DNA of 64,000 bases. Origin: an uncultured Chryseobacterium sp. (GTDB taxonomy: Bacteria > Bacteroidota > Bacteroidia > Flavobacteriales_F > PHOS-HE28). This document shows, piece by piece, positions 1-64,000 of the stretch. The notes below the pieces were generated by a model, which was not told where the DNA came from, searched no databases, and worked only from the letters and a program-made list of their open reading frames with translations. How positions within the stretch are numbered: position 1 is the first letter of the stretch; each line of letters starts with the position of its first letter. The DNA is taken from assembly GCA_964649165.1 (NCBI GenBank), contig CAZYPC010000005.1, positions 16,533 to 80,532 of the forward strand. Direction: 5' to 3'. The position numbers and the translations under genes are program-made.

Positions 1-11
1 CGGACGCGTAC

Positions 12-1055
12 ATGAAACGCGCCACGCTATTGAGCCGCTTGGGACAGAATACGCAAGCGCTGGCGGACATGGACCGTGCACTTGAATTGAACCCCTACAG
101 CGAATGGATCCACGACCGGCGTGCCAAGGCCCGCATGGTGGTGAACGACGTGAAAGGGGCCATGGACGACTGGTCCCAGGCCGTGGCGCTGCGCCCGTAT
201 GATGAACTGCTGCGCGAGCACCGGGCCGATGCCCTGATCGCCAGTGGTGACCTGGCCGGTGCGGCAAGCGACCTCGATTCCATAATCGCGCACAAGCCGA
301 ACGACATCCTGTTACTGTTGAAACGCGGCTCGGTGGAACTGCAGATGGAGCACGTACCTCAGGCGCTCGAGTGGTTCGATCGCGCTCGGGCCGATTCGCC
401 GCGCCTGGCCATCATCCACGACCTGCGCGCGGTCGCCCTTATGAAACTGCAACGCTGGATCGAGGCGCTGGCCGCGCTGGACACCGCCATCCACATCGAT
501 GAGGGTTTGGACCTGGCGTGGTACAACCGAGGGCTCGTGCACCTGCAACTGGGGCACACGGACCAGGCACGAGCCGACATGGACCAAGCCCTGAGGCTTG
601 CCCGTGACAAGGCCCATGTCTTCTTCCAGCGCGCCCTGGTGCGTAAGCGCGACGGCGACCTGGTGGGTGCCCGCGAGGACTACGACCGCGCGTTGGAACT
701 CGCACCGGACTATTTGGAAGCACAGTACAACCGCGCCTTCGTGCGCAAGCAGCTCGGCGATCATGCGGGCGCATTGGCCGATGTGGAGAAGACGCTTGCG
801 CTCGCCCCGGAGGATCCTGATGCTTGGACGATGAAGGGCAACCTGCACCTGCTCTATGGGGAATACAACGAGGCCATCGAGCACTTCGACCGTGCCATCG
901 GGCTCAGCACCGACCACGCCAACGCTTTGTTCAATCGCGGCCTGGCCTACCACATGACCTATCGACCGCTACAAGGCTGTGACGACCTTAGGCGCGCGTC
1001 CCATGCGGGATCGCGGGAAGCGGCTGTGGCGATCCCATATTTCTGCGCGTTCTGA
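12..1055 (+). CDS. Tetratricopeptide (TPR) repeat protein, possibly 5'-truncated by the window edge
   Basis: 347-aa ORF built from about 34-residue helical repeats with TPR-like signatures (ALADMDRALELNPY, AREDYDRALELAPDY, AIEHFDRAIGLSTDH). The frame stays open from nt 3 to the ATG at 12, so the true start may lie upstream. The stop overlaps the next start (TGATG at 1053-1057). Confidence 0.8.
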   Translation: MKRATLLSRLGQNTQALADMDRALELNPYSEWIHDRRAKARMVVNDVKGAMDDWSQAVALRPYDELLREHRADALIASGDLAGAASDLDSIIAHKPNDILLLLKRGSVELQMEHVPQALEWFDRARADSPRLAIIHDLRAVALMKLQRWIEALAALDTAIHIDEGLDLAWYNRGLVHLQLGHTDQARADMDQALRLARDKAHVFFQRALVRKRDGDLVGAREDYDRALELAPDYLEAQYNRAFVRKQLGDHAGALADVEKTLALAPEDPDAWTMKGNLHLLYGEYNEAIEHFDRAIGLSTDHANALFNRGLAYHMTYRPLQGCDDLRRASHAGSREAAVAIPYFCAF

Positions 1056-2719
1056 TGAACCCCATCACACCCTGGCAACGCCTCGCCCGCTTGCTGCGCG
1101 TGGACAAGCGCGAGATCGGCCACATCTACCTCTACGCCCTGGTCGGCGGTGCCATCAGCCTGAGCGTGCCGCTCGGCGTGCAGGCCATCATCAACCTGAT
1201 CAGCGGCGGACAGGTGGCCACAAGCTGGGGTGTGCTCATCGCCTTCGTCACCATCGGCGTGGGTTTCACAGGTGCGCTGCAAGTGATGCAGCTCGCACTG
1301 GCCGAGAACATCCAGCAGCGGCTCTTCGCGCGTAGCGCGCTGGAGTTCGCCTACCGCCTGCCGCGTATCAAGTACGAAGCGGCCGGTGGCAAATACCTGC
1401 CGGAACTGGTGAACCGCTTCTTCGACACCATCAGCGTGCAGAAGGGTCTGGCCAAGCTGTTGCTCGACCTGCCGCTTGCTTTGTTGCAGATCGTCCTCTG
1501 CCTCATCCTGCTGGCGATCTACCATCCGTTCTTCATCGTCTTCGGCCTGCTGCTGCTGTTGCTGCTCGCGCTCATCTTCCGCTTCACAGGTCAGCGCGGC
1601 TTGGCGACCAGCCTGGAAGAGAGTTCCTACAAGTACAAGGTGGCGTACTGGCTGGAGGAACTCGGACGCAGCCAGGACACGTTCAAAATGGTGGGCCGCA
1701 CGGATCTCCCGATCGATCGCACCGACGAGCTTGTGCATGGCTATGTGGAGGCTCGGCGAAAACACTTCCGAGTGCTGATCGGACAGTACAGCGCGCTGGT
1801 GATCTTCAAAGTGGTCGTCACACTCGGCCTGCTCGCACTGGGGGGTCTGCTGGTGATGAACGAGCAGATGAACCTGGGCCAGTTCGTGGCCGCCGAGATC
1901 GTGATCCTGCTGCTCATCGGCGCCGTGGAGAAGATCATCCTCAACATCGCCACCGTGTATGATGTGCTCACCGCCCTGGAGAAGATCGGACAGGTCACTG
2001 ATATCGAACTGGAACGCTCGGGCGGCCTCTCGCCTTTGAGCGTTGACAGCCGCAAAGGGATTGAGGTGCGCGCCACGGACCTGTGCTACCGGTCACGCTG
2101 GAACGAGCGCGATGTGCTTTCCGATATCGACCTGCATTTGCTGCCCGGCGAAAAGGTCTGCTTGAGCGGTCCGAACGGGTCAGGCAAGACCACCTTGGTC
2201 CGGATCCTGGGTGGTGGCAAGGCACCCACGGCCGGCAGCCTGCAACTGGACGGCCATCCGGTATCGAGCCTCGACCTTGACCACGTACGCTCCTTGATCG
2301 GCGACAGCTTGAGCGGCGAGGACGTCTTCACCGGCACCGTGATGGAGAACATCGCTGTTGGTCGTGCTTGGATCGGAGAAAAAGAAGTGATCGAAGCCTG
2401 TCAAGTGACGGGTCTGATGGAACGCCTGGCCATGCTGCCCGACGGATTGCTCACCAAGTTGGACCCACAGGGCGCACGCCTGCCGCGCAGCCTGGTGCAA
2501 CGTATCGTGCTGGCACGTTGCATCGCCGGCAGCCCGCGCATGATCCTGATGGAGGATAGCCTGCAGGACTGGGAGCCTCGCGATCGCGAGCAACTGCTCG
2601 GCTGGCTCACCGATGCCGCACGACCGTGGACGCTGTTGATCGTGAGCAACGACCCCGGGGTACAGCGGAAATGCGCGCGTACCCTTCACCTGAGCAACGG
2701 GAAACTCCTCACCGCCTGA
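1055..2719 (+). CDS. ABC exporter, fused permease plus ATP-binding domain (HlyB/bacteriocin-exporter architecture without a C39 peptidase domain); NBD motifs degenerate
   Basis: 554 aa. The N-terminal half is hydrophobic with multiple TM segments. The C-terminal half carries Walker A (LSGPNGSGKTT). The signature position reads LPRSL, the Walker B position reads MILMED, and the H-loop position reads VSNDPG. It is followed by HlyD and TolC genes. Confidence 0.85.
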   Translation: MNPITPWQRLARLLRVDKREIGHIYLYALVGGAISLSVPLGVQAIINLISGGQVATSWGVLIAFVTIGVGFTGALQVMQLALAENIQQRLFARSALEFAYRLPRIKYEAAGGKYLPELVNRFFDTISVQKGLAKLLLDLPLALLQIVLCLILLAIYHPFFIVFGLLLLLLLALIFRFTGQRGLATSLEESSYKYKVAYWLEELGRSQDTFKMVGRTDLPIDRTDELVHGYVEARRKHFRVLIGQYSALVIFKVVVTLGLLALGGLLVMNEQMNLGQFVAAEIVILLLIGAVEKIILNIATVYDVLTALEKIGQVTDIELERSGGLSPLSVDSRKGIEVRATDLCYRSRWNERDVLSDIDLHLLPGEKVCLSGPNGSGKTTLVRILGGGKAPTAGSLQLDGHPVSSLDLDHVRSLIGDSLSGEDVFTGTVMENIAVGRAWIGEKEVIEACQVTGLMERLAMLPDGLLTKLDPQGARLPRSLVQRIVLARCIAGSPRMILMEDSLQDWEPRDREQLLGWLTDAARPWTLLIVSNDPGVQRKCARTLHLSNGKLLTA

Positions 2720-2721
2720 CC

Positions 2722-4080
2722 ATGCTCGACCTCAGCCCACACAACCCGGTACCCGTGCTCGATCGCAGCTCCTTCAGCTGCTTCCGCACCATCGGCAAGG
2801 CCAGTGCCAGCAGGTACTTCTCCAGATGGCTCATCGCCATATGTGCCGCGGTCATCGTCGGCATGTTCCTTCCGTGGACGCAGAACATCCGCGCGCGTGG
2901 CACCGTCACGAGCCTTTCTCCCGACCAACGTCCGCAGACCATCCACGCGATCATACCTGGCCGTGTCGAGCAGTGGTACGTGCAAGAAGGACAGCTTGTG
3001 CAGAAGGGGGACACCATTCTGCGCTTGAGCGAGGTGAAGCCCGAGTACTTCGACCCGAAGCTGCTTGATCGCACGCAGGAACAGATCAGCGCGAAGGAAC
3101 TCACGGGCAAGAGCTACGAGGAGAAGGTGCATGCGCTCGATGCACAGATCGATGCGCTGAGCGGGGGCTTGAAGATCAAACTTGAACAGGCGCAGAACAA
3201 GATCCAGCAGGCGCGTTTCAAGCTGCAGAGCGATAGCATCCGCGTGGTCGCGGCCGAGACGGAGATCAAGGTGGCCGACGACCAGTACGCCCGCGGCGAG
3301 CAGCAATTCAAGGAAGGACTGGTGAGCAAGGTGGAGCTCGAACGGCGGCAGGTCACGCAACAACGGGCCAACGCCGCTCTCATCGATGCGCGCAACAAAT
3401 TGCTCGATGCGCGCAACGAACTGCTGAACGCGCAATTGGAGATCAACGGCATACGGAACGACTACCGCGACAAGCTGAGCAAGGCCGAGAGCGAGAAGTA
3501 CGCCAGCATGAGCCAGATGTACACCACCGAGGCGGAGGTGAGCAAGATGCAGGTGGACCTGGCGAACTACACGGTGCGCGCCGGCAACTACTACGTCACG
3601 GCGCCGCAAGCGGGCTACATCACCAAGGCGGTGGTCACCGGTGTGGGTGAGACCGTGAAGGAAGGTGACGACCTGGTGAGCGTGATGCCCGCCAACTTCA
3701 AGCTCGCGGTGGAGCTCTATGTGCGCCCCATGGACATGCCGTTGGTGACCAAAGGGCAGAAGGTGCGCTTCATGTTCGATGGCTGGCCGAGCATCGTCTT
3801 CAGCGGTTGGCCGAACACGAGCTATGGCACCTTCGGTGGCGAGGTGATGGCCATCGACAATTTCATCAGCCCCAATGGCAAGTACCGCATACTCGTTGCC
3901 CCGGGCGCCAAGGACGAGACCTGGCCCGCAGCCCTGCGCGTAGGTGGTGGCGCTGTAGGCTTCGCACTGATGAAGGACGTGCCGATCTGGTACGAGCTCT
4001 GGCGACAGATCAATGGTTTCCCTCCGGACATGTATGTTGATGCTCGACCGGATACAGCGAAAGCCGGAGAGAAGAAATGA
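2722..4080 (+). CDS. HlyD-family membrane fusion / secretion adaptor protein
   Basis: The start was moved to the ATG at 2722, 2 nt after the ABC stop; the track ORF starts at 2626 inside the ABC gene. Single N-terminal TM (WLIAICAAVIVGMFLPW), a lipoyl-like motif (GRVEQWYVQEGQLVQKGDTILRL) and a long coiled-coil segment. ATGA overlap with the next gene at 4077-4080. Confidence 0.85.
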   Translation: MLDLSPHNPVPVLDRSSFSCFRTIGKASASRYFSRWLIAICAAVIVGMFLPWTQNIRARGTVTSLSPDQRPQTIHAIIPGRVEQWYVQEGQLVQKGDTILRLSEVKPEYFDPKLLDRTQEQISAKELTGKSYEEKVHALDAQIDALSGGLKIKLEQAQNKIQQARFKLQSDSIRVVAAETEIKVADDQYARGEQQFKEGLVSKVELERRQVTQQRANAALIDARNKLLDARNELLNAQLEINGIRNDYRDKLSKAESEKYASMSQMYTTEAEVSKMQVDLANYTVRAGNYYVTAPQAGYITKAVVTGVGETVKEGDDLVSVMPANFKLAVELYVRPMDMPLVTKGQKVRFMFDGWPSIVFSGWPNTSYGTFGGEVMAIDNFISPNGKYRILVAPGAKDETWPAALRVGGGAVGFALMKDVPIWYELWRQINGFPPDMYVDARPDTAKAGEKK

Positions 4081-5549
4081 AGCCGGTATCGGTCATACTG
4101 GGCAGCATGGCTGTCGCTATGAAGAGAGTTGAGCCGGTCCGTATGGCTTCTTCTCTTCTTCTCCTGCTTGCCGGTCCCATCCCATCAGCGCACGCGCAAC
4201 TTCCTCCTGTCCTCACCCGCGCGGCCTTCGTGCGCATCGTACTGGACAACCACCCGATGGCGAGACAGGCGTCGCTTCGTCCGGAACTCGGCGCTGCCAC
4301 GGTGCGCAGCGCGCGCGGTGGCTTCGACCCCATGGCCACGGCGAGCTATGATGAGAAGGAGCTGGATGAGAAGAACTACTTCCAACTTTTCGATGCGGGG
4401 CTGAAGGTGCCTACCTGGTATGGTGTTGAATTGTTCGCGGGCTTCCAGCAGAACCAGGGCGATCTGCTCGATCCACAGAACGCCACGCCGAACGACGGCC
4501 TGCTGAAAGTGGGTGGACAGGTCAGCCTGGGGCAAGGGCTGTTCATCGATCAACGGCGGGCCGCGCTACGGAAGTCACAAGCCTACTTGCGCGCCACCCA
4601 GGCCGAACAGGAGCAGATGCTGAACGACCTGTTGCTGCAAGCGCTGAACGATCACACGGATTGGGTGGCCGCTTACCGTGCGCAGCAAGTGGCGAACACG
4701 GCCGTGGAGTTGACCACCGCCCGCTTCGATGCCGTGCGCGGCAGTTGGCGTGGTGGGGATCGCCCAGCCATCGATACGCTCGAGGCCTTCCTTCAACTAC
4801 AGGACAGACAAATGCGTCAACAGCAGGCCGTTCTCAACCTGCGCAACGCAGCGCTTCGACTAAGCAATCACCTATGGAACGCTTCGCAGCAACCGTTGGA
4901 ATTGCAGCCCGGCGTGATCCCTGACGCTCAAGACCTCGATCCACCCGCCACCCTCAACTTGCCCGACACCGCGATCAACAGCGCGCTCACCAACCACCCC
5001 TTGCTCAACCAAGCCTCCGCTCGCATCGATCAGCTCGATATCGATCGCCGCTTGCGGGCCGAATACCTCAAGCCCGAACTCGACCTGAAGTACCAGTGGC
5101 TCGGCGATGGTGGAGCCGCGAACAACGAAGCGGGCACCACGCTGCTCGGGCAGGGTTACCAGTTCGGCGTGGGCTTCCAGATGCCGCTCTTCTTGCGTCG
5201 CGAGCGTGGGGAACTCACGCTGGCACGGCTACGCCTCACCGACGCGAACCTCGGTCTCGATCGCGATCGCCTGCGCATACGCAACCGCATCAGCGAACGT
5301 GCGAACGACATCGCGACGTTCGCCGATCAAGTGCGACTGGGCGCTGAGATGGTGCTGAACAATGAGCGCTTGCTCGCCGGGGAAAACCAACGCTTCTCGG
5401 CTGGCGAGAGCTCGCTCTTCCTGGTGAACGCCCGGGAGGTGCCGCTGATCGACGCGCGCATCCGACAAGTCGACCTCGAAGCGCGCCTGCGCAAGGCCTA
5501 CTTCAGCTTGGACCATGAGGCGGGGACGCTTTGGAGGGCGTGGCGGTGA
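4077..5549 (+). CDS. TolC-family outer-membrane efflux protein
   Basis: 490 aa with a signal-like N-terminus. Two-fold repeat of long helical segments typical of outer-membrane factor proteins. Positioned directly after the ABC and HlyD genes and translationally coupled (ATGA). Confidence 0.75.
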   Translation: MKPVSVILGSMAVAMKRVEPVRMASSLLLLLAGPIPSAHAQLPPVLTRAAFVRIVLDNHPMARQASLRPELGAATVRSARGGFDPMATASYDEKELDEKNYFQLFDAGLKVPTWYGVELFAGFQQNQGDLLDPQNATPNDGLLKVGGQVSLGQGLFIDQRRAALRKSQAYLRATQAEQEQMLNDLLLQALNDHTDWVAAYRAQQVANTAVELTTARFDAVRGSWRGGDRPAIDTLEAFLQLQDRQMRQQQAVLNLRNAALRLSNHLWNASQQPLELQPGVIPDAQDLDPPATLNLPDTAINSALTNHPLLNQASARIDQLDIDRRLRAEYLKPELDLKYQWLGDGGAANNEAGTTLLGQGYQFGVGFQMPLFLRRERGELTLARLRLTDANLGLDRDRLRIRNRISERANDIATFADQVRLGAEMVLNNERLLAGENQRFSAGESSLFLVNAREVPLIDARIRQVDLEARLRKAYFSLDHEAGTLWRAWR

Positions 5550-5577
5550 TGGTGTCAGCACAGGAAACGTCGGAAGC

Positions 5578-7086
5578 ATGCGATCCACTTCCATGCTGAT
5601 AAGGAGGCGACGTAGAGCGTGTCGGATGTGGCGGCCTGCACTTTCTTTGGTCTATGCGCCTTCATTCCTCGTGCTTCTCGCGTGCTCAACGTTCAAGAGT
5701 GTTGCCCAGGACACTTGCATGTGCTCGAACAACCTCAGCCGCTACATCGACCTCGTTGCACGGAACTATTCAGGCTTCAAGGACAAGGTGACACCGGTGA
5801 CCCAGGCCCAGTACCAGACGGTCGTGGACTCCCTTCAGCAAGTGGCATCGACCACAACCGACAAAGCCATCTGTTTCGGTGTGCTCGATACCTACCGCCG
5901 GTTCTTCTATGACAAGCATCTTCAGTTAGGAGGCCCCTATGCGCCCGCTGCCGCCAACGCATCACCAAGCGTACCGCTGATCACCACCGCTTGGACGGAG
6001 GCAACTTTGAGAACCCATCTCAGCGAGCATGCGGTAGAGCTTCGACGGCTGGAAGGTGTTTGGACGCTCGATGCCTATGAGGTTGGCGTCATCCACGACC
6101 AAGCGACCGGGACCTACCAAGCCGTCATCCTCAAATCTGCCAATCCGAAGTGGAAGGAGGGCATGGTAAAGTTCATGACGCCCGAACCGATGGATGATGG
6201 CGCGACCGTGCACTATTGGCGCGGAGACATGAGCATGAGCGAGGTATCAGCACGCGCGGTACAAGACCATCTGGTGATGGATGGGATCGGGACCTGGCGC
6301 AAAGTGTTCCCAGCGCCGAAGGAAACAATGGATGAACGCACCTTCGAACTGAACTACGGAAGTGAAGTGCAGTGGAAGCTGCTCGATGATCCCACCTTGT
6401 ACATCAAGGTCGGCTCGTGCGACCTGAAGAACAAGGCCGTGCTCGACAGCCTGATCAACGCGAACAAGGCACTGCTTGATCGCATCCCGAACTGGATCGT
6501 GGACTTCCGTGACAACGGTGGTGGCTCGACCGATGTGTTCCAAAGCCTGCTGCCCTATTCGTACACGAAGCCACTCAAGGCATACGGCGTGAGCCATTGG
6601 ATGAGCCCTGACAACACGAAGGTGCTGGCCGATTTCCTCCGGGAGAACGAGAAGCTGATGGACCCTGCGTCCGCGCGTGAAGTGGGGCGGTTGGTGGAGC
6701 AAGGTGAAAAGCACCCGAACACCTGGCACATCGGCAAGGGTTCGACCACGCGCTTGAAGAAGCATGCGATGCCGCGACGCGTGGCCATACTCGCGAACGG
6801 AGGAACAGCCAGCAGCGGCGAATCCTTCCTCGAAGTAGCCAGGGGTATGAGCAGCAAGTCCGTGATCTTCGGTGAGAACACCGGAGGTTTCATGGACTAC
6901 GGCGACGTGATGCCGCGCGACCTTGGCTGCGATGGTATAGGGGCCGCGGTGCCCACGAGCCGCATGAACCGGCTCGACCATGGCCTATCGTACGATAGGG
7001 ACGGCATCGCGCCGGATGTGCGCATCGGTTCCGAAGTGAAGGACTGGATCGGCTTCGTGCAGCAGTACTGGGCACTGCATCCGTGA
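5578..7086 (+). CDS. S41-family (tail-specific/C-terminal processing protease-like) serine peptidase, secreted
   Basis: Motifs IVDFRDNGGGSTDVF and ANGGTASSGESFLE match the S41 core. N-terminal signal-like segment (RRRRRACRMWRPALSLVYAPSFLVLLAC). The start is uncertain: ATGs at 5578 and 5626 are both possible, while the track start at 5515 overlaps the TolC gene. Confidence 0.65.
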   Translation: MRSTSMLIRRRRRACRMWRPALSLVYAPSFLVLLACSTFKSVAQDTCMCSNNLSRYIDLVARNYSGFKDKVTPVTQAQYQTVVDSLQQVASTTTDKAICFGVLDTYRRFFYDKHLQLGGPYAPAAANASPSVPLITTAWTEATLRTHLSEHAVELRRLEGVWTLDAYEVGVIHDQATGTYQAVILKSANPKWKEGMVKFMTPEPMDDGATVHYWRGDMSMSEVSARAVQDHLVMDGIGTWRKVFPAPKETMDERTFELNYGSEVQWKLLDDPTLYIKVGSCDLKNKAVLDSLINANKALLDRIPNWIVDFRDNGGGSTDVFQSLLPYSYTKPLKAYGVSHWMSPDNTKVLADFLRENEKLMDPASAREVGRLVEQGEKHPNTWHIGKGSTTRLKKHAMPRRVAILANGGTASSGESFLEVARGMSSKSVIFGENTGGFMDYGDVMPRDLGCDGIGAAVPTSRMNRLDHGLSYDRDGIAPDVRIGSEVKDWIGFVQQYWALHP

Positions 7087-7103
7087 CGACAATCACTGGC
7101 CGA

Positions 7104-8552
7104 TCAACGCCAACCTCCACCCAACGCCTGGTATACGTTCACCATCGCGTTCATGCGCTGCTTCTGGGTCTCCACCAGTTCGAACTTCGATTCGAGCGCA
7201 TCGCGCTGCGTCAGCAGCACTTCCATGTAGTCAGCACGCGCGGACCGGAAGAGGTTCGTGGAGATGGTGATCGAACTGGATAGCGCATCCACCTGTTGCT
7301 TGCGCAGGTCGTAGCTGCTGCGCAGGTTCTGGATGTTCGAGAGCTGGTTCACCACTTCCACGTAAGCGTTAAGCACAGTGCGCTCGTAGTCATACACCGC
7401 CTGCAACTGGTGCGCATTGGCCCCGATGTAGGCGGCCTTGATCGCGTTCCTGTTCACCACGGGTGCGACCAGATCACCGGCCACGTTGTAGAGCAATGAA
7501 GCCGGTGTCTCCGTGAGGTACGCCGCATCGAACGCGTTGAGGCCGACACCCGCTGTCAACCGCACCGAAGGATAGAAGTTCGCCTTGGCCGCTTTCACAT
7601 CCAGCTTGGCCGCACTGAGTTCCAGCTCCGCCTGGCGGATGTCAGGCCGGTAGGAAAGCAGCTGCGATGGTATTCCCCCGGAGATGCTGTCAGGTACGAG
7701 GTTCGAGAAGCCCGCCGAACTGCGCGTGACCGGTTGCGGATAGCGGCCCACCAGGAAGTTGATCCGGTTCTCCGTCTCCACGATGCGCTGCTGGATATCG
7801 AACTGGTTGCTGCGGTTCTTCAGCACTTCGGCCTCGAAGCGTCGCACGGCGAGCTCCGTGACTTTCGCCGCCTGCTTCTCCAGCTTCACGATCTCCAATG
7901 CGTCCTGTTGGATCGCGATGTTGTTGCGCAGGATCTCCAGCTGGTTGTCCAACGCCATCAGTTCGTAGTAGCTGTTGGCGATCTCCGCCACGAGGTGCGT
8001 CACCATGAAGTTCCTGCCCTCCACGGTGCCGAGGTAGCGCATCACGGCCGCCTGTTTGGCGTTGCGGAGCTTCTTCCAGATATCGAGCTCCCACGACGCG
8101 CGTGCGCTCACCAGGAAGTTGGGCAGCGGCTCCGGGAACTTCGTCTCCTCCTTGACGTCCAGGTTGTGCTCCACCGCTCCATTGCGCGTGAACTCACCCA
8201 CCTTCTCCACCTCGGCCGCGGCCCCGAAGTCCACGAAGGGCAGGTACTCCCCTTTGCGGGCGCGCACCTCGGCCTGTGCGACCGCGATCTCCTGCAGCAT
8301 GATGTTCAGTTCCTGGTTGCCGGCCAGGGCGCTATCGATGAGCAGGCGCAGGTTCGCATCGGTGAAGAACTGCTGCCATTTCAAGGCCGCAGCATCCGTC
8401 GAATCCGTTGACGATGCGTAAGTGCCCGGTGTGTTCTTCCTCACCTCCCGCACCTTCAACGCCGGCACGCAGGAGGAGAGCGACAGCAAGGCAAGCAGGC
8501 AGCCTGCGACGAGGTATCGTGTCAAGCGGCTCATGTTCGGTCGCGTATGCAT
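7104..8552 (-). CDS. RND efflux outer-membrane factor lipoprotein (NodT/TolC family)
   Basis: 482 aa with a lipoprotein signal and lipobox (LLALLSLSSC). TolC-type helical repeats. The start codon overlaps the stop of the upstream RND pump gene by 1 nt (8552). Confidence 0.85.
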   Translation of the reverse strand: MHTRPNMSRLTRYLVAGCLLALLSLSSCVPALKVREVRKNTPGTYASSTDSTDAAALKWQQFFTDANLRLLIDSALAGNQELNIMLQEIAVAQAEVRARKGEYLPFVDFGAAAEVEKVGEFTRNGAVEHNLDVKEETKFPEPLPNFLVSARASWELDIWKKLRNAKQAAVMRYLGTVEGRNFMVTHLVAEIANSYYELMALDNQLEILRNNIAIQQDALEIVKLEKQAAKVTELAVRRFEAEVLKNRSNQFDIQQRIVETENRINFLVGRYPQPVTRSSAGFSNLVPDSISGGIPSQLLSYRPDIRQAELELSAAKLDVKAAKANFYPSVRLTAGVGLNAFDAAYLTETPASLLYNVAGDLVAPVVNRNAIKAAYIGANAHQLQAVYDYERTVLNAYVEVVNQLSNIQNLRSSYDLRKQQVDALSSSITISTNLFRSARADYMEVLLTQRDALESKFELVETQKQRMNAMVNVYQALGGGWR

Positions 8553-11500
8553 CAGTCCTTCTTGCGTTTCAACAGGTCCCTCAACCGTGCATTCAATGTC
8601 CGGATCACCTCCTTCGATTCCTGGTTCTCCTCGCCCGTACGCACGAACTGCTCCGACACCGGCTCGTCGCGTTCATCGCTGATGAGCTTGCGGCCTTTGA
8701 TCAACGTAGCGAACACGTAGTAGAGGCCGGGGATCACGAGCACACCGATCACCGTACCCACGAGCATGCCGCCCAGCGATGAGGATCCGATGGTGCGGTT
8801 ACCGATGGCACCAGCACCGGAAGCGAGCACCAACGGGATCAGGCCGGCAACGAAGGCGAACGAGGTCATGAGGATCGGGCGGAACCGTGCTTTCGACCCC
8901 TCGATCGCGGCTTCCAGCACCGAAGCACCGGCACGCTGTTTCTGCACGGCGAACTCCACGATCAGCACCGCGTTCTTCCCGAGCAGGCCGATCAGCATAA
9001 TGATGCCGATCTGCGCGTACACGTCGTTCGCCAGCCCCATCACTTTCAGCAGCAGGAAGGAACCGAGCACACCGACGGGCAGCGACAGGATCACGACCAG
9101 TGGGAGAACGAAGCTCTCGTACTGGGCGGCCAGCACCAGGTACACGAAGATGAGTACTACGATGAAGATGTAGACGGCCTCGTTCCCACGCTTCGCTTCA
9201 TCATAGGAAAGTCCCTCCCACGCGATGTCGTAGCCGCGCGGCAGCGTTTCCTTCGCCACCTCCTGGATCGCCTTGATCGCGTCGCCGCTGGTGTACCCTT
9301 CCACCGAAAGACCGCGAATGGTGGCCGAGTTGTACATGTTGTAGCGCGTGATCTCGTTCGGGCCGAGGCGCTTCTCGAAGTGCATGAACGAGGAGTACGG
9401 TACCATCTCCCCTTCGTCGTTCTTCACGAAGAGCCCGGTGAGGTCCGTAGGATACCGGCGGTACTCCGGAGCGGCCTGTGCATACACCTTGAAGAAGCGG
9501 CCGAAGCGGATAAAGCCTTGCTCGTAGGTGCTGCCGATGAGAATGTTCAGGTTCTCGACCGCCTTGCCGATGGACACGCCCTTCTGCATGGCCAGATCGT
9601 TGTCGATGATCATCTCGTACTGCGGGAAGTTCGCCGCGTAGAAGGTGAACAGGCCGGTGAGCTCCTTGCGCTTCCGCAACGCGTCCATGAACTCGTTGTT
9701 GATGCGTTCGAACTCGTGGTAATCGGTGCCGTTCGTTTTGTCCAGCATCCGCAGGGAGAAACCGGCCGAAGAGCCGAAGCCCGGTACGGCGGGCGGTTCG
9801 AAGTACTCGATCACCGCCCCGAGGTTCTTGGTTTTCTCCTCGAGCTCCTCCATCACCTCGTTCACGTTCTTGTCGCGTTCGTGCCAGGGCTTCAGGTCGA
9901 TGAGACAGGTCCCGGCGTTCGATCCGCGGCCCTCGGTCATGATCTCGTAACCGGCAAGTGAGGAGACCGATTCCACCTCGGGGATCTCTTCGCAGATCTT
10001 CATCAGGTCTCGCGCCACCTCGTTGGTGGTCTCCAATGTGGAGCCGGGTGGTGTTTGCACGATGGCGTAGATGGTGCCCTGGTCCTCGCTCGGGATGAAG
10101 CCCGCAGGAAGGATCTGGTTCGTCACATAGATGGCCACGCAGAACCCGGCCAAAGCGCCGAACGTCAGCACGCGCCGCACCACGATCCGGTTCAGGACGG
10201 CCACGTAGCGCCCGGTCAGCCGCTCGAACCAACGGTTGAAGGTGTCGATGAAGCGGTCCATGATCGACTTCTTCCGGTGCCCCCCGTGATGCGGCTTAAT
10301 GAGCATGGCGCAAAGCACCGGCGTCAGCGTGAGCGCCACCACGGCCGAGATGATGATGGAGCCGGCCATGGTGATGGAGAACTGCCGGTAGAACACACCG
10401 ACGGGTCCGGTCATGAAGGAGATCGGGATGAACACCGAGACCATCACCAGCGTGATGGCGATGATGGCACCACCGATCTCGCCCATCACCTCCTTCACGG
10501 CCGCATAGGGCGTGAGCTGATGGTTCGCCTCCATCTTGGCGTGCACGGCTTCCACCACCACGATGGCGTTATCCACCACGATACCGATGGCCAATACAAG
10601 TGCGAACAGCGTGATCAGGTTGATCGACAGGTCGAACAGCTGCATCACGAAGAAGGCGCCGATCAGTGAGACGGGCACGGCGATGATGGGGATCAGTGTG
10701 GAACGCCAATCACCCAAGAAGAGGAATACTACGAGCGCCACCAGGATGAACGCGTCGCGCAGCGTATGCAACACCTGCTCGATGGAAGCATCGAGGAAAG
10801 TGGACACGTCATAGCTCACCTTGTAGTCGACACTGGGCGGCATGAACTCGGACTGTTCCTTCAGCTTCTCCTTGACCTGCGCGATCACCTCGCTGGCGTT
10901 GCTGCCTAGCGTCTGCTTCAGCACGATGGAGGCCGAGGGCTTCCCATCGAGGTTGGAGTAGATATCGAAGAACTCGCTGCCCAGTTCCACATCTGCCACA
11001 TCGCGCAGCTTGATCATCTCGCCTTCCTCGTTCGCGCGGATGATGATGTTCTTGTATTGCTCGGGCTCATTGAACTGGCCCTTGTACACGAGCACGTACT
11101 CGAAAGACTGCGCGTTGATGCCCGAGCTTTGGCCCAGACGGCCTGGGCGCGCGATCAAGCTCTGTTCCTCCATGGCCTTCATCACCTCCTCGGCGGAGAT
11201 GTTGTAGGCCCGCATGCGGTCCGGCTTCATCCACACGCGCATCGCGTACTTGCGGCTGCCGAGGATCTGCGCCTGCGCCACGCCGGGGATCCGCTGGATC
11301 TCCGGGATCAATTGCGTGAACGCGTAGTTGTAGAGGAAGAGCTCATCCGCATCCTCGCCGTTGCCGTAGAGGTTCACGTACATGAGCATCGAAGGCTGCA
11401 CCGGGGTGATGATCACGCCCTCGCGCTGCACGAGCAGCGGAAGGTTCGGCATCACCTGGTCCACGCGCGTCTTCACGCGGACCACGGCCTCATTGGGATC

Positions 11501-11794
11501 GGTGCCCGGTTCGAAGATCACGCGGATGGTGCCCTCACCGGCGCTGGTGGCGTCCGAAGCGAGGTAGCGCATGCCCTGCACCCCGTTGATGGCCGTTTCC
11601 AGCTGGATGATCGTTGACTTCGTGAGCACGTCCGCGCTCGCTCCGGGATACGCGATGAAGATGTTCACCGTGGTGGGCGCGATCTCCGGGAACTGCGCGG
11701 TGGGCAACTGCTTCATGGCGAGTCCGCCCATGAAGAGGATCAGCACCGAGATGACGATGGCCAGTACGGGCCGTTGGATGAAATTCCTGAACAT
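8552..11794 (-). CDS. RND efflux transporter permease (AcrB/HAE1-like)
   Basis: 1080 aa with the 12-TM, two-large-loop architecture. N-terminus MFRNFIQRPVLAIVISVLILFMG and multiple conserved AcrB-like blocks (VVDNAIVVVE). Confidence 0.95.
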   Translation of the reverse strand: MFRNFIQRPVLAIVISVLILFMGGLAMKQLPTAQFPEIAPTTVNIFIAYPGASADVLTKSTIIQLETAINGVQGMRYLASDATSAGEGTIRVIFEPGTDPNEAVVRVKTRVDQVMPNLPLLVQREGVIITPVQPSMLMYVNLYGNGEDADELFLYNYAFTQLIPEIQRIPGVAQAQILGSRKYAMRVWMKPDRMRAYNISAEEVMKAMEEQSLIARPGRLGQSSGINAQSFEYVLVYKGQFNEPEQYKNIIIRANEEGEMIKLRDVADVELGSEFFDIYSNLDGKPSASIVLKQTLGSNASEVIAQVKEKLKEQSEFMPPSVDYKVSYDVSTFLDASIEQVLHTLRDAFILVALVVFLFLGDWRSTLIPIIAVPVSLIGAFFVMQLFDLSINLITLFALVLAIGIVVDNAIVVVEAVHAKMEANHQLTPYAAVKEVMGEIGGAIIAITLVMVSVFIPISFMTGPVGVFYRQFSITMAGSIIISAVVALTLTPVLCAMLIKPHHGGHRKKSIMDRFIDTFNRWFERLTGRYVAVLNRIVVRRVLTFGALAGFCVAIYVTNQILPAGFIPSEDQGTIYAIVQTPPGSTLETTNEVARDLMKICEEIPEVESVSSLAGYEIMTEGRGSNAGTCLIDLKPWHERDKNVNEVMEELEEKTKNLGAVIEYFEPPAVPGFGSSAGFSLRMLDKTNGTDYHEFERINNEFMDALRKRKELTGLFTFYAANFPQYEMIIDNDLAMQKGVSIGKAVENLNILIGSTYEQGFIRFGRFFKVYAQAAPEYRRYPTDLTGLFVKNDEGEMVPYSSFMHFEKRLGPNEITRYNMYNSATIRGLSVEGYTSGDAIKAIQEVAKETLPRGYDIAWEGLSYDEAKRGNEAVYIFIVVLIFVYLVLAAQYESFVLPLVVILSLPVGVLGSFLLLKVMGLANDVYAQIGIIMLIGLLGKNAVLIVEFAVQKQRAGASVLEAAIEGSKARFRPILMTSFAFVAGLIPLVLASGAGAIGNRTIGSSSLGGMLVGTVIGVLVIPGLYYVFATLIKGRKLISDERDEPVSEQFVRTGEENQESKEVIRTLNARLRDLLKRKKD

Positions 11795-11815
11795 GGCTGA
11801 GCTGTTTTGCCGCTG

Positions 11816-12946
11816 TTACTCAGCGTACAGGTCCAGGTGCTTCATCACGGAGTCAGGCGCGACGAACTCCACATCCACCTTGTCCTCGTCCTTCACCTTG
11901 CGCAGGCCCTCCAGCAGGACGCGGTCGTCCTTCTTCAGTCCTTCGGTCACCACGAAGAGGTGTTGTAGCTCGGGTCCGACCGTGATGCGCGTGGTGTGGA
12001 GCACGCCGTCCTTGTCGATCACATAGACGTAGCGGTGGTCAAGCACTTCGAAGGTGGCCTTCTGCGGTACGAGGAGCACGTCCTTGAGGTATGAATCCAT
12101 GAGGATGTTACCGGTCTCCCCGTGGCGCAGCAGGCCCTGCGGATTGGAGAAGGTGGCCCTGAAGGCGATGTTGCCGGTGGTGTTGTTGAAGTCCGATTCG
12201 ATCGCGGTGATCTCGCCCGACTGGTCGAATTGTTCGCCGTTGGCCATCATCAGCTTCACCTTGGTGCCATTGCCCGCTAGTGCGTTCTTCTTGTATTCGA
12301 GGTATTCGGCTTCGGGCACATTGAAATAGACCCACATGGTGCTGTTGTCGGAGAGTTCGGTGAGCAGTTCACCCTCATCGAGCAGCGATCCCTTCCGCAC
12401 ATGGAAGCGCCCCACGATGCCATCGAACGGTGCTTGGATCTCCGTGAACCCGAGGTGCGCCTGCGCAGCGTTCAACTCGGCCAGGGCCTTGTCGTAGCGC
12501 GCCTTGGCAAGGGCCAGTTCATTGGGCGAGACCACGTTGCTGTCGGCCAGGGTCTTGGTATTACGGTATTCGATCTCCGCGAACTGGGCTTCGGCCTGGG
12601 CGCGTTGCACTTCGGCCTGGTACAGCACGGGCCTGATGCGGAACATCAACTGGCCCTCTTTCACATGCTGGCCCTCGTCCACGAGCATGTCCTGCAGGTA
12701 GCCTTTCTCCAGCGCCCGCACCTCGATGTGCTGCACGGAGTGGATCTGGCAGACATAATCCCGCGCGACCACGGTATCGGTAAGCAGCGGGCTGGTCGCG
12801 GGGTAGCGGCCATGTTCATGCTCTTCGTGCTCCCCCTCTTCATGGGCTCCACAACCGGTGAGCAGCAGGCCGATCATGGTCAACAGGGTCAATGCCATGC
12901 GTCGTGGCCGGTGGGCGCGAGCTGGGATGGGATACAGGGACGTCAT
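11816..12946 (-). CDS. RND efflux periplasmic adaptor (membrane fusion protein)
   Basis: The start was moved to the ATG at 12946 (MTSLYPIPARAH...LLLTGCGAHEE, lipobox-like). The upstream part of the track ORF is Arg/Pro-rich and unlikely to be coding. Lipoyl, beta-barrel and hairpin pattern (GYLQDMLVDEGQHVKEGQLMFRI). Confidence 0.85.
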   Translation of the reverse strand: MTSLYPIPARAHRPRRMALTLLTMIGLLLTGCGAHEEGEHEEHEHGRYPATSPLLTDTVVARDYVCQIHSVQHIEVRALEKGYLQDMLVDEGQHVKEGQLMFRIRPVLYQAEVQRAQAEAQFAEIEYRNTKTLADSNVVSPNELALAKARYDKALAELNAAQAHLGFTEIQAPFDGIVGRFHVRKGSLLDEGELLTELSDNSTMWVYFNVPEAEYLEYKKNALAGNGTKVKLMMANGEQFDQSGEITAIESDFNNTTGNIAFRATFSNPQGLLRHGETGNILMDSYLKDVLLVPQKATFEVLDHRYVYVIDKDGVLHTTRITVGPELQHLFVVTEGLKKDDRVLLEGLRKVKDEDKVDVEFVAPDSVMKHLDLYAE

Positions 12947-13137
12947 GTGGATCACTGAGAACGTTTCTTGTCTGGACAGGAATGGAATTCGAGAAGGAAA
13001 AGCGGAATTCTCAAGAGCCGAAGGGACCTGTCGGTGCCCGTTCCTGAGCGGATGCCCATCGCGGTCAAGGCCAGGGGATCCAGGCGGCGCGGAAATGCGA
13101 CCGCGTGCCCGGAAGTCGTTCCGGGGCTTCGCGCTAC

Positions 13138-13452
13138 TTAGGGAGCAGAGGGCTGGAAGCCCGCGACGGGAAGGAGCTCTTCTCCGGTCCGGCCATCGGT
13201 TTCCCGTGGACGGGGCGACGGTGCGTTCACCCAAGGCGATACACCGGACCAGGCACCGGGCGACCCGGGCAACGTCAGGTCCTCATCCGCCTCGGCGTCA
13301 TCCTGCGGTGCCTCCGGATCCGTGGAGCGCAGGCTCAATTCGTCAACGGCACCGCTCAATCCCGCTGCATGAAGGGCCGCCGGAACGCAGAACTGCAGGC
13401 CGAGCATGAGCATGCACAGCCACAGCAGCGTCCGCATCTTGTCCTTGGTCAC
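13138..13452 (-). CDS. Small hypothetical secreted acidic protein
   Basis: 104 aa. Clear signal-peptide-like N-terminus (MRTLLWLCMLMLGLQFCVPAALHAAG) followed by an Asp/Glu/Pro-rich tail. Strong G/C preference at third codon positions in this frame. No recognisable family. Confidence 0.4.
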   Translation of the reverse strand: MTKDKMRTLLWLCMLMLGLQFCVPAALHAAGLSGAVDELSLRSTDPEAPQDDAEADEDLTLPGSPGAWSGVSPWVNAPSPRPRETDGRTGEELLPVAGFQPSAP

Positions 13453-13534
13453 GGGGGCTCTTGTCTAAGCGGCCGCGAACGTAGACCCGTTCTCCGAGCC
13501 TGTCATCCGGTTAACACTTCTTTTACCAAAAGGA

Positions 13535-14401
13535 ATGTTGCGGAGGTCGTTCCGGAGCACGGCCTCCGGCCCGCCGAACACGAGGTCCGGTAGTTTCGCC
13601 CCGCGCCATCCGTCCAACAGCGCCCCACGCGTGCCCAACGAGAATGGCGACCGCCACATCGATCTGAGTTTCCTATCGGGTCCGCGCTCCCGCTGGAAAG
13701 AGTTCAAGAGCGTGGTACACATCGCGCGTGAGTTCATCAAGGGCTTCCGCACCCTGCACTTCGTTGGCCCGTGTGTCACCTTCTTCGGCAGCGCACGGTT
13801 CAAGGAGGATCATCCGTACTATGAGGCGACACGTGAGCTCGCGCGTCGCATAGGCGAGATCGGCTTCACCATCATGACCGGCGGCGGCCCCGGATTGATG
13901 GAGGCGGCGAATCGCGGAGCGCGGGACGTCGGTGCGCGCAGCATCGGCTGCAACATCGTGCTGCCCAGCGAACAGAAGCCGAACGACTTCCTGGATGTGA
14001 GCCTGAGCTTCGACCGCTTCTTCATACGCAAGGTGCTCCTGGTCAAGTACAGCGTCTGCTTCGTGGTGATGCCCGGCGGCGCCGGGACCGTGGACGAGCT
14101 GTTCGAGGCCATCACGCTGATCCAGACGGGCAAGGTGAAGGACTTCCCCATCCTGCTTTATGGCAAAGACTACTGGGGCCCGATGCTCCGGCAGATCGAC
14201 CGCATGGTGGCGGAAGGAACGATCGGGCAGAAGGAATTGCGCTTCCTTTTCGTGGCCGACAGCGTGGAGGAAGCCACTACCCTGTTGCAGGAACGCCTGG
14301 TGGTGATGTGGCAGGAAGCCCGGCAACGCAAGGATGCGCCGAAGTGGTGGTTCCTGGAGGAGAAGGCCCTCTATTCGCAAAGCGTTCGCAAGACGTCATG
14401 A
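13535..14401 (+). CDS. LOG-family / TIGR00730-type Rossmann-fold nucleotide-binding protein (cytokinin riboside 5'-monophosphate phosphoribohydrolase-like)
   Basis: Motifs FGSARF, MTGGGPGLMEAANRGA and VVMPGGAGTVDELFE (the PGGxGTxxE signature). ATG at 13535. Confidence 0.8.
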   Translation: MLRRSFRSTASGPPNTRSGSFAPRHPSNSAPRVPNENGDRHIDLSFLSGPRSRWKEFKSVVHIAREFIKGFRTLHFVGPCVTFFGSARFKEDHPYYEATRELARRIGEIGFTIMTGGGPGLMEAANRGARDVGARSIGCNIVLPSEQKPNDFLDVSLSFDRFFIRKVLLVKYSVCFVVMPGGAGTVDELFEAITLIQTGKVKDFPILLYGKDYWGPMLRQIDRMVAEGTIGQKELRFLFVADSVEEATTLLQERLVVMWQEARQRKDAPKWWFLEEKALYSQSVRKTS

Positions 14402-14532
14402 CAATGAGCTGAGCAAGGCACATCGCCTTCTTCGAGCGTCATCATCGCCAGATCTCCTGTGCCACCCCTCAAGTTCCCGTAGCGCCAGTAAGAGTCGGAT
14501 CCCAACCATTGGGAGCCCGTACATTCGTGAAA

Positions 14533-16050
14533 ATGTGCACCCTCCATCGAATAGTGTCCTCCTCCGCGATCCTGCTGTTGGGCACTGCGTCGCTTTGGAG
14601 CCAAGTCGAGCCATTCAGTTCTCGACTCGATCACCTTGATGCGGGGCTGGATGATCAAGGGGAGAGCGTGGTTGAGACCCAGGAAGGGCACTTCCTATTG
14701 TTCGGCGGGTGTACGGAACCCGGCGATCAAGGAAGTCGGCTCTGCGTATCCGCGATCGACGGTACAGGAATTCCCCTCTGGGTTTATTCTTACTATGCAG
14801 GCGATGGCCAGTACTTCAGTGATGACGCGGCTTGGGGTGGTCGGGCCCGTTCCATGGCCGGGGGAAACATACTGTTCGCTTCCGGACATGGTCCTTCCGC
14901 AGCGGACAGCCGAGCGCGATTGTGGATGCTTGATGTGGATGGAGACACCATCTGGACCAGGGAGGTCTTTCATGGCACAGGGACAGGAGCAACCGCGCAT
15001 GAGGCGGTTGAAACCGCTGACGGAGGTATCGCTATGATCGGGACGGTCCAAGGACCTGGTGATCTTCCGCAGGCCTTCGTTTGCAAATTCTCATCCACCG
15101 GCGACTCTTTGTGGAGCCGGGTCTTCACAGCTCCCCTCGGAGGCCATGCCAGACGGATAGAACCCACGGAGGATGGCGGAGTCCTTGTCCTCAGTTGGAA
15201 ACAAGCCGACCCATCGCCCAGCCTGGCATGGCTCCATCGGCTGGATGTTACGGGCGCGATCATCTGGGAGAGCGCCATCGGATTCACCAATGCGCAAGTC
15301 GCACAAGGCATGACCCTTTCATCCGATGGTCGCATAATCCTGGTTGGCCAGGAAGGGATGGAGATAGAGCCGGACTTCTATGTGAACAGACCTCATGTCG
15401 CCATTTGTGACAGTCTGGGACAACTTGAGCAACATTGGAGCACAGGTCAATTCGCTTACTACAGTTTTCTCCAAGACGTGACCACGCTCATGAACGGGAC
15501 CATCGTTGCGGTTGGTTTGGACCGCGAGGGAACTACCAATACCGGCTCCGTGTACTGCTTCACCCCGGAAGGTGACAGTCTGTGGTACCACCGGTTCGTC
15601 TACCCGCCAGACCAAGGAATATGGGGCTTCCACTTTCTCTTGAATGTTGTCGGGGACAGCGACGGTGGAATGGTCGCATGCGGTATCGCATCCGGCGGAA
15701 GCACGCCCGGAACAGACCAATGGCTCTTGAGAACGGATGCTCAGGGCGCAACACCTCCTACGCTCCTTCTGTGGACAACCACCCCTGAGCAACCTTCAGG
15801 GAACGCAGAGCCCTTGGTCTATCCAAACCCTACTGATGGCCTGATATTCATTCGTCCCGAAGTCATCAGGGGGGCGAGGGGGGCCTTGTCGGTCTGCGAT
15901 CCAACCGGACGGCGAGTTTGGTACGGCACCCTCGCCCCGGAGAAGTCCGTCATCCCCGTGGACCTCTCCATTCTCATCGGCGGCGCATACACCGTGATAG
16001 TAGATGATGGTTATGGCCATCGTTCGTACCAAAGGTTGATCAAGAACTAG
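14533..16050 (+). CDS. Secreted repeat (beta-propeller-like) protein with a T9SS type-A C-terminal sorting domain
   Basis: Signal peptide from the ATG at 14533 (MCTLHRIVSSSAILLLGTASLWSQ). Recurring D-x-G-D/G-x-I/L-W blocks. The C-terminal segment LVYPNPTDGLIFIRP...YTVIVDDGYGHRSYQRLIKN resembles the Por secretion tail (TIGR04183 type). Confidence 0.7.
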   Translation: MCTLHRIVSSSAILLLGTASLWSQVEPFSSRLDHLDAGLDDQGESVVETQEGHFLLFGGCTEPGDQGSRLCVSAIDGTGIPLWVYSYYAGDGQYFSDDAAWGGRARSMAGGNILFASGHGPSAADSRARLWMLDVDGDTIWTREVFHGTGTGATAHEAVETADGGIAMIGTVQGPGDLPQAFVCKFSSTGDSLWSRVFTAPLGGHARRIEPTEDGGVLVLSWKQADPSPSLAWLHRLDVTGAIIWESAIGFTNAQVAQGMTLSSDGRIILVGQEGMEIEPDFYVNRPHVAICDSLGQLEQHWSTGQFAYYSFLQDVTTLMNGTIVAVGLDREGTTNTGSVYCFTPEGDSLWYHRFVYPPDQGIWGFHFLLNVVGDSDGGMVACGIASGGSTPGTDQWLLRTDAQGATPPTLLLWTTTPEQPSGNAEPLVYPNPTDGLIFIRPEVIRGARGALSVCDPTGRRVWYGTLAPEKSVIPVDLSILIGGAYTVIVDDGYGHRSYQRLIKN

Positions 16051-16272
16051 CCACTATACCGTCCCGATAGCCGTTTTCATACTGCCGACGAAGAACTGAT
16101 GATCGCGCTGGTGGCAAGGGTCAAGGATGGGAAACGAGCTCGCCGTCCGGACGGATCGCCGATCGTTAAGACAGCGTGAAGAGAAGCCTCTTCAGCCTAA
16201 CGGATCCATAACCTACGATCAAAGCGGGGGTAAGGCCGCGTCGGGACATTTGCCGCGCCAAACGCCAGCAAG

Positions 16273-19080
16273 ATGTTCCGTTCGCTCAGTCTGTTCCTCG
16301 CTCTCCTCGTCAGCCTGCTCCTCCAAGCGCAACGCGGAACGATCACCGGTACCGTAACCGCCCTGGAGAACGGCAAGGTCGAGCCGCAGCCCTTCGCCAA
16401 CGTCGTGATCAAGGGCACGACCACCGGCGCGAGCACGGACCTGGACGGCAAGTACCTTTTCAAGGTGGACCCCGGCACGTACACGGTGGTGACCACGATG
16501 GTGGGCTACCCGGCCGTTGAGAAGGCGGTGAGCGTAGTGGCGGACCAGACGGTGACGGTGGACCTGCAACTGGACGGATCGGCCATGGAAATGAAGGCCG
16601 TGGAAGTGGTGAAGGAGAAGCGCACGGATACGGAGGCGGCCGTGCTGATGGACACGCGCAAGAGCGAGCAAGTGGTGAACGGCCTGGGCCGGCAACAGAT
16701 CGCCAAGAGCCAGGACCGCACCGCAGGCGATGTGGTGAAACGCATCCCGGGAGTTACCATCATCGGTGACCGCTTCATCATGGTCCGTGGCCTGGCCGAT
16801 CGTTACAACACGGTGTTGCTGAACGACGTGGCCGCCCCGAGCATGGAGGCCGACAAGCGTGCCTTCAGCTTCGACCTGATCCCCAGTGCGGCGCTGGACC
16901 GCATCCTGATCTACAAGAGTGGCGCGCCGGAGCTGCCGGGAGACTTCGCCGGTGGTACGATCAAGATCGGCACCATGAGCGTGCCGGAGAAGAACGAGAC
17001 CCGCTTCACGTTCTCCACGTCCATCCGACCGGGCACCACGTTCAAGGACTTCCGCCAGGACAAGACCAGCAGCACGGATGCGTTCGGCTTCGATGATGGA
17101 TCGCGCCTGATGCCTTCGGATCTTCCGTCCACGCTGATCGGGGCGAGCCCCACCACCGCGCAGAACGTCGGCCGTTCGCTCAGCAACAACTGGGCAAGCA
17201 GCTTGAGCACCGCGATGCCCGATGGACGCCTCGGCCTCTACATCGCGCGGCGCTTCGGAAAGGAAGGTGGTCGCAACACCTACGGCAACCTCACCTCCAT
17301 CGACTACAGCAATACGCGTCTGCACTACACGGCGAAGAACTACAACTACAACGCCTACGACCCCGAACTCGGCCGCAGCGACACCATCTACAGCTACAAC
17401 GACGAGGAGAACATCCAGAGCGCGCGCGTAACGCTGATGCACAACTGGACGGCCATGCTGGGCAAGCACAGCAGGATCGACTTCCGGAACCTGTTGAACC
17501 AGATGGGCGACAACCAGACGACCTATCGCACCGGCCGCGACCTCGAAGGGGGCAACGAACTACGCAACTACGCCTTCCGTTATCGCCAGCGGACGATCTA
17601 CAGCGGCCAGCTCCACGGATCCCACGACATCGGCGAGAAGAGCAAACTGGATTGGACGCTCGGGTATGGCAAAGCCATCAGCAAGGAACCTGACTTCCGC
17701 CGTATCAGTACGCGGCGCGACCTGAACACCGGCGACGCGAACACGCCGTTCACCGCTTACATCCCCTTGAGCGCGGACCCGTTCAATGCAGGCCGCTCCT
17801 TCAGCGATCTGCACGAGGATGTGTACACCGCCCGCGTCGACTACGAACGGACGCTGAAGGAAAGCGACGATCACTGGGCGCTGAAGCTGCGCGGTGGCCT
17901 GTACAGCGAATACAAGCAGCGCGATTTCAGCATGCGCTGGCTATCGTACACCAAGGGCATCAACTTCAACAACGACCTCGTCGACCTGCCCATGGAGACC
18001 ATCTTCAGCCAGCAGAACATCAATGGCCAGGGCGGTTTCGAGCTCGATGAGGGCACGAACGCCAGCGATAAGTATGAGGCGAACAACACGCTGATGGCCG
18101 GCTACCTGGGCGGCACGGCGGTGTACGCGCACCGTTGGACCATCAGCGGTGGTGCCCGTATGGAATACAACCGTCAGGTGTTGAACAGCGCGCGGTACAG
18201 CGGTCGCAACGTGAGCGTGGACAATATGGTGCTCGCCGTGCTCCCTTCGGCGAACGTGAGCCTTGCCATCGGCGAAAAGCAGCAGGTGCGTGTGGCTTAC
18301 AGCAATACGCTGAACCGTCCGGAATTCCGCGAGCTGGCCCCCTTCTCCTACTATGACTTCACTTACAACAATGTGCTCGCCGGTAACGATTCGTTGAAGA
18401 CGGCCTACATCCACAACGTGGAGGCGCGTTGGGAGCTCTATCCGGAACTGAACGGGATCATCAGTTTCGGCGTGTTCTACAAGCGCTTCGAGAACCCCAT
18501 CGAGACCTACTTCGTGCCGGGCGGCGGCGGCGGCGGCACGCGCAATTTCACGTTCGGCAACGCTGTGGGCGCGACAAGCCTCGGCGCGGAAATGGAAGTG
18601 CGGCGCTCGTTGAAGGGCTGGTTCGAGAACGGGCTGCTGAGCAGGCTCGGCGCCCAAGTGAACGCGGCGTACATCAGCACCAGCGTTGACCTCGGCAAAA
18701 AAGCCGTGGGCCAGAGCGGTGAGCGCCCGTTGATGGGTCAGAGCCCTTATGTGGTGAACGCCGGCCTGTACTACACGGACGTGGACCACAAGTTCCAGTG
18801 CAACGTGTTGTACAACGTGATCGGACCACGGCTCTTCGCCGTTGGCACCTTCGGCACGCCGGACATCTACGAGATGCCGCGCAACGTGGTGGACATCACG
18901 CTCACGAAAGGTCTGGGCGAGCGCTTCGAGGTGAAGCTGAGCGCCCAGGATGTGTTGAACCAGCGCACCCGCTTGATCCAGGACAGCAACGAGGACGGCT
19001 CGTTGACCGGCGTGGACGAGGAAGTGATGAGCTTCCGACGTGGCAGCTATTTCAGCGCGGGGTTGAGCTACCGCTTCTGA
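16273..19080 (+). CDS. TonB-dependent receptor with an N-terminal carboxypeptidase-regulatory-like domain
   Basis: 935 aa. Signal peptide, then a CarboxypepD_reg-like segment (GTITGTVTA...TDLDGKYLFKVDPGTYTVVTTMVGY), a plug region (IPGVTIIGDRFIMVRGLADRYNTVLLN) and a terminal aromatic residue (GLSYRF). Confidence 0.9.
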   Translation: MFRSLSLFLALLVSLLLQAQRGTITGTVTALENGKVEPQPFANVVIKGTTTGASTDLDGKYLFKVDPGTYTVVTTMVGYPAVEKAVSVVADQTVTVDLQLDGSAMEMKAVEVVKEKRTDTEAAVLMDTRKSEQVVNGLGRQQIAKSQDRTAGDVVKRIPGVTIIGDRFIMVRGLADRYNTVLLNDVAAPSMEADKRAFSFDLIPSAALDRILIYKSGAPELPGDFAGGTIKIGTMSVPEKNETRFTFSTSIRPGTTFKDFRQDKTSSTDAFGFDDGSRLMPSDLPSTLIGASPTTAQNVGRSLSNNWASSLSTAMPDGRLGLYIARRFGKEGGRNTYGNLTSIDYSNTRLHYTAKNYNYNAYDPELGRSDTIYSYNDEENIQSARVTLMHNWTAMLGKHSRIDFRNLLNQMGDNQTTYRTGRDLEGGNELRNYAFRYRQRTIYSGQLHGSHDIGEKSKLDWTLGYGKAISKEPDFRRISTRRDLNTGDANTPFTAYIPLSADPFNAGRSFSDLHEDVYTARVDYERTLKESDDHWALKLRGGLYSEYKQRDFSMRWLSYTKGINFNNDLVDLPMETIFSQQNINGQGGFELDEGTNASDKYEANNTLMAGYLGGTAVYAHRWTISGGARMEYNRQVLNSARYSGRNVSVDNMVLAVLPSANVSLAIGEKQQVRVAYSNTLNRPEFRELAPFSYYDFTYNNVLAGNDSLKTAYIHNVEARWELYPELNGIISFGVFYKRFENPIETYFVPGGGGGGTRNFTFGNAVGATSLGAEMEVRRSLKGWFENGLLSRLGAQVNAAYISTSVDLGKKAVGQSGERPLMGQSPYVVNAGLYYTDVDHKFQCNVLYNVIGPRLFAVGTFGTPDIYEMPRNVVDITLTKGLGERFEVKLSAQDVLNQRTRLIQDSNEDGSLTGVDEEVMSFRRGSYFSAGLSYRF

Positions 19081-19191
19081 GCGCGAGCCAGCAACGAAAA
19101 CTTAACGCGAGGGAACGATCCGATAAAGCGGCCCTCATCGTGCGTTCACACAGGATGGGTCGCTTTGCGGCACCAAAACACAGAGAGAACC

Positions 19192-20568
19192 ATGGAAGCG
19201 AAATTGAACACCCGTCTGTTGAGCGCCCTGTTGAGCGCAGCGGTGCTCTTGACGGCGTGCAAGAAGGAGGATGACGACGAGCCGACGGATGAAGGCACGG
19301 ACCCACGCGAGTTCACGGTCACGACGAGCGGCGATGTGAGCACGATCGAGGGCAACAGCGATGTGTCGTTCACCTTCACGAACGACAGGACCTGGGTGCT
19401 GAAAGGCTTCGTGTACGTCGAGAGCGGCGCGACGCTGACCATCCAGCCCGGCACGGTAGTGCGTGGCGACAAGGACACGAAAGGCACGCTGATCATCAAG
19501 CGCGGCGCGATGATCATGGCAGAGGGCACGGCCAGCGAGCCCATCGTCTTCACCAGCAACCAGCCGATCGGCTCGCGCGCAGCGGGCGATTGGGGCGGGC
19601 TGATCATCTGCGGCAAAGCGAAGAGCAACCAGATCGATGATCCCATCGTGGAGGGCGGCGTGGAGGCTTACTACGGTGGCACCAGCGACACTGACAACAG
19701 CGGCATTCTTCGCTACGTCCGTATCGAATTCCCTGGCATTCCCTTCCAGCCCAACCAGGAGATCAACGGTCTCACGTTGGCAGCCGTGGGCCGCGGCACC
19801 ACGATCGATCACATCCAGGTGAGCTTCAGCGGCGATGACAGCTTTGAGTGGTTCGGCGGCAACGTCGACGTGAAATACCTGGTCGCTTACAAAGGCCTGG
19901 ACGACGACTTCGACATGGACAACGGCTACAGCGGTCGCTTCCAGTTCGGTGTGGCCCAGCGCGAGCCCAACACGGCTGACCAGAGCGGCAGCAACGGACT
20001 CGAGCATGACAACGATGCCAACGGCACGACCTCCGAGCCCTTCACCACCCCGGTGATCAGCAACGTCAGCATCTTCGGACCGAAGGCGGACGCGGGCACG
20101 AGCATCAACTCGAACTTCAAGCGCTCGAACCACCTGCGCCGCAACGCGCACACCCGCGTGTTCAACAGCGTGTTCGCCGGCTTCCCGGTTGGCTGCCTGA
20201 TCGATGGCAGCGCGTGCGAGGCCAACTGCGACGCCAACGAGCTCAAGGTGAAGAACTGTGTCTACGGCGGTATGGAAACGTTGACGGCCGTGGCCAGTGG
20301 AAGCACCTGGGACATCACGACGTGGTTCAACAACGGCGGCAATACGAGCTTCGCGACGAACGCGGAACTGGGCGTAACGAACGGCTTCGACCAGAGCACG
20401 CCGGATTTCACCCTCACGGGCGCGTCACCGTTGAACAGCGGAGCTGATTTCAGCGATGGCGACCTTGGCGCGAGCTTCTTCCAGAGCGTGAACTACCGCG
20501 GTGCCTTCGGAACGGACAACTGGACCAGCGGCTGGTGCAACTGGGACCCGCAGAACACGGTCTACTGA
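19192..20568 (+). CDS. Conserved-looking surface lipoprotein of unknown function, partner of the upstream TonB-dependent receptor
   Basis: ATG at 19192 gives MEAKLNTRLLSALLSAAVLLTACKKEDDDE (lipobox). Internal blocks GATLTIQPGTVVRG, GTLIIKRGAMIMAEGTASEPIVFTS and DHIQVSFSGDDSFEWFGG suggest a repetitive beta-rich fold. Not SusD-like. Confidence 0.7.
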   Translation: MEAKLNTRLLSALLSAAVLLTACKKEDDDEPTDEGTDPREFTVTTSGDVSTIEGNSDVSFTFTNDRTWVLKGFVYVESGATLTIQPGTVVRGDKDTKGTLIIKRGAMIMAEGTASEPIVFTSNQPIGSRAAGDWGGLIICGKAKSNQIDDPIVEGGVEAYYGGTSDTDNSGILRYVRIEFPGIPFQPNQEINGLTLAAVGRGTTIDHIQVSFSGDDSFEWFGGNVDVKYLVAYKGLDDDFDMDNGYSGRFQFGVAQREPNTADQSGSNGLEHDNDANGTTSEPFTTPVISNVSIFGPKADAGTSINSNFKRSNHLRRNAHTRVFNSVFAGFPVGCLIDGSACEANCDANELKVKNCVYGGMETLTAVASGSTWDITTWFNNGGNTSFATNAELGVTNGFDQSTPDFTLTGASPLNSGADFSDGDLGASFFQSVNYRGAFGTDNWTSGWCNWDPQNTVY

Positions 20569-20645
20569 GCGTTTGGCGACCCCGGAAACCGGATCCGTTC
20601 CGGTGCATCCGGGCCCGGCCGCAAGGCTGGACTCAGTATGCGCGG

Positions 20646-20668
20646 AAGGCTCCTTCGGGGGCCTTTCG
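20646..20668. terminator. Hairpin between convergent genes (possible bidirectional terminator)
   Basis: gaaggctcc-ttcg-ggggccttt(c) stem-loop, with G-U pairs, located between the stop of the lipoprotein gene (20568) and the stop of the YqaA-like gene (20674). Confidence 0.35.
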
Positions 20669-20673
20669 CCGTT

Positions 20674-21144
20674 CTACCAGAGTCCTTTGCGGATCAAGGC
20701 TAGCACCACGGAATAGCGCGCGCACTTTCCCAGGAACATCAGGATCGTGCTCGGCAGGAAGGGTGCCCGGAAAAGTCCAAGCGCGATCGCCAACGGATCA
20801 CCGACCACCGGCAACCAGCAGAGCAGGGCCGCCCATGCACCGCGCTTCCGCACGAACGCATGCCAACGCCGCGCCTTGTCCGGTTCGATGCGCAGCAGCC
20901 GGAATGTTCGCTCCTCCGGTATCCACCGTCCAAGGGCATAGTTGGTGAGACCGCCAAGGGTATTGCCCACAGAAGCAACCAACAACAATGAGCTTGTTGA
21001 CCAGTCACCAGCGGCCATGGCCACCAGCAACAACTCCGAACTGAAGGGCAGGATGGTCGCGGCCAGGAACGCCGCGAGGAACAAGCCCCACAAGCCCCAT
21101 GCTTCCCATCCGGATCCGATCTCCATGGCGTACGGTTGGCGCAA
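20674..21144 (-). CDS. YqaA/DedA-superfamily small integral membrane protein
   Basis: 156 aa with 4 predicted TM segments. N-terminal block GLWGLFLAAFLAATILPFSSELLLVAM and C-terminal LGKCARY are typical of YqaA-like proteins. Confidence 0.7.
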   Translation of the reverse strand: MRQPYAMEIGSGWEAWGLWGLFLAAFLAATILPFSSELLLVAMAAGDWSTSSLLLVASVGNTLGGLTNYALGRWIPEERTFRLLRIEPDKARRWHAFVRKRGAWAALLCWLPVVGDPLAIALGLFRAPFLPSTILMFLGKCARYSVVLALIRKGLW

Positions 21145-21197
21145 AGGTGCCCTCGGATCGGCACGCGATCGGGAATACCTTGGCGCAAACCACCCGG

Positions 21198-21878
21198 ATG
21201 AGAACCCCGCCCCTCCTTCTGTTCACCCTTTACGGCCTGCTAGCCACTGCGCAGTCGGATGATTGGCAGGGCAACCTTGGCGGAGGTGTTGGTATCAGCA
21301 TCCCCACGGGAGAATTCGAGCAGACCCTCGGCAAGAACATGTTTCTGGTCGATGCCCACCTGGCCTTTCCGCTGGGGCGCATTCCGGTAGTGCAGGGCGG
21401 TTTCGCGTTCGGATACAGCCGGATGGGTCAGAACGAACGGACGGTGCCCATCACCACGGACTATGCGGGTGTCACGGAAGGCACGTTGACCACGAACAGC
21501 AAGGTGTTCAGCTATCACCCGCTCCTGCGATTGAGTCCGCTGCAAGGGCGCGTACGCCCCTACGTCGATGCGATGGCGGGCTTCCGGCAGTTCAGCACCA
21601 CGAGCAAGGTGACCGCTGAGGGCGTCGAGGAGAACATCAGCAAGGAGCGCAACGAAACGGATATCGCCTTCAGCACGGGTTGGGCGGCCGGCCTGATGTT
21701 CGCCCTGGGCGACCACGCGTATGTGGAAGCGCGCGTGGAACGCTTCGATAGCGGGGAAGCCACCTATGTGGACCCGGAGAGCGTGACGGTGAGCGACCAG
21801 GGCGCGGTGGGCTTCAGTACGTTCACCAGCAACACCGATGTGACCAACGTGATGGTGGGAATCGGAGTGTGCTTTTGA
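21198..21878 (+). CDS. Small outer-membrane beta-barrel protein
   Basis: ATG at 21198 gives the signal peptide MRTPPLLLFTLYGLLATAQS. Alternating amphipathic strands. C-terminal VMVGIGVCF ends in Phe. Confidence 0.7.
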   Translation: MRTPPLLLFTLYGLLATAQSDDWQGNLGGGVGISIPTGEFEQTLGKNMFLVDAHLAFPLGRIPVVQGGFAFGYSRMGQNERTVPITTDYAGVTEGTLTTNSKVFSYHPLLRLSPLQGRVRPYVDAMAGFRQFSTTSKVTAEGVEENISKERNETDIAFSTGWAAGLMFALGDHAYVEARVERFDSGEATYVDPESVTVSDQGAVGFSTFTSNTDVTNVMVGIGVCF

Positions 21879-22007
21879 CCTCGTTTGACCGCCTCCAAAC
21901 GGTTATCCGGGACTTCGTAATGTGTTGGTAACACGCTGAAAAGCCGGTGACAGGACGGCTGAGGTCCCTTCGTGCGCCCTCTAAACTTGCGCAGCGAACC
22001 ATAGCAC

Positions 22008-23537
22008 GTGGAAGGCGGGAAGCGGATCGGCAGCGCGCTGATATCGGTATATCACAAAGACGGTCTTGATGCGATCGTCCGCGAGCTCCACCGCCTGAAT
22101 GTGCATCTGTACAGCACGGGCGGCACACAGGAGTTCATCGAGGGGCTGGGCATTCCGGTCACTCCGGTAGAGGACCTGACGAGCTACCCGAGCATACTGG
22201 GTGGGAGGGTGAAAACACTCCATCCGAAGGTGTTCGGGGGCATTCTCGGCCGCCGCGATCTGGCGAGCGATGTGGCCCAATTGGAGGAGTATGCCATCCC
22301 GCCCATCGACCTGGTGATCGTCGACCTCTATCCGTTCGAAGCGACCGTGGCTGCCGGAGGGACCGAGCAGGCGATCATCGAGAAGATCGACATCGGCGGC
22401 ATCAGCCTGATCCGGGCCGGAGCGAAGAACCACGCGGATGTGGCCATCGTCGCCTCACAAGCCCAATACCCCGAGTTATTGCGCCTGCTCACCGAACAGG
22501 ACGGCACGACCAGCCTGGCGCAACGCAAGCGCCTGGCCGCACAGGCCTTCGGGGTAAGCTCCCACTACGACAGTGCCATCCACAACTGGTTCGCGGGCAC
22601 CGAAGGAGACCTGCGCCTCAGTGCAGGGCCGGTCAATGGGCTCCGATACGGGGAGAACCCCCACCAACCGGCCGCCTTTTTCGGGGACCTGAAGGGGCTT
22701 TTCGACCAGCTCAACGGGAAAGAGCTCAGCTACAACAACCTGTTGGACCTGGACGCCGCGTTGGAGCTGATCGATGACATGGCCACCCTCGGCGGCGTGG
22801 CGTTCGCGATCCTGAAGCACAACAACGCCTGCGGTGCCGCAGTGCGTGCGACACTCAAGGAAGCTTGGGACGCTGCACTGGCCGGAGACCCGGTGAGCGC
22901 CTTCGGTGGCGTGCTCATCACCACGGCTCGCATCGACAAGACCACTGCTGAGGCGATCGACGCGATCTTCTTCGAGATCATCTGCGCCCCGGGTTACGAT
23001 GCCGATGCGTTGGGGATCCTGCGCAAGAAGAAGAACCGGATCATCCTGGACCGCCGGGCTTTTACCCGGCCTACCAGAAGATTCCGGAGCGCGTTGAACG
23101 GTATCCTGGCGCAGGCCCCGGACACCGTGATCGATACCGCCGCCAACATGCGGGTCGCCACAAAGAAGTCACCGACGGCTCAGGAACATGCCGATCAGGT
23201 CTTCGCGAACATCCTGGTAAAGCACACCAAGAGCAACGCCATCGTGCTGGCCAAGGATGGTCGATTGTTGGCCAGTGGCACCGGCCAGACCAGCCGTGTG
23301 GACGCCTTGGAGCAGGCCATCGCGAAGGCGGGCAAGTTCAATTCCGATCTGAAAGGCGCCGTCATGGCGAGCGACGCTTTTTTCCCATTCCCGGATTGCG
23401 TGACCATCGCGGCGAACGCGGGGATCACGGCGATCGTACAACCCGGCGGGAGCATCAAGGACCAGGAGAGCATCGATGCGGCGGACGCACTTGGCGTGGC
23501 CATGAGCATGACCGGAAACCGGCATTTCAAACACTGA
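22008..23537 (+). CDS. purH: Bifunctional AICAR transformylase / IMP cyclohydrolase
   Basis: 509 aa. GTG start at 22008. ALISVYHKDGL, GGTQEFI, HPKVFGGIL, LYPF, DIGGISLIRAGAKNH and the C-terminal TGNRHFKH are diagnostic PurH blocks. Confidence 0.95.
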   Translation: MEGGKRIGSALISVYHKDGLDAIVRELHRLNVHLYSTGGTQEFIEGLGIPVTPVEDLTSYPSILGGRVKTLHPKVFGGILGRRDLASDVAQLEEYAIPPIDLVIVDLYPFEATVAAGGTEQAIIEKIDIGGISLIRAGAKNHADVAIVASQAQYPELLRLLTEQDGTTSLAQRKRLAAQAFGVSSHYDSAIHNWFAGTEGDLRLSAGPVNGLRYGENPHQPAAFFGDLKGLFDQLNGKELSYNNLLDLDAALELIDDMATLGGVAFAILKHNNACGAAVRATLKEAWDAALAGDPVSAFGGVLITTARIDKTTAEAIDAIFFEIICAPGYDADALGILRKKKNRIILDRRAFTRPTRRFRSALNGILAQAPDTVIDTAANMRVATKKSPTAQEHADQVFANILVKHTKSNAIVLAKDGRLLASGTGQTSRVDALEQAIAKAGKFNSDLKGAVMASDAFFPFPDCVTIAANAGITAIVQPGGSIKDQESIDAADALGVAMSMTGNRHFKH

Positions 23538-23550
23538 ACAACACCAGAGC

Positions 23551-24579
23551 ATGAGCTGGTTCAACAGTTTTTTCACCCAGGAGATCGCGATCGATCTGGG
23601 CACGGCCAACACGCTGATCATCCACAACGACAAGGTGGTGGTGGACGAGCCGAGCATCGTAGCGGTGGACCGCACCACGGGGCGGGTGATCGCCATCGGC
23701 CGGGCGGCGCAGCAAATGCACGGGAAGACCCACGAGAACATCAAGACGGTGCGGCCCTTGCGCGATGGGGTGATCGCGGACTTCCAGGCGGCGGAGGAAA
23801 TGATCAAGGGCATGATCCGCATGCTCACCCCGGGCCGGCGGTTGTTCACCCCGAACCTGCGCATGGTGATCTGCATCCCCAGCGGCATCACGGAGGTGGA
23901 GAAGCGCGCGGTAAAGGACAGCGCCGAACACGCCGGGGCGAAGGAGGTCTACCTCATCCACGAGCCGATGGCCGCCGCGATCGGGATCGGGATCGACGTG
24001 GAAGAGCCGATGGGCAACATGATCATCGACATCGGCGGCGGCACCAGCGAGATCGCGGTGATCGCCTTGGGTGGCATCGTGTGCGACAAGAACATCCGTG
24101 TGGCAGGAGATGAGTTCACCCAGGACATCGAGGAATACATGCGCCGCCAGCACAACATCCTCGTGGGCGAGCGCACCGCTGAAACGATCAAGATCGAGGT
24201 CGGCAGCGCGATGACCGAACTCGACAGCCCGCCCCCCGACTATGCCGTTCGTGGTCGCGACCTCATGACCGGCATCCCGAAGGAGATCACGGTCACCTAC
24301 AGCGAGATCGCGCAGGCGCTCGACAAGTCGATCAGCAAGATCGAGGAGGCCATCCTCAGCGCGCTGGAAAGCACCCCGCCCGAACTGAGCGCGGATATCT
24401 ACAAGACAGGCATCTACCTGGCCGGTGGTGGGGCCCTGTTGCGCGGTCTCGACAAGCGCATAAGCGTGAAGACGAAACTCCCGGTCCACGTGAGCGAGGA
24501 CCCGCTCCGCGCCGTGGCGCGCGGAACAGGCATCGCTCTGAAGAACATCGACCGCTTCCAGTTCCTCATGAGGGAGTGA
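23551..24579 (+). CDS. mreB: Rod-shape-determining actin-like protein MreB
   Basis: 342 aa. IAIDLGTANTLI, PLRDGVIADF, EPMAAAIG, DIGGGTSEIAVI and LAGGGALLRGLD. Confidence 0.97.
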   Translation: MSWFNSFFTQEIAIDLGTANTLIIHNDKVVVDEPSIVAVDRTTGRVIAIGRAAQQMHGKTHENIKTVRPLRDGVIADFQAAEEMIKGMIRMLTPGRRLFTPNLRMVICIPSGITEVEKRAVKDSAEHAGAKEVYLIHEPMAAAIGIGIDVEEPMGNMIIDIGGGTSEIAVIALGGIVCDKNIRVAGDEFTQDIEEYMRRQHNILVGERTAETIKIEVGSAMTELDSPPPDYAVRGRDLMTGIPKEITVTYSEIAQALDKSISKIEEAILSALESTPPELSADIYKTGIYLAGGGALLRGLDKRISVKTKLPVHVSEDPLRAVARGTGIALKNIDRFQFLMRE

Positions 24580-24661
24580 CACGTGGCGGGTGTTGAGCGG
24601 CTGGTGCCCAGCGCACGCTGCCGATCACCACTTGCCGCTCACCACTCGCGACCCCAGCGAG

Positions 24662-25489
24662 ATGCGCGACCTCTTCCGCTTCCTCCTCCGCCAGAGCAAC
24701 AACCTGCTCTTCCTGCTGCTTCTCACGATCGGTCTGTCCATGACGATCAATGGGAACATGCACCAGCGCGCGGAGTGGATCAGCAGCAGTAACGCAGCGG
24801 TGGCGCGCGTGTACACCTGGCGCAACGGCGTGATGGAGTTCGCGAACCTCCGCCAGATCAACCTTGATCTGAACGAGGCGCTGGCCGAGGAGCGGGCGCA
24901 CAACACCTCGATCATCGTGAGCCACGACAGCGGAGCGATCAAGATGGACACGGTGCGCCAGCTTCGCTACCGTTTCCGCACCGCTCAAGTGATCAACAGC
25001 ACGACGCACAAGGCCAAGAACTACCTCACGCTCGACAAGGGCACGCTGGACGGCGTGGAGCGCAACATGGGCGTGATCGGCGCGAAGGGCATCGTGGGTG
25101 TCGTGCGGGAAGCGAGCGCGCATTTCGCGTCGGTGATCAGTGTGTTGAACGAGGACCACATGGCCAGTGCACAATTGCTCAACACGAAGCATTTCGGCCT
25201 GTTGCGGTGGGATACGAACGACCCGTACACGGTTTCGCTCGCCGACATCGACAAGCATGTTCCGGTGCACAAAGGCGACACGGTGATCACGCGCGGGAGC
25301 GAAGGCGTTTATCCACCTGGTATCCTTATCGGCGTGGTGGACAGCGTCGGCCGGGATCCGGGCATCCCTTTCCATGTGATCACGGTGCGGCTCAGTGAAG
25401 ACCTGACCCGGGCGGACCACGTGCAGGTGGTGAGCGACCTCATGCGCGCCGAGCGCGATTCACTCGAATCAACGGCACCGCAGGAATGA
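24662..25489 (+). CDS. mreC: Rod-shape-determining protein MreC
   Basis: ATG at 24662 (MRDLFRFLLRQSNNLLFLLLL, a TM anchor). Coiled-coil segment and a beta-rich C-terminal region (GDTVITRGSEGVYPPGILIGVV). Lies between mreB and mreD. Confidence 0.85.
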   Translation: MRDLFRFLLRQSNNLLFLLLLTIGLSMTINGNMHQRAEWISSSNAAVARVYTWRNGVMEFANLRQINLDLNEALAEERAHNTSIIVSHDSGAIKMDTVRQLRYRFRTAQVINSTTHKAKNYLTLDKGTLDGVERNMGVIGAKGIVGVVREASAHFASVISVLNEDHMASAQLLNTKHFGLLRWDTNDPYTVSLADIDKHVPVHKGDTVITRGSEGVYPPGILIGVVDSVGRDPGIPFHVITVRLSEDLTRADHVQVVSDLMRAERDSLESTAPQE

Positions 25490-26013
25490 TCGGCGTCGTG
25501 GTCTCCAACCTGGCCCGCTTCATCGTACTGGTGTTGGTGCAGGTGCTGCTGGTCGATCACATCGATCTGGCCAATGGCTGGGTGGTGCCGTACATCTATG
25601 TGTTGTTCCTTTTGATGCTGCCCCTGGGTATCGCGCACTGGGAGGCTTTGCTCGTGGGCTTCGGCACGGGACTGGTCATGGACCTTTTCAGCAATACGCC
25701 GGGGATGCACACCGTGGCCTGCACCGTGATGATGTACGCCAGAGCCCTCATGCTGAGAGCGCTGGCGCCACGGGAAGGGTTCGACCCCATGGACCGGGCC
25801 ACGATCGGACATATGGGCCTGGCTTGGTTCGTCACGTACGCGGGCGTGCTCATTCTGCTGCACCACCTGGCACTGTTCTTTCTGGAGGTGTACCGGTTCT
25901 CTGACTTCCTGAGCACCTTCGCCCGCGCGATCGGAAGTTCCGCGGCCACCCTGGTGCTGTGCCTCCTGGCACAACTGCTCACTTCCCGCCCGCCCCGCTC
26001 CCGCGCCCGATGA
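25486..26013 (+). CDS. mreD: Rod-shape-determining protein MreD
   Basis: 175-aa polytopic membrane protein. ATGA overlap with mreC (25486-25489) and with mrdA (26010-26013). Assigned by position in the mre operon. Confidence 0.75.
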   Translation: MIGVVVSNLARFIVLVLVQVLLVDHIDLANGWVVPYIYVLFLLMLPLGIAHWEALLVGFGTGLVMDLFSNTPGMHTVACTVMMYARALMLRALAPREGFDPMDRATIGHMGLAWFVTYAGVLILLHHLALFFLEVYRFSDFLSTFARAIGSSAATLVLCLLAQLLTSRPPRSRAR

Positions 26014-27860
26014 ACTTCGACGATCGCCGGTACGTCCTGGTCGCTGCGGTGATCCTTATCTGCGTGGTCTTCGTTCTGCGCCTTTTCTGGATCCAAGTGG
26101 TGGACGACAGCTGGACCGCACGTGCGGCGGACATCAGCGAGCGCAAGATCACCGTGTTCCCCTCGCGGGGGCTGGTTTACGACCGTCGCGGCGAACTGCT
26201 CGTGGCCAATACGCCGGTGTACGACATCCTCGTGGTGCCAAGAGAAGTGAAGCCCTTCGACACGCTGGCGCTCGCGGAGCTGGTTGGCGTGACACCGCTC
26301 GACGTGCGTGAGCGGTTGAAGAAAGCGAAGCTCTATTCCGGCTACAAACCAAGCGAGTTCGAGAAGCAGGTGACCGCTGATCAATTCGCGGCCATCTCAT
26401 TGCACCTGCACAAGTACCCGGGGTTCTACGCGCAGAGCCGCACGTTACGCACGTACCCGCAACGCATCGGCGCGCACATGCTCGGGTACCTGAGCGAAGT
26501 GGACGCGAAAAAGGTGGCAGCTGACCCTTACTACCGCAGCGGTGACGTGATCGGCGTGGGCGGCCTGGAGCAGTATTACGAGCCCGCGTTGCGCGGCCGG
26601 AGGGGTGTGAAGTACGTGGTGGTCGACGTGCACAACAACATCCAGGGAGCTTACAAGAACGGGCAGTACGATACGCTCGCCTACGAAGGCAAGAACCTCT
26701 ACACGAGCATCGACGCACGTATGCAGGCTTACGGGGAACGCCTCATGCAGCACAAGAAGGGCAGCATCGTGGCCATCGACCCGAAGACCGGCGGCATCCT
26801 GGCCCTGGTGACCAGTCCCGGCTACGACCCTGAGCTGCTGGTGGGCCGCGTCCGCAACCAGAACTACAAGGTGCTGCAACAGGACTCGTTGAAGCCGCTT
26901 TTCGACCGCGCGATGCAAGCGCAGTACCCACCGGGATCCATTTTCAAGATCGTACAGACCTTGACGGCCCTTCAGGAGGGCGTGATCACGCCGGAAACCG
27001 GCTTTCCTTGTGTCAAGTCGCTGGTCGGCTGCCACAACCATCCGAACGCATCGGACGTGGTGCACGCCATCCAGTACTCATGCAATCCCTATTTCTACCA
27101 GGTGTTCAAGCGCGAGATCGAGCAGAACAAGGTGCCGAACCGCTTCAAAGACGCGGCGCTGGGCCTGGAGGAGTGGGAACCGTACATCCGCAGTTTCGGC
27201 CTGGGCCAGCGGCCGGCCATCGACCTGCCATCCGCCAAAGGAGGTCGCGTGCCCAACGTCGCCTACTACGACAAACGTTATGGAAAGGAGGCTTGGGCGT
27301 TCAGCACCATCTTTTCCGTGAGCATCGGGCAGGGCGAGGTGGAGGTCGTACCGCTCCAGATGGCGAACCTCGCCGCCACCTTCGCGAACCGCGGCTGGTA
27401 CATCGACCCGCATATCGTAACGGCCGTGGGCGAACCGGACAGTCTGACGGAATGGGAGCGCCACAAGACGCTGGTGGATGACCACTGGTTCGACCTGGTG
27501 GTCGAAGGCATGCGCCGCGTGACGGAAGAGGCCGGTGGCACGGCCAAGGGAGCGCGGATCCCTGGCGTCACCGTTTGTGGGAAGACGGGTACCGCGCAGA
27601 ACCCGCACGGAAAGGACCACGCGGTGTTCATCTGCTTCGCGCCGATGGAAGACCCGAAGATCGCGATGGCGGTCTACGTGGAGAACAGCGGTTTCGGCGG
27701 CACATGGGCTGCACCGATCGCGAGCTTGCTGATGGAGCAGTACCTCACCGACACCATCACGCGTCCTGAGGTGGAGAAGCGGATGCTCGAAGCAGACCTC
27801 ATCGCGGACGAGAAGAACTACAGGCCTTTCGTAAGCAAGGCGCATCCCCGCCGCCGATGA
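26010..27860 (+). CDS. mrdA: Penicillin-binding protein 2 (elongasome transpeptidase)
   Basis: ATG at 26010 (MNFDDRRYVLVAAVILICVVF). Transpeptidase motifs SxxK (GSIFKIV), SxN (SCNPYF) and KTG (GKTGTAQ). Confidence 0.93.
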   Translation: MNFDDRRYVLVAAVILICVVFVLRLFWIQVVDDSWTARAADISERKITVFPSRGLVYDRRGELLVANTPVYDILVVPREVKPFDTLALAELVGVTPLDVRERLKKAKLYSGYKPSEFEKQVTADQFAAISLHLHKYPGFYAQSRTLRTYPQRIGAHMLGYLSEVDAKKVAADPYYRSGDVIGVGGLEQYYEPALRGRRGVKYVVVDVHNNIQGAYKNGQYDTLAYEGKNLYTSIDARMQAYGERLMQHKKGSIVAIDPKTGGILALVTSPGYDPELLVGRVRNQNYKVLQQDSLKPLFDRAMQAQYPPGSIFKIVQTLTALQEGVITPETGFPCVKSLVGCHNHPNASDVVHAIQYSCNPYFYQVFKREIEQNKVPNRFKDAALGLEEWEPYIRSFGLGQRPAIDLPSAKGGRVPNVAYYDKRYGKEAWAFSTIFSVSIGQGEVEVVPLQMANLAATFANRGWYIDPHIVTAVGEPDSLTEWERHKTLVDDHWFDLVVEGMRRVTEEAGGTAKGARIPGVTVCGKTGTAQNPHGKDHAVFICFAPMEDPKIAMAVYVENSGFGGTWAAPIASLLMEQYLTDTITRPEVEKRMLEADLIADEKNYRPFVSKAHPRRR

Positions 27861-29182
27861 ACGCCGTACGGGACAGCATCCGGTCGAACGTCGATCGCCC
27901 TCTGGTGATCGTCTACCTGGTCCTGCTTTTCATGGGCTGGGCGAACATTTACAGCGCGGCCTACAACCCGGATCACCCGAACCTCTTCGATACGAAGATG
28001 GAATACGGGAACCAGAGCGTTTGGATCGTGGTATGCCTGGTGCTGGGTTCGGCGATGATGATGGTGCGCGGGGACTTCATCAAGGACATGGCGTTGCCGG
28101 CCTACGGGTTCGTGCTGCTGCTGCTCGCGCTCGTGCCCGTGCTCGGCAAGGAGGTCGGGGGCAACACCAACTGGCTGCAGTTGGGTCCCGTGCGCATACA
28201 GCCCAGCGAGTTCGCCAAGTTCACCACGGCACTGGTGCTCACGCATTACCTGAGCGGTCTGAAATCCTTCAGCGGCCTGCAGGCCCGTGCGATCGCCACG
28301 CTCATCATCGCCGCGCCCGTTGGCCTCATCCTGCTCGGCAAGGACGTTGGCACGGCGCTCACCTTCGGTGCTTTCATCCTTGTGCTGTACCGGGAGGGTC
28401 TCTCGGGCAACATCCTGCTGCTGGCCATCGGCGTGGCGATCCTGGCAGTGCTTGCGCTCATCATGCGTGGCTCGATGTTCCACATCCCCTTCTGGGGGAA
28501 GGAGATCAGTGGTCAGTACTTCCTCATCGGACTGATCGCAGTCGTCTGCCTTGCGGCCTTCTGGTTCGTTTCACGCTTCGTGCTCAAGCGTGCGCGCAGG
28601 CGGCTCTATGGCTTCATAGCGTTCACCTTGATCGGCTCCGCGGTCTTCATCAGCGGTTTTGACTTCGTCTACCAGAACATGCTGTCGGAGCGCCACCGCA
28701 CCCGAATCGGTGTGACGCTGGGACTGGTCTACGATCCACAGGGGCTGGGGTACAACGCCGAACAGAGCAAGACGGCCATCGGCAGCGGCGGCGTGATCGG
28801 CAAAGGCTATCTCCAGGGGACCTTTACCAAGTACAAGTACGTGCCGGAGCAGCAGACGGACTTCATTTTCTGCACCGTGGGTGAAGAGTGGGGATTCCTG
28901 GGCACCACGTTGATCGTCGTTCTGTTCGGTGCGCTGATACTGCGGTGCATCCAGATCGGAGAACGGCAGCGATCGAGGTTCACACGGATCTACGCGTACT
29001 GTGTGGCGAGCATATTTTTCCTGCACCTGATGATCAACGTGGGCATGGCGATCGGCCTGGCCCCGGTGATCGGCATTCCCCTGCCGCTGTTCAGCTATGG
29101 CGGCAGTTCATTGTTCGGCTTCACGCTGTTGCTGGGAACACTCCTACGGTTGGATGCCGAGCGGTTGAGCCAGTTGCGCTAG
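27857..29182 (+). CDS. rodA: Rod-shape-determining SEDS glycosyltransferase RodA
   Basis: 441 aa, polytopic. The blocks QPSEFAK, TDFIF and PLPLFSYGGSS are typical of FtsW/RodA/SpoVE. ATGA overlap with mrdA. Confidence 0.93.
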   Translation: MNAVRDSIRSNVDRPLVIVYLVLLFMGWANIYSAAYNPDHPNLFDTKMEYGNQSVWIVVCLVLGSAMMMVRGDFIKDMALPAYGFVLLLLALVPVLGKEVGGNTNWLQLGPVRIQPSEFAKFTTALVLTHYLSGLKSFSGLQARAIATLIIAAPVGLILLGKDVGTALTFGAFILVLYREGLSGNILLLAIGVAILAVLALIMRGSMFHIPFWGKEISGQYFLIGLIAVVCLAAFWFVSRFVLKRARRRLYGFIAFTLIGSAVFISGFDFVYQNMLSERHRTRIGVTLGLVYDPQGLGYNAEQSKTAIGSGGVIGKGYLQGTFTKYKYVPEQQTDFIFCTVGEEWGFLGTTLIVVLFGALILRCIQIGERQRSRFTRIYAYCVASIFFLHLMINVGMAIGLAPVIGIPLPLFSYGGSSLFGFTLLLGTLLRLDAERLSQLR

Positions 29183-29214
29183 GTCCCATCGCGTTCGTCC
29201 AAGGTCCTGGAAAA

Positions 29215-29242
29215 GGAACGGGGCACCGAAGCGCCCCGTTCC
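29215..29242. terminator. Strong GC hairpin between convergent rodA and the PPIase gene (bidirectional terminator candidate)
   Basis: ggaacggggc-accgaagc-gccccgttcc, a perfect 10-bp stem, centred in the 82-nt gap between the two convergent stops. Confidence 0.6.
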
Positions 29243-29264
29243 TGGAAGTCGTTGCTCCGGTAGC

Positions 29265-31364
29265 TCAGAAGAACTTGTGGCGCTCGTCCTTGATGTGCGC
29301 TGCCTCTTTCATGGCATTGAACGCCTGATACTCCGCACGGCCACGGATCTTGTCCGTAAGGGGCTTCGCGGCATCCGGGTTCTCAGGCATTTCGCCAGCG
29401 GCCACCAGGTTGGTCATGTTGGCGACGTACACGGCCATATCGCCCTTCATCGGAGTGCTCAACTGTCCGTTCGCCAGGGTGAAGACCCGACCCACCACCT
29501 CGGGGTCGTTGAAGCCGCCCGGGATGCTCATACCACTGAAAGCCATGTCAGACGCGCTCTGCACACTGATGCCGAGTTCGGTCGCCAAGGCATTGAGATC
29601 CGTCTTACCGGCCATCTTGGCCAGTAGGGCTTCCGCCTTCTTCTGCTTGCGGACATCCGTGGTCATGGCCTCCTCCACATCCTCGAAGCGGGGATCCCCC
29701 TCCTCGCGGATGCCCGTGAGCAGGGCCACCACATAGCTTTCATCGCTCATCAGCGGTTCGCTGGGCTTGTCGCCGATCTTGGAGCGGTTCACGTAACTGA
29801 TCACACTTCCCGGATCCTGCAACCCGGAGATGAAGCGCTGATCACTCTTGAACTCATCGACCGGAGTGTAGGTCAGACTGGCCTCTGCCGCACTCTTGCG
29901 GAAGCTGGCCGTATCCGGATTGTTGAGGGCGAAGGAGCTGGCGGTCTTCCAAGCCTCCTTCATCGCCATATCGGGGCGCACCTTCCGATCCACGGTCAAC
30001 ACGCGGCGTTCCTGGCGGTTGCGTTGGCCGAGCACCTCAACGATGTGGTAACCATAGCTGGTCTTGCAGATCGTCGTGGCCCCCACCTTCTCATCGAAGC
30101 TCGCCTTGGTGAACTCGGGCACCATGCGCGTTTTGTCGAACCACTCGTATACCCCGCCGGTGCTCTTGCTTCCCGGATCCTCGGTGTACTTCTCGACCAT
30201 GGCTTCGAACTTCGACTTGTCACGTTTCACCACGGCAAGTACGCTGTCAGCTCGGGTCTTGATCTTTTTCTCAGCCTCCGGATCTTTCCCTGATGTGCTG
30301 AAGAGGATGTGCCTCACCCGCGCCTCAGGGACATCGGCCAGCTCCTTCACCTTCACCATCTTCCAGAAGTCACCATCCTTGAAGGGTCCGACCACCGCGC
30401 CGGTGTCGGCATGGAGGATGAGCGAATCGTTCACCTGATCGGCCGTGCCCTCAGCGTAAGCCGTAGCCGCGCCGGACTTGGTCGTTGAGTTCCGCAGCAC
30501 GAAAAGGCTGTCCGCCTTACCACGCAAAGTCTCGAACTCAGGCCTCAAGTTCGCGAGCTCGTCACGGGTGGCGGCGATGTCCTCCTGGGTGGGCGTCGCC
30601 GGGAACTTGACGTAGACGAAGCTGCGCGCGGCTTTCTGCTGCCATTTCTTCTCTGACCGGTGGGCGTTGAAGTAGGACCGCACATCGTCATTGCTAACGG
30701 CATAGAGACTGTCCGGCTCAGCGTCGTAGCGACGGGCGACGAAATTGAAAGTGGCCTTGGTATTCGCGGCCACATAGTCATCCTTCACCTGGGCGCTGTT
30801 CACGAAGCAGCTCTTTTTCAGCAACGCGTTGTACTTCGCGATGATGCGGTTGGGGATGAAGGTCTTCTTCTGGTACTCGTAAAGCACGGGGAGCTTCTCC
30901 TGCACGTTGGCGAAATAGCGCTTCAGGAGCGCCTTGTCGAGTTTGCCGTCCGGCCCCTTGAAGTTCTCGTTGTTCTGGAAATCGCTGACAATGTTGTCCC
31001 CCCAACGGATATCATCATACTCTTCGTTGCTCAGGGTTGTCCCGAGGCCGGCCTTGGCAGCTTGAACACTCAGTGTTCGCTCGCGCAGTATCTCCTGCCA
31101 GACGCTGTTGCGGATCTGCTCCTGCATCTGGTTGTCCACGTTCGTCCCATTCTCGCGGTAGAGATTGGCCTGTTCCTCAACGCGGTTGCTGAAGTCGACG
31201 GCACTGACCTCCTCCCCGGCGATCTCCCCGATGGCTTCCGCGCCCGGCCCGCGACCACCCTGGTTGCCGCTCAACAGCGCGTCCAATACGAACAGGAGGA
31301 GCGCTCCACCTACCAGGATCACCAACAGGTTTCCGCGTTCGCGGATCTTACCGATCACAGCCAT
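29265..31364 (-). CDS. Membrane-anchored periplasmic chaperone / parvulin-type peptidyl-prolyl isomerase (PpiD/SurA-like)
   Basis: ATG at 31364 (MAVIGKIRERGNLLVILVGGALLLFVL, an N-terminal anchor). Parvulin block ARVRHILF...GGVYEWFDKTRMVPEF...SYGYHIVEVLG. Confidence 0.85.
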   Translation of the reverse strand: MAVIGKIRERGNLLVILVGGALLLFVLDALLSGNQGGRGPGAEAIGEIAGEEVSAVDFSNRVEEQANLYRENGTNVDNQMQEQIRNSVWQEILRERTLSVQAAKAGLGTTLSNEEYDDIRWGDNIVSDFQNNENFKGPDGKLDKALLKRYFANVQEKLPVLYEYQKKTFIPNRIIAKYNALLKKSCFVNSAQVKDDYVAANTKATFNFVARRYDAEPDSLYAVSNDDVRSYFNAHRSEKKWQQKAARSFVYVKFPATPTQEDIAATRDELANLRPEFETLRGKADSLFVLRNSTTKSGAATAYAEGTADQVNDSLILHADTGAVVGPFKDGDFWKMVKVKELADVPEARVRHILFSTSGKDPEAEKKIKTRADSVLAVVKRDKSKFEAMVEKYTEDPGSKSTGGVYEWFDKTRMVPEFTKASFDEKVGATTICKTSYGYHIVEVLGQRNRQERRVLTVDRKVRPDMAMKEAWKTASSFALNNPDTASFRKSAAEASLTYTPVDEFKSDQRFISGLQDPGSVISYVNRSKIGDKPSEPLMSDESYVVALLTGIREEGDPRFEDVEEAMTTDVRKQKKAEALLAKMAGKTDLNALATELGISVQSASDMAFSGMSIPGGFNDPEVVGRVFTLANGQLSTPMKGDMAVYVANMTNLVAAGEMPENPDAAKPLTDKIRGRAEYQAFNAMKEAAHIKDERHKFF

Positions 31365-31654
31365 CGAAAAGGATTTTTTGAAAGGGTGGCAAATATAGGC
31401 GGGGAGGTGGTGCGGGGATGGTTGGTGGAAGTCGGGCAAGCCGTCGGAAGAAGAAGGCCCCGATCAGGATCTGGGGAAGGAGGTAACATGCTCCCATTGC
31501 ATGGCTGGCCAAGCAAGCATATGTGTCAGGCGCTTACTCGATGCAATCAATTGATTTTCAGAAATTTAATCTACACTGGGGACTACCTGCCGACTCGCAC
31601 CAGAATGGGCCTTGAGCACAAGATGCGTGCGTGGCCGGGCAAACAAATGCATGC

Positions 31655-32962
31655 TCAAGCACGCACGAACCCACTCTCTGGATCCACGACCTCCAGCTTC
31701 ACCAGATCAATGCGCCCGTGATTCACCTGGGCGACGGTCACCTTGAAGGGGCCTTCCTCGATCACCGTACCCTGTTCAGGAACAACACCCGTGTGGTGAA
31801 GTATCCATCCCGCCAGCGTGTCGTACTCCTCGTTCGGCGGGAAATCCAGTCCGAACTGCTCGGTCAGGTAGTCCACATCCAGGCGCGCGCTCAGCACGAA
31901 TTCATTCTCCCCGAGCCGCTCTTCGACCAGTTCGCCCTCATCGTGCTCATCCTCGATGTCCCCCACGATCGTCTCCACCACGTCCTCGATGGTGAGCATA
32001 CCCGCCGTTCCGCCGAACTCATCCACCACCACGGCGACATGCGTGCGTTGCTTGGTGAAGCGCTGCAACGCTTCGTCGGCGCTCATCGTGCCCGGCACGA
32101 AGTTGACCGGGCGCATCACCGCACGGATGCTGCGAGGCTTTCGGAACAGCTCATAACCGTGGACGTACCCGATCATGTTGTCAACGCTGTCCTTGTAGAC
32201 CAGCAACTTGCTGAGGCCTGTTTCTGTGAAGCGTTTGTGAAGTGTGGCCACCCCCTCATCGACGTCGATCGCCTCCACCTCGGCGCGGGGTATCATCAAT
32301 TCGCGCACCTTGATGTTGCTCAGTTCCAAGGTGTTCTTGAAGTACTCCACTTCGGAATCCAGATCCGTGTCCTTCGGAGCACTGTCCGTGACCTCTTTGA
32401 GGAACGCGTCCAGATCGATGCGGCCGAACGCGACTTCACCATGCTTGTGTTTGGCTCCGAACAAGCTGAGAACCCCATCGCTCAGTACGGTGAGGATGAT
32501 CGTAGGCGGCCACAGCACGAAGTAGAGAATGCGCAGGGGCAGTGCGAAAATGCTCAGGGTAAAATTCGGGTCGAGCCGGAACAGCGCCTTGGGAATGAAC
32601 TCGCTCACCACCAGGATGATCAGCGTCTCGATCACGGTCTCCATGACAAGCACGAAGCCCTCGCCGGGATAGATGGCGTGCAGCTTGGGCTTCAGGATGT
32701 CGGCCATGACGAGTCCATATACCACCAGACCGATATTGTTGCCCACGAGCAAGGCGCTGATCACCCTGCCCGGCCGTTTGAGCAAAGGCGCCACCAACCG
32801 GGCCCAGATGGTCCCCTCCTTCCGCTTGAGCTCCACATAGAGCTTGTTGCAGCTCACGATGGCGATCTCCAGCCCCGCACAGAGCGCCGTGAAAGCCATG
32901 CTGACGATGAGCAGGAAGAGCTGGGCGGTCGACACGGTGCGAAGATGACGGTGTTCGGCCAT
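31655..32962 (-). CDS. CNNM/CorC/HlyC-family membrane protein (DUF21 TM domain, CBS pair and CorC_HlyC domain)
   Basis: 435 aa. N-terminal 4-TM DUF21-like region, CBS-like central part (VRELMIPRAEV...), and a C-terminal GWILHHTGVVPEQGTVIEEGPFKVTVAQVNHGRIDLVKL, which is typical of the CorC_HlyC transporter-associated domain. Confidence 0.85.
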   Translation of the reverse strand: MAEHRHLRTVSTAQLFLLIVSMAFTALCAGLEIAIVSCNKLYVELKRKEGTIWARLVAPLLKRPGRVISALLVGNNIGLVVYGLVMADILKPKLHAIYPGEGFVLVMETVIETLIILVVSEFIPKALFRLDPNFTLSIFALPLRILYFVLWPPTIILTVLSDGVLSLFGAKHKHGEVAFGRIDLDAFLKEVTDSAPKDTDLDSEVEYFKNTLELSNIKVRELMIPRAEVEAIDVDEGVATLHKRFTETGLSKLLVYKDSVDNMIGYVHGYELFRKPRSIRAVMRPVNFVPGTMSADEALQRFTKQRTHVAVVVDEFGGTAGMLTIEDVVETIVGDIEDEHDEGELVEERLGENEFVLSARLDVDYLTEQFGLDFPPNEEYDTLAGWILHHTGVVPEQGTVIEEGPFKVTVAQVNHGRIDLVKLEVVDPESGFVRA

Positions 32963-32983
32963 AGTGCGGCCGACGAGCGGCGA

Positions 32984-33217
32984 TCAGCTCCGTTCCTCAT
33001 GCTGCTCCCGCGCCCTCCGTTCAGCCCATTCGGCCATTTTTCTCCGCGTGAACCGCCGATACAGGAACATCGCACCACAGATCAGCGGGAACCATGCATA
33101 CAATTTCCCATTCGTCCAGCCCAGGACATGGATCTCCCATCCGGCCCATAGCGCCCCCCCCGCTGCAAGTGTCAGCCAGAAGAACTCCATTATCCGTGCG
33201 AGTCTGTCCATGGTCAT
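32984..33217 (-). CDS. Small two-TM membrane protein, hypothetical
   Basis: The start at 33217 (MTMDRLARIMEFFWLTLAAGG...) forms an ATGA overlap with the lptC-like stop. Two hydrophobic helices and a basic/acidic tail. The longer track ORF (to 33370) overlaps the upstream gene. Confidence 0.5.
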   Translation of the reverse strand: MTMDRLARIMEFFWLTLAAGGALWAGWEIHVLGWTNGKLYAWFPLICGAMFLYRRFTRRKMAEWAERRAREQHEERS

Positions 33218-33783
33218 TCTGAAGGGGTTGAGGAGGTGTCTCCCGAATCCATGAAGAGGGTTCCTGTCAAGCGTCCGATCGTATAACGACTGAAATCCTC
33301 GTTGGCGTCCAGCCCTTGCCCGTAGAGGATGTCCTGGGCGCGGATGATCTTCACCGGTTGATCCGTCCATACCCGATCACTGTCCTGGCTCCATATGAGC
33401 AACTCCGTCTCCAGCCTTTCTCCGCGCACGTTCGTGAAAACCACATGGTCCCGGACCTCCATAAGGTTCTTCCGGGGCTTGATGAGTCCTTTTCGTGCGG
33501 TGAGGACGCTGCCTTGTCCGCCATCGGTATTGAAAAAGACGAGTTCCAGCCCTTCGCTCATTTCCGTCCGCTGGCGGCTATCGCCCATGTACTCCTCCAC
33601 TCTTCCAGCGCGCAGTCGATTACGCAGCCTGCCACTGTCGCTATAGAAGTACTCCGCCTGCGATGTGATGCGGTCAGGTGCGGAAGCGTCCATTTCCACG
33701 GCTGCCAGTTGGTCCAGATCGTTCTTGCAGCCAACGACCACGCACACCACGAGCATCAGCAGGATGCGACCGGCCGTGATCAC
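33214..33783 (-). CDS. lptC: LPS export periplasmic protein LptC-like (OstA-fold)
   Basis: A GTG at 33783 overlaps the upstream stop (GTGA) and gives VITAGRILLMLVVCVVVGC (anchor/lipobox). The next in-frame ATG is at 33756. Beta-jellyroll-like sequence with ...AEYFYSDSG...LELVFFNTDG...VFTNVRGERLETELLIWSQ. The neighbourhood (coaX, OMP, CNNM, PPIase) matches the usual flavobacterial lptC locus. Confidence 0.6.
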   Translation of the reverse strand: MITAGRILLMLVVCVVVGCKNDLDQLAAVEMDASAPDRITSQAEYFYSDSGRLRNRLRAGRVEEYMGDSRQRTEMSEGLELVFFNTDGGQGSVLTARKGLIKPRKNLMEVRDHVVFTNVRGERLETELLIWSQDSDRVWTDQPVKIIRAQDILYGQGLDANEDFSRYTIGRLTGTLFMDSGDTSSTPSE

Positions 33784-35372
33784 TGGATCTGGTAACGTTG
33801 GAACCAACGTTCCCTCTTCCAAGGGGTGATGCTCACACCTACCCACAGATGCGTGAAGTTCTCCTGGAGCAGTCCGTCCCCGAGGGTTCCCCGCTGTCCG
33901 AATTCGGCACCGATGTGCAGGTAGCTGTTCGTCTGCACCGTATTCAGGGGTAATGAGAGCCCCGCGCTGACGGATGTGCAGGTGAGCGGGGTGCCGCGTA
34001 TCTGCAGGTAATCGTCGACATAACGCACCCCGGCCCTGTAGGTCGCGCGCTGAAAAACCCCTCCCTCGTCGCCGGGCGTGAACCGCGCACCTGCGGCGTA
34101 GGTCATGCTGGCGCGCAATGAGGAAGGCAGGGCGTAGCCTTCGACATCCACCTCCGACAACGCCCAATCTCTGCGTCGTACTTCAGCCGTCAGTAGCCAG
34201 CGGGAATTGTGGACGCTTACCCCCGCACCGAAGGCCACCGGGAGGCTTAACGTTCCTTGGGTCTCCCCTGCGGAAGGCAATGTGTCGAGTACGGTCTCGC
34301 TACCGTTCGAGAAACGGAAGAATGACGTGACCAGATCGGTGCTCGTCGCGCTGAAGACGGCAGGGAGGCTGGCCGTTGCCCCGATGGTGAAACGCCAGGG
34401 CCGCGCATCAGCGACGTCCTTCAACCGCGGCATGTCCGTACTGTCGCGGTAGGCTGTTTTCCACGAGACGCTGCGCAACCAGGCCATCCGGGCTTCATCA
34501 GTCCTTGCCGCCCGCCAGAGGACCAGGTCATCGTATGCCATGCGCGTCGTGTCCACATGTTCGAGGCGCCATTGGTCGAGCTGTTGCTGGCCCTTCGCCT
34601 TGCGCTCTTCACGCGAGCGTTGCGCGCGCGCCTTGGAGGTGATCGCATCGCTGTAGTGAAGCCCGAAGCTCCCCGTGGGTGCGCGCAGGACCAGTGAGGA
34701 AAAGTCTGAAATACTCGTGTAGGCCAGACTGCGCGGGTACGCGGCCTTCCGGGTCTGCTCCACCGATCCGAAGAGGAAATCGAAGTTGCCCCCGATCGCC
34801 AACCGGCCGCCCAGATGACCAAGTGAGTCCGGCTTCTCCTGCCAGAGCACATGACCAAGCCCGGCGAAGATCCGGTTCAACCCGCCCGTTCCGTTGTATT
34901 CGTACGATACGGTCGCGTCATCCACGGTGGCGGTCTCCGTGAGGTCATACCCCACATCGCTGAACGGCTCGATGCCGAAGCCAAGGCCCCATCGCCCTTT
35001 GGCAAAGGGTACGCCGATGCTCAGTCCCATGAACTGCGCATCGCTCCGACGTGAAGTGGCCGCTTCGCTCTTCTGCTGGACGAACAGGCCGCGCACACCG
35101 CCTTGGAACACGGGTCGCAAGAGGCCCTCGCTTCCAATGTACCGGGCCGCCGCATAGCTCGCTGGATTGGCCGAAAGAATGCCGAACTGCTCAGTGTAGG
35201 CAATGCCGGTTCCGCCCATCAATGCTGATGGGACCTGAGCGGTGGGCAACAGATCACCGAATCCGAAAGCACTGTAAGGGGACCCGGAAGCGTCGATCTG
35301 GGCGCGCGCCTCAAACGCCGGGATCACCAGAAGCAGGCTCAGCAGCCGGACAGTCGAAAAGCGATAGGGCAT
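33780..35372 (-). CDS. Putative outer-membrane beta-barrel protein, hypothetical
   Basis: ATG at 35372 gives MPYRFSTVRLLSLLLVIPAFEARAQ (signal peptide). Gly/aromatic-rich alternating strands throughout. The start lies 62 nt inside the 3' end of coaX. Confidence 0.65.
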   Translation of the reverse strand: MPYRFSTVRLLSLLLVIPAFEARAQIDASGSPYSAFGFGDLLPTAQVPSALMGGTGIAYTEQFGILSANPASYAAARYIGSEGLLRPVFQGGVRGLFVQQKSEAATSRRSDAQFMGLSIGVPFAKGRWGLGFGIEPFSDVGYDLTETATVDDATVSYEYNGTGGLNRIFAGLGHVLWQEKPDSLGHLGGRLAIGGNFDFLFGSVEQTRKAAYPRSLAYTSISDFSSLVLRAPTGSFGLHYSDAITSKARAQRSREERKAKGQQQLDQWRLEHVDTTRMAYDDLVLWRAARTDEARMAWLRSVSWKTAYRDSTDMPRLKDVADARPWRFTIGATASLPAVFSATSTDLVTSFFRFSNGSETVLDTLPSAGETQGTLSLPVAFGAGVSVHNSRWLLTAEVRRRDWALSEVDVEGYALPSSLRASMTYAAGARFTPGDEGGVFQRATYRAGVRYVDDYLQIRGTPLTCTSVSAGLSLPLNTVQTNSYLHIGAEFGQRGTLGDGLLQENFTHLWVGVSITPWKRERWFQRYQIQ

Positions 35373-36081
35373 ACAGGCCGTAGAGGGTGAGAAAAGGGTG
35401 GGCAAAGATGCCGTTTTCCAAGGCCCGTGCGAACCGCAAGGCGTCACCGCCGGTGAGGACAACGGCCAGTCCCGGATGTTGTTGCCTGAGTTCGCCGATC
35501 ACCGCACCCAATTCGGCACGCAAACCATGATGGACGCCAGATCCGATACTCTCAACAGTAGAGCGTCCGATGAACGGGGGGTGATCGTCGACCTCAACTT
35601 GAGGCAAACGCGCGGTGAACTCATGCATGGCCCGAGCTCGCATGCGGAATCCAGGCGAGATGAGGCCGCCCTGGTAGGTATCGGTGCTGTCCACCAGATC
35701 GTAAGTGACACAGGACCCCAACGAAACAGCCAGCACGGCCCGTCCCGGAAACAACAAGGATGCCCCAACGGCATTTGCCCAACGGTCCGCCCCCAAGGAT
35801 CCTGGCGTGGTGTATCCGTTCAGCAAGTGGGACGGTGATAGCCCGGTGATCAGCTTCACCGGGCCCAAAGCACGAAGCGCGCTGATGAGGGCCGGGTTAT
35901 CCGCCGCAACGGCGCCGACAACCACCTCCTCCACGCTTTGCTCGCGGGAAAAGCCGAGTATCCCTGTCACATCCTCCTTCGCCAGGACGCCAAACCTGAC
36001 CGGTCGACGCGCGGAAAAAACAGCGAGCTTGGTTCGGGAATTCCCGATGTCCAGAACGAGCTTGACGGGGCTTGGGTCCAT
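35311..36081 (-). CDS. coaX: Type III pantothenate kinase
   Basis: 256 aa. LVLDIGNSRTKLAVF (phosphate-1 motif), GADRWANAVGA and VVLTGGDA are typical CoaX blocks. Confidence 0.9.
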   Translation of the reverse strand: MDPSPVKLVLDIGNSRTKLAVFSARRPVRFGVLAKEDVTGILGFSREQSVEEVVVGAVAADNPALISALRALGPVKLITGLSPSHLLNGYTTPGSLGADRWANAVGASLLFPGRAVLAVSLGSCVTYDLVDSTDTYQGGLISPGFRMRARAMHEFTARLPQVEVDDHPPFIGRSTVESIGSGVHHGLRAELGAVIGELRQQHPGLAVVLTGGDALRFARALENGIFAHPFLTLYGLYALSLFDCPAAEPASGDPGV

Positions 36082-36164
36082 GCTTCGCGCCGCTGTCTAT
36101 ATTCGCGGCCCCTTCCGGCAGACCTGCCAGTCCTGCCGACGCACAAAGATGCGGGGAAGTACTT

Positions 36165-36237
36165 GGTGCCTTAGCTCAGCTGGTAGAGCAACGGATTGAA
36201 AATCCGTGTGTCCCCAGTTCGATTCTGGGAGGCACCA
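36165..36237 (+). tRNA. tRNA-Phe (anticodon GAA)
   Basis: GGTGCCT acceptor stem pairs with AGGCACC, followed by the discriminator A. D-arm TAGCTCAGCTGGTAGAGCA. Anticodon stem-loop ACGGA-TTGAAAA-TCCGT. T-arm GTTCGATTC. Confidence 0.95.
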
Positions 36238-36241
36238 CTTC

Positions 36242-36275
36242 GAAGCCCCTCCACTTGGAGGGGCTTCTTGTTTTT
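36242..36275 (+). terminator. Rho-independent terminator after tRNA-Phe
   Basis: gaagcccctcc-actt-ggaggggcttc, a perfect 11-bp stem, followed by TTGTTTTT. Confidence 0.85.
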
Positions 36276-36354
36276 GCAACGTATGGTAAAGGGGCAAATA
36301 CCCCCAATTGCGGTATTCCGACACCCAACACCTGTCGGTTGTTTCGCAGCCGGA

Positions 36355-37569
36355 ATGAGAACCTCCGTATTCGTGCCTGTCCTGATCGCCAGTGCTGTTT
36401 GCCAGGCGCAAGTGATCACCAGCGAGGACAGCCTGAACGCCGGGCTGGTGCGCAACGACCGCACGACAGTGATCAGCGGATACGGCGAGATCAAGGTCTC
36501 GTACGACCAGCAGCTCGGCACGGGGCAGGCCAACCTCACGCGCAACGTGCTTTTCATCGGCCATCGTTTCAACAGCCGCATCAGCTTCTTCAGCGAGATG
36601 GAACTGGAGAACGCGCGCGTGGAGGGCGGTGAGGCCGGAGGTGAACTGAGCATGGAACAGCTCTTCATCAAATTCGACCTGACCAAGGACATCTACCTCA
36701 CCGGTGGGTTGTTCATCCCTCGTCTGGGCATCATCAATGAGAACCACCTGCCCACCACGTTCAGCGGGAATGACCGCCCGTTCGTTGAACAGTTCATCAT
36801 TCCCAGCACCTGGCGCGAGATCGGACTGGGGTTGTACGGGCGCAGTCGCCGCTGGCAGGGGCTGAATTGGAGCCTCGGCCTACAGAACGGTCTCCATGCG
36901 GGAGCGTTCGAGCATGGCAGCGGCATCCGGGAAGGTCGCGGCGAAGGCACACATGCCAGCGCTGCCAACATCGGTCTGAGCGGCGCCCTGCTGTATTACG
37001 TCGACAAGTTCCGCTTCCAAGGCAGCGCCTACTACGGCGGTGCCGCCGGCCTCACGCAGCGGGATGCCGACAGTCTCCAATTGGATTATGGGCTTTTCGG
37101 GACACCCGTGCGCCTGATGGAAGCCAACGCGCAATATCTCGGTGAGAAGCTCCGGGTGAAGGTGCTCGCCACGCAGGTGGACATACCGGATGCAGCGCGC
37201 ATCAACCGTGCATACGCGAACAACACGCCCGACCGCATGTTCGGAGCCTATGCCGAGATCGGTTGTGACCTCTGGTCGTGGATAAGGCCTTCAGAGAAGC
37301 GGGACCTCATCGCCTTTGCGCGGGTCGAAACACTGGATATGAACGCCGGGATCCCGAAGAACGGCATTGATGACCCCACGTTGCGTCGGACCTACATGAT
37401 AGCCGGCTTGGTCTATGCACCCGTCCATGGTGTCAATGTGAAAGCCGACTACGTGTTGCGCGGTACTGGCGAACCGAACGCGGCCTTGAACATCAATCCG
37501 TACCCTCAGGCCATGCCCTACTTCAAGGAGAACGGATCCCTGAACATCGGGGTGGCCTACAGCTTCTGA
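36355..37569 (+). CDS. Porin-like outer-membrane beta-barrel protein
   Basis: ATG at 36355 gives MRTSVFVPVLIASAVCQAQ. Alternating beta-strand pattern. The C-terminus NIGVAYSF ends in Phe. The stop overlaps the start of the Rieske gene (TGATG at 37567-37571). Confidence 0.7.
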   Translation: MRTSVFVPVLIASAVCQAQVITSEDSLNAGLVRNDRTTVISGYGEIKVSYDQQLGTGQANLTRNVLFIGHRFNSRISFFSEMELENARVEGGEAGGELSMEQLFIKFDLTKDIYLTGGLFIPRLGIINENHLPTTFSGNDRPFVEQFIIPSTWREIGLGLYGRSRRWQGLNWSLGLQNGLHAGAFEHGSGIREGRGEGTHASAANIGLSGALLYYVDKFRFQGSAYYGGAAGLTQRDADSLQLDYGLFGTPVRLMEANAQYLGEKLRVKVLATQVDIPDAARINRAYANNTPDRMFGAYAEIGCDLWSWIRPSEKRDLIAFARVETLDMNAGIPKNGIDDPTLRRTYMIAGLVYAPVHGVNVKADYVLRGTGEPNAALNINPYPQAMPYFKENGSLNIGVAYSF

Positions 37570-37994
37570 TGGAACGCCGCGATTTTCTCCGTGTCTCCTG
37601 TCTGGGATGTGCCCAGATGACGATCGGTACGGGTCTGTTGTCGCTCACAGGATGTACAACGCTTCCATTGGTCAAGGTGGAAAGCGACGGACGGCGCTTG
37701 CAGGTGCCGACGAGCGCGTTCGCGGAAAGCTCCAGCGTGATCGCCCGCACGCCGAAACTCTCCTACGACGTGCTGGTGGTCAAGCTGCCGGGCGGCGAAG
37801 CCCGTGCGCTCTACCTGCGTTGCACACACGAGGATCAGCCGATCACCGCTACGGCGAGCGGCCTGCACTGCCCCTCGCATGGAAGCCGGTTCGCCATGGA
37901 TGGCTCGGTGGAAGAGGGTCCAGCGACCGTGCCATTGGAAACGTTCACCGTTCGGCAGGAAGCCGACCATTATATCGTCCAACTCCAGAACTGA
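37569..37994 (+). CDS. Tat-exported Rieske [2Fe-2S] domain lipoprotein
   Basis: 141 aa. Twin-arginine motif ERRDFLR, lipobox LSLTGC, and Rieske ligand boxes CTHEDQP (CxH) and CPSHGSRF (CxxH). Confidence 0.85.
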   Translation: MERRDFLRVSCLGCAQMTIGTGLLSLTGCTTLPLVKVESDGRRLQVPTSAFAESSSVIARTPKLSYDVLVVKLPGGEARALYLRCTHEDQPITATASGLHCPSHGSRFAMDGSVEEGPATVPLETFTVRQEADHYIVQLQN

Positions 37995-38016
37995 GCGCGT
38001 ACCAGCCCATACGTTC

Positions 38017-39084
38017 ATGAAAAAACACATCCTCCTTCTCACCGCAATGCTCACTGCCACGGCCTGCAAGAAGGAAAGTGACGAACCCGGCACGACCACG
38101 CCCGATGGCTTCACCACCACCAGCGTGCTCAGCGCCTTCGCCAGCAACGTGGCCCAGGAGAACTACGCGGACCTTGCCCAACGCAGCGCGCTCCTGCGGG
38201 ATCTGATCATCGGCTTCGGTGCATCGCAGAGCGATGCGGACCTCGCTTTGTGCAAACAGCAATGGCGTGATACACGCTTGAGCTGGGAGCGGTCCGAAGC
38301 GTTGCTCTTCGGGCCCGTGGCGACAGACAACATAGACCCGCGCATCGACACATGGCCCGTGAATTTCACCGATCTGGAAGCCCAACTCGCGAGCGGGAAC
38401 GCCTTCACCCCCGAGTACATCACTTCACTGGAAGACGCCTTGAAGGGTTTCCATCCGATCGAATACCTGCTCTTCGGCGTGAACGGGAACAAGACCGCCG
38501 ACCAGTTCACCACAAGGGAGGTCGAGTACATCACCGCGCTCTCGAACGACCTGGCGAACCTCACGGCATCTTTGGACGAGAGCTGGGATCCCGCTACAAG
38601 CGGCAACTACTCGCAAGCGTTCACCTCGGCCGGAGAAGGAAGCGCGGAGTATCCCACGGAACGGTCGGCTTATGAAGAACTCGTGAATGCCATGGCGGGC
38701 ATCTGTGATGAGGTGGCGAACGGTAAAATGGGCGAGGTGCTCCTCGCTCAGGACCCACTGCTCGAGGAATCGCCTTTCGCGAAGAACTCCATCACCGATT
38801 TCACGAACAACATCCGCGGCGTCGAGAACGTTTACCTGGGCAAGTACCTGAGTGATGGTACGGGTCTGGAGAACTTCACGCGGGAGCATGACCTGCAGCT
38901 GGACAACACGATCAAGCAACGTATAGCCGCAGCGATAGCGGCCCTGGGTACGATCACAGTGCCCTTCGGGCAGGCCATCTCCGAGCAACCGGTCCAGGTG
39001 CAACAGGCGATCGATGCGATCAATGCCCTTGCGGGAACGCTGAACGATGAACTGCTTCCCCTCGTGCAGTTGCACGTGGATTGA
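38017..39084 (+). CDS. Imelysin-family (Peptidase_M75 / IrpA-like) lipoprotein
   Basis: ATG at 38017 (MKKHILLLTAMLTATACKKE, lipobox). Blocks WRDTRLSWERSEALLFGPV, IDTWPVN and the GxHxxE motif (GFHPIEYLLFG). Confidence 0.8.
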   Translation: MKKHILLLTAMLTATACKKESDEPGTTTPDGFTTTSVLSAFASNVAQENYADLAQRSALLRDLIIGFGASQSDADLALCKQQWRDTRLSWERSEALLFGPVATDNIDPRIDTWPVNFTDLEAQLASGNAFTPEYITSLEDALKGFHPIEYLLFGVNGNKTADQFTTREVEYITALSNDLANLTASLDESWDPATSGNYSQAFTSAGEGSAEYPTERSAYEELVNAMAGICDEVANGKMGEVLLAQDPLLEESPFAKNSITDFTNNIRGVENVYLGKYLSDGTGLENFTREHDLQLDNTIKQRIAAAIAALGTITVPFGQAISEQPVQVQQAIDAINALAGTLNDELLPLVQLHVD

Positions 39085-39086
39085 GC

Positions 39087-40469
39087 ATGGCGCTTACCTG
39101 GTCGCACATCCGCGCTCCGATCGGTCTGCTCCTCTTGCTGGCCGCGTGCAAGAAGGAACCCGAGCCCTGGTCGGGAGCTGAGGAGCATCCATGGATGAGC
39201 GGTGGCGCACAGACCGTCTTCGATGCCGGCGCCGGTGCTTTCGGGCACGCGTTCCCCGCAATGAGCGGCGCGGCACTTGAGCTGCATGGGATCGGCGACC
39301 TCCAGTTCGAGCAGACGTTCGTGAGCGCGCCCGCACCGCTCAACCCCGGGCTCGGGCCATTGTTCAACAGCGTGAGCTGCACAAGCTGCCACGTAGGGGA
39401 TGGCCGCGGGAAACCCCCATCCGACGGTGAACAGCCGATCAGCATGCTCTTCCGCTTGAGCGTACCCGGAGCTGATGTGCACGGTGGACCGATGCCGGCT
39501 CCGGGGTATGGTGGGCAATTGCAGCCCCGCGCCATCTTTGGTGCACAGCCGGAAGCCTTGGTCTCCATCTCCTGGCACGAAGAGCCGGTCACTCTTCAGG
39601 ATGGCCTTGTGGTGAACTTGCGGTCCCCACAGTTCTCGTTCAGCAGTCCTTACACCCCTTTCCCTGCCGACCTGTTGTCATCGCCTCGTGTGGCCCCTCC
39701 TGTTTTCGGACTAGGCCTGTTGGAGGCCGTGGCGGAGGAGGACATCCGTGGTCGGGCCGATGAAGCGGACAACGACAACGATGGGATCAGTGGCAAAGCC
39801 AACACCGTTTGGGATCTGGTGGCCGAGCGCGAAGCCCTCGGTCGGTTCGGGTGGAAGGCCGAGCAACCCTCGCTTCTTCAGCAGAGTGCCGGAGCGTACA
39901 ATGAGGACATGGGCGTCACGTCGCCGGTCTTCCCATCAGAAAGCGCTTTCGGGCAGCCCCAGTATGACGGTCTACAGGACGATTTTGAGCTCACCGACAG
40001 CATCCTGCACGCCGTTGCGTTCTACGTGCGCACGTTGGCCGTTCCCGCTCGGCGTAACGTGGAGAATGAACAGGTACTGCACGGCCAGGAGCTCTTCGTC
40101 TCAGCCAGGTGCGACCGGTGCCATGTTCCCGAACAACGCACATCGGTGAACGTGGCGTTCCCACCGCTGAGCAACTTGCGGATATTCCCCTACACCGACC
40201 TGCTGTTGCACGACATGGGCCCGGCACTGAGCGATAATCGACCGACTTACCGGGCGGAAGGGGAGGAATGGCGAACTCCGCCGCTGTGGGGCATCGGACT
40301 CACGCAGGTGGTGAACGGCCACCAGAACTTCCTGCACGACGGCCGCGCACGCTCGATGCTCGAGGCTATCCTCTGGCATGGTGGCGAGGCTCAACAGAGC
40401 TGCGATGCCGTGCGCATGATGACCACAAGTGAACGCGAGGCGCTCCTCGCCTTCCTCAACGCGCTTTGA
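39087..40469 (+). CDS. Di-haem cytochrome c peroxidase-like protein (DUF1111, 'thiol oxidoreductase' family), lipoprotein
   Basis: ATG at 39087, 2 nt after the imelysin stop. Lipobox LLLLAACKKE. Two CxxCH haem motifs (CTSCH, CDRCH). The C-terminal block FLHDGRARSMLEAILWHGGEA is typical of this family. Confidence 0.8.
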   Translation: MALTWSHIRAPIGLLLLLAACKKEPEPWSGAEEHPWMSGGAQTVFDAGAGAFGHAFPAMSGAALELHGIGDLQFEQTFVSAPAPLNPGLGPLFNSVSCTSCHVGDGRGKPPSDGEQPISMLFRLSVPGADVHGGPMPAPGYGGQLQPRAIFGAQPEALVSISWHEEPVTLQDGLVVNLRSPQFSFSSPYTPFPADLLSSPRVAPPVFGLGLLEAVAEEDIRGRADEADNDNDGISGKANTVWDLVAEREALGRFGWKAEQPSLLQQSAGAYNEDMGVTSPVFPSESAFGQPQYDGLQDDFELTDSILHAVAFYVRTLAVPARRNVENEQVLHGQELFVSARCDRCHVPEQRTSVNVAFPPLSNLRIFPYTDLLLHDMGPALSDNRPTYRAEGEEWRTPPLWGIGLTQVVNGHQNFLHDGRARSMLEAILWHGGEAQQSCDAVRMMTTSEREALLAFLNAL

Positions 40470-41061
40470 CCCGCGTTCCTCCGCCATCGAGCTTTTCGAT
40501 GACGGCTGCCAGATGCTGGCGCTTGACGGGTTCCCGAACGAGTTTGCTGCGCTTGGTGAAATAGCGGTGCTTCTCCAGGAAGCGCACTTGCAATTCGTTC
40601 CATTCACGTTCCGTGCTCAACACACCGTAGCGCTTGAACTCATTGAACAAGGTGGCGCCGATGCGGAAAAAATCCGGGCGGCCGAGATAGTCCAGATCAG
40701 CATCGCACAGGATGCGGGCGAGTTCGTCCGTGGGGTCCTGAGGGATCTTGGTCGCCATGATCATCGTGCAGATGCGCTCGATATGCGCTGGGGAATATCC
40801 GAATGCCGGAAGGGTCTCACGGGCAATGCCACAACTACCTTTCTCATGCTCATCATCCTGGATGAGGAAGCCCGAATCGTGGAACAACGCGGCGGTCTTC
40901 AACAGATCGAGATCCTCGCCGCTCACACCTTCTGCCGCAGCGATGGTGATGGCAGTCCTGTACACATCAAGCGTATGGTCATAACAGTGATAGCTGCGGT
41001 TCGCCGGAAGGCCTTCTCGCAGCCTCGCAAGGATGTGGACTTCTGCCGCTTGCGGATCCAT
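40456..41061 (-). CDS. HD-domain metal-dependent phosphohydrolase
   Basis: 201 aa. YHCYDHTLDV (H...HD) and AALFHDSGF blocks. The 3' end overlaps the convergent DUF1111 gene by 14 nt. Confidence 0.75.
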   Translation of the reverse strand: MDPQAAEVHILARLREGLPANRSYHCYDHTLDVYRTAITIAAAEGVSGEDLDLLKTAALFHDSGFLIQDDEHEKGSCGIARETLPAFGYSPAHIERICTMIMATKIPQDPTDELARILCDADLDYLGRPDFFRIGATLFNEFKRYGVLSTEREWNELQVRFLEKHRYFTKRSKLVREPVKRQHLAAVIEKLDGGGTRVKAR

Positions 41062-41123
41062 GATATCGGAACGCTGGCAATATAGCCGGAGGTGTGCCTG
41101 AGAGGGTCATACTTTTGGGTGAC

Positions 41124-42101
41124 ATGCCATCCTTGACGGGTCCCGGAAAGACCAGCCGACCCTTCACCCCCTTGCTCTTGTTCGGTCTCGTAGGGGGCTA
41201 CATCGTGCTACAGTTCACGTGGTGGGCGTGGCTCCTTGTGGACAAGGACCAATGGGTACAGGCGCTACAAGCCCAGTTGCTCACCGAAGGGCTTGATCCG
41301 GTCGTTCAGGTCAGGGCACCTGACCGCACGATTTGGATGGTGGCTGGAGAGGGCGGCGTTTTCCTCGCGCTGCTCTTGCTCGCGCTCTGGTTGATCTTCC
41401 GTACTGTGAGGCATGAGCTCAACCTCGCGCGCCAGCAAAGGGACTTCCTGTTGGCCGCGAGCCATGAACTGCGAACACCCATCGCCGGCCTGAAACTTCA
41501 TCTGCGCACGTTGGAACGCCCGGACCTTGGCCCACCACAGCGGGCGGAGTTGACCAAGCACGTTCATACAGAGGTGGAGCGGCTCCAGGGGCTTACGGAA
41601 AAGATCCTTCTGGCGACCCGGTTGGACGAGCCTCGGATCCCATTGGAACGCATCAGCACAGATGTCGCCCCACTTCTGCAAAGCGTGCTGGTCAATGCGC
41701 GCTCCAGCTATGGACGCGACCGGGAACTGACACTGGAAGCCCCGAACCCCGCGATACTGGATACCGATGCCGATGCGTTCCGTTCCGTGGCCACCAACCT
41801 GCTTGAAAATGCCTGCAAATACGCTCCAGGGCCCTCTCCCATCCGGGTGCGGCTTCTTACCACTGACCATGGATGGGAGTTGCAGGTCGTGGACCAAGGA
41901 CCGGGCATTCCGAAAGAAGAAGTGGGGCTCGTTTTCCAGAAATTCCATCGAGGTGGTTCCGAAGAGACCCGGGGAGCCAAGGGCACCGGACTCGGCCTCT
42001 ACATCGTTGAGCGCCTGATGTGGGGTTTGGGAGGGCGTATCGAGTATCGGCAACGCCCCGGCGGCGGGTCTATTTTCGCGGCCTCATTCCCGCAACATTG
42101 A
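41124..42101 (+). CDS. Sensor histidine kinase (two TM segments, short periplasmic loop) with no adjacent response regulator
   Basis: H-box SHELRTPIAGL, N-box LLENACKYA, G1 VVDQGPGIP and G2 GTGLGLYIV. The ATG at 41124 is preferred over the GTG at 41094. Confidence 0.85.
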   Translation: MPSLTGPGKTSRPFTPLLLFGLVGGYIVLQFTWWAWLLVDKDQWVQALQAQLLTEGLDPVVQVRAPDRTIWMVAGEGGVFLALLLLALWLIFRTVRHELNLARQQRDFLLAASHELRTPIAGLKLHLRTLERPDLGPPQRAELTKHVHTEVERLQGLTEKILLATRLDEPRIPLERISTDVAPLLQSVLVNARSSYGRDRELTLEAPNPAILDTDADAFRSVATNLLENACKYAPGPSPIRVRLLTTDHGWELQVVDQGPGIPKEEVGLVFQKFHRGGSEETRGAKGTGLGLYIVERLMWGLGGRIEYRQRPGGGSIFAASFPQH

Positions 42102-43630
42102 AAGAAAGCCACAAGGCGGCATTGCTCATCCTGGACGGGTGGGGTATCGGCGCCGGTGACCGAACCGACGCGATCGCCCAAGCACATACCCCGTTCATGG
42201 ACAGCCTGATGTCCATGACCCCGCATGCCCGCCTGTTGACCCATGGGGAGCATGTCGGATTACCGGAAGGCCAGATGGGGAACAGCGAGGTCGGACACTT
42301 GAACATCGGTGCGGGTCGTGTGGTTTATCAGGAACTCGTGCGGATCGACAGGGCCGTTTCGGATGGCTCACTCGAGCAGAACCGAACATTGCTGGAAGCG
42401 TTCGCGGAAGCGGGAAAGCCAGGTAAGCAGCTGCACCTCATGGGGCTGATCGGCCATGGCGGGGTGCACGCCATGCAACGCCACCTGACGGCCCTGTGCC
42501 GCATGGCCGGGCGGGCCGGGCTGAAGGATGTCTTCATCCATGCGTTCACCGATGGACGGGATACGGATCCGAAGAGCGCCTTGGGCTTCGCCCGGGATCT
42601 GGAGAATGAGATACGGGGTACGTCCGTGCGCATCGCTTCGATCTGCGGGCGCTATTTCGCCATGGACCGTGACAAGCGGTGGGAGCGCGTGAGAAAGGCC
42701 TACGACCTGCTCGTTCATGGCACCGGCCAGCGGGCCGTGAGCGTTACCGCTGCCATCGAAGAGAGCTATGCGAGCGGAGTGACCGATGAGTTCATCGAAC
42801 CGTGCGCGATCGTCGGCGAGGATGGCGGCCCAATGGCCCGCATACGCCCGGGTGATGTCGTTATCTGCTTCAATTTCCGCACGGACCGTTGCCGGGAGAT
42901 CACTGAAGCGCTCACCCAACGACCGTTCCCCGAGCACGGCATGGCGCCGCTGCCCCTGCACTACGTGACGATGACGGAGTACGACAGCACCTTTAGCGGC
43001 GTACACGTCATTTTCCACAAGGACAACCTGTCCATGACGATCGGCGAGGTGGTATCTCGATCGGGCCGCAGGCAGATCCGTATCGCGGAAACGGAGAAAT
43101 ATCCGCACGTCACGTTCTTCTTCAACGGTGGCCGGGAAAAGCCGTTCGAGGGCGAACAGCGCATCATGGTGCCTTCGCCGAAAGTGGCCACCTATGACCT
43201 TCAGCCGGAAATGAGCGCGGTAGGAATAACCGATGCGATCGTGCAAGAGATCACCACCGGCGACGCGGGATTCATCTGTTTGAACTTCGCCAACCCCGAC
43301 ATGGTGGGGCACACCGGCGTATTCCCGGCGATCGTCAGAGCCGTGGAGACCACGGATGCCTGCGCGCGCCGCGTTGTGGAAGCCGGTCGGGCCAGAGGCT
43401 GGAGTTTCGTCATCATCGCCGATCACGGGAATGCTGACAAGGCCTTGAACGCCGACGGTACACCCAACACAGCCCATACGACGAATCCGGTACCTGTATT
43501 CGTGCTGGACGACCGGCCATGGAAGCTGCACGATGGCGTGCTGGCCGACGTCGCTCCAACCTTGTTGCAACTGATGGGGATCCCACAACCACCGGAGATG
43601 ACCGGGCGCTCGTTGCTCAGCGCCTCGTAG
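42098..43630 (+). CDS. gpmI: 2,3-bisphosphoglycerate-independent phosphoglycerate mutase
   Basis: LLILDGWG, NSEVGHLNIGAGR, HLMGLIGHGGVH, FTDGRDT, ADHGNA. The conserved N-terminus begins right after a TTG at 42098, which overlaps the kinase stop (TTGA). The track start (GTG at 42020) would add a 26-aa non-conserved Arg-rich extension. Confidence 0.9.
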   Translation: MKESHKAALLILDGWGIGAGDRTDAIAQAHTPFMDSLMSMTPHARLLTHGEHVGLPEGQMGNSEVGHLNIGAGRVVYQELVRIDRAVSDGSLEQNRTLLEAFAEAGKPGKQLHLMGLIGHGGVHAMQRHLTALCRMAGRAGLKDVFIHAFTDGRDTDPKSALGFARDLENEIRGTSVRIASICGRYFAMDRDKRWERVRKAYDLLVHGTGQRAVSVTAAIEESYASGVTDEFIEPCAIVGEDGGPMARIRPGDVVICFNFRTDRCREITEALTQRPFPEHGMAPLPLHYVTMTEYDSTFSGVHVIFHKDNLSMTIGEVVSRSGRRQIRIAETEKYPHVTFFFNGGREKPFEGEQRIMVPSPKVATYDLQPEMSAVGITDAIVQEITTGDAGFICLNFANPDMVGHTGVFPAIVRAVETTDACARRVVEAGRARGWSFVIIADHGNADKALNADGTPNTAHTTNPVPVFVLDDRPWKLHDGVLADVAPTLLQLMGIPQPPEMTGRSLLSAS

Positions 43631-43639
43631 TTCTTCGCG

Positions 43640-45271
43640 CTACTGCCGACGACCGTTGCTCAGAATGGTCACATGACCCGTATACGGTTCGGGGGAACTG
43701 TTCACCACCACTTCATAGAAGTAAGTGCCGTCACTGACATCATTCGCCGCCCACGTGTTCCTGTAATTGTTGGACTCGAAGACCATCTGCCCCCAGCGGT
43801 TGAAAATGCGGACCGTGTTCGTGGTCCCGAGTATGCCCTCGATAACGAAGCGGTCGTTCTCCCCATCGCCGTTCGGGCTGAACACGTTGGGGATCCCTAT
43901 CTCACAACCGCTGTTGACGGTGACCGTGGCGGTTCCCAGCTTTTCACACTCGTCACTAACCGTGAGACCGTAACTGCCGTTCACCAGGCCATAGGCGTAG
44001 AAAGCCGTGGAAGTGCCGCCACTGGTCCAGAGAAAGGAAAGATCACCGAAACCACCCGTGGCCTGCGCGGAGACAAGCACGCTGTCCTGATCGCAGTGGA
44101 GGAAAAGATCCTCCGCTGTGATGTCGATGGGCACATACTCCCGCACCAGCACGCTGGCGGTGCTGGTGGAAGTGTCACCGCAGGCGTTCACATAGACCGC
44201 GGTAAGCGTGATCTGTTCATCACCTTCCGGCGTGTTGTCCTCAAAAGCCTCCACCGGATAGGTCACGCTGTTCTGCCCTGCCGGGATCGTGATCACCGTC
44301 GGGATCTGCGTGTAGTCGGTGCCATTCGTCGCCGAACCGCCCACCTGCACGGTGATCTCCAGGTCCGATTGATCTCCAGGTCGTGAAATGGTGAAGGTCG
44401 CATCGGAGCATCCTTCGGTGAGCGTGCCGTCGGCGCTCGCGGTGACCAGCTCGAGTTCGACAGCATTAGGACTGCTGAAGCTGCCACCCTCCAGGAATAC
44501 ACTGCTATCCAGGATGGGATCACCGGCGTCAGCGATGGCGATCTTGATGTGATAAGGCTGGCCGCATTGCACCAAGGCCCGCGCTGTGAGCGGCACGGTG
44601 AATCCATCGAACTGGATGTACTGGGGATCGGCGTTGAACGGTGCCGTGAAACCATCCCCGTTGTCCACGTAGAACGCAGGGTTGGCCACATCGTTCACAT
44701 TGTCTATGGAGACGGGCTGAGAGGTGCCGGGCACCAAGGCGATATTGGCGGCATTGTTCGAGTACGGTCCGGAGATGCCAGGGCCGCTCAGGAAGAACCC
44801 GAACACGTCGTTGAAGCCCGCACTGACCCACTCAAGGTACTCTTCGGAGCCGAAGACATAGTTGAACCGGAGCGAATCGCCGGCAGGAACGAAATCGAAT
44901 TCCAGCACGGCCCGGTCGAACGTGGTGGAGTTGCTCGCGAGATCCAGGTCGGCATCATTGGGTCCTCCTGGAGTGCCCAGCGTGGCCGCACCATCGGCGT
45001 TAGGGCCCAGGGCCACCCCGATATCCCCGCTGCTCAGGGTAAGCCCCAGAGGGAGTCCGACATTGCAGGCCGTGCCATCGAAACTGCCGATCTGGATGTT
45101 GGTCTGGTCCGCCGGCTGCCCATTGAAGGTGATGTTGCTCACGGTGACACCACCACCGAGCAACACATCTTCAACAAGCTGCTGTACGGTAATGGTATTG
45201 TTCACCACGAGTTGGGCATGAGCGCCGGCGGCGGCTACTACCAGGACGGCGAATGTGGTATGACGGGTCAT
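43640..45271 (-). CDS. Surface protein paralogue A: choice-of-anchor-L-like head, one Calx-beta-like domain, one SprB-type Ig repeat and a CHU_C (T9SS type B) C-terminal domain
   Basis: 543 aa. Signal peptide MTRHTTFAVLVVAAAGAHAQ. Head blocks LEFDFVPAGDSLRFNYVFGSEEYLEW, FNDVFGFFLSGPGISGPYSNNA and DAGDPILDSSVFLEGGSF. Calx-beta-like GGSATNGTDY. Tail PNVFSPNGDGENDRFVI...IFNRWGQMVFES...GTYFYEV...GHVTIL (gliding-motility-associated C-terminal domain, TIGR04131 type). Confidence 0.85.
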   Translation of the reverse strand: MTRHTTFAVLVVAAAGAHAQLVVNNTITVQQLVEDVLLGGGVTVSNITFNGQPADQTNIQIGSFDGTACNVGLPLGLTLSSGDIGVALGPNADGAATLGTPGGPNDADLDLASNSTTFDRAVLEFDFVPAGDSLRFNYVFGSEEYLEWVSAGFNDVFGFFLSGPGISGPYSNNAANIALVPGTSQPVSIDNVNDVANPAFYVDNGDGFTAPFNADPQYIQFDGFTVPLTARALVQCGQPYHIKIAIADAGDPILDSSVFLEGGSFSSPNAVELELVTASADGTLTEGCSDATFTISRPGDQSDLEITVQVGGSATNGTDYTQIPTVITIPAGQNSVTYPVEAFEDNTPEGDEQITLTAVYVNACGDTSTSTASVLVREYVPIDITAEDLFLHCDQDSVLVSAQATGGFGDLSFLWTSGGTSTAFYAYGLVNGSYGLTVSDECEKLGTATVTVNSGCEIGIPNVFSPNGDGENDRFVIEGILGTTNTVRIFNRWGQMVFESNNYRNTWAANDVSDGTYFYEVVVNSSPEPYTGHVTILSNGRRQ

Positions 45272-45430
45272 TGGTCGGAGAGCTCCCTGCTGATGTCTTC
45301 CAGGCCGCTCCCTTCACTGACGGTCATCGAGGAACCAGCGACGCCCGGAACCTCAACGCCGGCATATATCAGCCATGGTGGACCTGAAGGGGGTGGAGCT
45401 GGACGACCCCATGGCCAGGTCACAAAAAGA

Positions 45431-45460
45431 AGCCCGCTTCCGCGGGCTTCTCACATTCAA
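45431..45460 (-). terminator. Rho-independent terminator downstream of paralogue B
   Basis: On the minus strand: gaagcccgc-ggaa-gcgggcttc, a perfect 9-bp stem, followed by TTTTTGTG. It begins about 10 nt after the stop at 45471. Confidence 0.75.
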
Positions 45461-45470
45461 GTTGACTGGA

Positions 45471-47678
45471 TCACGGACGCCGCGTGTTGCTCAGCACGGT
45501 GACGTGCCCGGTGTACGGATCAGGCTCGCGATCCACTTTCACTTCATAGAAGTAAGTACCATCAGGCAATCCGGGTGCACGCCAGTCGTTCTGGTAATTC
45601 TGCTTCTCATAGACCACCTGCCCCCAACGGTTGTAGATCCGGACGGTGCTCCGTGAGGCCAGGATGCCCTGGATAAAGAACACATCATTCTCCCCATCAC
45701 CATTGGGGCTGATGACGTTGGGAACGATGATGGCGCACTGCGGGTCGACGATGACATTGACGGAAGCGGTGTGTCCGCAATCATCGATCACCGAGACCTG
45801 GTAGGTACCATCGACCGAATTGGACGCATAGCTCACAGGGCCGATGTATCCATTGCTCCAGGATACCTGCAACGGGTCCACGCCACCCGAAGCATCGGCC
45901 GTCAACGGTATGCTATCAACACCACAAGGAATGATCAGCAACTCCTCCGTCGTGAGCTGGAGAGGTGGGGAGTCGACAATGAGGCTGTTCACGGTGTCGC
46001 TTACGACCTGTTGGCAGGCGTTACTGTAGCTGACCGCGATGGACAGTGGCTCAGCCCCTTCGTCCGAGTTGTCCTCGGTCGGCGCGATCTCGGCATTCAC
46101 GGTGCCGCTGCCCCCGGGTATGATCATCGGTTCGGGGAAGGGATAGTCACTACCGGCCTGGGCGGTGCCCAGATGCCCGATCGACACCAGCAGGTCACCA
46201 CTTGTACCGGAGGGACGGGTGATCACCAGGTTCGCGTTGTCACATCCCTCGATCAAGGGGTCGGGTCCGGTGAGTGTTGCGGTGATGGGCGGAGGGGGGG
46301 AAAGCTCGACAGCGAAGAAGCCCGTGGTCTGCACGCCACAGGTATCGGTCACTTGCACGTACACATCGCTCACGGTGGTGGGCGTGTAGTAAATGGAATC
46401 GGCTGTTTCACCCGTGGGGGTCCAAAGCAGGTTGTATGCTCCATACCCGCCGGTGACCGTGGGCGCGAGCTGCACGCTCTCTCCACAATCGATCATGAAC
46501 GCATCCCCGATGGCGATCAGCGGATCCGGTTCGTCGATGAAGAAGTGGAACGTGATCTCCAGGGAATCGGCCGCACAGGGAGACTCGGAGATCATGGTGA
46601 TATCGATGGTTTCCACATCATCCGCGTCGATCGGGGCGCTGAGGGAGAAGGGTATGGTCGTCTGGAACGGCGCGAAGTCGAGTTGCGTGGGGAAAGGCGG
46701 CGAGTAGTCCACCCCGGGAACAGCTGTACCGCCCACTTCGATGTTCACCGTAGCGGCGAAGGTGGAATCCCCGACGCGCGTGAAGAGGAAATCAACAGCG
46801 AAGCAGCTTTCCAGGATGGTATTGGCGCCAACGATGCCAGGTCCGGGCTGGAGGTCAGGAACGAACGGCGCGCTGGTGAAGCTCCCTCCTTCGAGGAATA
46901 CCACACTGTCGTAGGCGGTGTCCCCTGCATCGCCGACGGCGATCTTGATATGGTGCACTTCGCCGCAAGTGACCGCAGCACGGGCGGTCAGTCGCACGGT
47001 CATGCCATCGTATTGGACATACGTGGGATCGGTGCTGAAAGGCGTAGTGAAGCCATCCCCGTTGTTGACGTAGAACTCGGGGTAGGAGACATCGTTCACG
47101 TTGTTGATGGCGATCGCCTGGGTCGTTCCTGGAATGAGGGCGATATTGATGGAGTTGTTGCTGTAGGGACCATTGATGTTGGGACCGCTGAGGAAGAATC
47201 CGAAAACATCATTGAACGAGGAGTTCACGAACTCGAGGTACTCGTCAGAGCCGAACACGAAGTCGAACTGGATGGAGTCGCCGATGGGTATGAAGTCGAA
47301 CTCCAGCACGGCGGCGTCGTTGATGGTCGCATTACTCCCGATGGCCACCAGATCCGGGTCGGATTGACCGAACATGCCACCACCCGTGGTGCTGGCTCCG
47401 GCATCGTTAGGGCCCTCTGCATTCAGGACACTACCGGTGGCGAGCAGGATCCCGCTATCAATGCCCACGTTACAGTTGACGCCATTGAAGGAGCCAGCCT
47501 GTTCGGTGAGCGTGGTGCCGGGCAGACCGTTGAAGGTGATATTACTTACCTGTACGCCGGAGCCAAGGAGCACGTCTTGCACCAACTGCTCGGGAGTGAG
47601 GGTCTGGTCGATGACGATCTGTGCCCGGAGCCCGGTGGCGGCAAAAAGGCAGAGCAGTGTAATGGTCGACTTGTTCAT
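45471..47678 (-). CDS. Surface protein paralogue B: choice-of-anchor-L-like head, two Calx-beta-like domains, SprB-type repeats and a CHU_C tail
   Basis: 735 aa. Signal MNKSTITLLCLFAATGLRAQ. The same head blocks as A (LEFDFIPIGDSIQFDFVFGSDEYLEF, FNDVFGFFLSGPNINGPYSNNS). Calx-beta-like GGTAVPGVDY and GTAQAGSDY. The CHU_C tail is closest to paralogue A. Confidence 0.85.
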   Translation of the reverse strand: MNKSTITLLCLFAATGLRAQIVIDQTLTPEQLVQDVLLGSGVQVSNITFNGLPGTTLTEQAGSFNGVNCNVGIDSGILLATGSVLNAEGPNDAGASTTGGGMFGQSDPDLVAIGSNATINDAAVLEFDFIPIGDSIQFDFVFGSDEYLEFVNSSFNDVFGFFLSGPNINGPYSNNSINIALIPGTTQAIAINNVNDVSYPEFYVNNGDGFTTPFSTDPTYVQYDGMTVRLTARAAVTCGEVHHIKIAVGDAGDTAYDSVVFLEGGSFTSAPFVPDLQPGPGIVGANTILESCFAVDFLFTRVGDSTFAATVNIEVGGTAVPGVDYSPPFPTQLDFAPFQTTIPFSLSAPIDADDVETIDITMISESPCAADSLEITFHFFIDEPDPLIAIGDAFMIDCGESVQLAPTVTGGYGAYNLLWTPTGETADSIYYTPTTVSDVYVQVTDTCGVQTTGFFAVELSPPPPITATLTGPDPLIEGCDNANLVITRPSGTSGDLLVSIGHLGTAQAGSDYPFPEPMIIPGGSGTVNAEIAPTEDNSDEGAEPLSIAVSYSNACQQVVSDTVNSLIVDSPPLQLTTEELLIIPCGVDSIPLTADASGGVDPLQVSWSNGYIGPVSYASNSVDGTYQVSVIDDCGHTASVNVIVDPQCAIIVPNVISPNGDGENDVFFIQGILASRSTVRIYNRWGQVVYEKQNYQNDWRAPGLPDGTYFYEVKVDREPDPYTGHVTVLSNTRRP

Positions 47679-47720
47679 TGGAAAATGCCGCTTCCGGCAC
47701 TTGGGTTGATCATTGTCATC

Positions 47721-50366
47721 CTATTCGGCATCCGAAGCGCTCAGCAGGGTCACATGCCCGTATCCCTCCTGTGAGGGGAACAAGTGACCTGCCGCTTTGA
47801 ATTTGTAAACGTACACACCAGTGACCGGATCGGCACCACCCACCTTCCCATCCCAGGGCTTGTTGACATCCTCGGTGCTGTACACCAGCTGGCCCCAACG
47901 GTCGTACACGCTCATCTCGAACTGCTCGATGTAGCGCGTACCGGGGCCGAACATCTCGTTGATCCCGTCCCCGTCCGGGGTGAAGGCATTGGGGAAGAAC
48001 AACTGCCCGGGAGGCCGGATCAGCACGCTATCCTCGGCCGTGCAGCCCGTGTGGGTCACCACCGACAGCTTCACCCAATGCTCCTCCAGGTCCAGATAGC
48101 TGTGCGCCAGGGTCCGCTCACGGCTCAGCGTCCCATCACCCAGGTCCCAGCGATAGCTCCGGCAGAAGGTCGGTAGCGTCGCCGCCTCGAACACCCAGTC
48201 ATCCTGGCCAGCGTTCGTCGCTTCGATATGCACCACCGGCTGCTCCACCCCCACATTCACCTCATCACTGATCATCTCCCCGCACTGGTCGTAGATCTTC
48301 ACCCGGTACTGCGCGTTCACCTCAGGACCCACCATCAACTGCGGATCGCTATGGTCCTGATCCACCCATTCGATCGTGTAGTACCCGGAGCCCCCGCCCA
48401 CCTGGGCCCATAGCTGAAGACTGTCACCAAGGCACAGCACCGTGTCCTTGGTCAGGTCCACCGTGAAGGGCGCCGGATGGGGGATCAGTGAATAGACCGC
48501 CTCCACCGCCTCATTGCCGCACTGGTCCCGCACCGTCAGGGTGTATACCGCATCGGCCGGTACCCCCACCTGAAGTGTGTCCTGAAGGCTCACCGTCTGC
48601 TGCTCGCTGTTGGTCCATTCGTAGGTGTACACACCGTTCCCCCCAGTTACCCCCAGCACCTCCAGGGTCGTGGTGTCGCCCAGGCAGATCACCGTCCGGT
48701 CCGGAGCATCCACAACGATGCTCTCCAAAGGCACCGTACCCACCTCCACCGAGTCAGTCACCGTGCTGCCGCAGCCGTCGGTCACCGTGGCCACATAGAA
48801 CACGTTCGGGTTCGCCGCCGGTACGTTGATCGTCGAGGTGCTCCCGGCGGACGCTCCGCTGAGCGTCCAGCCGTAGCTGTACTCACCATTACCCCCTGTG
48901 GCCGAGGTCACCGCGATGTCCCCGTTGCCCAGGCAGTCGATCAGCGTCAAGGGGCTCACCTCCATGGTCAGCGCTGGGTACACCGGGATCGTTACCGTGA
49001 TGCTGTCGCTCACCGCCTCCACGCCGCAGGTGTCCGTCACCGTGAAATGGTACACCGTGGTCTCTCCGGGCGCCACCTCGATCGTGAAGCTCTCCTCTCC
49101 GGTATCCCACAGGATCTCCTTCTCGCTCGTCCCGCCGGTGATCTCAGGCGTCAATACGTATGAACCCCCACAATCCCCCATCACATCCGACGTCACGATC
49201 AACAGGGGGGCGTGCTGGTCGATATACAGGGTATAGTCATTCACCACTTGTGAACCGCTGCAAACGATGTTCTGGGCGATGGTAATGGTTACGGTCTCCA
49301 AGCCATCCGGATCAAGTGGGATATTCACGGGCCAGGGGATCAGGGTGTCACCCGCCTGGTAGATGAGCTGCACCGGGAAAGCGGGGAAATAATCCACGCC
49401 GCCTGTTGCGGTGCCTCCGATCACGATATTGACCGTATCGATATTGGTCGTGTCACCATATCTGTGGAAGGCGAGTGGAACGATGCCGCAGCCTTCGAAG
49501 AGTGTGCTGTCATTCGCCCCGATGCCATCGCCTACAAGTTCAGGAATGACCTGCCCTGTGCTCGTGAAACTTCCCGCTTGGAGGAAAACGGCGCTGTCCC
49601 AAGCGGTGTCCGAAGCATCCCCCAGGGCGATCTTGATGTGGTAGGTCAGGCCGCAGGTCACTTGGGCACGGGCGGTCATCACCACGGTCAAGCCGTCATA
49701 CTGGACGTACTGAGGGTCCGAATTGAACGGGGCTGTGGACCCGTCGCCGTTATCGACATAGAACGCCGGATTCACGGTGCTGTTCACATCGTTGATGGTG
49801 ACGGGTTGCGTGGTGCCCGGGACCAAAGCGATGTTGATCGCGTTATTGGCGTAGATGCCGCTGATGCCGGGGCCGCTGACGAAGAACCCGAAAGCGTCGT
49901 TCACGCTGTTCACGAACTCCAGGTACTCATCCGAACCGAAAATGAAGTCGAACTTCAGGGAATCCCCCGTTGGCACGAAATCGAACTCGAGGATGGCCGC
50001 GTCGTTGATGGAAGGATTCCCCGAAAGCAGGACCAGGTCGGGGTCGCTCGCACCGAAGTTGCCACCACCCAAGCCACTACTACCGCTGCTGTTCGGGCCT
50101 TGGGCGTTATTGATGTCGCCCGTGGCGAGCACCACGCCTTGATCGATCCCGAGGAACGTATTGGTCGCATCGAACCCTCCGATCTGCTCATTCAGGATGG
50201 TACCCGGCTGACCATTGAAGGTGATGTTGGAGACCGTCACACCAGACCCCAAGAGGATATTCTCGACCGCTTGTTGGGGGGTGATGGTGCTGTTCAGAAC
50301 GATCTGGCCCGAAGACAGGGCAGGAACCAGCGCTAGGGAGAGGGTAAACAGGAGATATGAACGCAT
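47721..50366 (-). CDS. Surface protein paralogue C: choice-of-anchor-L-like head, Calx-beta-like domain, four SprB-type repeats, a PKD-like domain and a CHU_C tail
   Basis: 881 aa. Signal MRSYLLFTLSLALVPALSSGQ. Head blocks as above. SprB-type motif IDCLGNGDIAVTSATGGNGEYSYGW. PKD-like YRWDLGDGT...HSY. Tail FFPNAFTPDGDGINEMF...VYDRWGQLVYS...GVYVYKF...GHVTLL. Confidence 0.85.
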   Translation of the reverse strand: MRSYLLFTLSLALVPALSSGQIVLNSTITPQQAVENILLGSGVTVSNITFNGQPGTILNEQIGGFDATNTFLGIDQGVVLATGDINNAQGPNSSGSSGLGGGNFGASDPDLVLLSGNPSINDAAILEFDFVPTGDSLKFDFIFGSDEYLEFVNSVNDAFGFFVSGPGISGIYANNAINIALVPGTTQPVTINDVNSTVNPAFYVDNGDGSTAPFNSDPQYVQYDGLTVVMTARAQVTCGLTYHIKIALGDASDTAWDSAVFLQAGSFTSTGQVIPELVGDGIGANDSTLFEGCGIVPLAFHRYGDTTNIDTVNIVIGGTATGGVDYFPAFPVQLIYQAGDTLIPWPVNIPLDPDGLETVTITIAQNIVCSGSQVVNDYTLYIDQHAPLLIVTSDVMGDCGGSYVLTPEITGGTSEKEILWDTGEESFTIEVAPGETTVYHFTVTDTCGVEAVSDSITVTIPVYPALTMEVSPLTLIDCLGNGDIAVTSATGGNGEYSYGWTLSGASAGSTSTINVPAANPNVFYVATVTDGCGSTVTDSVEVGTVPLESIVVDAPDRTVICLGDTTTLEVLGVTGGNGVYTYEWTNSEQQTVSLQDTLQVGVPADAVYTLTVRDQCGNEAVEAVYSLIPHPAPFTVDLTKDTVLCLGDSLQLWAQVGGGSGYYTIEWVDQDHSDPQLMVGPEVNAQYRVKIYDQCGEMISDEVNVGVEQPVVHIEATNAGQDDWVFEAATLPTFCRSYRWDLGDGTLSRERTLAHSYLDLEEHWVKLSVVTHTGCTAEDSVLIRPPGQLFFPNAFTPDGDGINEMFGPGTRYIEQFEMSVYDRWGQLVYSTEDVNKPWDGKVGGADPVTGVYVYKFKAAGHLFPSQEGYGHVTLLSASDAE
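47844..49154 (-). repeat. Copy 1 of a 1311-bp perfect direct repeat (inside paralogue C)
   Basis: Line-by-line comparison shows 47844-49154 is identical to 50627-51937 (offset 2783). The first mismatches lie immediately outside both ends (47843 vs 50626; 49155 vs 51938). Confidence 0.9.
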
Positions 50367-50506
50367 CGATGCTTCCGGGAAAAGCGCCGGAAGATAGCCC
50401 CCCGGACCACAGCTTGACCGAATGCCGGCCGGGCAGGTTGCCTGAAGCCCCCGTTCCTCATCAACTTGGGCAGATAGACCGGTCTTTTGCCCTGAATGTT
50501 CGGGAC

Positions 50507-53176
50507 CTAATCGTCAGACCCACGCAACAAGGTCACGTGCCCAAAGCCCTCTTGCGAAGGGAACAGGTGCCCTACAGCCCGGTACTTGAACACATAAACG
50601 CTGGTGGGGGCTTCCGTACCGTCGATCTTCCCATCCCAGGGCTTGTTGACATCCTCGGTGCTGTACACCAGCTGGCCCCAACGGTCGTACACGCTCATCT
50701 CGAACTGCTCGATGTAGCGCGTACCGGGGCCGAACATCTCGTTGATCCCGTCCCCGTCCGGGGTGAAGGCATTGGGGAAGAACAACTGCCCGGGAGGCCG
50801 GATCAGCACGCTATCCTCGGCCGTGCAGCCCGTGTGGGTCACCACCGACAGCTTCACCCAATGCTCCTCCAGGTCCAGATAGCTGTGCGCCAGGGTCCGC
50901 TCACGGCTCAGCGTCCCATCACCCAGGTCCCAGCGATAGCTCCGGCAGAAGGTCGGTAGCGTCGCCGCCTCGAACACCCAGTCATCCTGGCCAGCGTTCG
51001 TCGCTTCGATATGCACCACCGGCTGCTCCACCCCCACATTCACCTCATCACTGATCATCTCCCCGCACTGGTCGTAGATCTTCACCCGGTACTGCGCGTT
51101 CACCTCAGGACCCACCATCAACTGCGGATCGCTATGGTCCTGATCCACCCATTCGATCGTGTAGTACCCGGAGCCCCCGCCCACCTGGGCCCATAGCTGA
51201 AGACTGTCACCAAGGCACAGCACCGTGTCCTTGGTCAGGTCCACCGTGAAGGGCGCCGGATGGGGGATCAGTGAATAGACCGCCTCCACCGCCTCATTGC
51301 CGCACTGGTCCCGCACCGTCAGGGTGTATACCGCATCGGCCGGTACCCCCACCTGAAGTGTGTCCTGAAGGCTCACCGTCTGCTGCTCGCTGTTGGTCCA
51401 TTCGTAGGTGTACACACCGTTCCCCCCAGTTACCCCCAGCACCTCCAGGGTCGTGGTGTCGCCCAGGCAGATCACCGTCCGGTCCGGAGCATCCACAACG
51501 ATGCTCTCCAAAGGCACCGTACCCACCTCCACCGAGTCAGTCACCGTGCTGCCGCAGCCGTCGGTCACCGTGGCCACATAGAACACGTTCGGGTTCGCCG
51601 CCGGTACGTTGATCGTCGAGGTGCTCCCGGCGGACGCTCCGCTGAGCGTCCAGCCGTAGCTGTACTCACCATTACCCCCTGTGGCCGAGGTCACCGCGAT
51701 GTCCCCGTTGCCCAGGCAGTCGATCAGCGTCAAGGGGCTCACCTCCATGGTCAGCGCTGGGTACACCGGGATCGTTACCGTGATGCTGTCGCTCACCGCC
51801 TCCACGCCGCAGGTGTCCGTCACCGTGAAATGGTACACCGTGGTCTCTCCGGGCGCCACCTCGATCGTGAAGCTCTCCTCTCCGGTATCCCACAGGATCT
51901 CCTTCTCGCTCGTCCCGCCGGTGATCTCAGGCGTCAACACGTACGACCCCCCGCAGTCTCCCATCACATCAGACGTCGCGATCTCAATGGGTGAGAAATC
52001 ATCGATGTAGAAGAGATACTCGTTCACGACCTGTGTGCCGCTACAAACGATGTTCTGCGTGATCGTGATGATGAGCGTCTCCAGGCCATCGGCATCCAAG
52101 GGGACGTTCAACGGGTACTCGATCATCGTGTCCCCTTCATAGTAAATGAACTGGGAAGGGATGGCGGGGAAATAATCCACCCCCGGGGTGGCCGTTCCAC
52201 TGACCACGATGCTCACCGTGTCTACGTTGGTCGTGTCTCCCATGCGGTGGAAATAGAAGGGGACGAGCCCGCAGCCTTCGAACATCGTACTGTCGTTCGC
52301 ACTTACCTCACCGACGGTGAGCGAAGGGATGACCTGACCTGTGCTCGTGAAGCTTCCCGCTTCCAGGAAAACGCCGGAGTCCAGCACATGGTCGCCTGCA
52401 TCAGCGAGAGCGAGCTTGATGTGGTATTGCACACCGCACTCCACGATCGCCCGCGCTTCGAGGATGGCCGTCATCCCGTCGAATTGGTTGCATTGGACAT
52501 CCGTGCTCCATGGGGTCGTGAAGCCATCGCCGTTGTCCACGTAGTAGTCGGAGTTCATCCCGTCGTTCACGTTGTTGATGCTCACCGGCTGGGACGTGCC
52601 CGGCACCAAGGCGATATTCTCGGCGTTGTTGGTGTAGGGACCCGATATCCCCGGCCCGCTCAGGAAAAAACCGAAGATGTCGTTGTAGGAAGAGTTCACG
52701 AACTCCAGGTATTCTTCGGAGGCGAAGACGTAGCGGAACTTCAGCGTGTCACCCGTTGGAATGAAGTCGAACTCGAGCACCGCAGCGTCATAGGACGGGT
52801 TCGGCGAGGCGATGTCGTCGAGGTCGATATCTCCCCCGAGGTTCAACCCGCCGGCAGGTAGTGTATTGCCACTCGTGGTGTTCGGGCCGAGAACGGTGTT
52901 CACTTCGCCGCAGGCCATGAACACACCATTCGTCAGTCCGATGTTGCCCAAGGGAACGCCGACATTCGACAAGGTGCCGTCAAACTCCGCAGCTTGCACG
53001 AATACCTGGTTCCCCGGCTGTCCGTTGAAGGTGACATTGCTGGCCGTAACCCCCGCACCGAGCAGTACGTTCTCCAGCAGTTCGGTAACGGTGAGTGAAT
53101 TGTCGACGGCTATCTGGCCAGTAAGGACCATTGGCGAGAACATGGAACCGACGATCAGCAGGCGAAGAGCGCTCAT
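50507..53176 (-). CDS. Surface protein paralogue D: same architecture as C with a diverged head and an identical stalk
   Basis: The start was moved to the ATG at 53176 (MSALRLLIVGSMFSPMVLTGQ). The 108 codons upstream in the track ORF are Arg/Gly-rich and lack a signal peptide. By eye, residues ~414-850 are identical to C residues ~405-841, the head is only roughly half identical to C, and the last ~40 residues are also diverged. Confidence 0.85.
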   Translation of the reverse strand: MSALRLLIVGSMFSPMVLTGQIAVDNSLTVTELLENVLLGAGVTASNVTFNGQPGNQVFVQAAEFDGTLSNVGVPLGNIGLTNGVFMACGEVNTVLGPNTTSGNTLPAGGLNLGGDIDLDDIASPNPSYDAAVLEFDFIPTGDTLKFRYVFASEEYLEFVNSSYNDIFGFFLSGPGISGPYTNNAENIALVPGTSQPVSINNVNDGMNSDYYVDNGDGFTTPWSTDVQCNQFDGMTAILEARAIVECGVQYHIKLALADAGDHVLDSGVFLEAGSFTSTGQVIPSLTVGEVSANDSTMFEGCGLVPFYFHRMGDTTNVDTVSIVVSGTATPGVDYFPAIPSQFIYYEGDTMIEYPLNVPLDADGLETLIITITQNIVCSGTQVVNEYLFYIDDFSPIEIATSDVMGDCGGSYVLTPEITGGTSEKEILWDTGEESFTIEVAPGETTVYHFTVTDTCGVEAVSDSITVTIPVYPALTMEVSPLTLIDCLGNGDIAVTSATGGNGEYSYGWTLSGASAGSTSTINVPAANPNVFYVATVTDGCGSTVTDSVEVGTVPLESIVVDAPDRTVICLGDTTTLEVLGVTGGNGVYTYEWTNSEQQTVSLQDTLQVGVPADAVYTLTVRDQCGNEAVEAVYSLIPHPAPFTVDLTKDTVLCLGDSLQLWAQVGGGSGYYTIEWVDQDHSDPQLMVGPEVNAQYRVKIYDQCGEMISDEVNVGVEQPVVHIEATNAGQDDWVFEAATLPTFCRSYRWDLGDGTLSRERTLAHSYLDLEEHWVKLSVVTHTGCTAEDSVLIRPPGQLFFPNAFTPDGDGINEMFGPGTRYIEQFEMSVYDRWGQLVYSTEDVNKPWDGKIDGTEAPTSVYVFKYRAVGHLFPSQEGFGHVTLLRGSDD
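50627..51937 (-). repeat. Copy 2 of the 1311-bp perfect direct repeat (inside paralogue D)
   Basis: See copy 1. The tract is in frame in both genes and encodes four SprB-type repeats, the PKD-like domain and the first part of the CHU_C domain. Confidence 0.9.
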
Positions 53177-53310
53177 GGGTTTGCGCTGGTTGGTGGAAGG
53201 GCGAGGGAAATTACAGCATATACCACCAGTTGACCACCCCGACCGGGCTGTGGTTGCCTGCCGTTGGCCGACGGTCAACAACTTCTCCCTTCCGTGGCCG
53301 GAAAAAGTGA

Positions 53311-53346
53311 TGTCCCGACCGTGGGTGGCCGGGACATGCTGAAGAG
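53311..53346 (-). terminator. Candidate Rho-independent terminator downstream of paralogue E
   Basis: On the minus strand: atgtcccg-gccacccacggt-cgggacat, followed by CACTTTTTCC. It starts about 13 nt after the stop at 53359. Confidence 0.5.
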
Positions 53347-53358
53347 GGATCCTGGGGG

Positions 53359-55896
53359 TCAGTTCGACGCTTCCTCGTCGCCCAGCAGCGTAACGTGCCC
53401 GAGGCCTTTCGTCTCCTCCAGCCGCTCTCCCGCAGCGCGGAAACTGTACACGTACACGCCGGTCGGGGCCGTTTCGCCATTCTTCATCTCCCCATTCCAC
53501 GTAGCCCCGACCCCAGAGACGGCGGCCACTTCAGCGCCCCAACGGTCGAAGATCACGAGCTCGAACTCCTCCAGCAGTACGCCTACGGCACCGAAGGTGT
53601 CGTTGATCCCATCGCCGTTCGGGGTGAAGGCATTCGGGAAGAACAGCTGGGCTGCCGGCGTAAGGGCGATGGTGTCGATGGCCGGGCAACCGTTGGCTGT
53701 AAGTGTCTGCACGGTAACGATGGTCGGTTGCATATCCGCGTAGGCATGCTCCGGGGCCGAAGAAGTGCTGGTATTCCCGTCCCCGAAGCTCCAGGCAAAG
53801 TCCACCGCCGCAGGGAGGCTGTGCGTGCTGAAGGCGAAGTCGTTGAACCCGATGGACTCGGCCAGGATCGTCGTCACCGGATGTTCGATGCCCACATGCG
53901 CGTCCGCACCGACCGTGGTACCACAGAGGTCCGTTACACTCACCGCATAGGACGTCGGGACGGTCGGAGCCACGGTCACAGCGCTGTCCGCACCCGAAAA
54001 AGCAGGCCAATTGTATGCGTACGTGCCTGCGCCGCCGGTCGCCACAGCGATCAGCTCCCGGCTGCCGCCTTCGCACACCATGGCATCGGCCAGGTGCAAC
54101 GCTAGCGGGGCATGGTCGGCGATGGACAAGGTAACCTGCGCGGAACCTGTGTGGCCGCAATTGTCCGTGGCGGTCAGCGTGTAGGTCTGGCTGCCGTTCA
54201 CAGGGACGTTGAAGCTGCTCGCATCACCGATGGTGGTTCCGTCCGCATCCGTCCAAGTCTGCATGAAGACTCCGGTTCCGCCGGTAATCCCGAGCACTTC
54301 GGCACCGGCGTTCTGTCCAGGGCAGATCACGGTGGTGTCCGGGGTCAAGGCGATCACGATGGCATCGTAGGACTGTTGGGTCGTAGTCACGGTGGTCGTA
54401 GCCGATGCGCCGCAACCATTGGTCACGGTCACGGTGTATTCTGCAGGCTCGTTCGTGATGTCCAAGGTCTGTGTGGTTCCCACCGTTATACCGGCATTGG
54501 TCCAGAGATAGGCCACACCCTCCGTGTCTCCATTGACCGTAACGGCCAGGGTGCCGCCGTTCCCATCGCAAGGCATGGGCGCTGGTTGGGTCACTGAGAG
54601 GGTGATCGGCGCCACGGTGCTGTTCACCAGGGTCGAGTCAACTACGACCGCACCGCAGGCATCGCTTACCGATGCAACGAACCAGGTCGGCTCAGTGGGG
54701 GGAGCGATGGTCACCTCGGAGGTTGTGCTGAGTACGGCGCCATTGCTGCTCCACGAAAGCTCATGGTCACCAGCGCCGAGTTGGGCCAAGGTCATGGACA
54801 AGGTGCCTTGCTCGCCGCAGGCGATACCAAGCGTGCTGGGCACGTTCAGTTGCGGAGGCACGGTGGAAACGTTCACCGAATCGGTCGCTGTCGCACCGCA
54901 TTCATCCGTTACCGTAGCCACATACCAGGCGCTTCCGTTGGCGGTGACCGGGAGGCTGGTACCGGTTCCCACGGTCGTTCCGTTGGAGCTCCAGGTGACA
55001 TCCGCACCGGGCAGCCCGAATACTTCAACTTGTCCTTCGCCCAGACAAGGGAGCGCGAGGTCTGCGGTCAAACTCAGCGTGGGCGCGGTGCTCGTGAAAG
55101 CCCCGGCCTGCAGGAACACAGCGGAGTCGTACAACTCATCGGTCACGTCGCCGATGGCCAGTTTGATATGGTAGGTCTGTCCGCACTGCACGGCATGGCT
55201 CGCGGTAATGGCGGTCGTGAGGCCATCGTACTGGACATAGTCCACACTGCTGTTGTAAGGAGCGGAGAACCCGTCGCCGTTGTCCACATAGTAGGCCGGG
55301 TTGCTGATGTTGTTGACGTTGTCGATCGTCACCGGCGTGGACGTCCCCGGGACCAAAGCGATGTTCACCGCGTTGTTGCTGTACGGGCCGCTGATGCCGG
55401 GGCCGCTCAGGAAGAATCCGAAGGCATCGTTGAAGCCGGCATACACGAACTCGAGATACTCCTCGGAAGCGAAAACGAAGTTGAAGGAGATGGCCCCGCC
55501 CGTGGGCACGAAATCAAACTCCAGCACTGCCGCGTCCAGAACCGTGGTTCCCGCGATCGATGACAGGTCCGCGTCCGAAGTTCCCGTAAAACCACCCTGT
55601 GTGGCATTGTCCAAGGTATTCGGGCCGTAGGCGACCGTGGCGTCACCGGTAGCGAGCATCAGACCGCTCGGCATACCCACGTTGGCATATGCACTGTTGA
55701 ATGAGGCCGCCTGCGGGCTGATGGAGCCCCCTGGCTGACCATTGAACATGATGTTGCTCACGCTGACCCCGCCACCAAGGAGCACGTTCTGTACAAGTGC
55801 CGAGGGCGACTGGCTATTGTCCACCGAGATCTGGGCCGAGGCCAGGAGTGGCAGGATCGCGATGCTGATCAGGGCGGAGCGTAGTTGACGGGTCAT
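53359..55896 (-). CDS. Surface protein paralogue E: choice-of-anchor-L-like head, multiple SprB-type Ig repeats, a PKD-like domain and a CHU_C tail
   Basis: ATG at 55896 (MTRQLRSALISIAILPLLASAQ). Head blocks LEFDFVPTGGAISFNFVFASEEYLEF and FNDAFGFFLSGPGISGPYSNNA. Repeats with LPCLGEGQVEV... and ...VTDECGATATDSVNVS. PKD-like FAWSFGDGNT...HAY. Tail FFPNAFTPNGDGINDTF...IFDRWGAEV...GVYVYSF...GHVTLL. Confidence 0.85.
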   Translation of the reverse strand: MTRQLRSALISIAILPLLASAQISVDNSQSPSALVQNVLLGGGVSVSNIMFNGQPGGSISPQAASFNSAYANVGMPSGLMLATGDATVAYGPNTLDNATQGGFTGTSDADLSSIAGTTVLDAAVLEFDFVPTGGAISFNFVFASEEYLEFVYAGFNDAFGFFLSGPGISGPYSNNAVNIALVPGTSTPVTIDNVNNISNPAYYVDNGDGFSAPYNSSVDYVQYDGLTTAITASHAVQCGQTYHIKLAIGDVTDELYDSAVFLQAGAFTSTAPTLSLTADLALPCLGEGQVEVFGLPGADVTWSSNGTTVGTGTSLPVTANGSAWYVATVTDECGATATDSVNVSTVPPQLNVPSTLGIACGEQGTLSMTLAQLGAGDHELSWSSNGAVLSTTSEVTIAPPTEPTWFVASVSDACGAVVVDSTLVNSTVAPITLSVTQPAPMPCDGNGGTLAVTVNGDTEGVAYLWTNAGITVGTTQTLDITNEPAEYTVTVTNGCGASATTTVTTTQQSYDAIVIALTPDTTVICPGQNAGAEVLGITGGTGVFMQTWTDADGTTIGDASSFNVPVNGSQTYTLTATDNCGHTGSAQVTLSIADHAPLALHLADAMVCEGGSRELIAVATGGAGTYAYNWPAFSGADSAVTVAPTVPTSYAVSVTDLCGTTVGADAHVGIEHPVTTILAESIGFNDFAFSTHSLPAAVDFAWSFGDGNTSTSSAPEHAYADMQPTIVTVQTLTANGCPAIDTIALTPAAQLFFPNAFTPNGDGINDTFGAVGVLLEEFELVIFDRWGAEVAAVSGVGATWNGEMKNGETAPTGVYVYSFRAAGERLEETKGLGHVTLLGDEEASN

Positions 55897-56321
55897 GGCG
55901 TTTGCGTTTCGATGGGCCAAAGCACCGGAGTTGTGGCGGGCTGGTCCTGCGGGAACGAGCAACTGGCGGTATATCCCGCACTACTGGAGGCTATCCGACC
56001 TTCCGACCGACCGTGCCACCTGAAGCCCGCGCCTGGCGGGGACTTCAGGCATGACCCTCAAGGTCCCTTCCGATGGGTCCGAAAGGCTCTCGGACCTCTT
56101 CCATATCCCCCATCTTAGGGATGGTCATGGGGAGCAACTGGCGAGCACGTCCCAAGACCTCGGAATGGTGGCTTCGGAAAGTTTCTTGCCCTGCGTCGAC
56201 CCGATCGGGGCTCAAGCTGCCAGAACGGTGGGCAACGGTTCAGCGGCCGTGTTCGGAGGGGGGATATCTTCGGCACCCCCGAAAGCGCGCGACCGAACCG
56301 CGCCTGGCGGCCAGCCCACCG

Positions 56322-57692
56322 ATGAGCACGACCGACGCCTATATCGAGACCAACAAGGATCGTTTTCTGAACGAACTGCTCGACCTGTTACGGATCCCCA
56401 GCGTGAGCGCTGACCCGAAGTACAAGAGCGACGTCGCCCGGTGCGCGGAAGCGGTGAAGCAGCGCCTGGTGGAGGCCGGTGCGGACAAGGTGGAGATATG
56501 CCCCACGGCCGGCCACCCGATCGTGTACGGCGAAAAGCTCATCGACCCCAAGAAGCCGACCGTGCTCGTCTATGGACATTATGATGTGCAGCCCCCCGAC
56601 CCCCTCGACCTCTGGCATTCACCGCCATTCGAGCCTGTGATCAAGGAGGGCATGATCTACGCGCGCGGCAGCGCCGACGACAAAGGCCAGTTCTTCATGC
56701 ACGTGAAGGCCTTCGAGGCGATGATGAAGACGGGTTCCCTCCCGTGCAATGTGAAGTTCATGATCGAGGGCGAGGAAGAGGTCGGCAGCGACAATCTGGG
56801 AACCTTCGTCAAGAACAACAAGGCCCGCCTGAAGGCGGACGTGGTGTTGATCAGCGATACGGCCATGATCGCCAATGATGTGCCCAGCATCAACACCGGC
56901 CTACGCGGACTCAGCTACCTGGAGGTGGAAGTGGTCGGACCGAACCGTGACCTCCATAGCGGGGTTTATGGAGGTGCCGTGGCGAACCCGATCAACACCC
57001 TGTGCGCGATGATCGCAAGCCTGCACGATGCGGATGGTCGCGTGAACGTTCCGGGATTTTATGACGCGGTGGTCGAGTTGTCGGCTGCGGAGAGGAAGGC
57101 CCTGGCCGAGGCGCCCTTTGATGAGAAGGAATGGATGAAGGACCTCGGCGTGAACGCCGTCAAGGGCGAAAAGGGTTACACCACGGACGAACGTTGTACC
57201 ATCCGCCCAACGCTGGATGTGAACGGCTTCTGGGGTGGCTATATCGGTGAAGGTGCCAAGACGGTGCTGCCGAGCAAGGCGTTCGCGAAGCTCAGCATGC
57301 GCCTGGTCCCGAACCAGAAGAGCGATGCGATCACCAAGTTGTTCAAGGACCACTTCGAGAAGATCGCGCCGCCCTATGTGAAGGTCACTGTGCGCCCTCA
57401 CCATGGGGGAGAAGCGGCGGTGACGCCAATTGACAGCCCGGCATACCTCGCGGCCAGCAAAGCGATGGAAGAGACCTTCGGCAAGAAGCCCATTCCCACA
57501 CGAGGAGGGGGCAGCATTCCCATCGTGGCCCTCTTCGAAGAGGAACTGGGATTGAAGACCGTGCTGTTCGGTTTCGGCCTGGATAGCGACAACATCCACA
57601 GCCCGAACGAGAAGTACGGCATCTTCAACTACATGAAAGGTATCACCACCATCCCGCGCTTCTTCAAGCACTACGCGGCGATGGCACGCTGA
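56322..57692 (+). CDS. M20-family dipeptidase (ArgE/DapE/CNDP-like metallopeptidase)
   Basis: ATG at 56322 (MSTTDAYIETNKDRFLNELLDLLRIPSVSADP). VLVYGHYDVQP, ARGSADDKGQ and MIEGEEEVGS are M20 metal-ligand blocks. The upstream part of the track ORF (from 56073) is not family-like. Confidence 0.88.
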   Translation: MSTTDAYIETNKDRFLNELLDLLRIPSVSADPKYKSDVARCAEAVKQRLVEAGADKVEICPTAGHPIVYGEKLIDPKKPTVLVYGHYDVQPPDPLDLWHSPPFEPVIKEGMIYARGSADDKGQFFMHVKAFEAMMKTGSLPCNVKFMIEGEEEVGSDNLGTFVKNNKARLKADVVLISDTAMIANDVPSINTGLRGLSYLEVEVVGPNRDLHSGVYGGAVANPINTLCAMIASLHDADGRVNVPGFYDAVVELSAAERKALAEAPFDEKEWMKDLGVNAVKGEKGYTTDERCTIRPTLDVNGFWGGYIGEGAKTVLPSKAFAKLSMRLVPNQKSDAITKLFKDHFEKIAPPYVKVTVRPHHGGEAAVTPIDSPAYLAASKAMEETFGKKPIPTRGGGSIPIVALFEEELGLKTVLFGFGLDSDNIHSPNEKYGIFNYMKGITTIPRFFKHYAAMAR

Positions 57693-57694
57693 GC

Positions 57695-58240
57695 ATGGCG
57701 GTCGGTCCTTCCCGGAGTGGAAAGTGGAAAGTAGAAAGTGGCAAGTGGCCGCTGTCAGGCACTCTCTTCTTTCCACTTTCTGCTTTCCACTTCCCACTTC
57801 TCCCGCTGGTCGTCCTCGCACTCCTCCCCGGCTGCCTCAGTTACGAAGAGGTCACGTTCAAGGGCATCACGAACGTTGAACTGAACAGGATGGACGCCGA
57901 AGGCGTGGCCGCCCGCATTACGGTCACACTCGACAATCCGAACAGCTTCCGGATCCATGTGATCGACCCGAACGTGGACCTGTTCCTGAACGAGGTGTAC
58001 ATCGGCAAGGCGGTCCTGGACAGCAACCTCGTATTGGATAGCAAGAGCACCAAGGACTACCCTGTTCCGATGCACGCCACCTTTGACGACCACGGGACAC
58101 AGGCCATGGGCGCGATGCTGGCGGCCGCGCTCACCGGCAAAGCAACGTTGAAGGCCAAGGGCTCGATCGTCGGCAAAGCGTTCCTGCTCCGCAAGCGCTT
58201 CCCCTTCGAGGAGGAGCATGAATTCGAGTGGGACCGTTGA
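57695..58240 (+). CDS. LEA_2 / NDR1-HIN1-like (water-stress-domain) lipoprotein
   Basis: 181 aa. Lipobox LALLPGC followed by an Ig-like beta-sandwich-type sequence (VTFKGITNVELNRMDAEGVAARITVTLDNPNSFRIHVIDPNVDLFLN). The only in-frame ATG is at 57695, which gives an unusually long pre-lipobox leader (47 aa) encoded by the inverted repeat. Confidence 0.55.
   Translation: MAVGPSRSGKWKVESGKWPLSGTLFFPLSAFHFPLLPLVVLALLPGCLSYEEVTFKGITNVELNRMDAEGVAARITVTLDNPNSFRIHVIDPNVDLFLNEVYIGKAVLDSNLVLDSKSTKDYPVPMHATFDDHGTQAMGAMLAAALTGKATLKAKGSIVGKAFLLRKRFPFEEEHEFEWDR
57714..57800. repeat. Long imperfect inverted repeat (about 30-bp arms) built from GGAAAGT-like units
   Basis: The left arm 57716-57745 (agtggaaagtggaaagtagaaagtggcaag) pairs with the right arm 57769-57798 (cttctttccactttctgctttccacttcccact), with 2 mismatches and 1 G-U pair. 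The loop is about 23 nt. The element starts 22 nt after the M20 stop and lies inside the predicted 5' end of the next ORF. Confidence 0.8.
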
Positions 58241-58246
58241 TCCCGA

Positions 58247-58837
58247 TCAACGCTTCGGCGGCACATAGGTCGGCTCGCTCCATCCCATCACCACGAAACC
58301 AAGGGCGCCTTCCGATAGTCGTAGTACGCTGAACTGCCGGTCGCTAACGGAAGCAGGCGGTTCCATCGCCACGGCATCCCCGGGGGCAGCGGTCGTTATC
58401 GCTGGCATTTCGCCGTGCTCCACCCAATAGTTCTTGAGCCCGAGCCCGCTGATCGGTTCGCGCACGATGAAGGCATGTTCATCCGAGGTGAAAAGGGCGT
58501 TCACAGCGAAAAGCACGCAGAACAGGAAGGGGCCGATGGCCAGCAGGTTGAACATGAACCAGTACGACCGCGACATTCCGAAGACCCGCTCCACCCACCT
58601 TCCGAACACCAGGTTGCCGGCGAACGCGCACGCGCAGAAAATCCGCACGACCACCCAGTAGGTGACGAGCACCGCACTGGCCACCCACCAGAATGCGACG
58701 ATCATGGAGAAAAGGCCGATCAGCATGAGCCAGATGGGCCACTGCCGGGCGTCATCATCGTCAACGCGGCGCTGTTGACCCGCGAGCTGCCTCCACGTAC
58801 GCGGCCGGGCCCGCACAACGTTCCTTTGATCGCCCAT
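58247..58837 (-). CDS. Hypothetical integral membrane protein (about 4 TM segments)
   Basis: The ATG at 58837 ([17 protein letters not shown]...) precedes hydrophobic helices ([32 protein letters not shown]..., [20 protein letters not shown]). The track start at 58942 would overlap the divergent gene by about 100 nt. No family recognised. Confidence 0.5.
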
Positions 58838-60956
58838 GTCGTTCGCCAAGCTATCCGGTATCGCGCTTGCCTCCGGCACGATGCTGGTGCCAGGGTGCGG
58901 ATCGACGAACGGCGGCAACGGCACCACCGACCAGGATACCATGCACGCTCATACCAACCGCCTCAGCCAGGAGAGCAGTCCCTACCTCTTGCAGCACGCG
59001 CACAATCCGGTGGATTGGTACCCTTGGGGAGACGAGGCGTTCGCGAAAGCGAAGGCGGAGAACAAGCTCGTGCTGGTCAGCATCGGTTACAGCAGCTGTC
59101 ATTGGTGCCATGTGATGGAGCGGGAGAGTTTCGAGAACGACAGCGTGGCCAAGGTGATGAACGAGCACTTCGTCTGTATCAAGGTGGACAGGGAAGAGCG
59201 GCCCGATGTGGATCAGATCTACATGGCTGCGGTGCAACTGATGACCGGTCGTGGCGGTTGGCCCTTGAACTGCTTCACCCTGCCTGATGGGCGCCCTGTC
59301 TACGGAGGAACCTATTTCCCACCGGAACAGTGGAAACAGCTGCTGAGCGACCTGAACGCGACATGGAAGACCGACCCGAAGAAAGTGACAGGATATGCGG
59401 AACGCCTCCATCAGGGGGTCCGCGAGAACGATCTGGTACAAGTGAACACGACACCGCCGGACTTCACCCGAAAGCAGGTATCCCGGTCGGTGCAGGTGAT
59501 GGACAGCACGTTCGACCGCACGGATGGGGGCATGGACCACGCTCCCAAATTCCCCATGCCGAACAACTGGCAGTTCCTGCTCAGATATGGGCGTCTCGCC
59601 AATGACACGAACGTGGGTGCTCAGGTGCATCTCACCCTGCACAAGATGGCCCTGGGTGGCATCTATGATCAGATCGGGGGCGGCTTCGCCAGATACAGCG
59701 TCGATGGCCTGTGGAAAGTGCCGCACTTCGAGAAAATGCTCTACGACAACGCACAGCTCATCTCACTCTACTGCGAAGCCTACCGTGCCGTGAAGGATCC
59801 GCTGTACAAGGATGTCGTGGAACGGACATTGGGCTTCATCGAACGGGAGATGATGAGCACTGAAGGGGCGTGCTATAGCGCGCTTGATGCCGACAGCGAA
59901 GGAGAGGAGGGCCGGTTCTATGTGTGGACCAAGGAAGAGCTCCAGCGCGTGCTCGGTCAGGACTTCGCTTTCGCGGAAAAATACTACTCCATCGGTCGAT
60001 CCGCAGCCTGGGAGCACGGAACGAACATACTGCTCCGCGAGGGCGATGACGCGTTCATGGCCCGGCAGCTGGGTCTTTCCGAGGAAGATGTGAGGATCCG
60101 GGCAGCGCGCGTGAACGACCTGCTCATGAAGGCACGCTCCGAACGTGTACGCCCCGGACTGGACGACAAATCGCTCACCAGTTGGAACGCGTTGATGGTG
60201 ATGGCCTGGTGTGAAGCCTACGTCTCCCTGGGCGACGAACGATCACTTGAGCACGCGCGCAGGACCATGGACCTGGTCCTCGGCACATGCCGCCGTGCCG
60301 GGGGTGGGATATCACACAGCTACAAAGGCGGCAAGGCCTCGATCAACGGCTACCTCGAAGACTACAGTTTCAGCATCGAAGCGCTGCTCGCCTTGTACTC
60401 CGTCACCTTCGAGGAACGCTGGATCACGGAGGCGCGGGCGTTGGCCGATCATGCGATCGCGCACTTCCTGGACCGTTCGACGGGCATGTTCTGGTTCACC
60501 AGCGACCTGGACCCACCGCTCATCGCGAGGAAGTCCGAAGTGATGGACAACGTGATCCCCTCGAGCAACAGCAGCATGTGCAAGGCCCTGTTCATCCTCG
60601 GTCACCTGCTTGACGAGCAGGAGTATCTCAGCATCAGCACCGGTCAATTGAACAACGTCGAACCACGGATGGAGCATTATCCGTCGGGCTACGGGAACTG
60701 GATGCAGGCGATGCTCATGCGGGTCTACCCATGGTACGAGGTCGCGATAACCGGCCCGAAAGCGTTGGAGCTGCGCAAGGAGTTCGGTGCGCACTACGTG
60801 CCCAATGGGATTTTTCTTGGTGCCGTTGGAACCAGCCGGCTTCCCTTGCTCGCTGAAAAGACCCTGGGGGCGACAACGACCATTTTCGTCTGCGAGAACA
60901 AGGTCTGCCGGATGCCCGTGGGCTCCGTATCCGGCGCAATGGCTTTGATGGAATGA
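58836..60956 (+). CDS. Thioredoxin-domain protein of the YyaL/DUF255 (SPATA20-like) family with a C-terminal six-hairpin glycosidase-like domain
   Basis: Diagnostic N-terminal block [22 protein letters not shown]...[19 protein letters not shown]. The ATG at 58836 provides a lipoprotein-like leader ([11 protein letters not shown]). An alternative start is the ATG at 58941. Confidence 0.85.
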
Positions 60957-61855
60957 GGATGCGCGTCGCACTTTCAGCCCTTGTCGTGGTTTACGGGCAA
61001 CTCCACGCGCAAGTGCTTCGTATCGAGGCCGGGACGGAGGACCCGACCCTGTTGCATTTCAACGAGGCGTTCATCCAGCGGAACGGCATTCTCGGCATCG
61101 AAGGCCAGGGCAACATCAAGCGGGATGGCGAACCCATCCGCCAGAAGAATGAGCACTTCGCCTACCGCTTCGATCAAACGGGTCGTCTGGCGCTCTGCAA
61201 CGTGACGTACGGCCGGAACAACTCGCCTTGGGACACCTCCTCCGTGGCCTACGCTTACGATGCGCAGGGGCGCCTGCGCGAACAACAGCGCAATGATCGC
61301 AGCGGACGGTTCGCGCAACGGGACTCCCTCGACGCCGATGGCCGTTGTCTCAGACGTACCCATGTCCGGATACAGGAGCCAGTTACAGGGGGCTACGCCT
61401 CGATGCGCACCACGGAGACGGTGATCAGCGACGAACGCTTCACACACGTGGCCATCAACGACACCGCGCTGCGGACCACCTGGCACAATGAGCACGGACT
61501 CCCCTACAGAGAGCAGGTCTTCCACAAGGATCGCTGGGGCTATCTACGGGCGATCGATGACCGCAACATCATCACGGGTCGGCGCGGTGCGGTCACGTTC
61601 CGGTACGATGAGAAAGGCAGATTGGCGGAGCGCATCGAGCGTCCGGATCTTTCAGCATCGACCACGCGCAAGCACATCTGGCGCTATGACAACGCCGGGA
61701 ATGTGACGCTGTGCGACACATGGCGTGATGAACGGCAGACATCCCACGGGGAGTACCTTTACGAAGAGGGTTCACTGCTGCTGAAGGCGATCATCGCGAA
61801 GGACATGGAGACCGGTCTCATACACATCACGCGTTACACGACCGAACGACGATGA
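60953..61855 (+). CDS. Secreted hypothetical protein with YD/RHS-like repeats
   Basis: 300 aa. Signal [20 protein letters not shown]. Recurrent Y/F-x-Y/F-D-x-x-G-R/N-L/V motifs ([36 protein letters not shown]). ATGA overlaps with both neighbours. Confidence 0.6.
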
Positions 61856-62361
61856 AGGCCTGGCTGTTCCTGCTGCTTCCAGTGCTCACGAAGGCTCAGC
61901 CGACCGTGATCACGTGGGCCTACGGCCCGTTCGGCACACCCGGGGATGCGGCCTATGTGGTGGAGGACAACCGCATTTACCAGGCTTGCGGCGCATACGG
62001 ATCCCGTGGTCCATGCCTGTATGTGATCCAGGAGGATCGTGTTCATCACGCGGCGGACGCCTACGGTCGAGCCGGCATCTGTGCTTTCACGTTCGAAGGG
62101 AACAAGCTGGTTCGCGCTCAGGGCAGCAATTGCGTGCGCGGCTCGTGTGCGCTCATCTGGGAGGATGGCAAGGTCTACCGTGGCGATGGGACCTTCTGCA
62201 CGAAACAGGAGGGCGCGTTCCAGGTCGAGTTCGGCGAAGGGCTCTCCCCCACCATCGTCTATCTCGCGGAAGGCGCTTTCGCTGCGCAGAGCGATGCGTT
62301 GCTTGCGGTGAAAGGCCCCCTGGATCCGATCTTCCTGCTCACGATACTCGCGGCCTACTGA
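61852..62361 (+). CDS. Small secreted protein with four 22-residue Cys-containing tandem repeats, hypothetical
   Basis: 169 aa. Signal [16 protein letters not shown]. Repeats YVVEDNRIYQACGAYGSRGPCL / YVIQEDRVHHAADAYGRAGICA / FTFEGNKLVRAQGSNCVRGSCA / LIWEDGKVYRGDGTFCTKQEGA. Hydrophobic C-terminal tail PIFLLTILAAY. Confidence 0.55.
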   Translation: MKAWLFLLLPVLTKAQPTVITWAYGPFGTPGDAAYVVEDNRIYQACGAYGSRGPCLYVIQEDRVHHAADAYGRAGICAFTFEGNKLVRAQGSNCVRGSCALIWEDGKVYRGDGTFCTKQEGAFQVEFGEGLSPTIVYLAEGAFAAQSDALLAVKGPLDPIFLLTILAAY

Positions 62362-63059
62362 TCCCCGCGCTTGGCCGGCTGGGTCACATTGGCCTCCTTT
62401 CCGTAGTCGGGAACAAGGCTGGTCAGGTCAGCGAAGGTGCGCTGCTGAAAGGCGATATCCGCCGCTGTTGCCAACCCGGCAGCGGAAGGACGGATGCCCG
62501 CAACATGAATGATGTTCGGATGCGCGGCCCACAATGCTGCCGCCTTGTCGGCACCATCGCCAAGTACGACATGTCTCGGCTCTGAGGCCAGTGCACCGCA
62601 CCACTCCTTGTCGAGCAGAGCCGGCCGGGCAAGGGTTCGCGGAACAGCGCAGCTATCCAGCTCTTTCGTGAAGACCTCCATCCGGCGCGCATCCACCATG
62701 GGATGAAGCACGTCATTCGTCATCGGAACAAAACCTGAAGCGATCAGTTCATGGCCCAGGATATCCAGGGTACTAAGGCCGATCAGCGGAAGACCCAGCG
62801 CGAAACACAGGCCCTTCGCCGCCGACACGCCGATGCGCAACCCGGTGTACGAGCCGGGCCCGATCCCCACCGCCACCGCCGCAAGGTCCCTTGACCGCAC
62901 GTCCGCATCATCCAACACCGCAGCGATGAACAGGTTGAGCTTCTCGGCGTGGCTGAAGCGTTCACTCTCCTCCACACGCTGGGCGATGACCCGTCCTTCC
63001 CGGGCGAGGACCACGGCACAATGCCGGGTAGCCGTATCAAAAGCGAGGATGGGCCCCAC
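62355..63059 (-). CDS. tsaB: tRNA threonylcarbamoyladenosine (t6A) biosynthesis protein TsaB
   Basis: 234 aa. ILAFDTATRHCAVVL and GIGPGSYTGLRIGVSAAKGL are the characteristic TsaB (YeaZ) blocks. Confidence 0.88.
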   Translation of the reverse strand: MGPILAFDTATRHCAVVLAREGRVIAQRVEESERFSHAEKLNLFIAAVLDDADVRSRDLAAVAVGIGPGSYTGLRIGVSAAKGLCFALGLPLIGLSTLDILGHELIASGFVPMTNDVLHPMVDARRMEVFTKELDSCAVPRTLARPALLDKEWCGALASEPRHVVLGDGADKAAALWAAHPNIIHVAGIRPSAAGLATAADIAFQQRTFADLTSLVPDYGKEANVTQPAKRGDQ

Positions 63060-63061
63060 GA

Positions 63062-64000
63062 TCAGAGGGTCACGGGAATGCCCTGCAGGATATCCAGGGA
63101 TTTCTGCGCCATGAGGTAGCTGTACTTCGCATTGATGCGGTCAGCCGTGGCCTGCTGCGAACGCACTTTGGCCGTGTTCAGTTCGATGGCATTGATGACG
63201 CCATGGTCGAACCGCTCCTGCGCGAAATCGAGGGCCGCTTCCGCCGCTTCAGCGCTGCGACGTGCGCTTTCGTGCTGGCGGAACGCGTTGCGCTGGGCGA
63301 TGAGCGCGTTCTGCACATCGCGTTGCAGTGAAAGCCGGCTGGTCTCCTGCCGGTTCTTCGCCTGTTCGTGCTGGATGCGCGCACGATCGATGGCCAGGCT
63401 GTTCTGCTTGTTGTTGAAGATGGGGACGCTCAGCGTGAACAGCAGCGATTCGTTCAGATTGTCGTCGAGCTGCTTGCCGAAAGGTCTGGTCTGGGTGGCG
63501 TAGTCATAACTCGGTGCATAGACCAATTCACCGCCAGCCGTGGCACCGATCGGCTGCTCCGTGATCACGGGTGCCCCGACCGTTTCGAAGTTGCGGCCCG
63601 AGTACCCTGTTCCGACGCTGGCTTGGAAGCCCAGCGAAGGCAGGGTTCCGGCGCGTGCGATCGAGACCCCTTGTTCCGCACTTTCCGCATTGAGCAAGGC
63701 TTGGGCGTAGGCAGGATTGGTGGCCAGGACGCGTCCCAGCACATCCTCGACGGTAGATGTTGGTTCTGTAAGGTTGAGTTCACCGATGGGGGGTGCTTCA
63801 ACGGCGAAGGCCATCTGCTCCGACGGGTCAAGGCGCAGGGATTGCCCAAGCAACAGGTTGGCCTGGTCCAGTTGGTTGCGCAGGTCGGTGACGGTGTATT
63901 CCTCGCTGGCGAGCTGCGCTTCGATATCAAGAAGCTCCACACGTGCCGAACGGCCGGCGTCAACGAGCGCTTGAGTGCGGGCCACCTGTTCACGCGTATT
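63062..64000 (-). CDS. TolC-family outer-membrane efflux protein, 5' end outside the window
   Basis: C-terminal ~310 residues with TolC-type helical repeat sequence (AQLASEEYTVTDLRNQLDQANLLLGQ..., SYLMAQKSLDILQGIPVTL). The reading frame stays open to nt 64000, so the GTG at 63985 in the track is probably internal. Confidence 0.75.
   Translation of the reverse strand, partial: NTREQVARTQALVDAGRSARVELLDIEAQLASEEYTVTDLRNQLDQANLLLGQSLRLDPSEQMAFAVEAPPIGELNLTEPTSTVEDVLGRVLATNPAYAQALLNAESAEQGVSIARAGTLPSLGFQASVGTGYSGRNFETVGAPVITEQPIGATAGGELVYAPSYDYATQTRPFGKQLDDNLNESLLFTLSVPIFNNKQNSLAIDRARIQHEQAKNRQETSRLSLQRDVQNALIAQRNAFRQHESARRSAEAAEAALDFAQERFDHGVINAIELNTAKVRSQQATADRINAKYSYLMAQKSLDILQGIPVTL

Follow-up and report, generated by a model that had tools for sequence, protein, structure and literature searches.

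Concerted evolution of an internal 1.3-kb tract in two tandem T9SS surface-protein genes, very probably through recurrent gene conversion

Two neighbouring genes, C and D, in the 64,000-nucleotide stretch of DNA analysed here (the window) have different heads and different extreme C-termini mounted on one and the same stalk. The initial annotation had proposed recent gene conversion, or cassette exchange, between tandem paralogues. Our comparison with related genomes makes it very probable that recurrent interlocus gene conversion keeps the internal 1.3 kb identical or nearly so, i.e. that this part of the two genes undergoes concerted evolution.

C and D are two of five tandem choice-of-anchor-L genes

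The array runs E-D-C-B-A. All five of its products carry a choice-of-anchor-L head on a variable stalk and end in a T9SS type-B C-terminal domain (CTD).

Gene E, 53359..55899, minus strand: upstream member with choice-of-anchor-L head, different stalk and type-B CTD; not converted
Gene D, 50507..53176, minus strand: 889 aa from the ATG at 53176 (MSALRLL...); C-like architecture with a different head
Gene C, 47721..50366, minus strand: 881 aa; putative signal peptide and choice-of-anchor-L head, then a Calx-beta-like middle domain, the stalk and a type-B CTD
Gene B, 45471..47678, minus strand: array member; not converted
Gene A, 43640..45271, minus strand: array member, missing from the syntenic site in the related genome L001

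The listed ORF of gene D starts at a GTG at 53500, which is probably a spurious extension. All five genes match TIGR04131 (41-50 bits, cut-off 35) and PF13585 (51-84 bits, cut-off 27), as well as the choice-of-anchor-L family NF038133, which is matched at 233-244 bits (cut-off 27) over positions 2-219 of the 219 in the profile. The translations show hydrophobic N-termini ending in ...SSGQ, ...LTGQ or ...ASAQ, which by eye are putative signal peptides. An AlphaFold model of the choice-of-anchor-L head is a beta-sandwich (pLDDT 76.5, pTM 0.82). A fold search of the PDB with this model gave only weak matches to MAM, CBM and cleaved-adhesin modules, none of them at E <= 0.001; a search of the PDB with the head sequence gave no match, and a literature search found nothing on the choice-of-anchor-L domain. 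The array is flanked by gpmI and an M20 peptidase gene, with a histidine kinase gene as a further immediate neighbour, and the surrounding core chromosome also carries mreBC, PBP2, rodA and purH. No sprF-like gene was found among the ORFs scanned in the 64-kb window. Scans for sigma-70 promoters and terminators gave counts equal to the shuffled expectation; the sole terminator candidate that looks real is a hairpin after gene E. Taken by their domains, C and D are probably secreted, surface-attached proteins, for which an adhesin-like function may be assumed.

An exact 1311-bp tract lies inside both genes

47844..49154, minus strand: homogenised tract, C copy, codons 405-841
50627..51937, minus strand: homogenised tract, D copy, codons 414-850
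49155..50626, minus strand: unique inter-copy segment of 1472 nt, made up of the C middle domain, the C head, a 140-nt spacer and the D tail

On re-comparison, positions 47844-49154 and 50627-51937 carry the same base at 1311/1311 positions and form the maximal exact run at offset 2783. The every-base identity read in the initial annotation is thus reproduced, and the tract is, as had also been stated there, in frame in both genes. The C versus D alignment spans 2637 nt and holds 487 mismatches, 0 of which fall inside the tract; in 2000 column shuffles of this alignment the longest run of matches was 63 nt (upper bound on P, about 1e-142). Among the ten paralogue pairs of genes A-E, an exact match longer than 21 nt occurs only in C/D. 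Since the unique 1472-nt segment between the copies is contiguous, the two tract copies lie in tandem.

Within the tract are four Ig-like SprB-type repeats and a PKD-like domain, together with the start of the T9SS type-B CTD (51 residues, 791-841 of a domain at 791-881). This content had been predicted from the sequence, and the repeat pattern and the domain matches bear it out. Specifically, the Ig-like repeats have the form C..G...GG.G.Y.Y.W...D.CG and start at residues 399, 478, 561 and 645, the initial six residues of the first repeat lying outside the tract.

The flanks are old, and the two edges of the tract differ in character

49155..49193, minus strand: 5' edge zone in C, codons 392-404, with the same amino acids as D and 7 synonymous differences
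51938..51976, minus strand: 5' edge zone in D, the counterpart of the zone in C
47721..47843, minus strand: C-type tail, the last 40 codons and the stop; not converted, orthologous across species
50507..50626, minus strand: D-type tail, the last 39 codons and the stop; not converted, with orthologues in L001 and L009 (there in the D-position gene)

Outside the tract, the third-position identity of C and D is 0.3-0.6, and the flanks of the two paralogues are saturated at synonymous sites, with dS of 1.5-1.8 (1.7-1.8 in head and middle) and a tail pS of 0.95. At the amino-acid level, C and D agree at ~57% of the head residues, ~70% of those in the middle domain and ~65% of those encoded by the last 40 codons. 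These values agree with the earlier description of heads that are about half identical and of differing tails of ~40 codons, for which both quoted tail peptides were exact. Abrupt boundaries had been described as well: this is true of the 3' edge, which follows the ...KPWDGK codon, while the 5' gene side has a 13-codon zone in which the amino acids are identical to those of D and 7 synonymous mismatches occur. Upstream of this zone C/D identity is ~70%; just beyond the 3' edge it is 57%, and the longest exact match of the tails is 7 nt.

The position of the 5' edge varies between genomes: the exact tract begins at codon 405 in the window and at codon 387 in L001, and in L009 it is patchy from codon 391 and exact from codon 408, so that the 13-codon zone is within the tract in L001 and partly within it in L009. 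The 3' edge falls at the same codon (WDGK) in the three species compared, with a displacement of 8 nt in L001. The edges are not site-specific, and they are most simply placed where usable homology ends, because exact matches in the tail do not exceed 7 nt. There are two discrete tail types, both conserved in at least 4 lineages. The C-type tail peptide is identical in L001 despite 8% nucleotide divergence, and across species this tail is under purifying selection.

The tract groups by genome and the flanks by orthology

Gene C has orthologues in L001, L002 and L009/L014. L001 is a MAG that is syntenic with the window at ~87% nucleotide identity. Its genes C' and D' share an exact tract of 1373 nt, 100% identical and in the same place as that of the window. 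The third MAG, L009/L014, repeats the pattern, with near-identical copies and the same 3' edge: the L009 contig breaks off after 141 nt of the second copy, where 141/141 bases match the first, and L014 opens on the final 188 nt of the tract, which match at 187/188 before identity collapses just after the WDGK codon. The junction from D tail to C head sits on one contig both in L001 and in L009. Self-comparison of the related loci that were fetched gave a C/D-type pair in L001 and L009 only. Just one gene of the C/D type is present in the long-read MAG L003 (a 'tig' contig), and no long-read assembly with both copies was found among the related loci. L019 carries an unrelated tandem pair of 90%. 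Look-ups of the exact C and D proteins yielded no record. A protein search with the tract gave no match above 87% identity, and most matches were fragments on short contigs; two of them, P0002 and P0004, have a 99% identical tract and different tails, and, coming from different samples, are uninformative on any one population.

Trees of the separate segments demonstrate a mosaic phylogeny. Heads, middle domains and tails group by orthology (C with C', D with D'), whereas the tract groups by genome. The C-D p-distance of the tract is 0.000 within the window and within L001; the window and L001 tracts differ by 9.2% of nucleotides (p-distance 0.092, dS 0.36, dN/dS 0.085), and the p-distance to the L009 tract is 0.188. 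Overall, the tract diverges by 9-19% of nucleotides between genomes, with dS of 0.36-0.66 and amino-acid divergence of 6-16%, against a dS of 0 within genomes. Identity therefore does not come from protein-level constraint, since synonymous sites are homogenised as well, and the orthologous flanks on both sides mark the tract as an internal patch, not a fresh duplication. A tract that is ancient and constrained was looked for in the related genomes; they do carry a tract, but a species-specific one, set between old and orthologous flanks. These findings support gene conversion between tandem paralogues. Of the 'recent conversion' first proposed, conversion stands and a single event does not, because homogenisation in at least three species makes it recurrent. 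A Poisson bound, from 0/1311 differences between the copies against ~120 between the window and L001, places the last homogenisation within about the last 2.5% of the time since the split, in each lineage.

Alternative explanations for the identity

A single, very recent conversion or segmental replacement in this genome only, with no ongoing process, would fit the zero differences in the window, but the tracts of L001 and L009/L014 are homogenised too and differ between genomes, so that at least one post-speciation event per lineage would be needed, all within nearly the same bounds; this makes the explanation very improbable. Extreme purifying selection on an ancient shared stalk, acting with no recombination, could draw on the repetitive structure of the stalk and on the family-wide conservation of the CTD core FFPNAFTPDGDG...DRWGQ. 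It is ruled out by the between-genome dS of the tract, which coexists with synonymous identity within genomes; moreover, the heads are under stronger protein constraint than the tract (dN/dS 0.02-0.03) and are nevertheless saturated at synonymous sites between paralogues, and we give this explanation a negligible probability. Cycles of unequal crossing-over, in which a 2783-bp unit is deleted and re-duplicated, would have good substrates in direct repeats that are 1.3 kb long and 1.5 kb apart, and the L030 locus resembles a deletion product. As the main mechanism they were rejected, because re-duplication would make heads and tails identical too, while the heads and tails of C and D have an old divergence and are orthologous in all three species; homogenisation of an internal patch only is the signature of conversion, and crossing-over cycles in its place are extremely improbable. 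Cassette exchange in the programmed sense is likewise unsupported: both genes are complete and have putative signal peptides, the window has 0 inverted repeats, and its ORFs scanned against Pfam contain no recombinase, reverse-transcriptase or mobile-element domains. A shufflon was dismissed on the inverted-repeat and recombinase results, and a DGR on the reverse-transcriptase result together with the lack of mismatches between the copies.

An assembly artefact, in which the copies are in reality diverged or single and look identical because a repeat collapsed, consensus sequences merged or a chimeric join was made, is very improbable. If a short-read assembler passes through one edge of its graph twice, the two copies in its output are identical by construction, and a few real SNPs would be popped as bubbles. 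The relatives are MAGs, L001 being a SPAdes-style contig at 8x coverage, and homologous tract proteins in public metagenomes are mostly found on contigs of 1-2.6 kb. The tract evidently troubles assemblers, as two of four short contigs checked (L028, L043) begin in the 5' edge zone, although this support is anecdotal given that L029 starts mid-tract and L044 has low coverage; the single gene of L030 could also reflect loop skipping by the assembler. Against an artefact, the structure recurs in three assemblies from different projects, and in every one of them the tract sequence is particular to the species; moreover, copies diverged by at least 9% would not collapse in a de Bruijn graph. The unique segment from D tail to C head needs two tract copies per molecule, and its junction recurs in L001 and L009. 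Additionally, the L009/L014 copies still match although they are on separate contigs. The near-identity of the window copies is secure; a count of exactly zero differences is not, and L009/L014 does have 1 difference in 188 nt.

Proposed mechanism

C and D are old tandem paralogues whose stalk and first CTD half have very probably been homogenised by recurrent non-reciprocal homologous recombination, running independently in at least three species after their divergence. Conversion between such direct copies is presumably RecA-dependent and would occur as gaps or breaks are repaired, either within a single chromosome or between sisters. Each conversion patch would have to start and end in sequence similar enough for strand exchange. 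Head and middle (~70% identity) and tail would be too dissimilar for this, and therefore not reached by conversion. Left out in this way, they would go on evolving as separate orthologous lineages, and the outcome would be one shared stalk with two different heads and two different extreme C-termini. We infer the dependence on RecA and mismatch repair, and likewise the homology-limited edges, from this pattern. Selection for distinct tail types may contribute to the fixed 3' edge, since a neutral, homology-limited edge is expected to erode inward, yet it stands at the same codon in three species.

The tract pS between the window and L001, 0.285 +/- 0.026, is below the 0.42-0.49 of seven other genes, which simple neutral concerted evolution does not predict. 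We considered GC-biased conversion as the cause of the lower tract dS. The tract GC3 (0.85) is indeed above that of the flanks (0.64-0.78 in the window, 0.67-0.83 in L001), but single-copy relatives are mixed, and the polarised substitutions are mostly S>W.

Possible reassortment of heads and tails

The stalk could instead serve as the platform of a selected combinatorial system, which reassorts heads against tails and resizes the array while selection keeps the tail types distinct. Several observations are consistent with it. The D-position gene in L009 and L030 has a non-orthologous head (codon 1 to ~240) and retains the orthologous middle domain, tract and tail. L030 has one gene that joins a D*-type head to a C-type tail directly before B, the expected product of recombination between tracts, and in L028 the position directly before B is taken by a D-type tail. 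Close relatives also differ in whether they carry gene A, and both the discrete tail types and the shared codon of the 3' edge would suit such a system. However, all these variants either separate species or come from single, short contigs of metagenomes, L030 may be a product of the assembler or an ancestral single-gene state, and neither within-population variants nor dedicated machinery were seen. Neutral homology-limited conversion with ordinary gene gain and loss explains the data, and a selected combinatorial system is unlikely. The head or tail shuffling and the 2.8-kb deletion suggested in the initial annotation find suggestive support in the L009 head, L030 and L028, and are unproven.

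In its fullest form, the proposal is a combinatorial adhesin locus, whose stalk is kept by selection as well as by mechanics, whose heads are re-paired with two functionally distinct tails, and whose genes are fused and re-expanded. We regard this form as quite unlikely. If true, the tails could address different T9SS sorting or anchoring partners, and the locus would generate population-level surface variation in an environmental lineage of Bacteroidota; the L030 gene with D*-head and C-tail, L028, the replaced L009 head and the codon-exact 3' edge would be its footprints.

Significance of partial-gene concerted evolution

Recurrent conversion at this locus would provide, for T9SS surface proteins in uncultured Flavobacteriales from activated sludge, a clean and quantifiable example of concerted evolution confined to part of a gene. 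The three species act as natural replicates, and the bounds of donor and recipient are sharp. Head, stalk and extreme C-terminus behave as modules that evolve separately, and phylogenies and dN/dS scans of these genes must go segment by segment. In this protein family, tracts of this kind disrupt metagenome assemblies or lead them astray, and orthology calls likewise. Furthermore, two discrete, conserved types of the last 40 type-B CTD residues give a hint on the role of this part in the secretion signal.

Comparison with known systems

Recombination changes part of a surface-protein gene in Neisseria pilE/pilS, Borrelia vlsE, shufflons and DGRs. Such programmed cassette systems diversify an expressed gene by means of silent or partial donors, site-specific inversion or mutagenic reverse transcription, whereas C and D are two complete genes that are made alike, with no silent cassettes.

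In the gingipain/HagA family of P. gingivalis, which belongs to the same phylum, rgpA, kgp and hagA, also T9SS cargo, combine different N-terminal modules with common adhesin modules. Repeat sequences are identical whether they are compared within a gene or across the genes of a genome, and they trouble assemblers (PMC5266723). The P. gingivalis proteins differ from C and D in their type-A CTDs, dispersed loci, haemagglutinin/cleaved-adhesin domains and protease heads, and that work did not centre on concerted evolution, species by species, within fixed bounds.

The outer-membrane adhesin paralogues babA/babB and homA/homB of H. pylori resemble C and D in that only part of the gene is under concerted evolution. 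According to passages of PMC3960876 (citing Pride & Blaser 2002), the 3' segment is similar within a strain, while the parts that bind the ligand (5' and middle) evolve along lineages of their own; the same passages attribute this to RecA-dependent intragenomic gene conversion and report that chimeric genes occur. The H. pylori loci are dispersed and those of C and D are in tandem. The homogenised part in H. pylori is the C-terminal beta-barrel end, whereas in C and D the last 40 codons are excluded, and the secretion route differs, C and D being T9SS type-B cargo. Conversion was demonstrated experimentally in H. pylori, and here it is deduced from sequence comparison.

Between tufA and tufB of Salmonella and E. 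coli, conversion tracts can begin at any point and extend as far as the homology does (PMC5485169). C and D would resemble this pair as two copies long kept near-identical by homologous recombination. The tufA and tufB copies are inverted relative to each other. In tuf, the whole gene is homogenised between distant copies of the same function, whereas in C and D it is an internal module of functionally different tandem genes. The process is well known, and the C/D tract is a further case of it.

Genes C and D share an internal tract

Genes C and D lie in the middle of a five-gene tandem array (A–E) of probable surface-protein genes on the minus strand, with gpmI on one side and an M20 peptidase gene on the other. 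Each of the five genes contains a full-length choice-of-anchor-L domain, or head (NF038133, 233–244 bits), a variable middle part and a T9SS type-B sorting domain. The features are as follows.

Features of the array (window positions)
43640-45271, minus strand, gene A, array member, the shortest, 543 aa
45471-47678, minus strand, gene B, array member
47721-50366, minus strand, gene C, 881 aa
47844-49154, minus strand, tract copy in C, codons 405-841
50507-53176, minus strand, gene D, 889 aa counted from the ATG that starts the putative signal peptide MSALRLL...
50627-51937, minus strand, tract copy in D, codons 414-850
53359-55899, minus strand, gene E, array member
Residues 399, 478, 561 and 645, starts of Ig-like SprB-type repeats, motif C..G...GG.G.Y.Y.W...D.CG

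The initial annotation had described an exact, in-frame tract common to C and D, and we recovered it in full. Specifically, 47844-49154 and 50627-51937 agree at 1311/1311 positions, as a maximal exact run at offset 2783, and in frame in both genes (codons 405-841 of C, 414-850 of D). The content given in the initial annotation is correct: the tract covers four SprB-type repeats, the PKD-like domain and, of the CHU_C / type-B sorting domain (791-881), residues 791-841. All 487 mismatches in the 2637-nt C/D alignment lie outside the tract, and the longest match run in column shuffles of this alignment was ≤63 nt (P bound ~1e-142). Outside the tract, third-position identity is 0.3–0.6, and dS (Nei-Gojobori) reaches 1.7–1.8 in the head and middle domain, with saturation in the tail, the last ~40 codons of the type-B C-terminal domain (CTD). 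Among the ten paralogue pairs of A–E, only C/D has an exact match >21 nt.

The chromosome around the array is ordinary (purH, mreBC, PBP2, rodA and RND efflux genes); the window lacks inverted repeats, and the window ORFs scanned include no recombinase or mobile element. With both genes complete, the copies free of mismatches and no recombinase or reverse-transcriptase domain in the ORFs scanned, neither a programmed cassette system nor a shufflon or DGR is supported for the C/D pair. Directly after the E stop lies a strong terminator-like hairpin on the minus strand (53310-53337; 11-bp stem, 7 GC pairs, T-run), and because D and C have nothing similar downstream, D-C(-B) may form one transcript. 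The mechanical ORF of D reaches a GTG at 53500, 108 codons upstream (53177-53500), overlapping the 3' end of E; since this extension has no similarity to other array members and a putative signal peptide follows it, translation of the extension is unlikely. The ORF at 60953-61855, which has an RHS-repeat match and adjoins a DUF255/thioredoxin-like gene (58836-60956), is unrelated to the tract.

AlphaFold predicts a beta-sandwich for the C head (pLDDT 76.5, pTM 0.82). Its fold matches, to ligand-binding modules such as MAM, CBM28/61/16 and the Kgp K2 cleaved adhesin, are weak, with none at E ≤ 0.001, so an adhesin-like role can be proposed only tentatively. The literature searched yielded no mention of the choice-of-anchor-L domain.

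Related loci and probable recurrent conversion

A scan of species-representative genomes gave 27 loci, every one of them from an uncultured member of the Bacteroidota: 25 lie in MAGs, one in a single-cell genome and one in a genome derived from a public metagenome. The majority are labelled Flavobacteriales, and activated sludge or freshwater is the source of several. Locus L001 (JAGODO010000009) aligns collinearly with window 45428-57686 at 87% nucleotide identity and contains counterparts E', D', C' and B', without A; at the syntenic site of A, B' is followed by ~80 nt and then the gpmI-side flank. Here too, D' and C' are identical over a tract, 1373 nt long and located at the corresponding place (8379-9751 = 11159-12531); it differs from the window tract at 9.2% of sites (dS 0.36, dN/dS 0.085). 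In a third genome, MAG_AAO_H125.21, the array is broken exactly at the repeat, across contigs L009 and L014. L009 contains E', a D-position gene, and C' from its head through its middle domain; it breaks off after 141 nt of the second tract copy, and these equal the first copy at 141/141 nt. The first 188 nt of L014 are the end of the tract (187/188 matching the L009 copy), and a C-type tail and B' follow. This tract is 18.8% diverged from that of the window. The more distant L002 has E', C' and B', and D is absent.

Segment-wise distances and NJ trees group heads and tails by orthology (C with C', D with D', in two tail clades), unlike the tract, which clusters by genome. These sequence patterns are best explained by recurrent interlocus gene conversion (an internal module evolving in concert), with homogenisation after speciation in each of three lineages. 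Conversion between C and D, as initially proposed, is thus supported by tracts identical within a genome beside heads and tails that are orthologous and old. A one-off recent event in the window genome is excluded, because all three lineages were homogenised after they had separated. As a refuting case, the initial annotation had named the same tract in relatives as an ancient, constrained feature; relatives do carry the tract, yet it has diverged freely between species. Since this divergence affects synonymous and non-synonymous sites, with none within a genome, purifying selection on the tract is excluded as well. Cycles of unequal crossing-over are not the main mechanism, because re-duplication would homogenise heads and tails too, and both remain old and orthologous. 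Within the genome there are 0 differences over 1311 sites, versus ~120 between window and L001, which places the most recent homogenisation of each lineage in roughly the final 2.5% of the window-L001 divergence time (Poisson 95% bound).

The tandem organisation of the two copies is real. A unique 1472-nt segment joins the D tail to the C head, which places both copies on one molecule, and in each of the window, L001 and L009 one contig spans this junction. In three independent assemblies the tracts are species-specific and internally identical. A short-read assembler that walks one graph edge twice gives identical copies and would mask a few real SNPs; the copies on separate contigs (L009/L014) show 1 difference in 188 nt, and we found no long-read assembly with both copies. 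The exactness of the C/D identity is a main caveat, and concerted evolution holds independently of it, because copies diverged by ~9% would not collapse in assembly.

Between window and L001, the tract (47844-49154 versus L001:11213-12523) has a pS of 0.285 ± 0.026 (dS 0.36), against 0.42–0.49 in seven other genes and 0.39–0.46 in the C and D heads and middle domains. Its synonymous divergence is thus ~40% below that of the seven neighbouring genes and the C and D heads, a moderate effect, since some 145-codon windows of other genes are equally low. Tract GC3 is 0.85, versus 0.64–0.78 in the window flanks. GC-biased conversion or later exchange between lineages could underlie the low pS.

In a Sphingobacteriales MAG (L019:240-3257), tandem 1.45-kb segments of 89.7% identity lie in one or more genes with a choice-of-anchor-L head, and might represent a further instance of partially homogenised genes in this family.

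Edges of the tract

On the 3' side, the tract stops right behind the ...KPWDGK codon (C codon 841) in both the window and L009/L014; in L001 it runs on for another 8 nt. The boundary on the 5' side varies more: it is at codon 405 for the window, 387 for L001, and in L009, where identity rises gradually across the middle domain, patchy from 391 and exact from 408. At codons 392-404 in the window (49155-49193, 51938-51976), C and D have identical residues with 7 synonymous differences. The edges are thus not site-specific. The same zone, just outside the window tract, falls inside the tract in L001; S393 and M396 are common to window C and D, L001 has A and F, and L009 has T and S.

Just past the 3' edge, C and D agree at 34/60 positions, and the entire tail offers exact matches of up to 7 nt; beyond the 5' edge they agree at 44/60, with exact runs of ≤17 nt. 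RecA needs roughly 20–30 nt, and the C/D exact runs beyond the edges fall short of this. On the simplest account, the edges would be set by homology limitation, the flanking exact matches being too short for strand exchange. Such edges agree with the conversion tracts of Salmonella tuf, which extend until homology ends (PMC5485169). The tails fall into two discrete, conserved types that purifying selection maintains, and the C tail peptide is identical in L001 despite 8% nucleotide divergence. A neutral edge should erode inward, yet the 3' edge is codon-exact in three species, and it may also reflect selection that keeps the tails distinct.

Possible reassortment of heads and tails

The D-position gene of L009 (9647-12661) is orthologous to window D from ~codon 244 onwards (middle domain, tract and D-type tail), while its head (codons 1 to ~240) is equally far from the D head and any paralogue (p-distance 0.39–0.42), suggesting head replacement in one lineage. 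This alternative head also occurs in L030, a metagenome contig from a further species, ~78% identical to L009, with the order E', a single gene (3203-5866; alternative head, tract, C-type tail), B' and an A-like head. Such a gene is what recombination or deletion between the two tract copies would be expected to yield; it could equally come from assembler loop-skipping or represent an ancestral single-gene state. In L028:15-2604, the tract and a D-type tail lie directly upstream, across a longer spacer, of a B-type head with 91% nucleotide identity to L014 B', an arrangement that simple tract-to-tract recombination would not derive from E-D-C-B. These arrangements suggest wider reshuffling at the array. 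The head or tail shuffling and deletion of the 2.8-kb unit envisaged in the initial annotation fit the L009 head, L030, L028 and the absence of A; of within-population variants, none was observed.

Comparison with known systems

In behaviour, the nearest parallel comes from the H. pylori pairs babA/babB and homA/homB: within strains their 3' segment undergoes concerted evolution, unlike their ligand-binding parts, and chimeras arise by RecA-dependent conversion (PMC3960876). Salmonella tufA/tufB provides the mechanistic reference (PMC5485169). P. gingivalis rgpA/kgp/hagA, of the same phylum and with the same secretion system, likewise has identical adhesin repeats in common behind different N-terminal modules (PMC5266723). 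The sequence comparisons thus support a known process, recurrent concerted evolution, in a new gene pair. Unlike these systems, C and D are tandem genes for type-B CTD cargo with choice-of-anchor-L heads, the extreme C-terminus is left out of the homogenised block, and the tract bounds are kept across three species; selection may lie behind the conserved 3' edge and the existence of two tail types.
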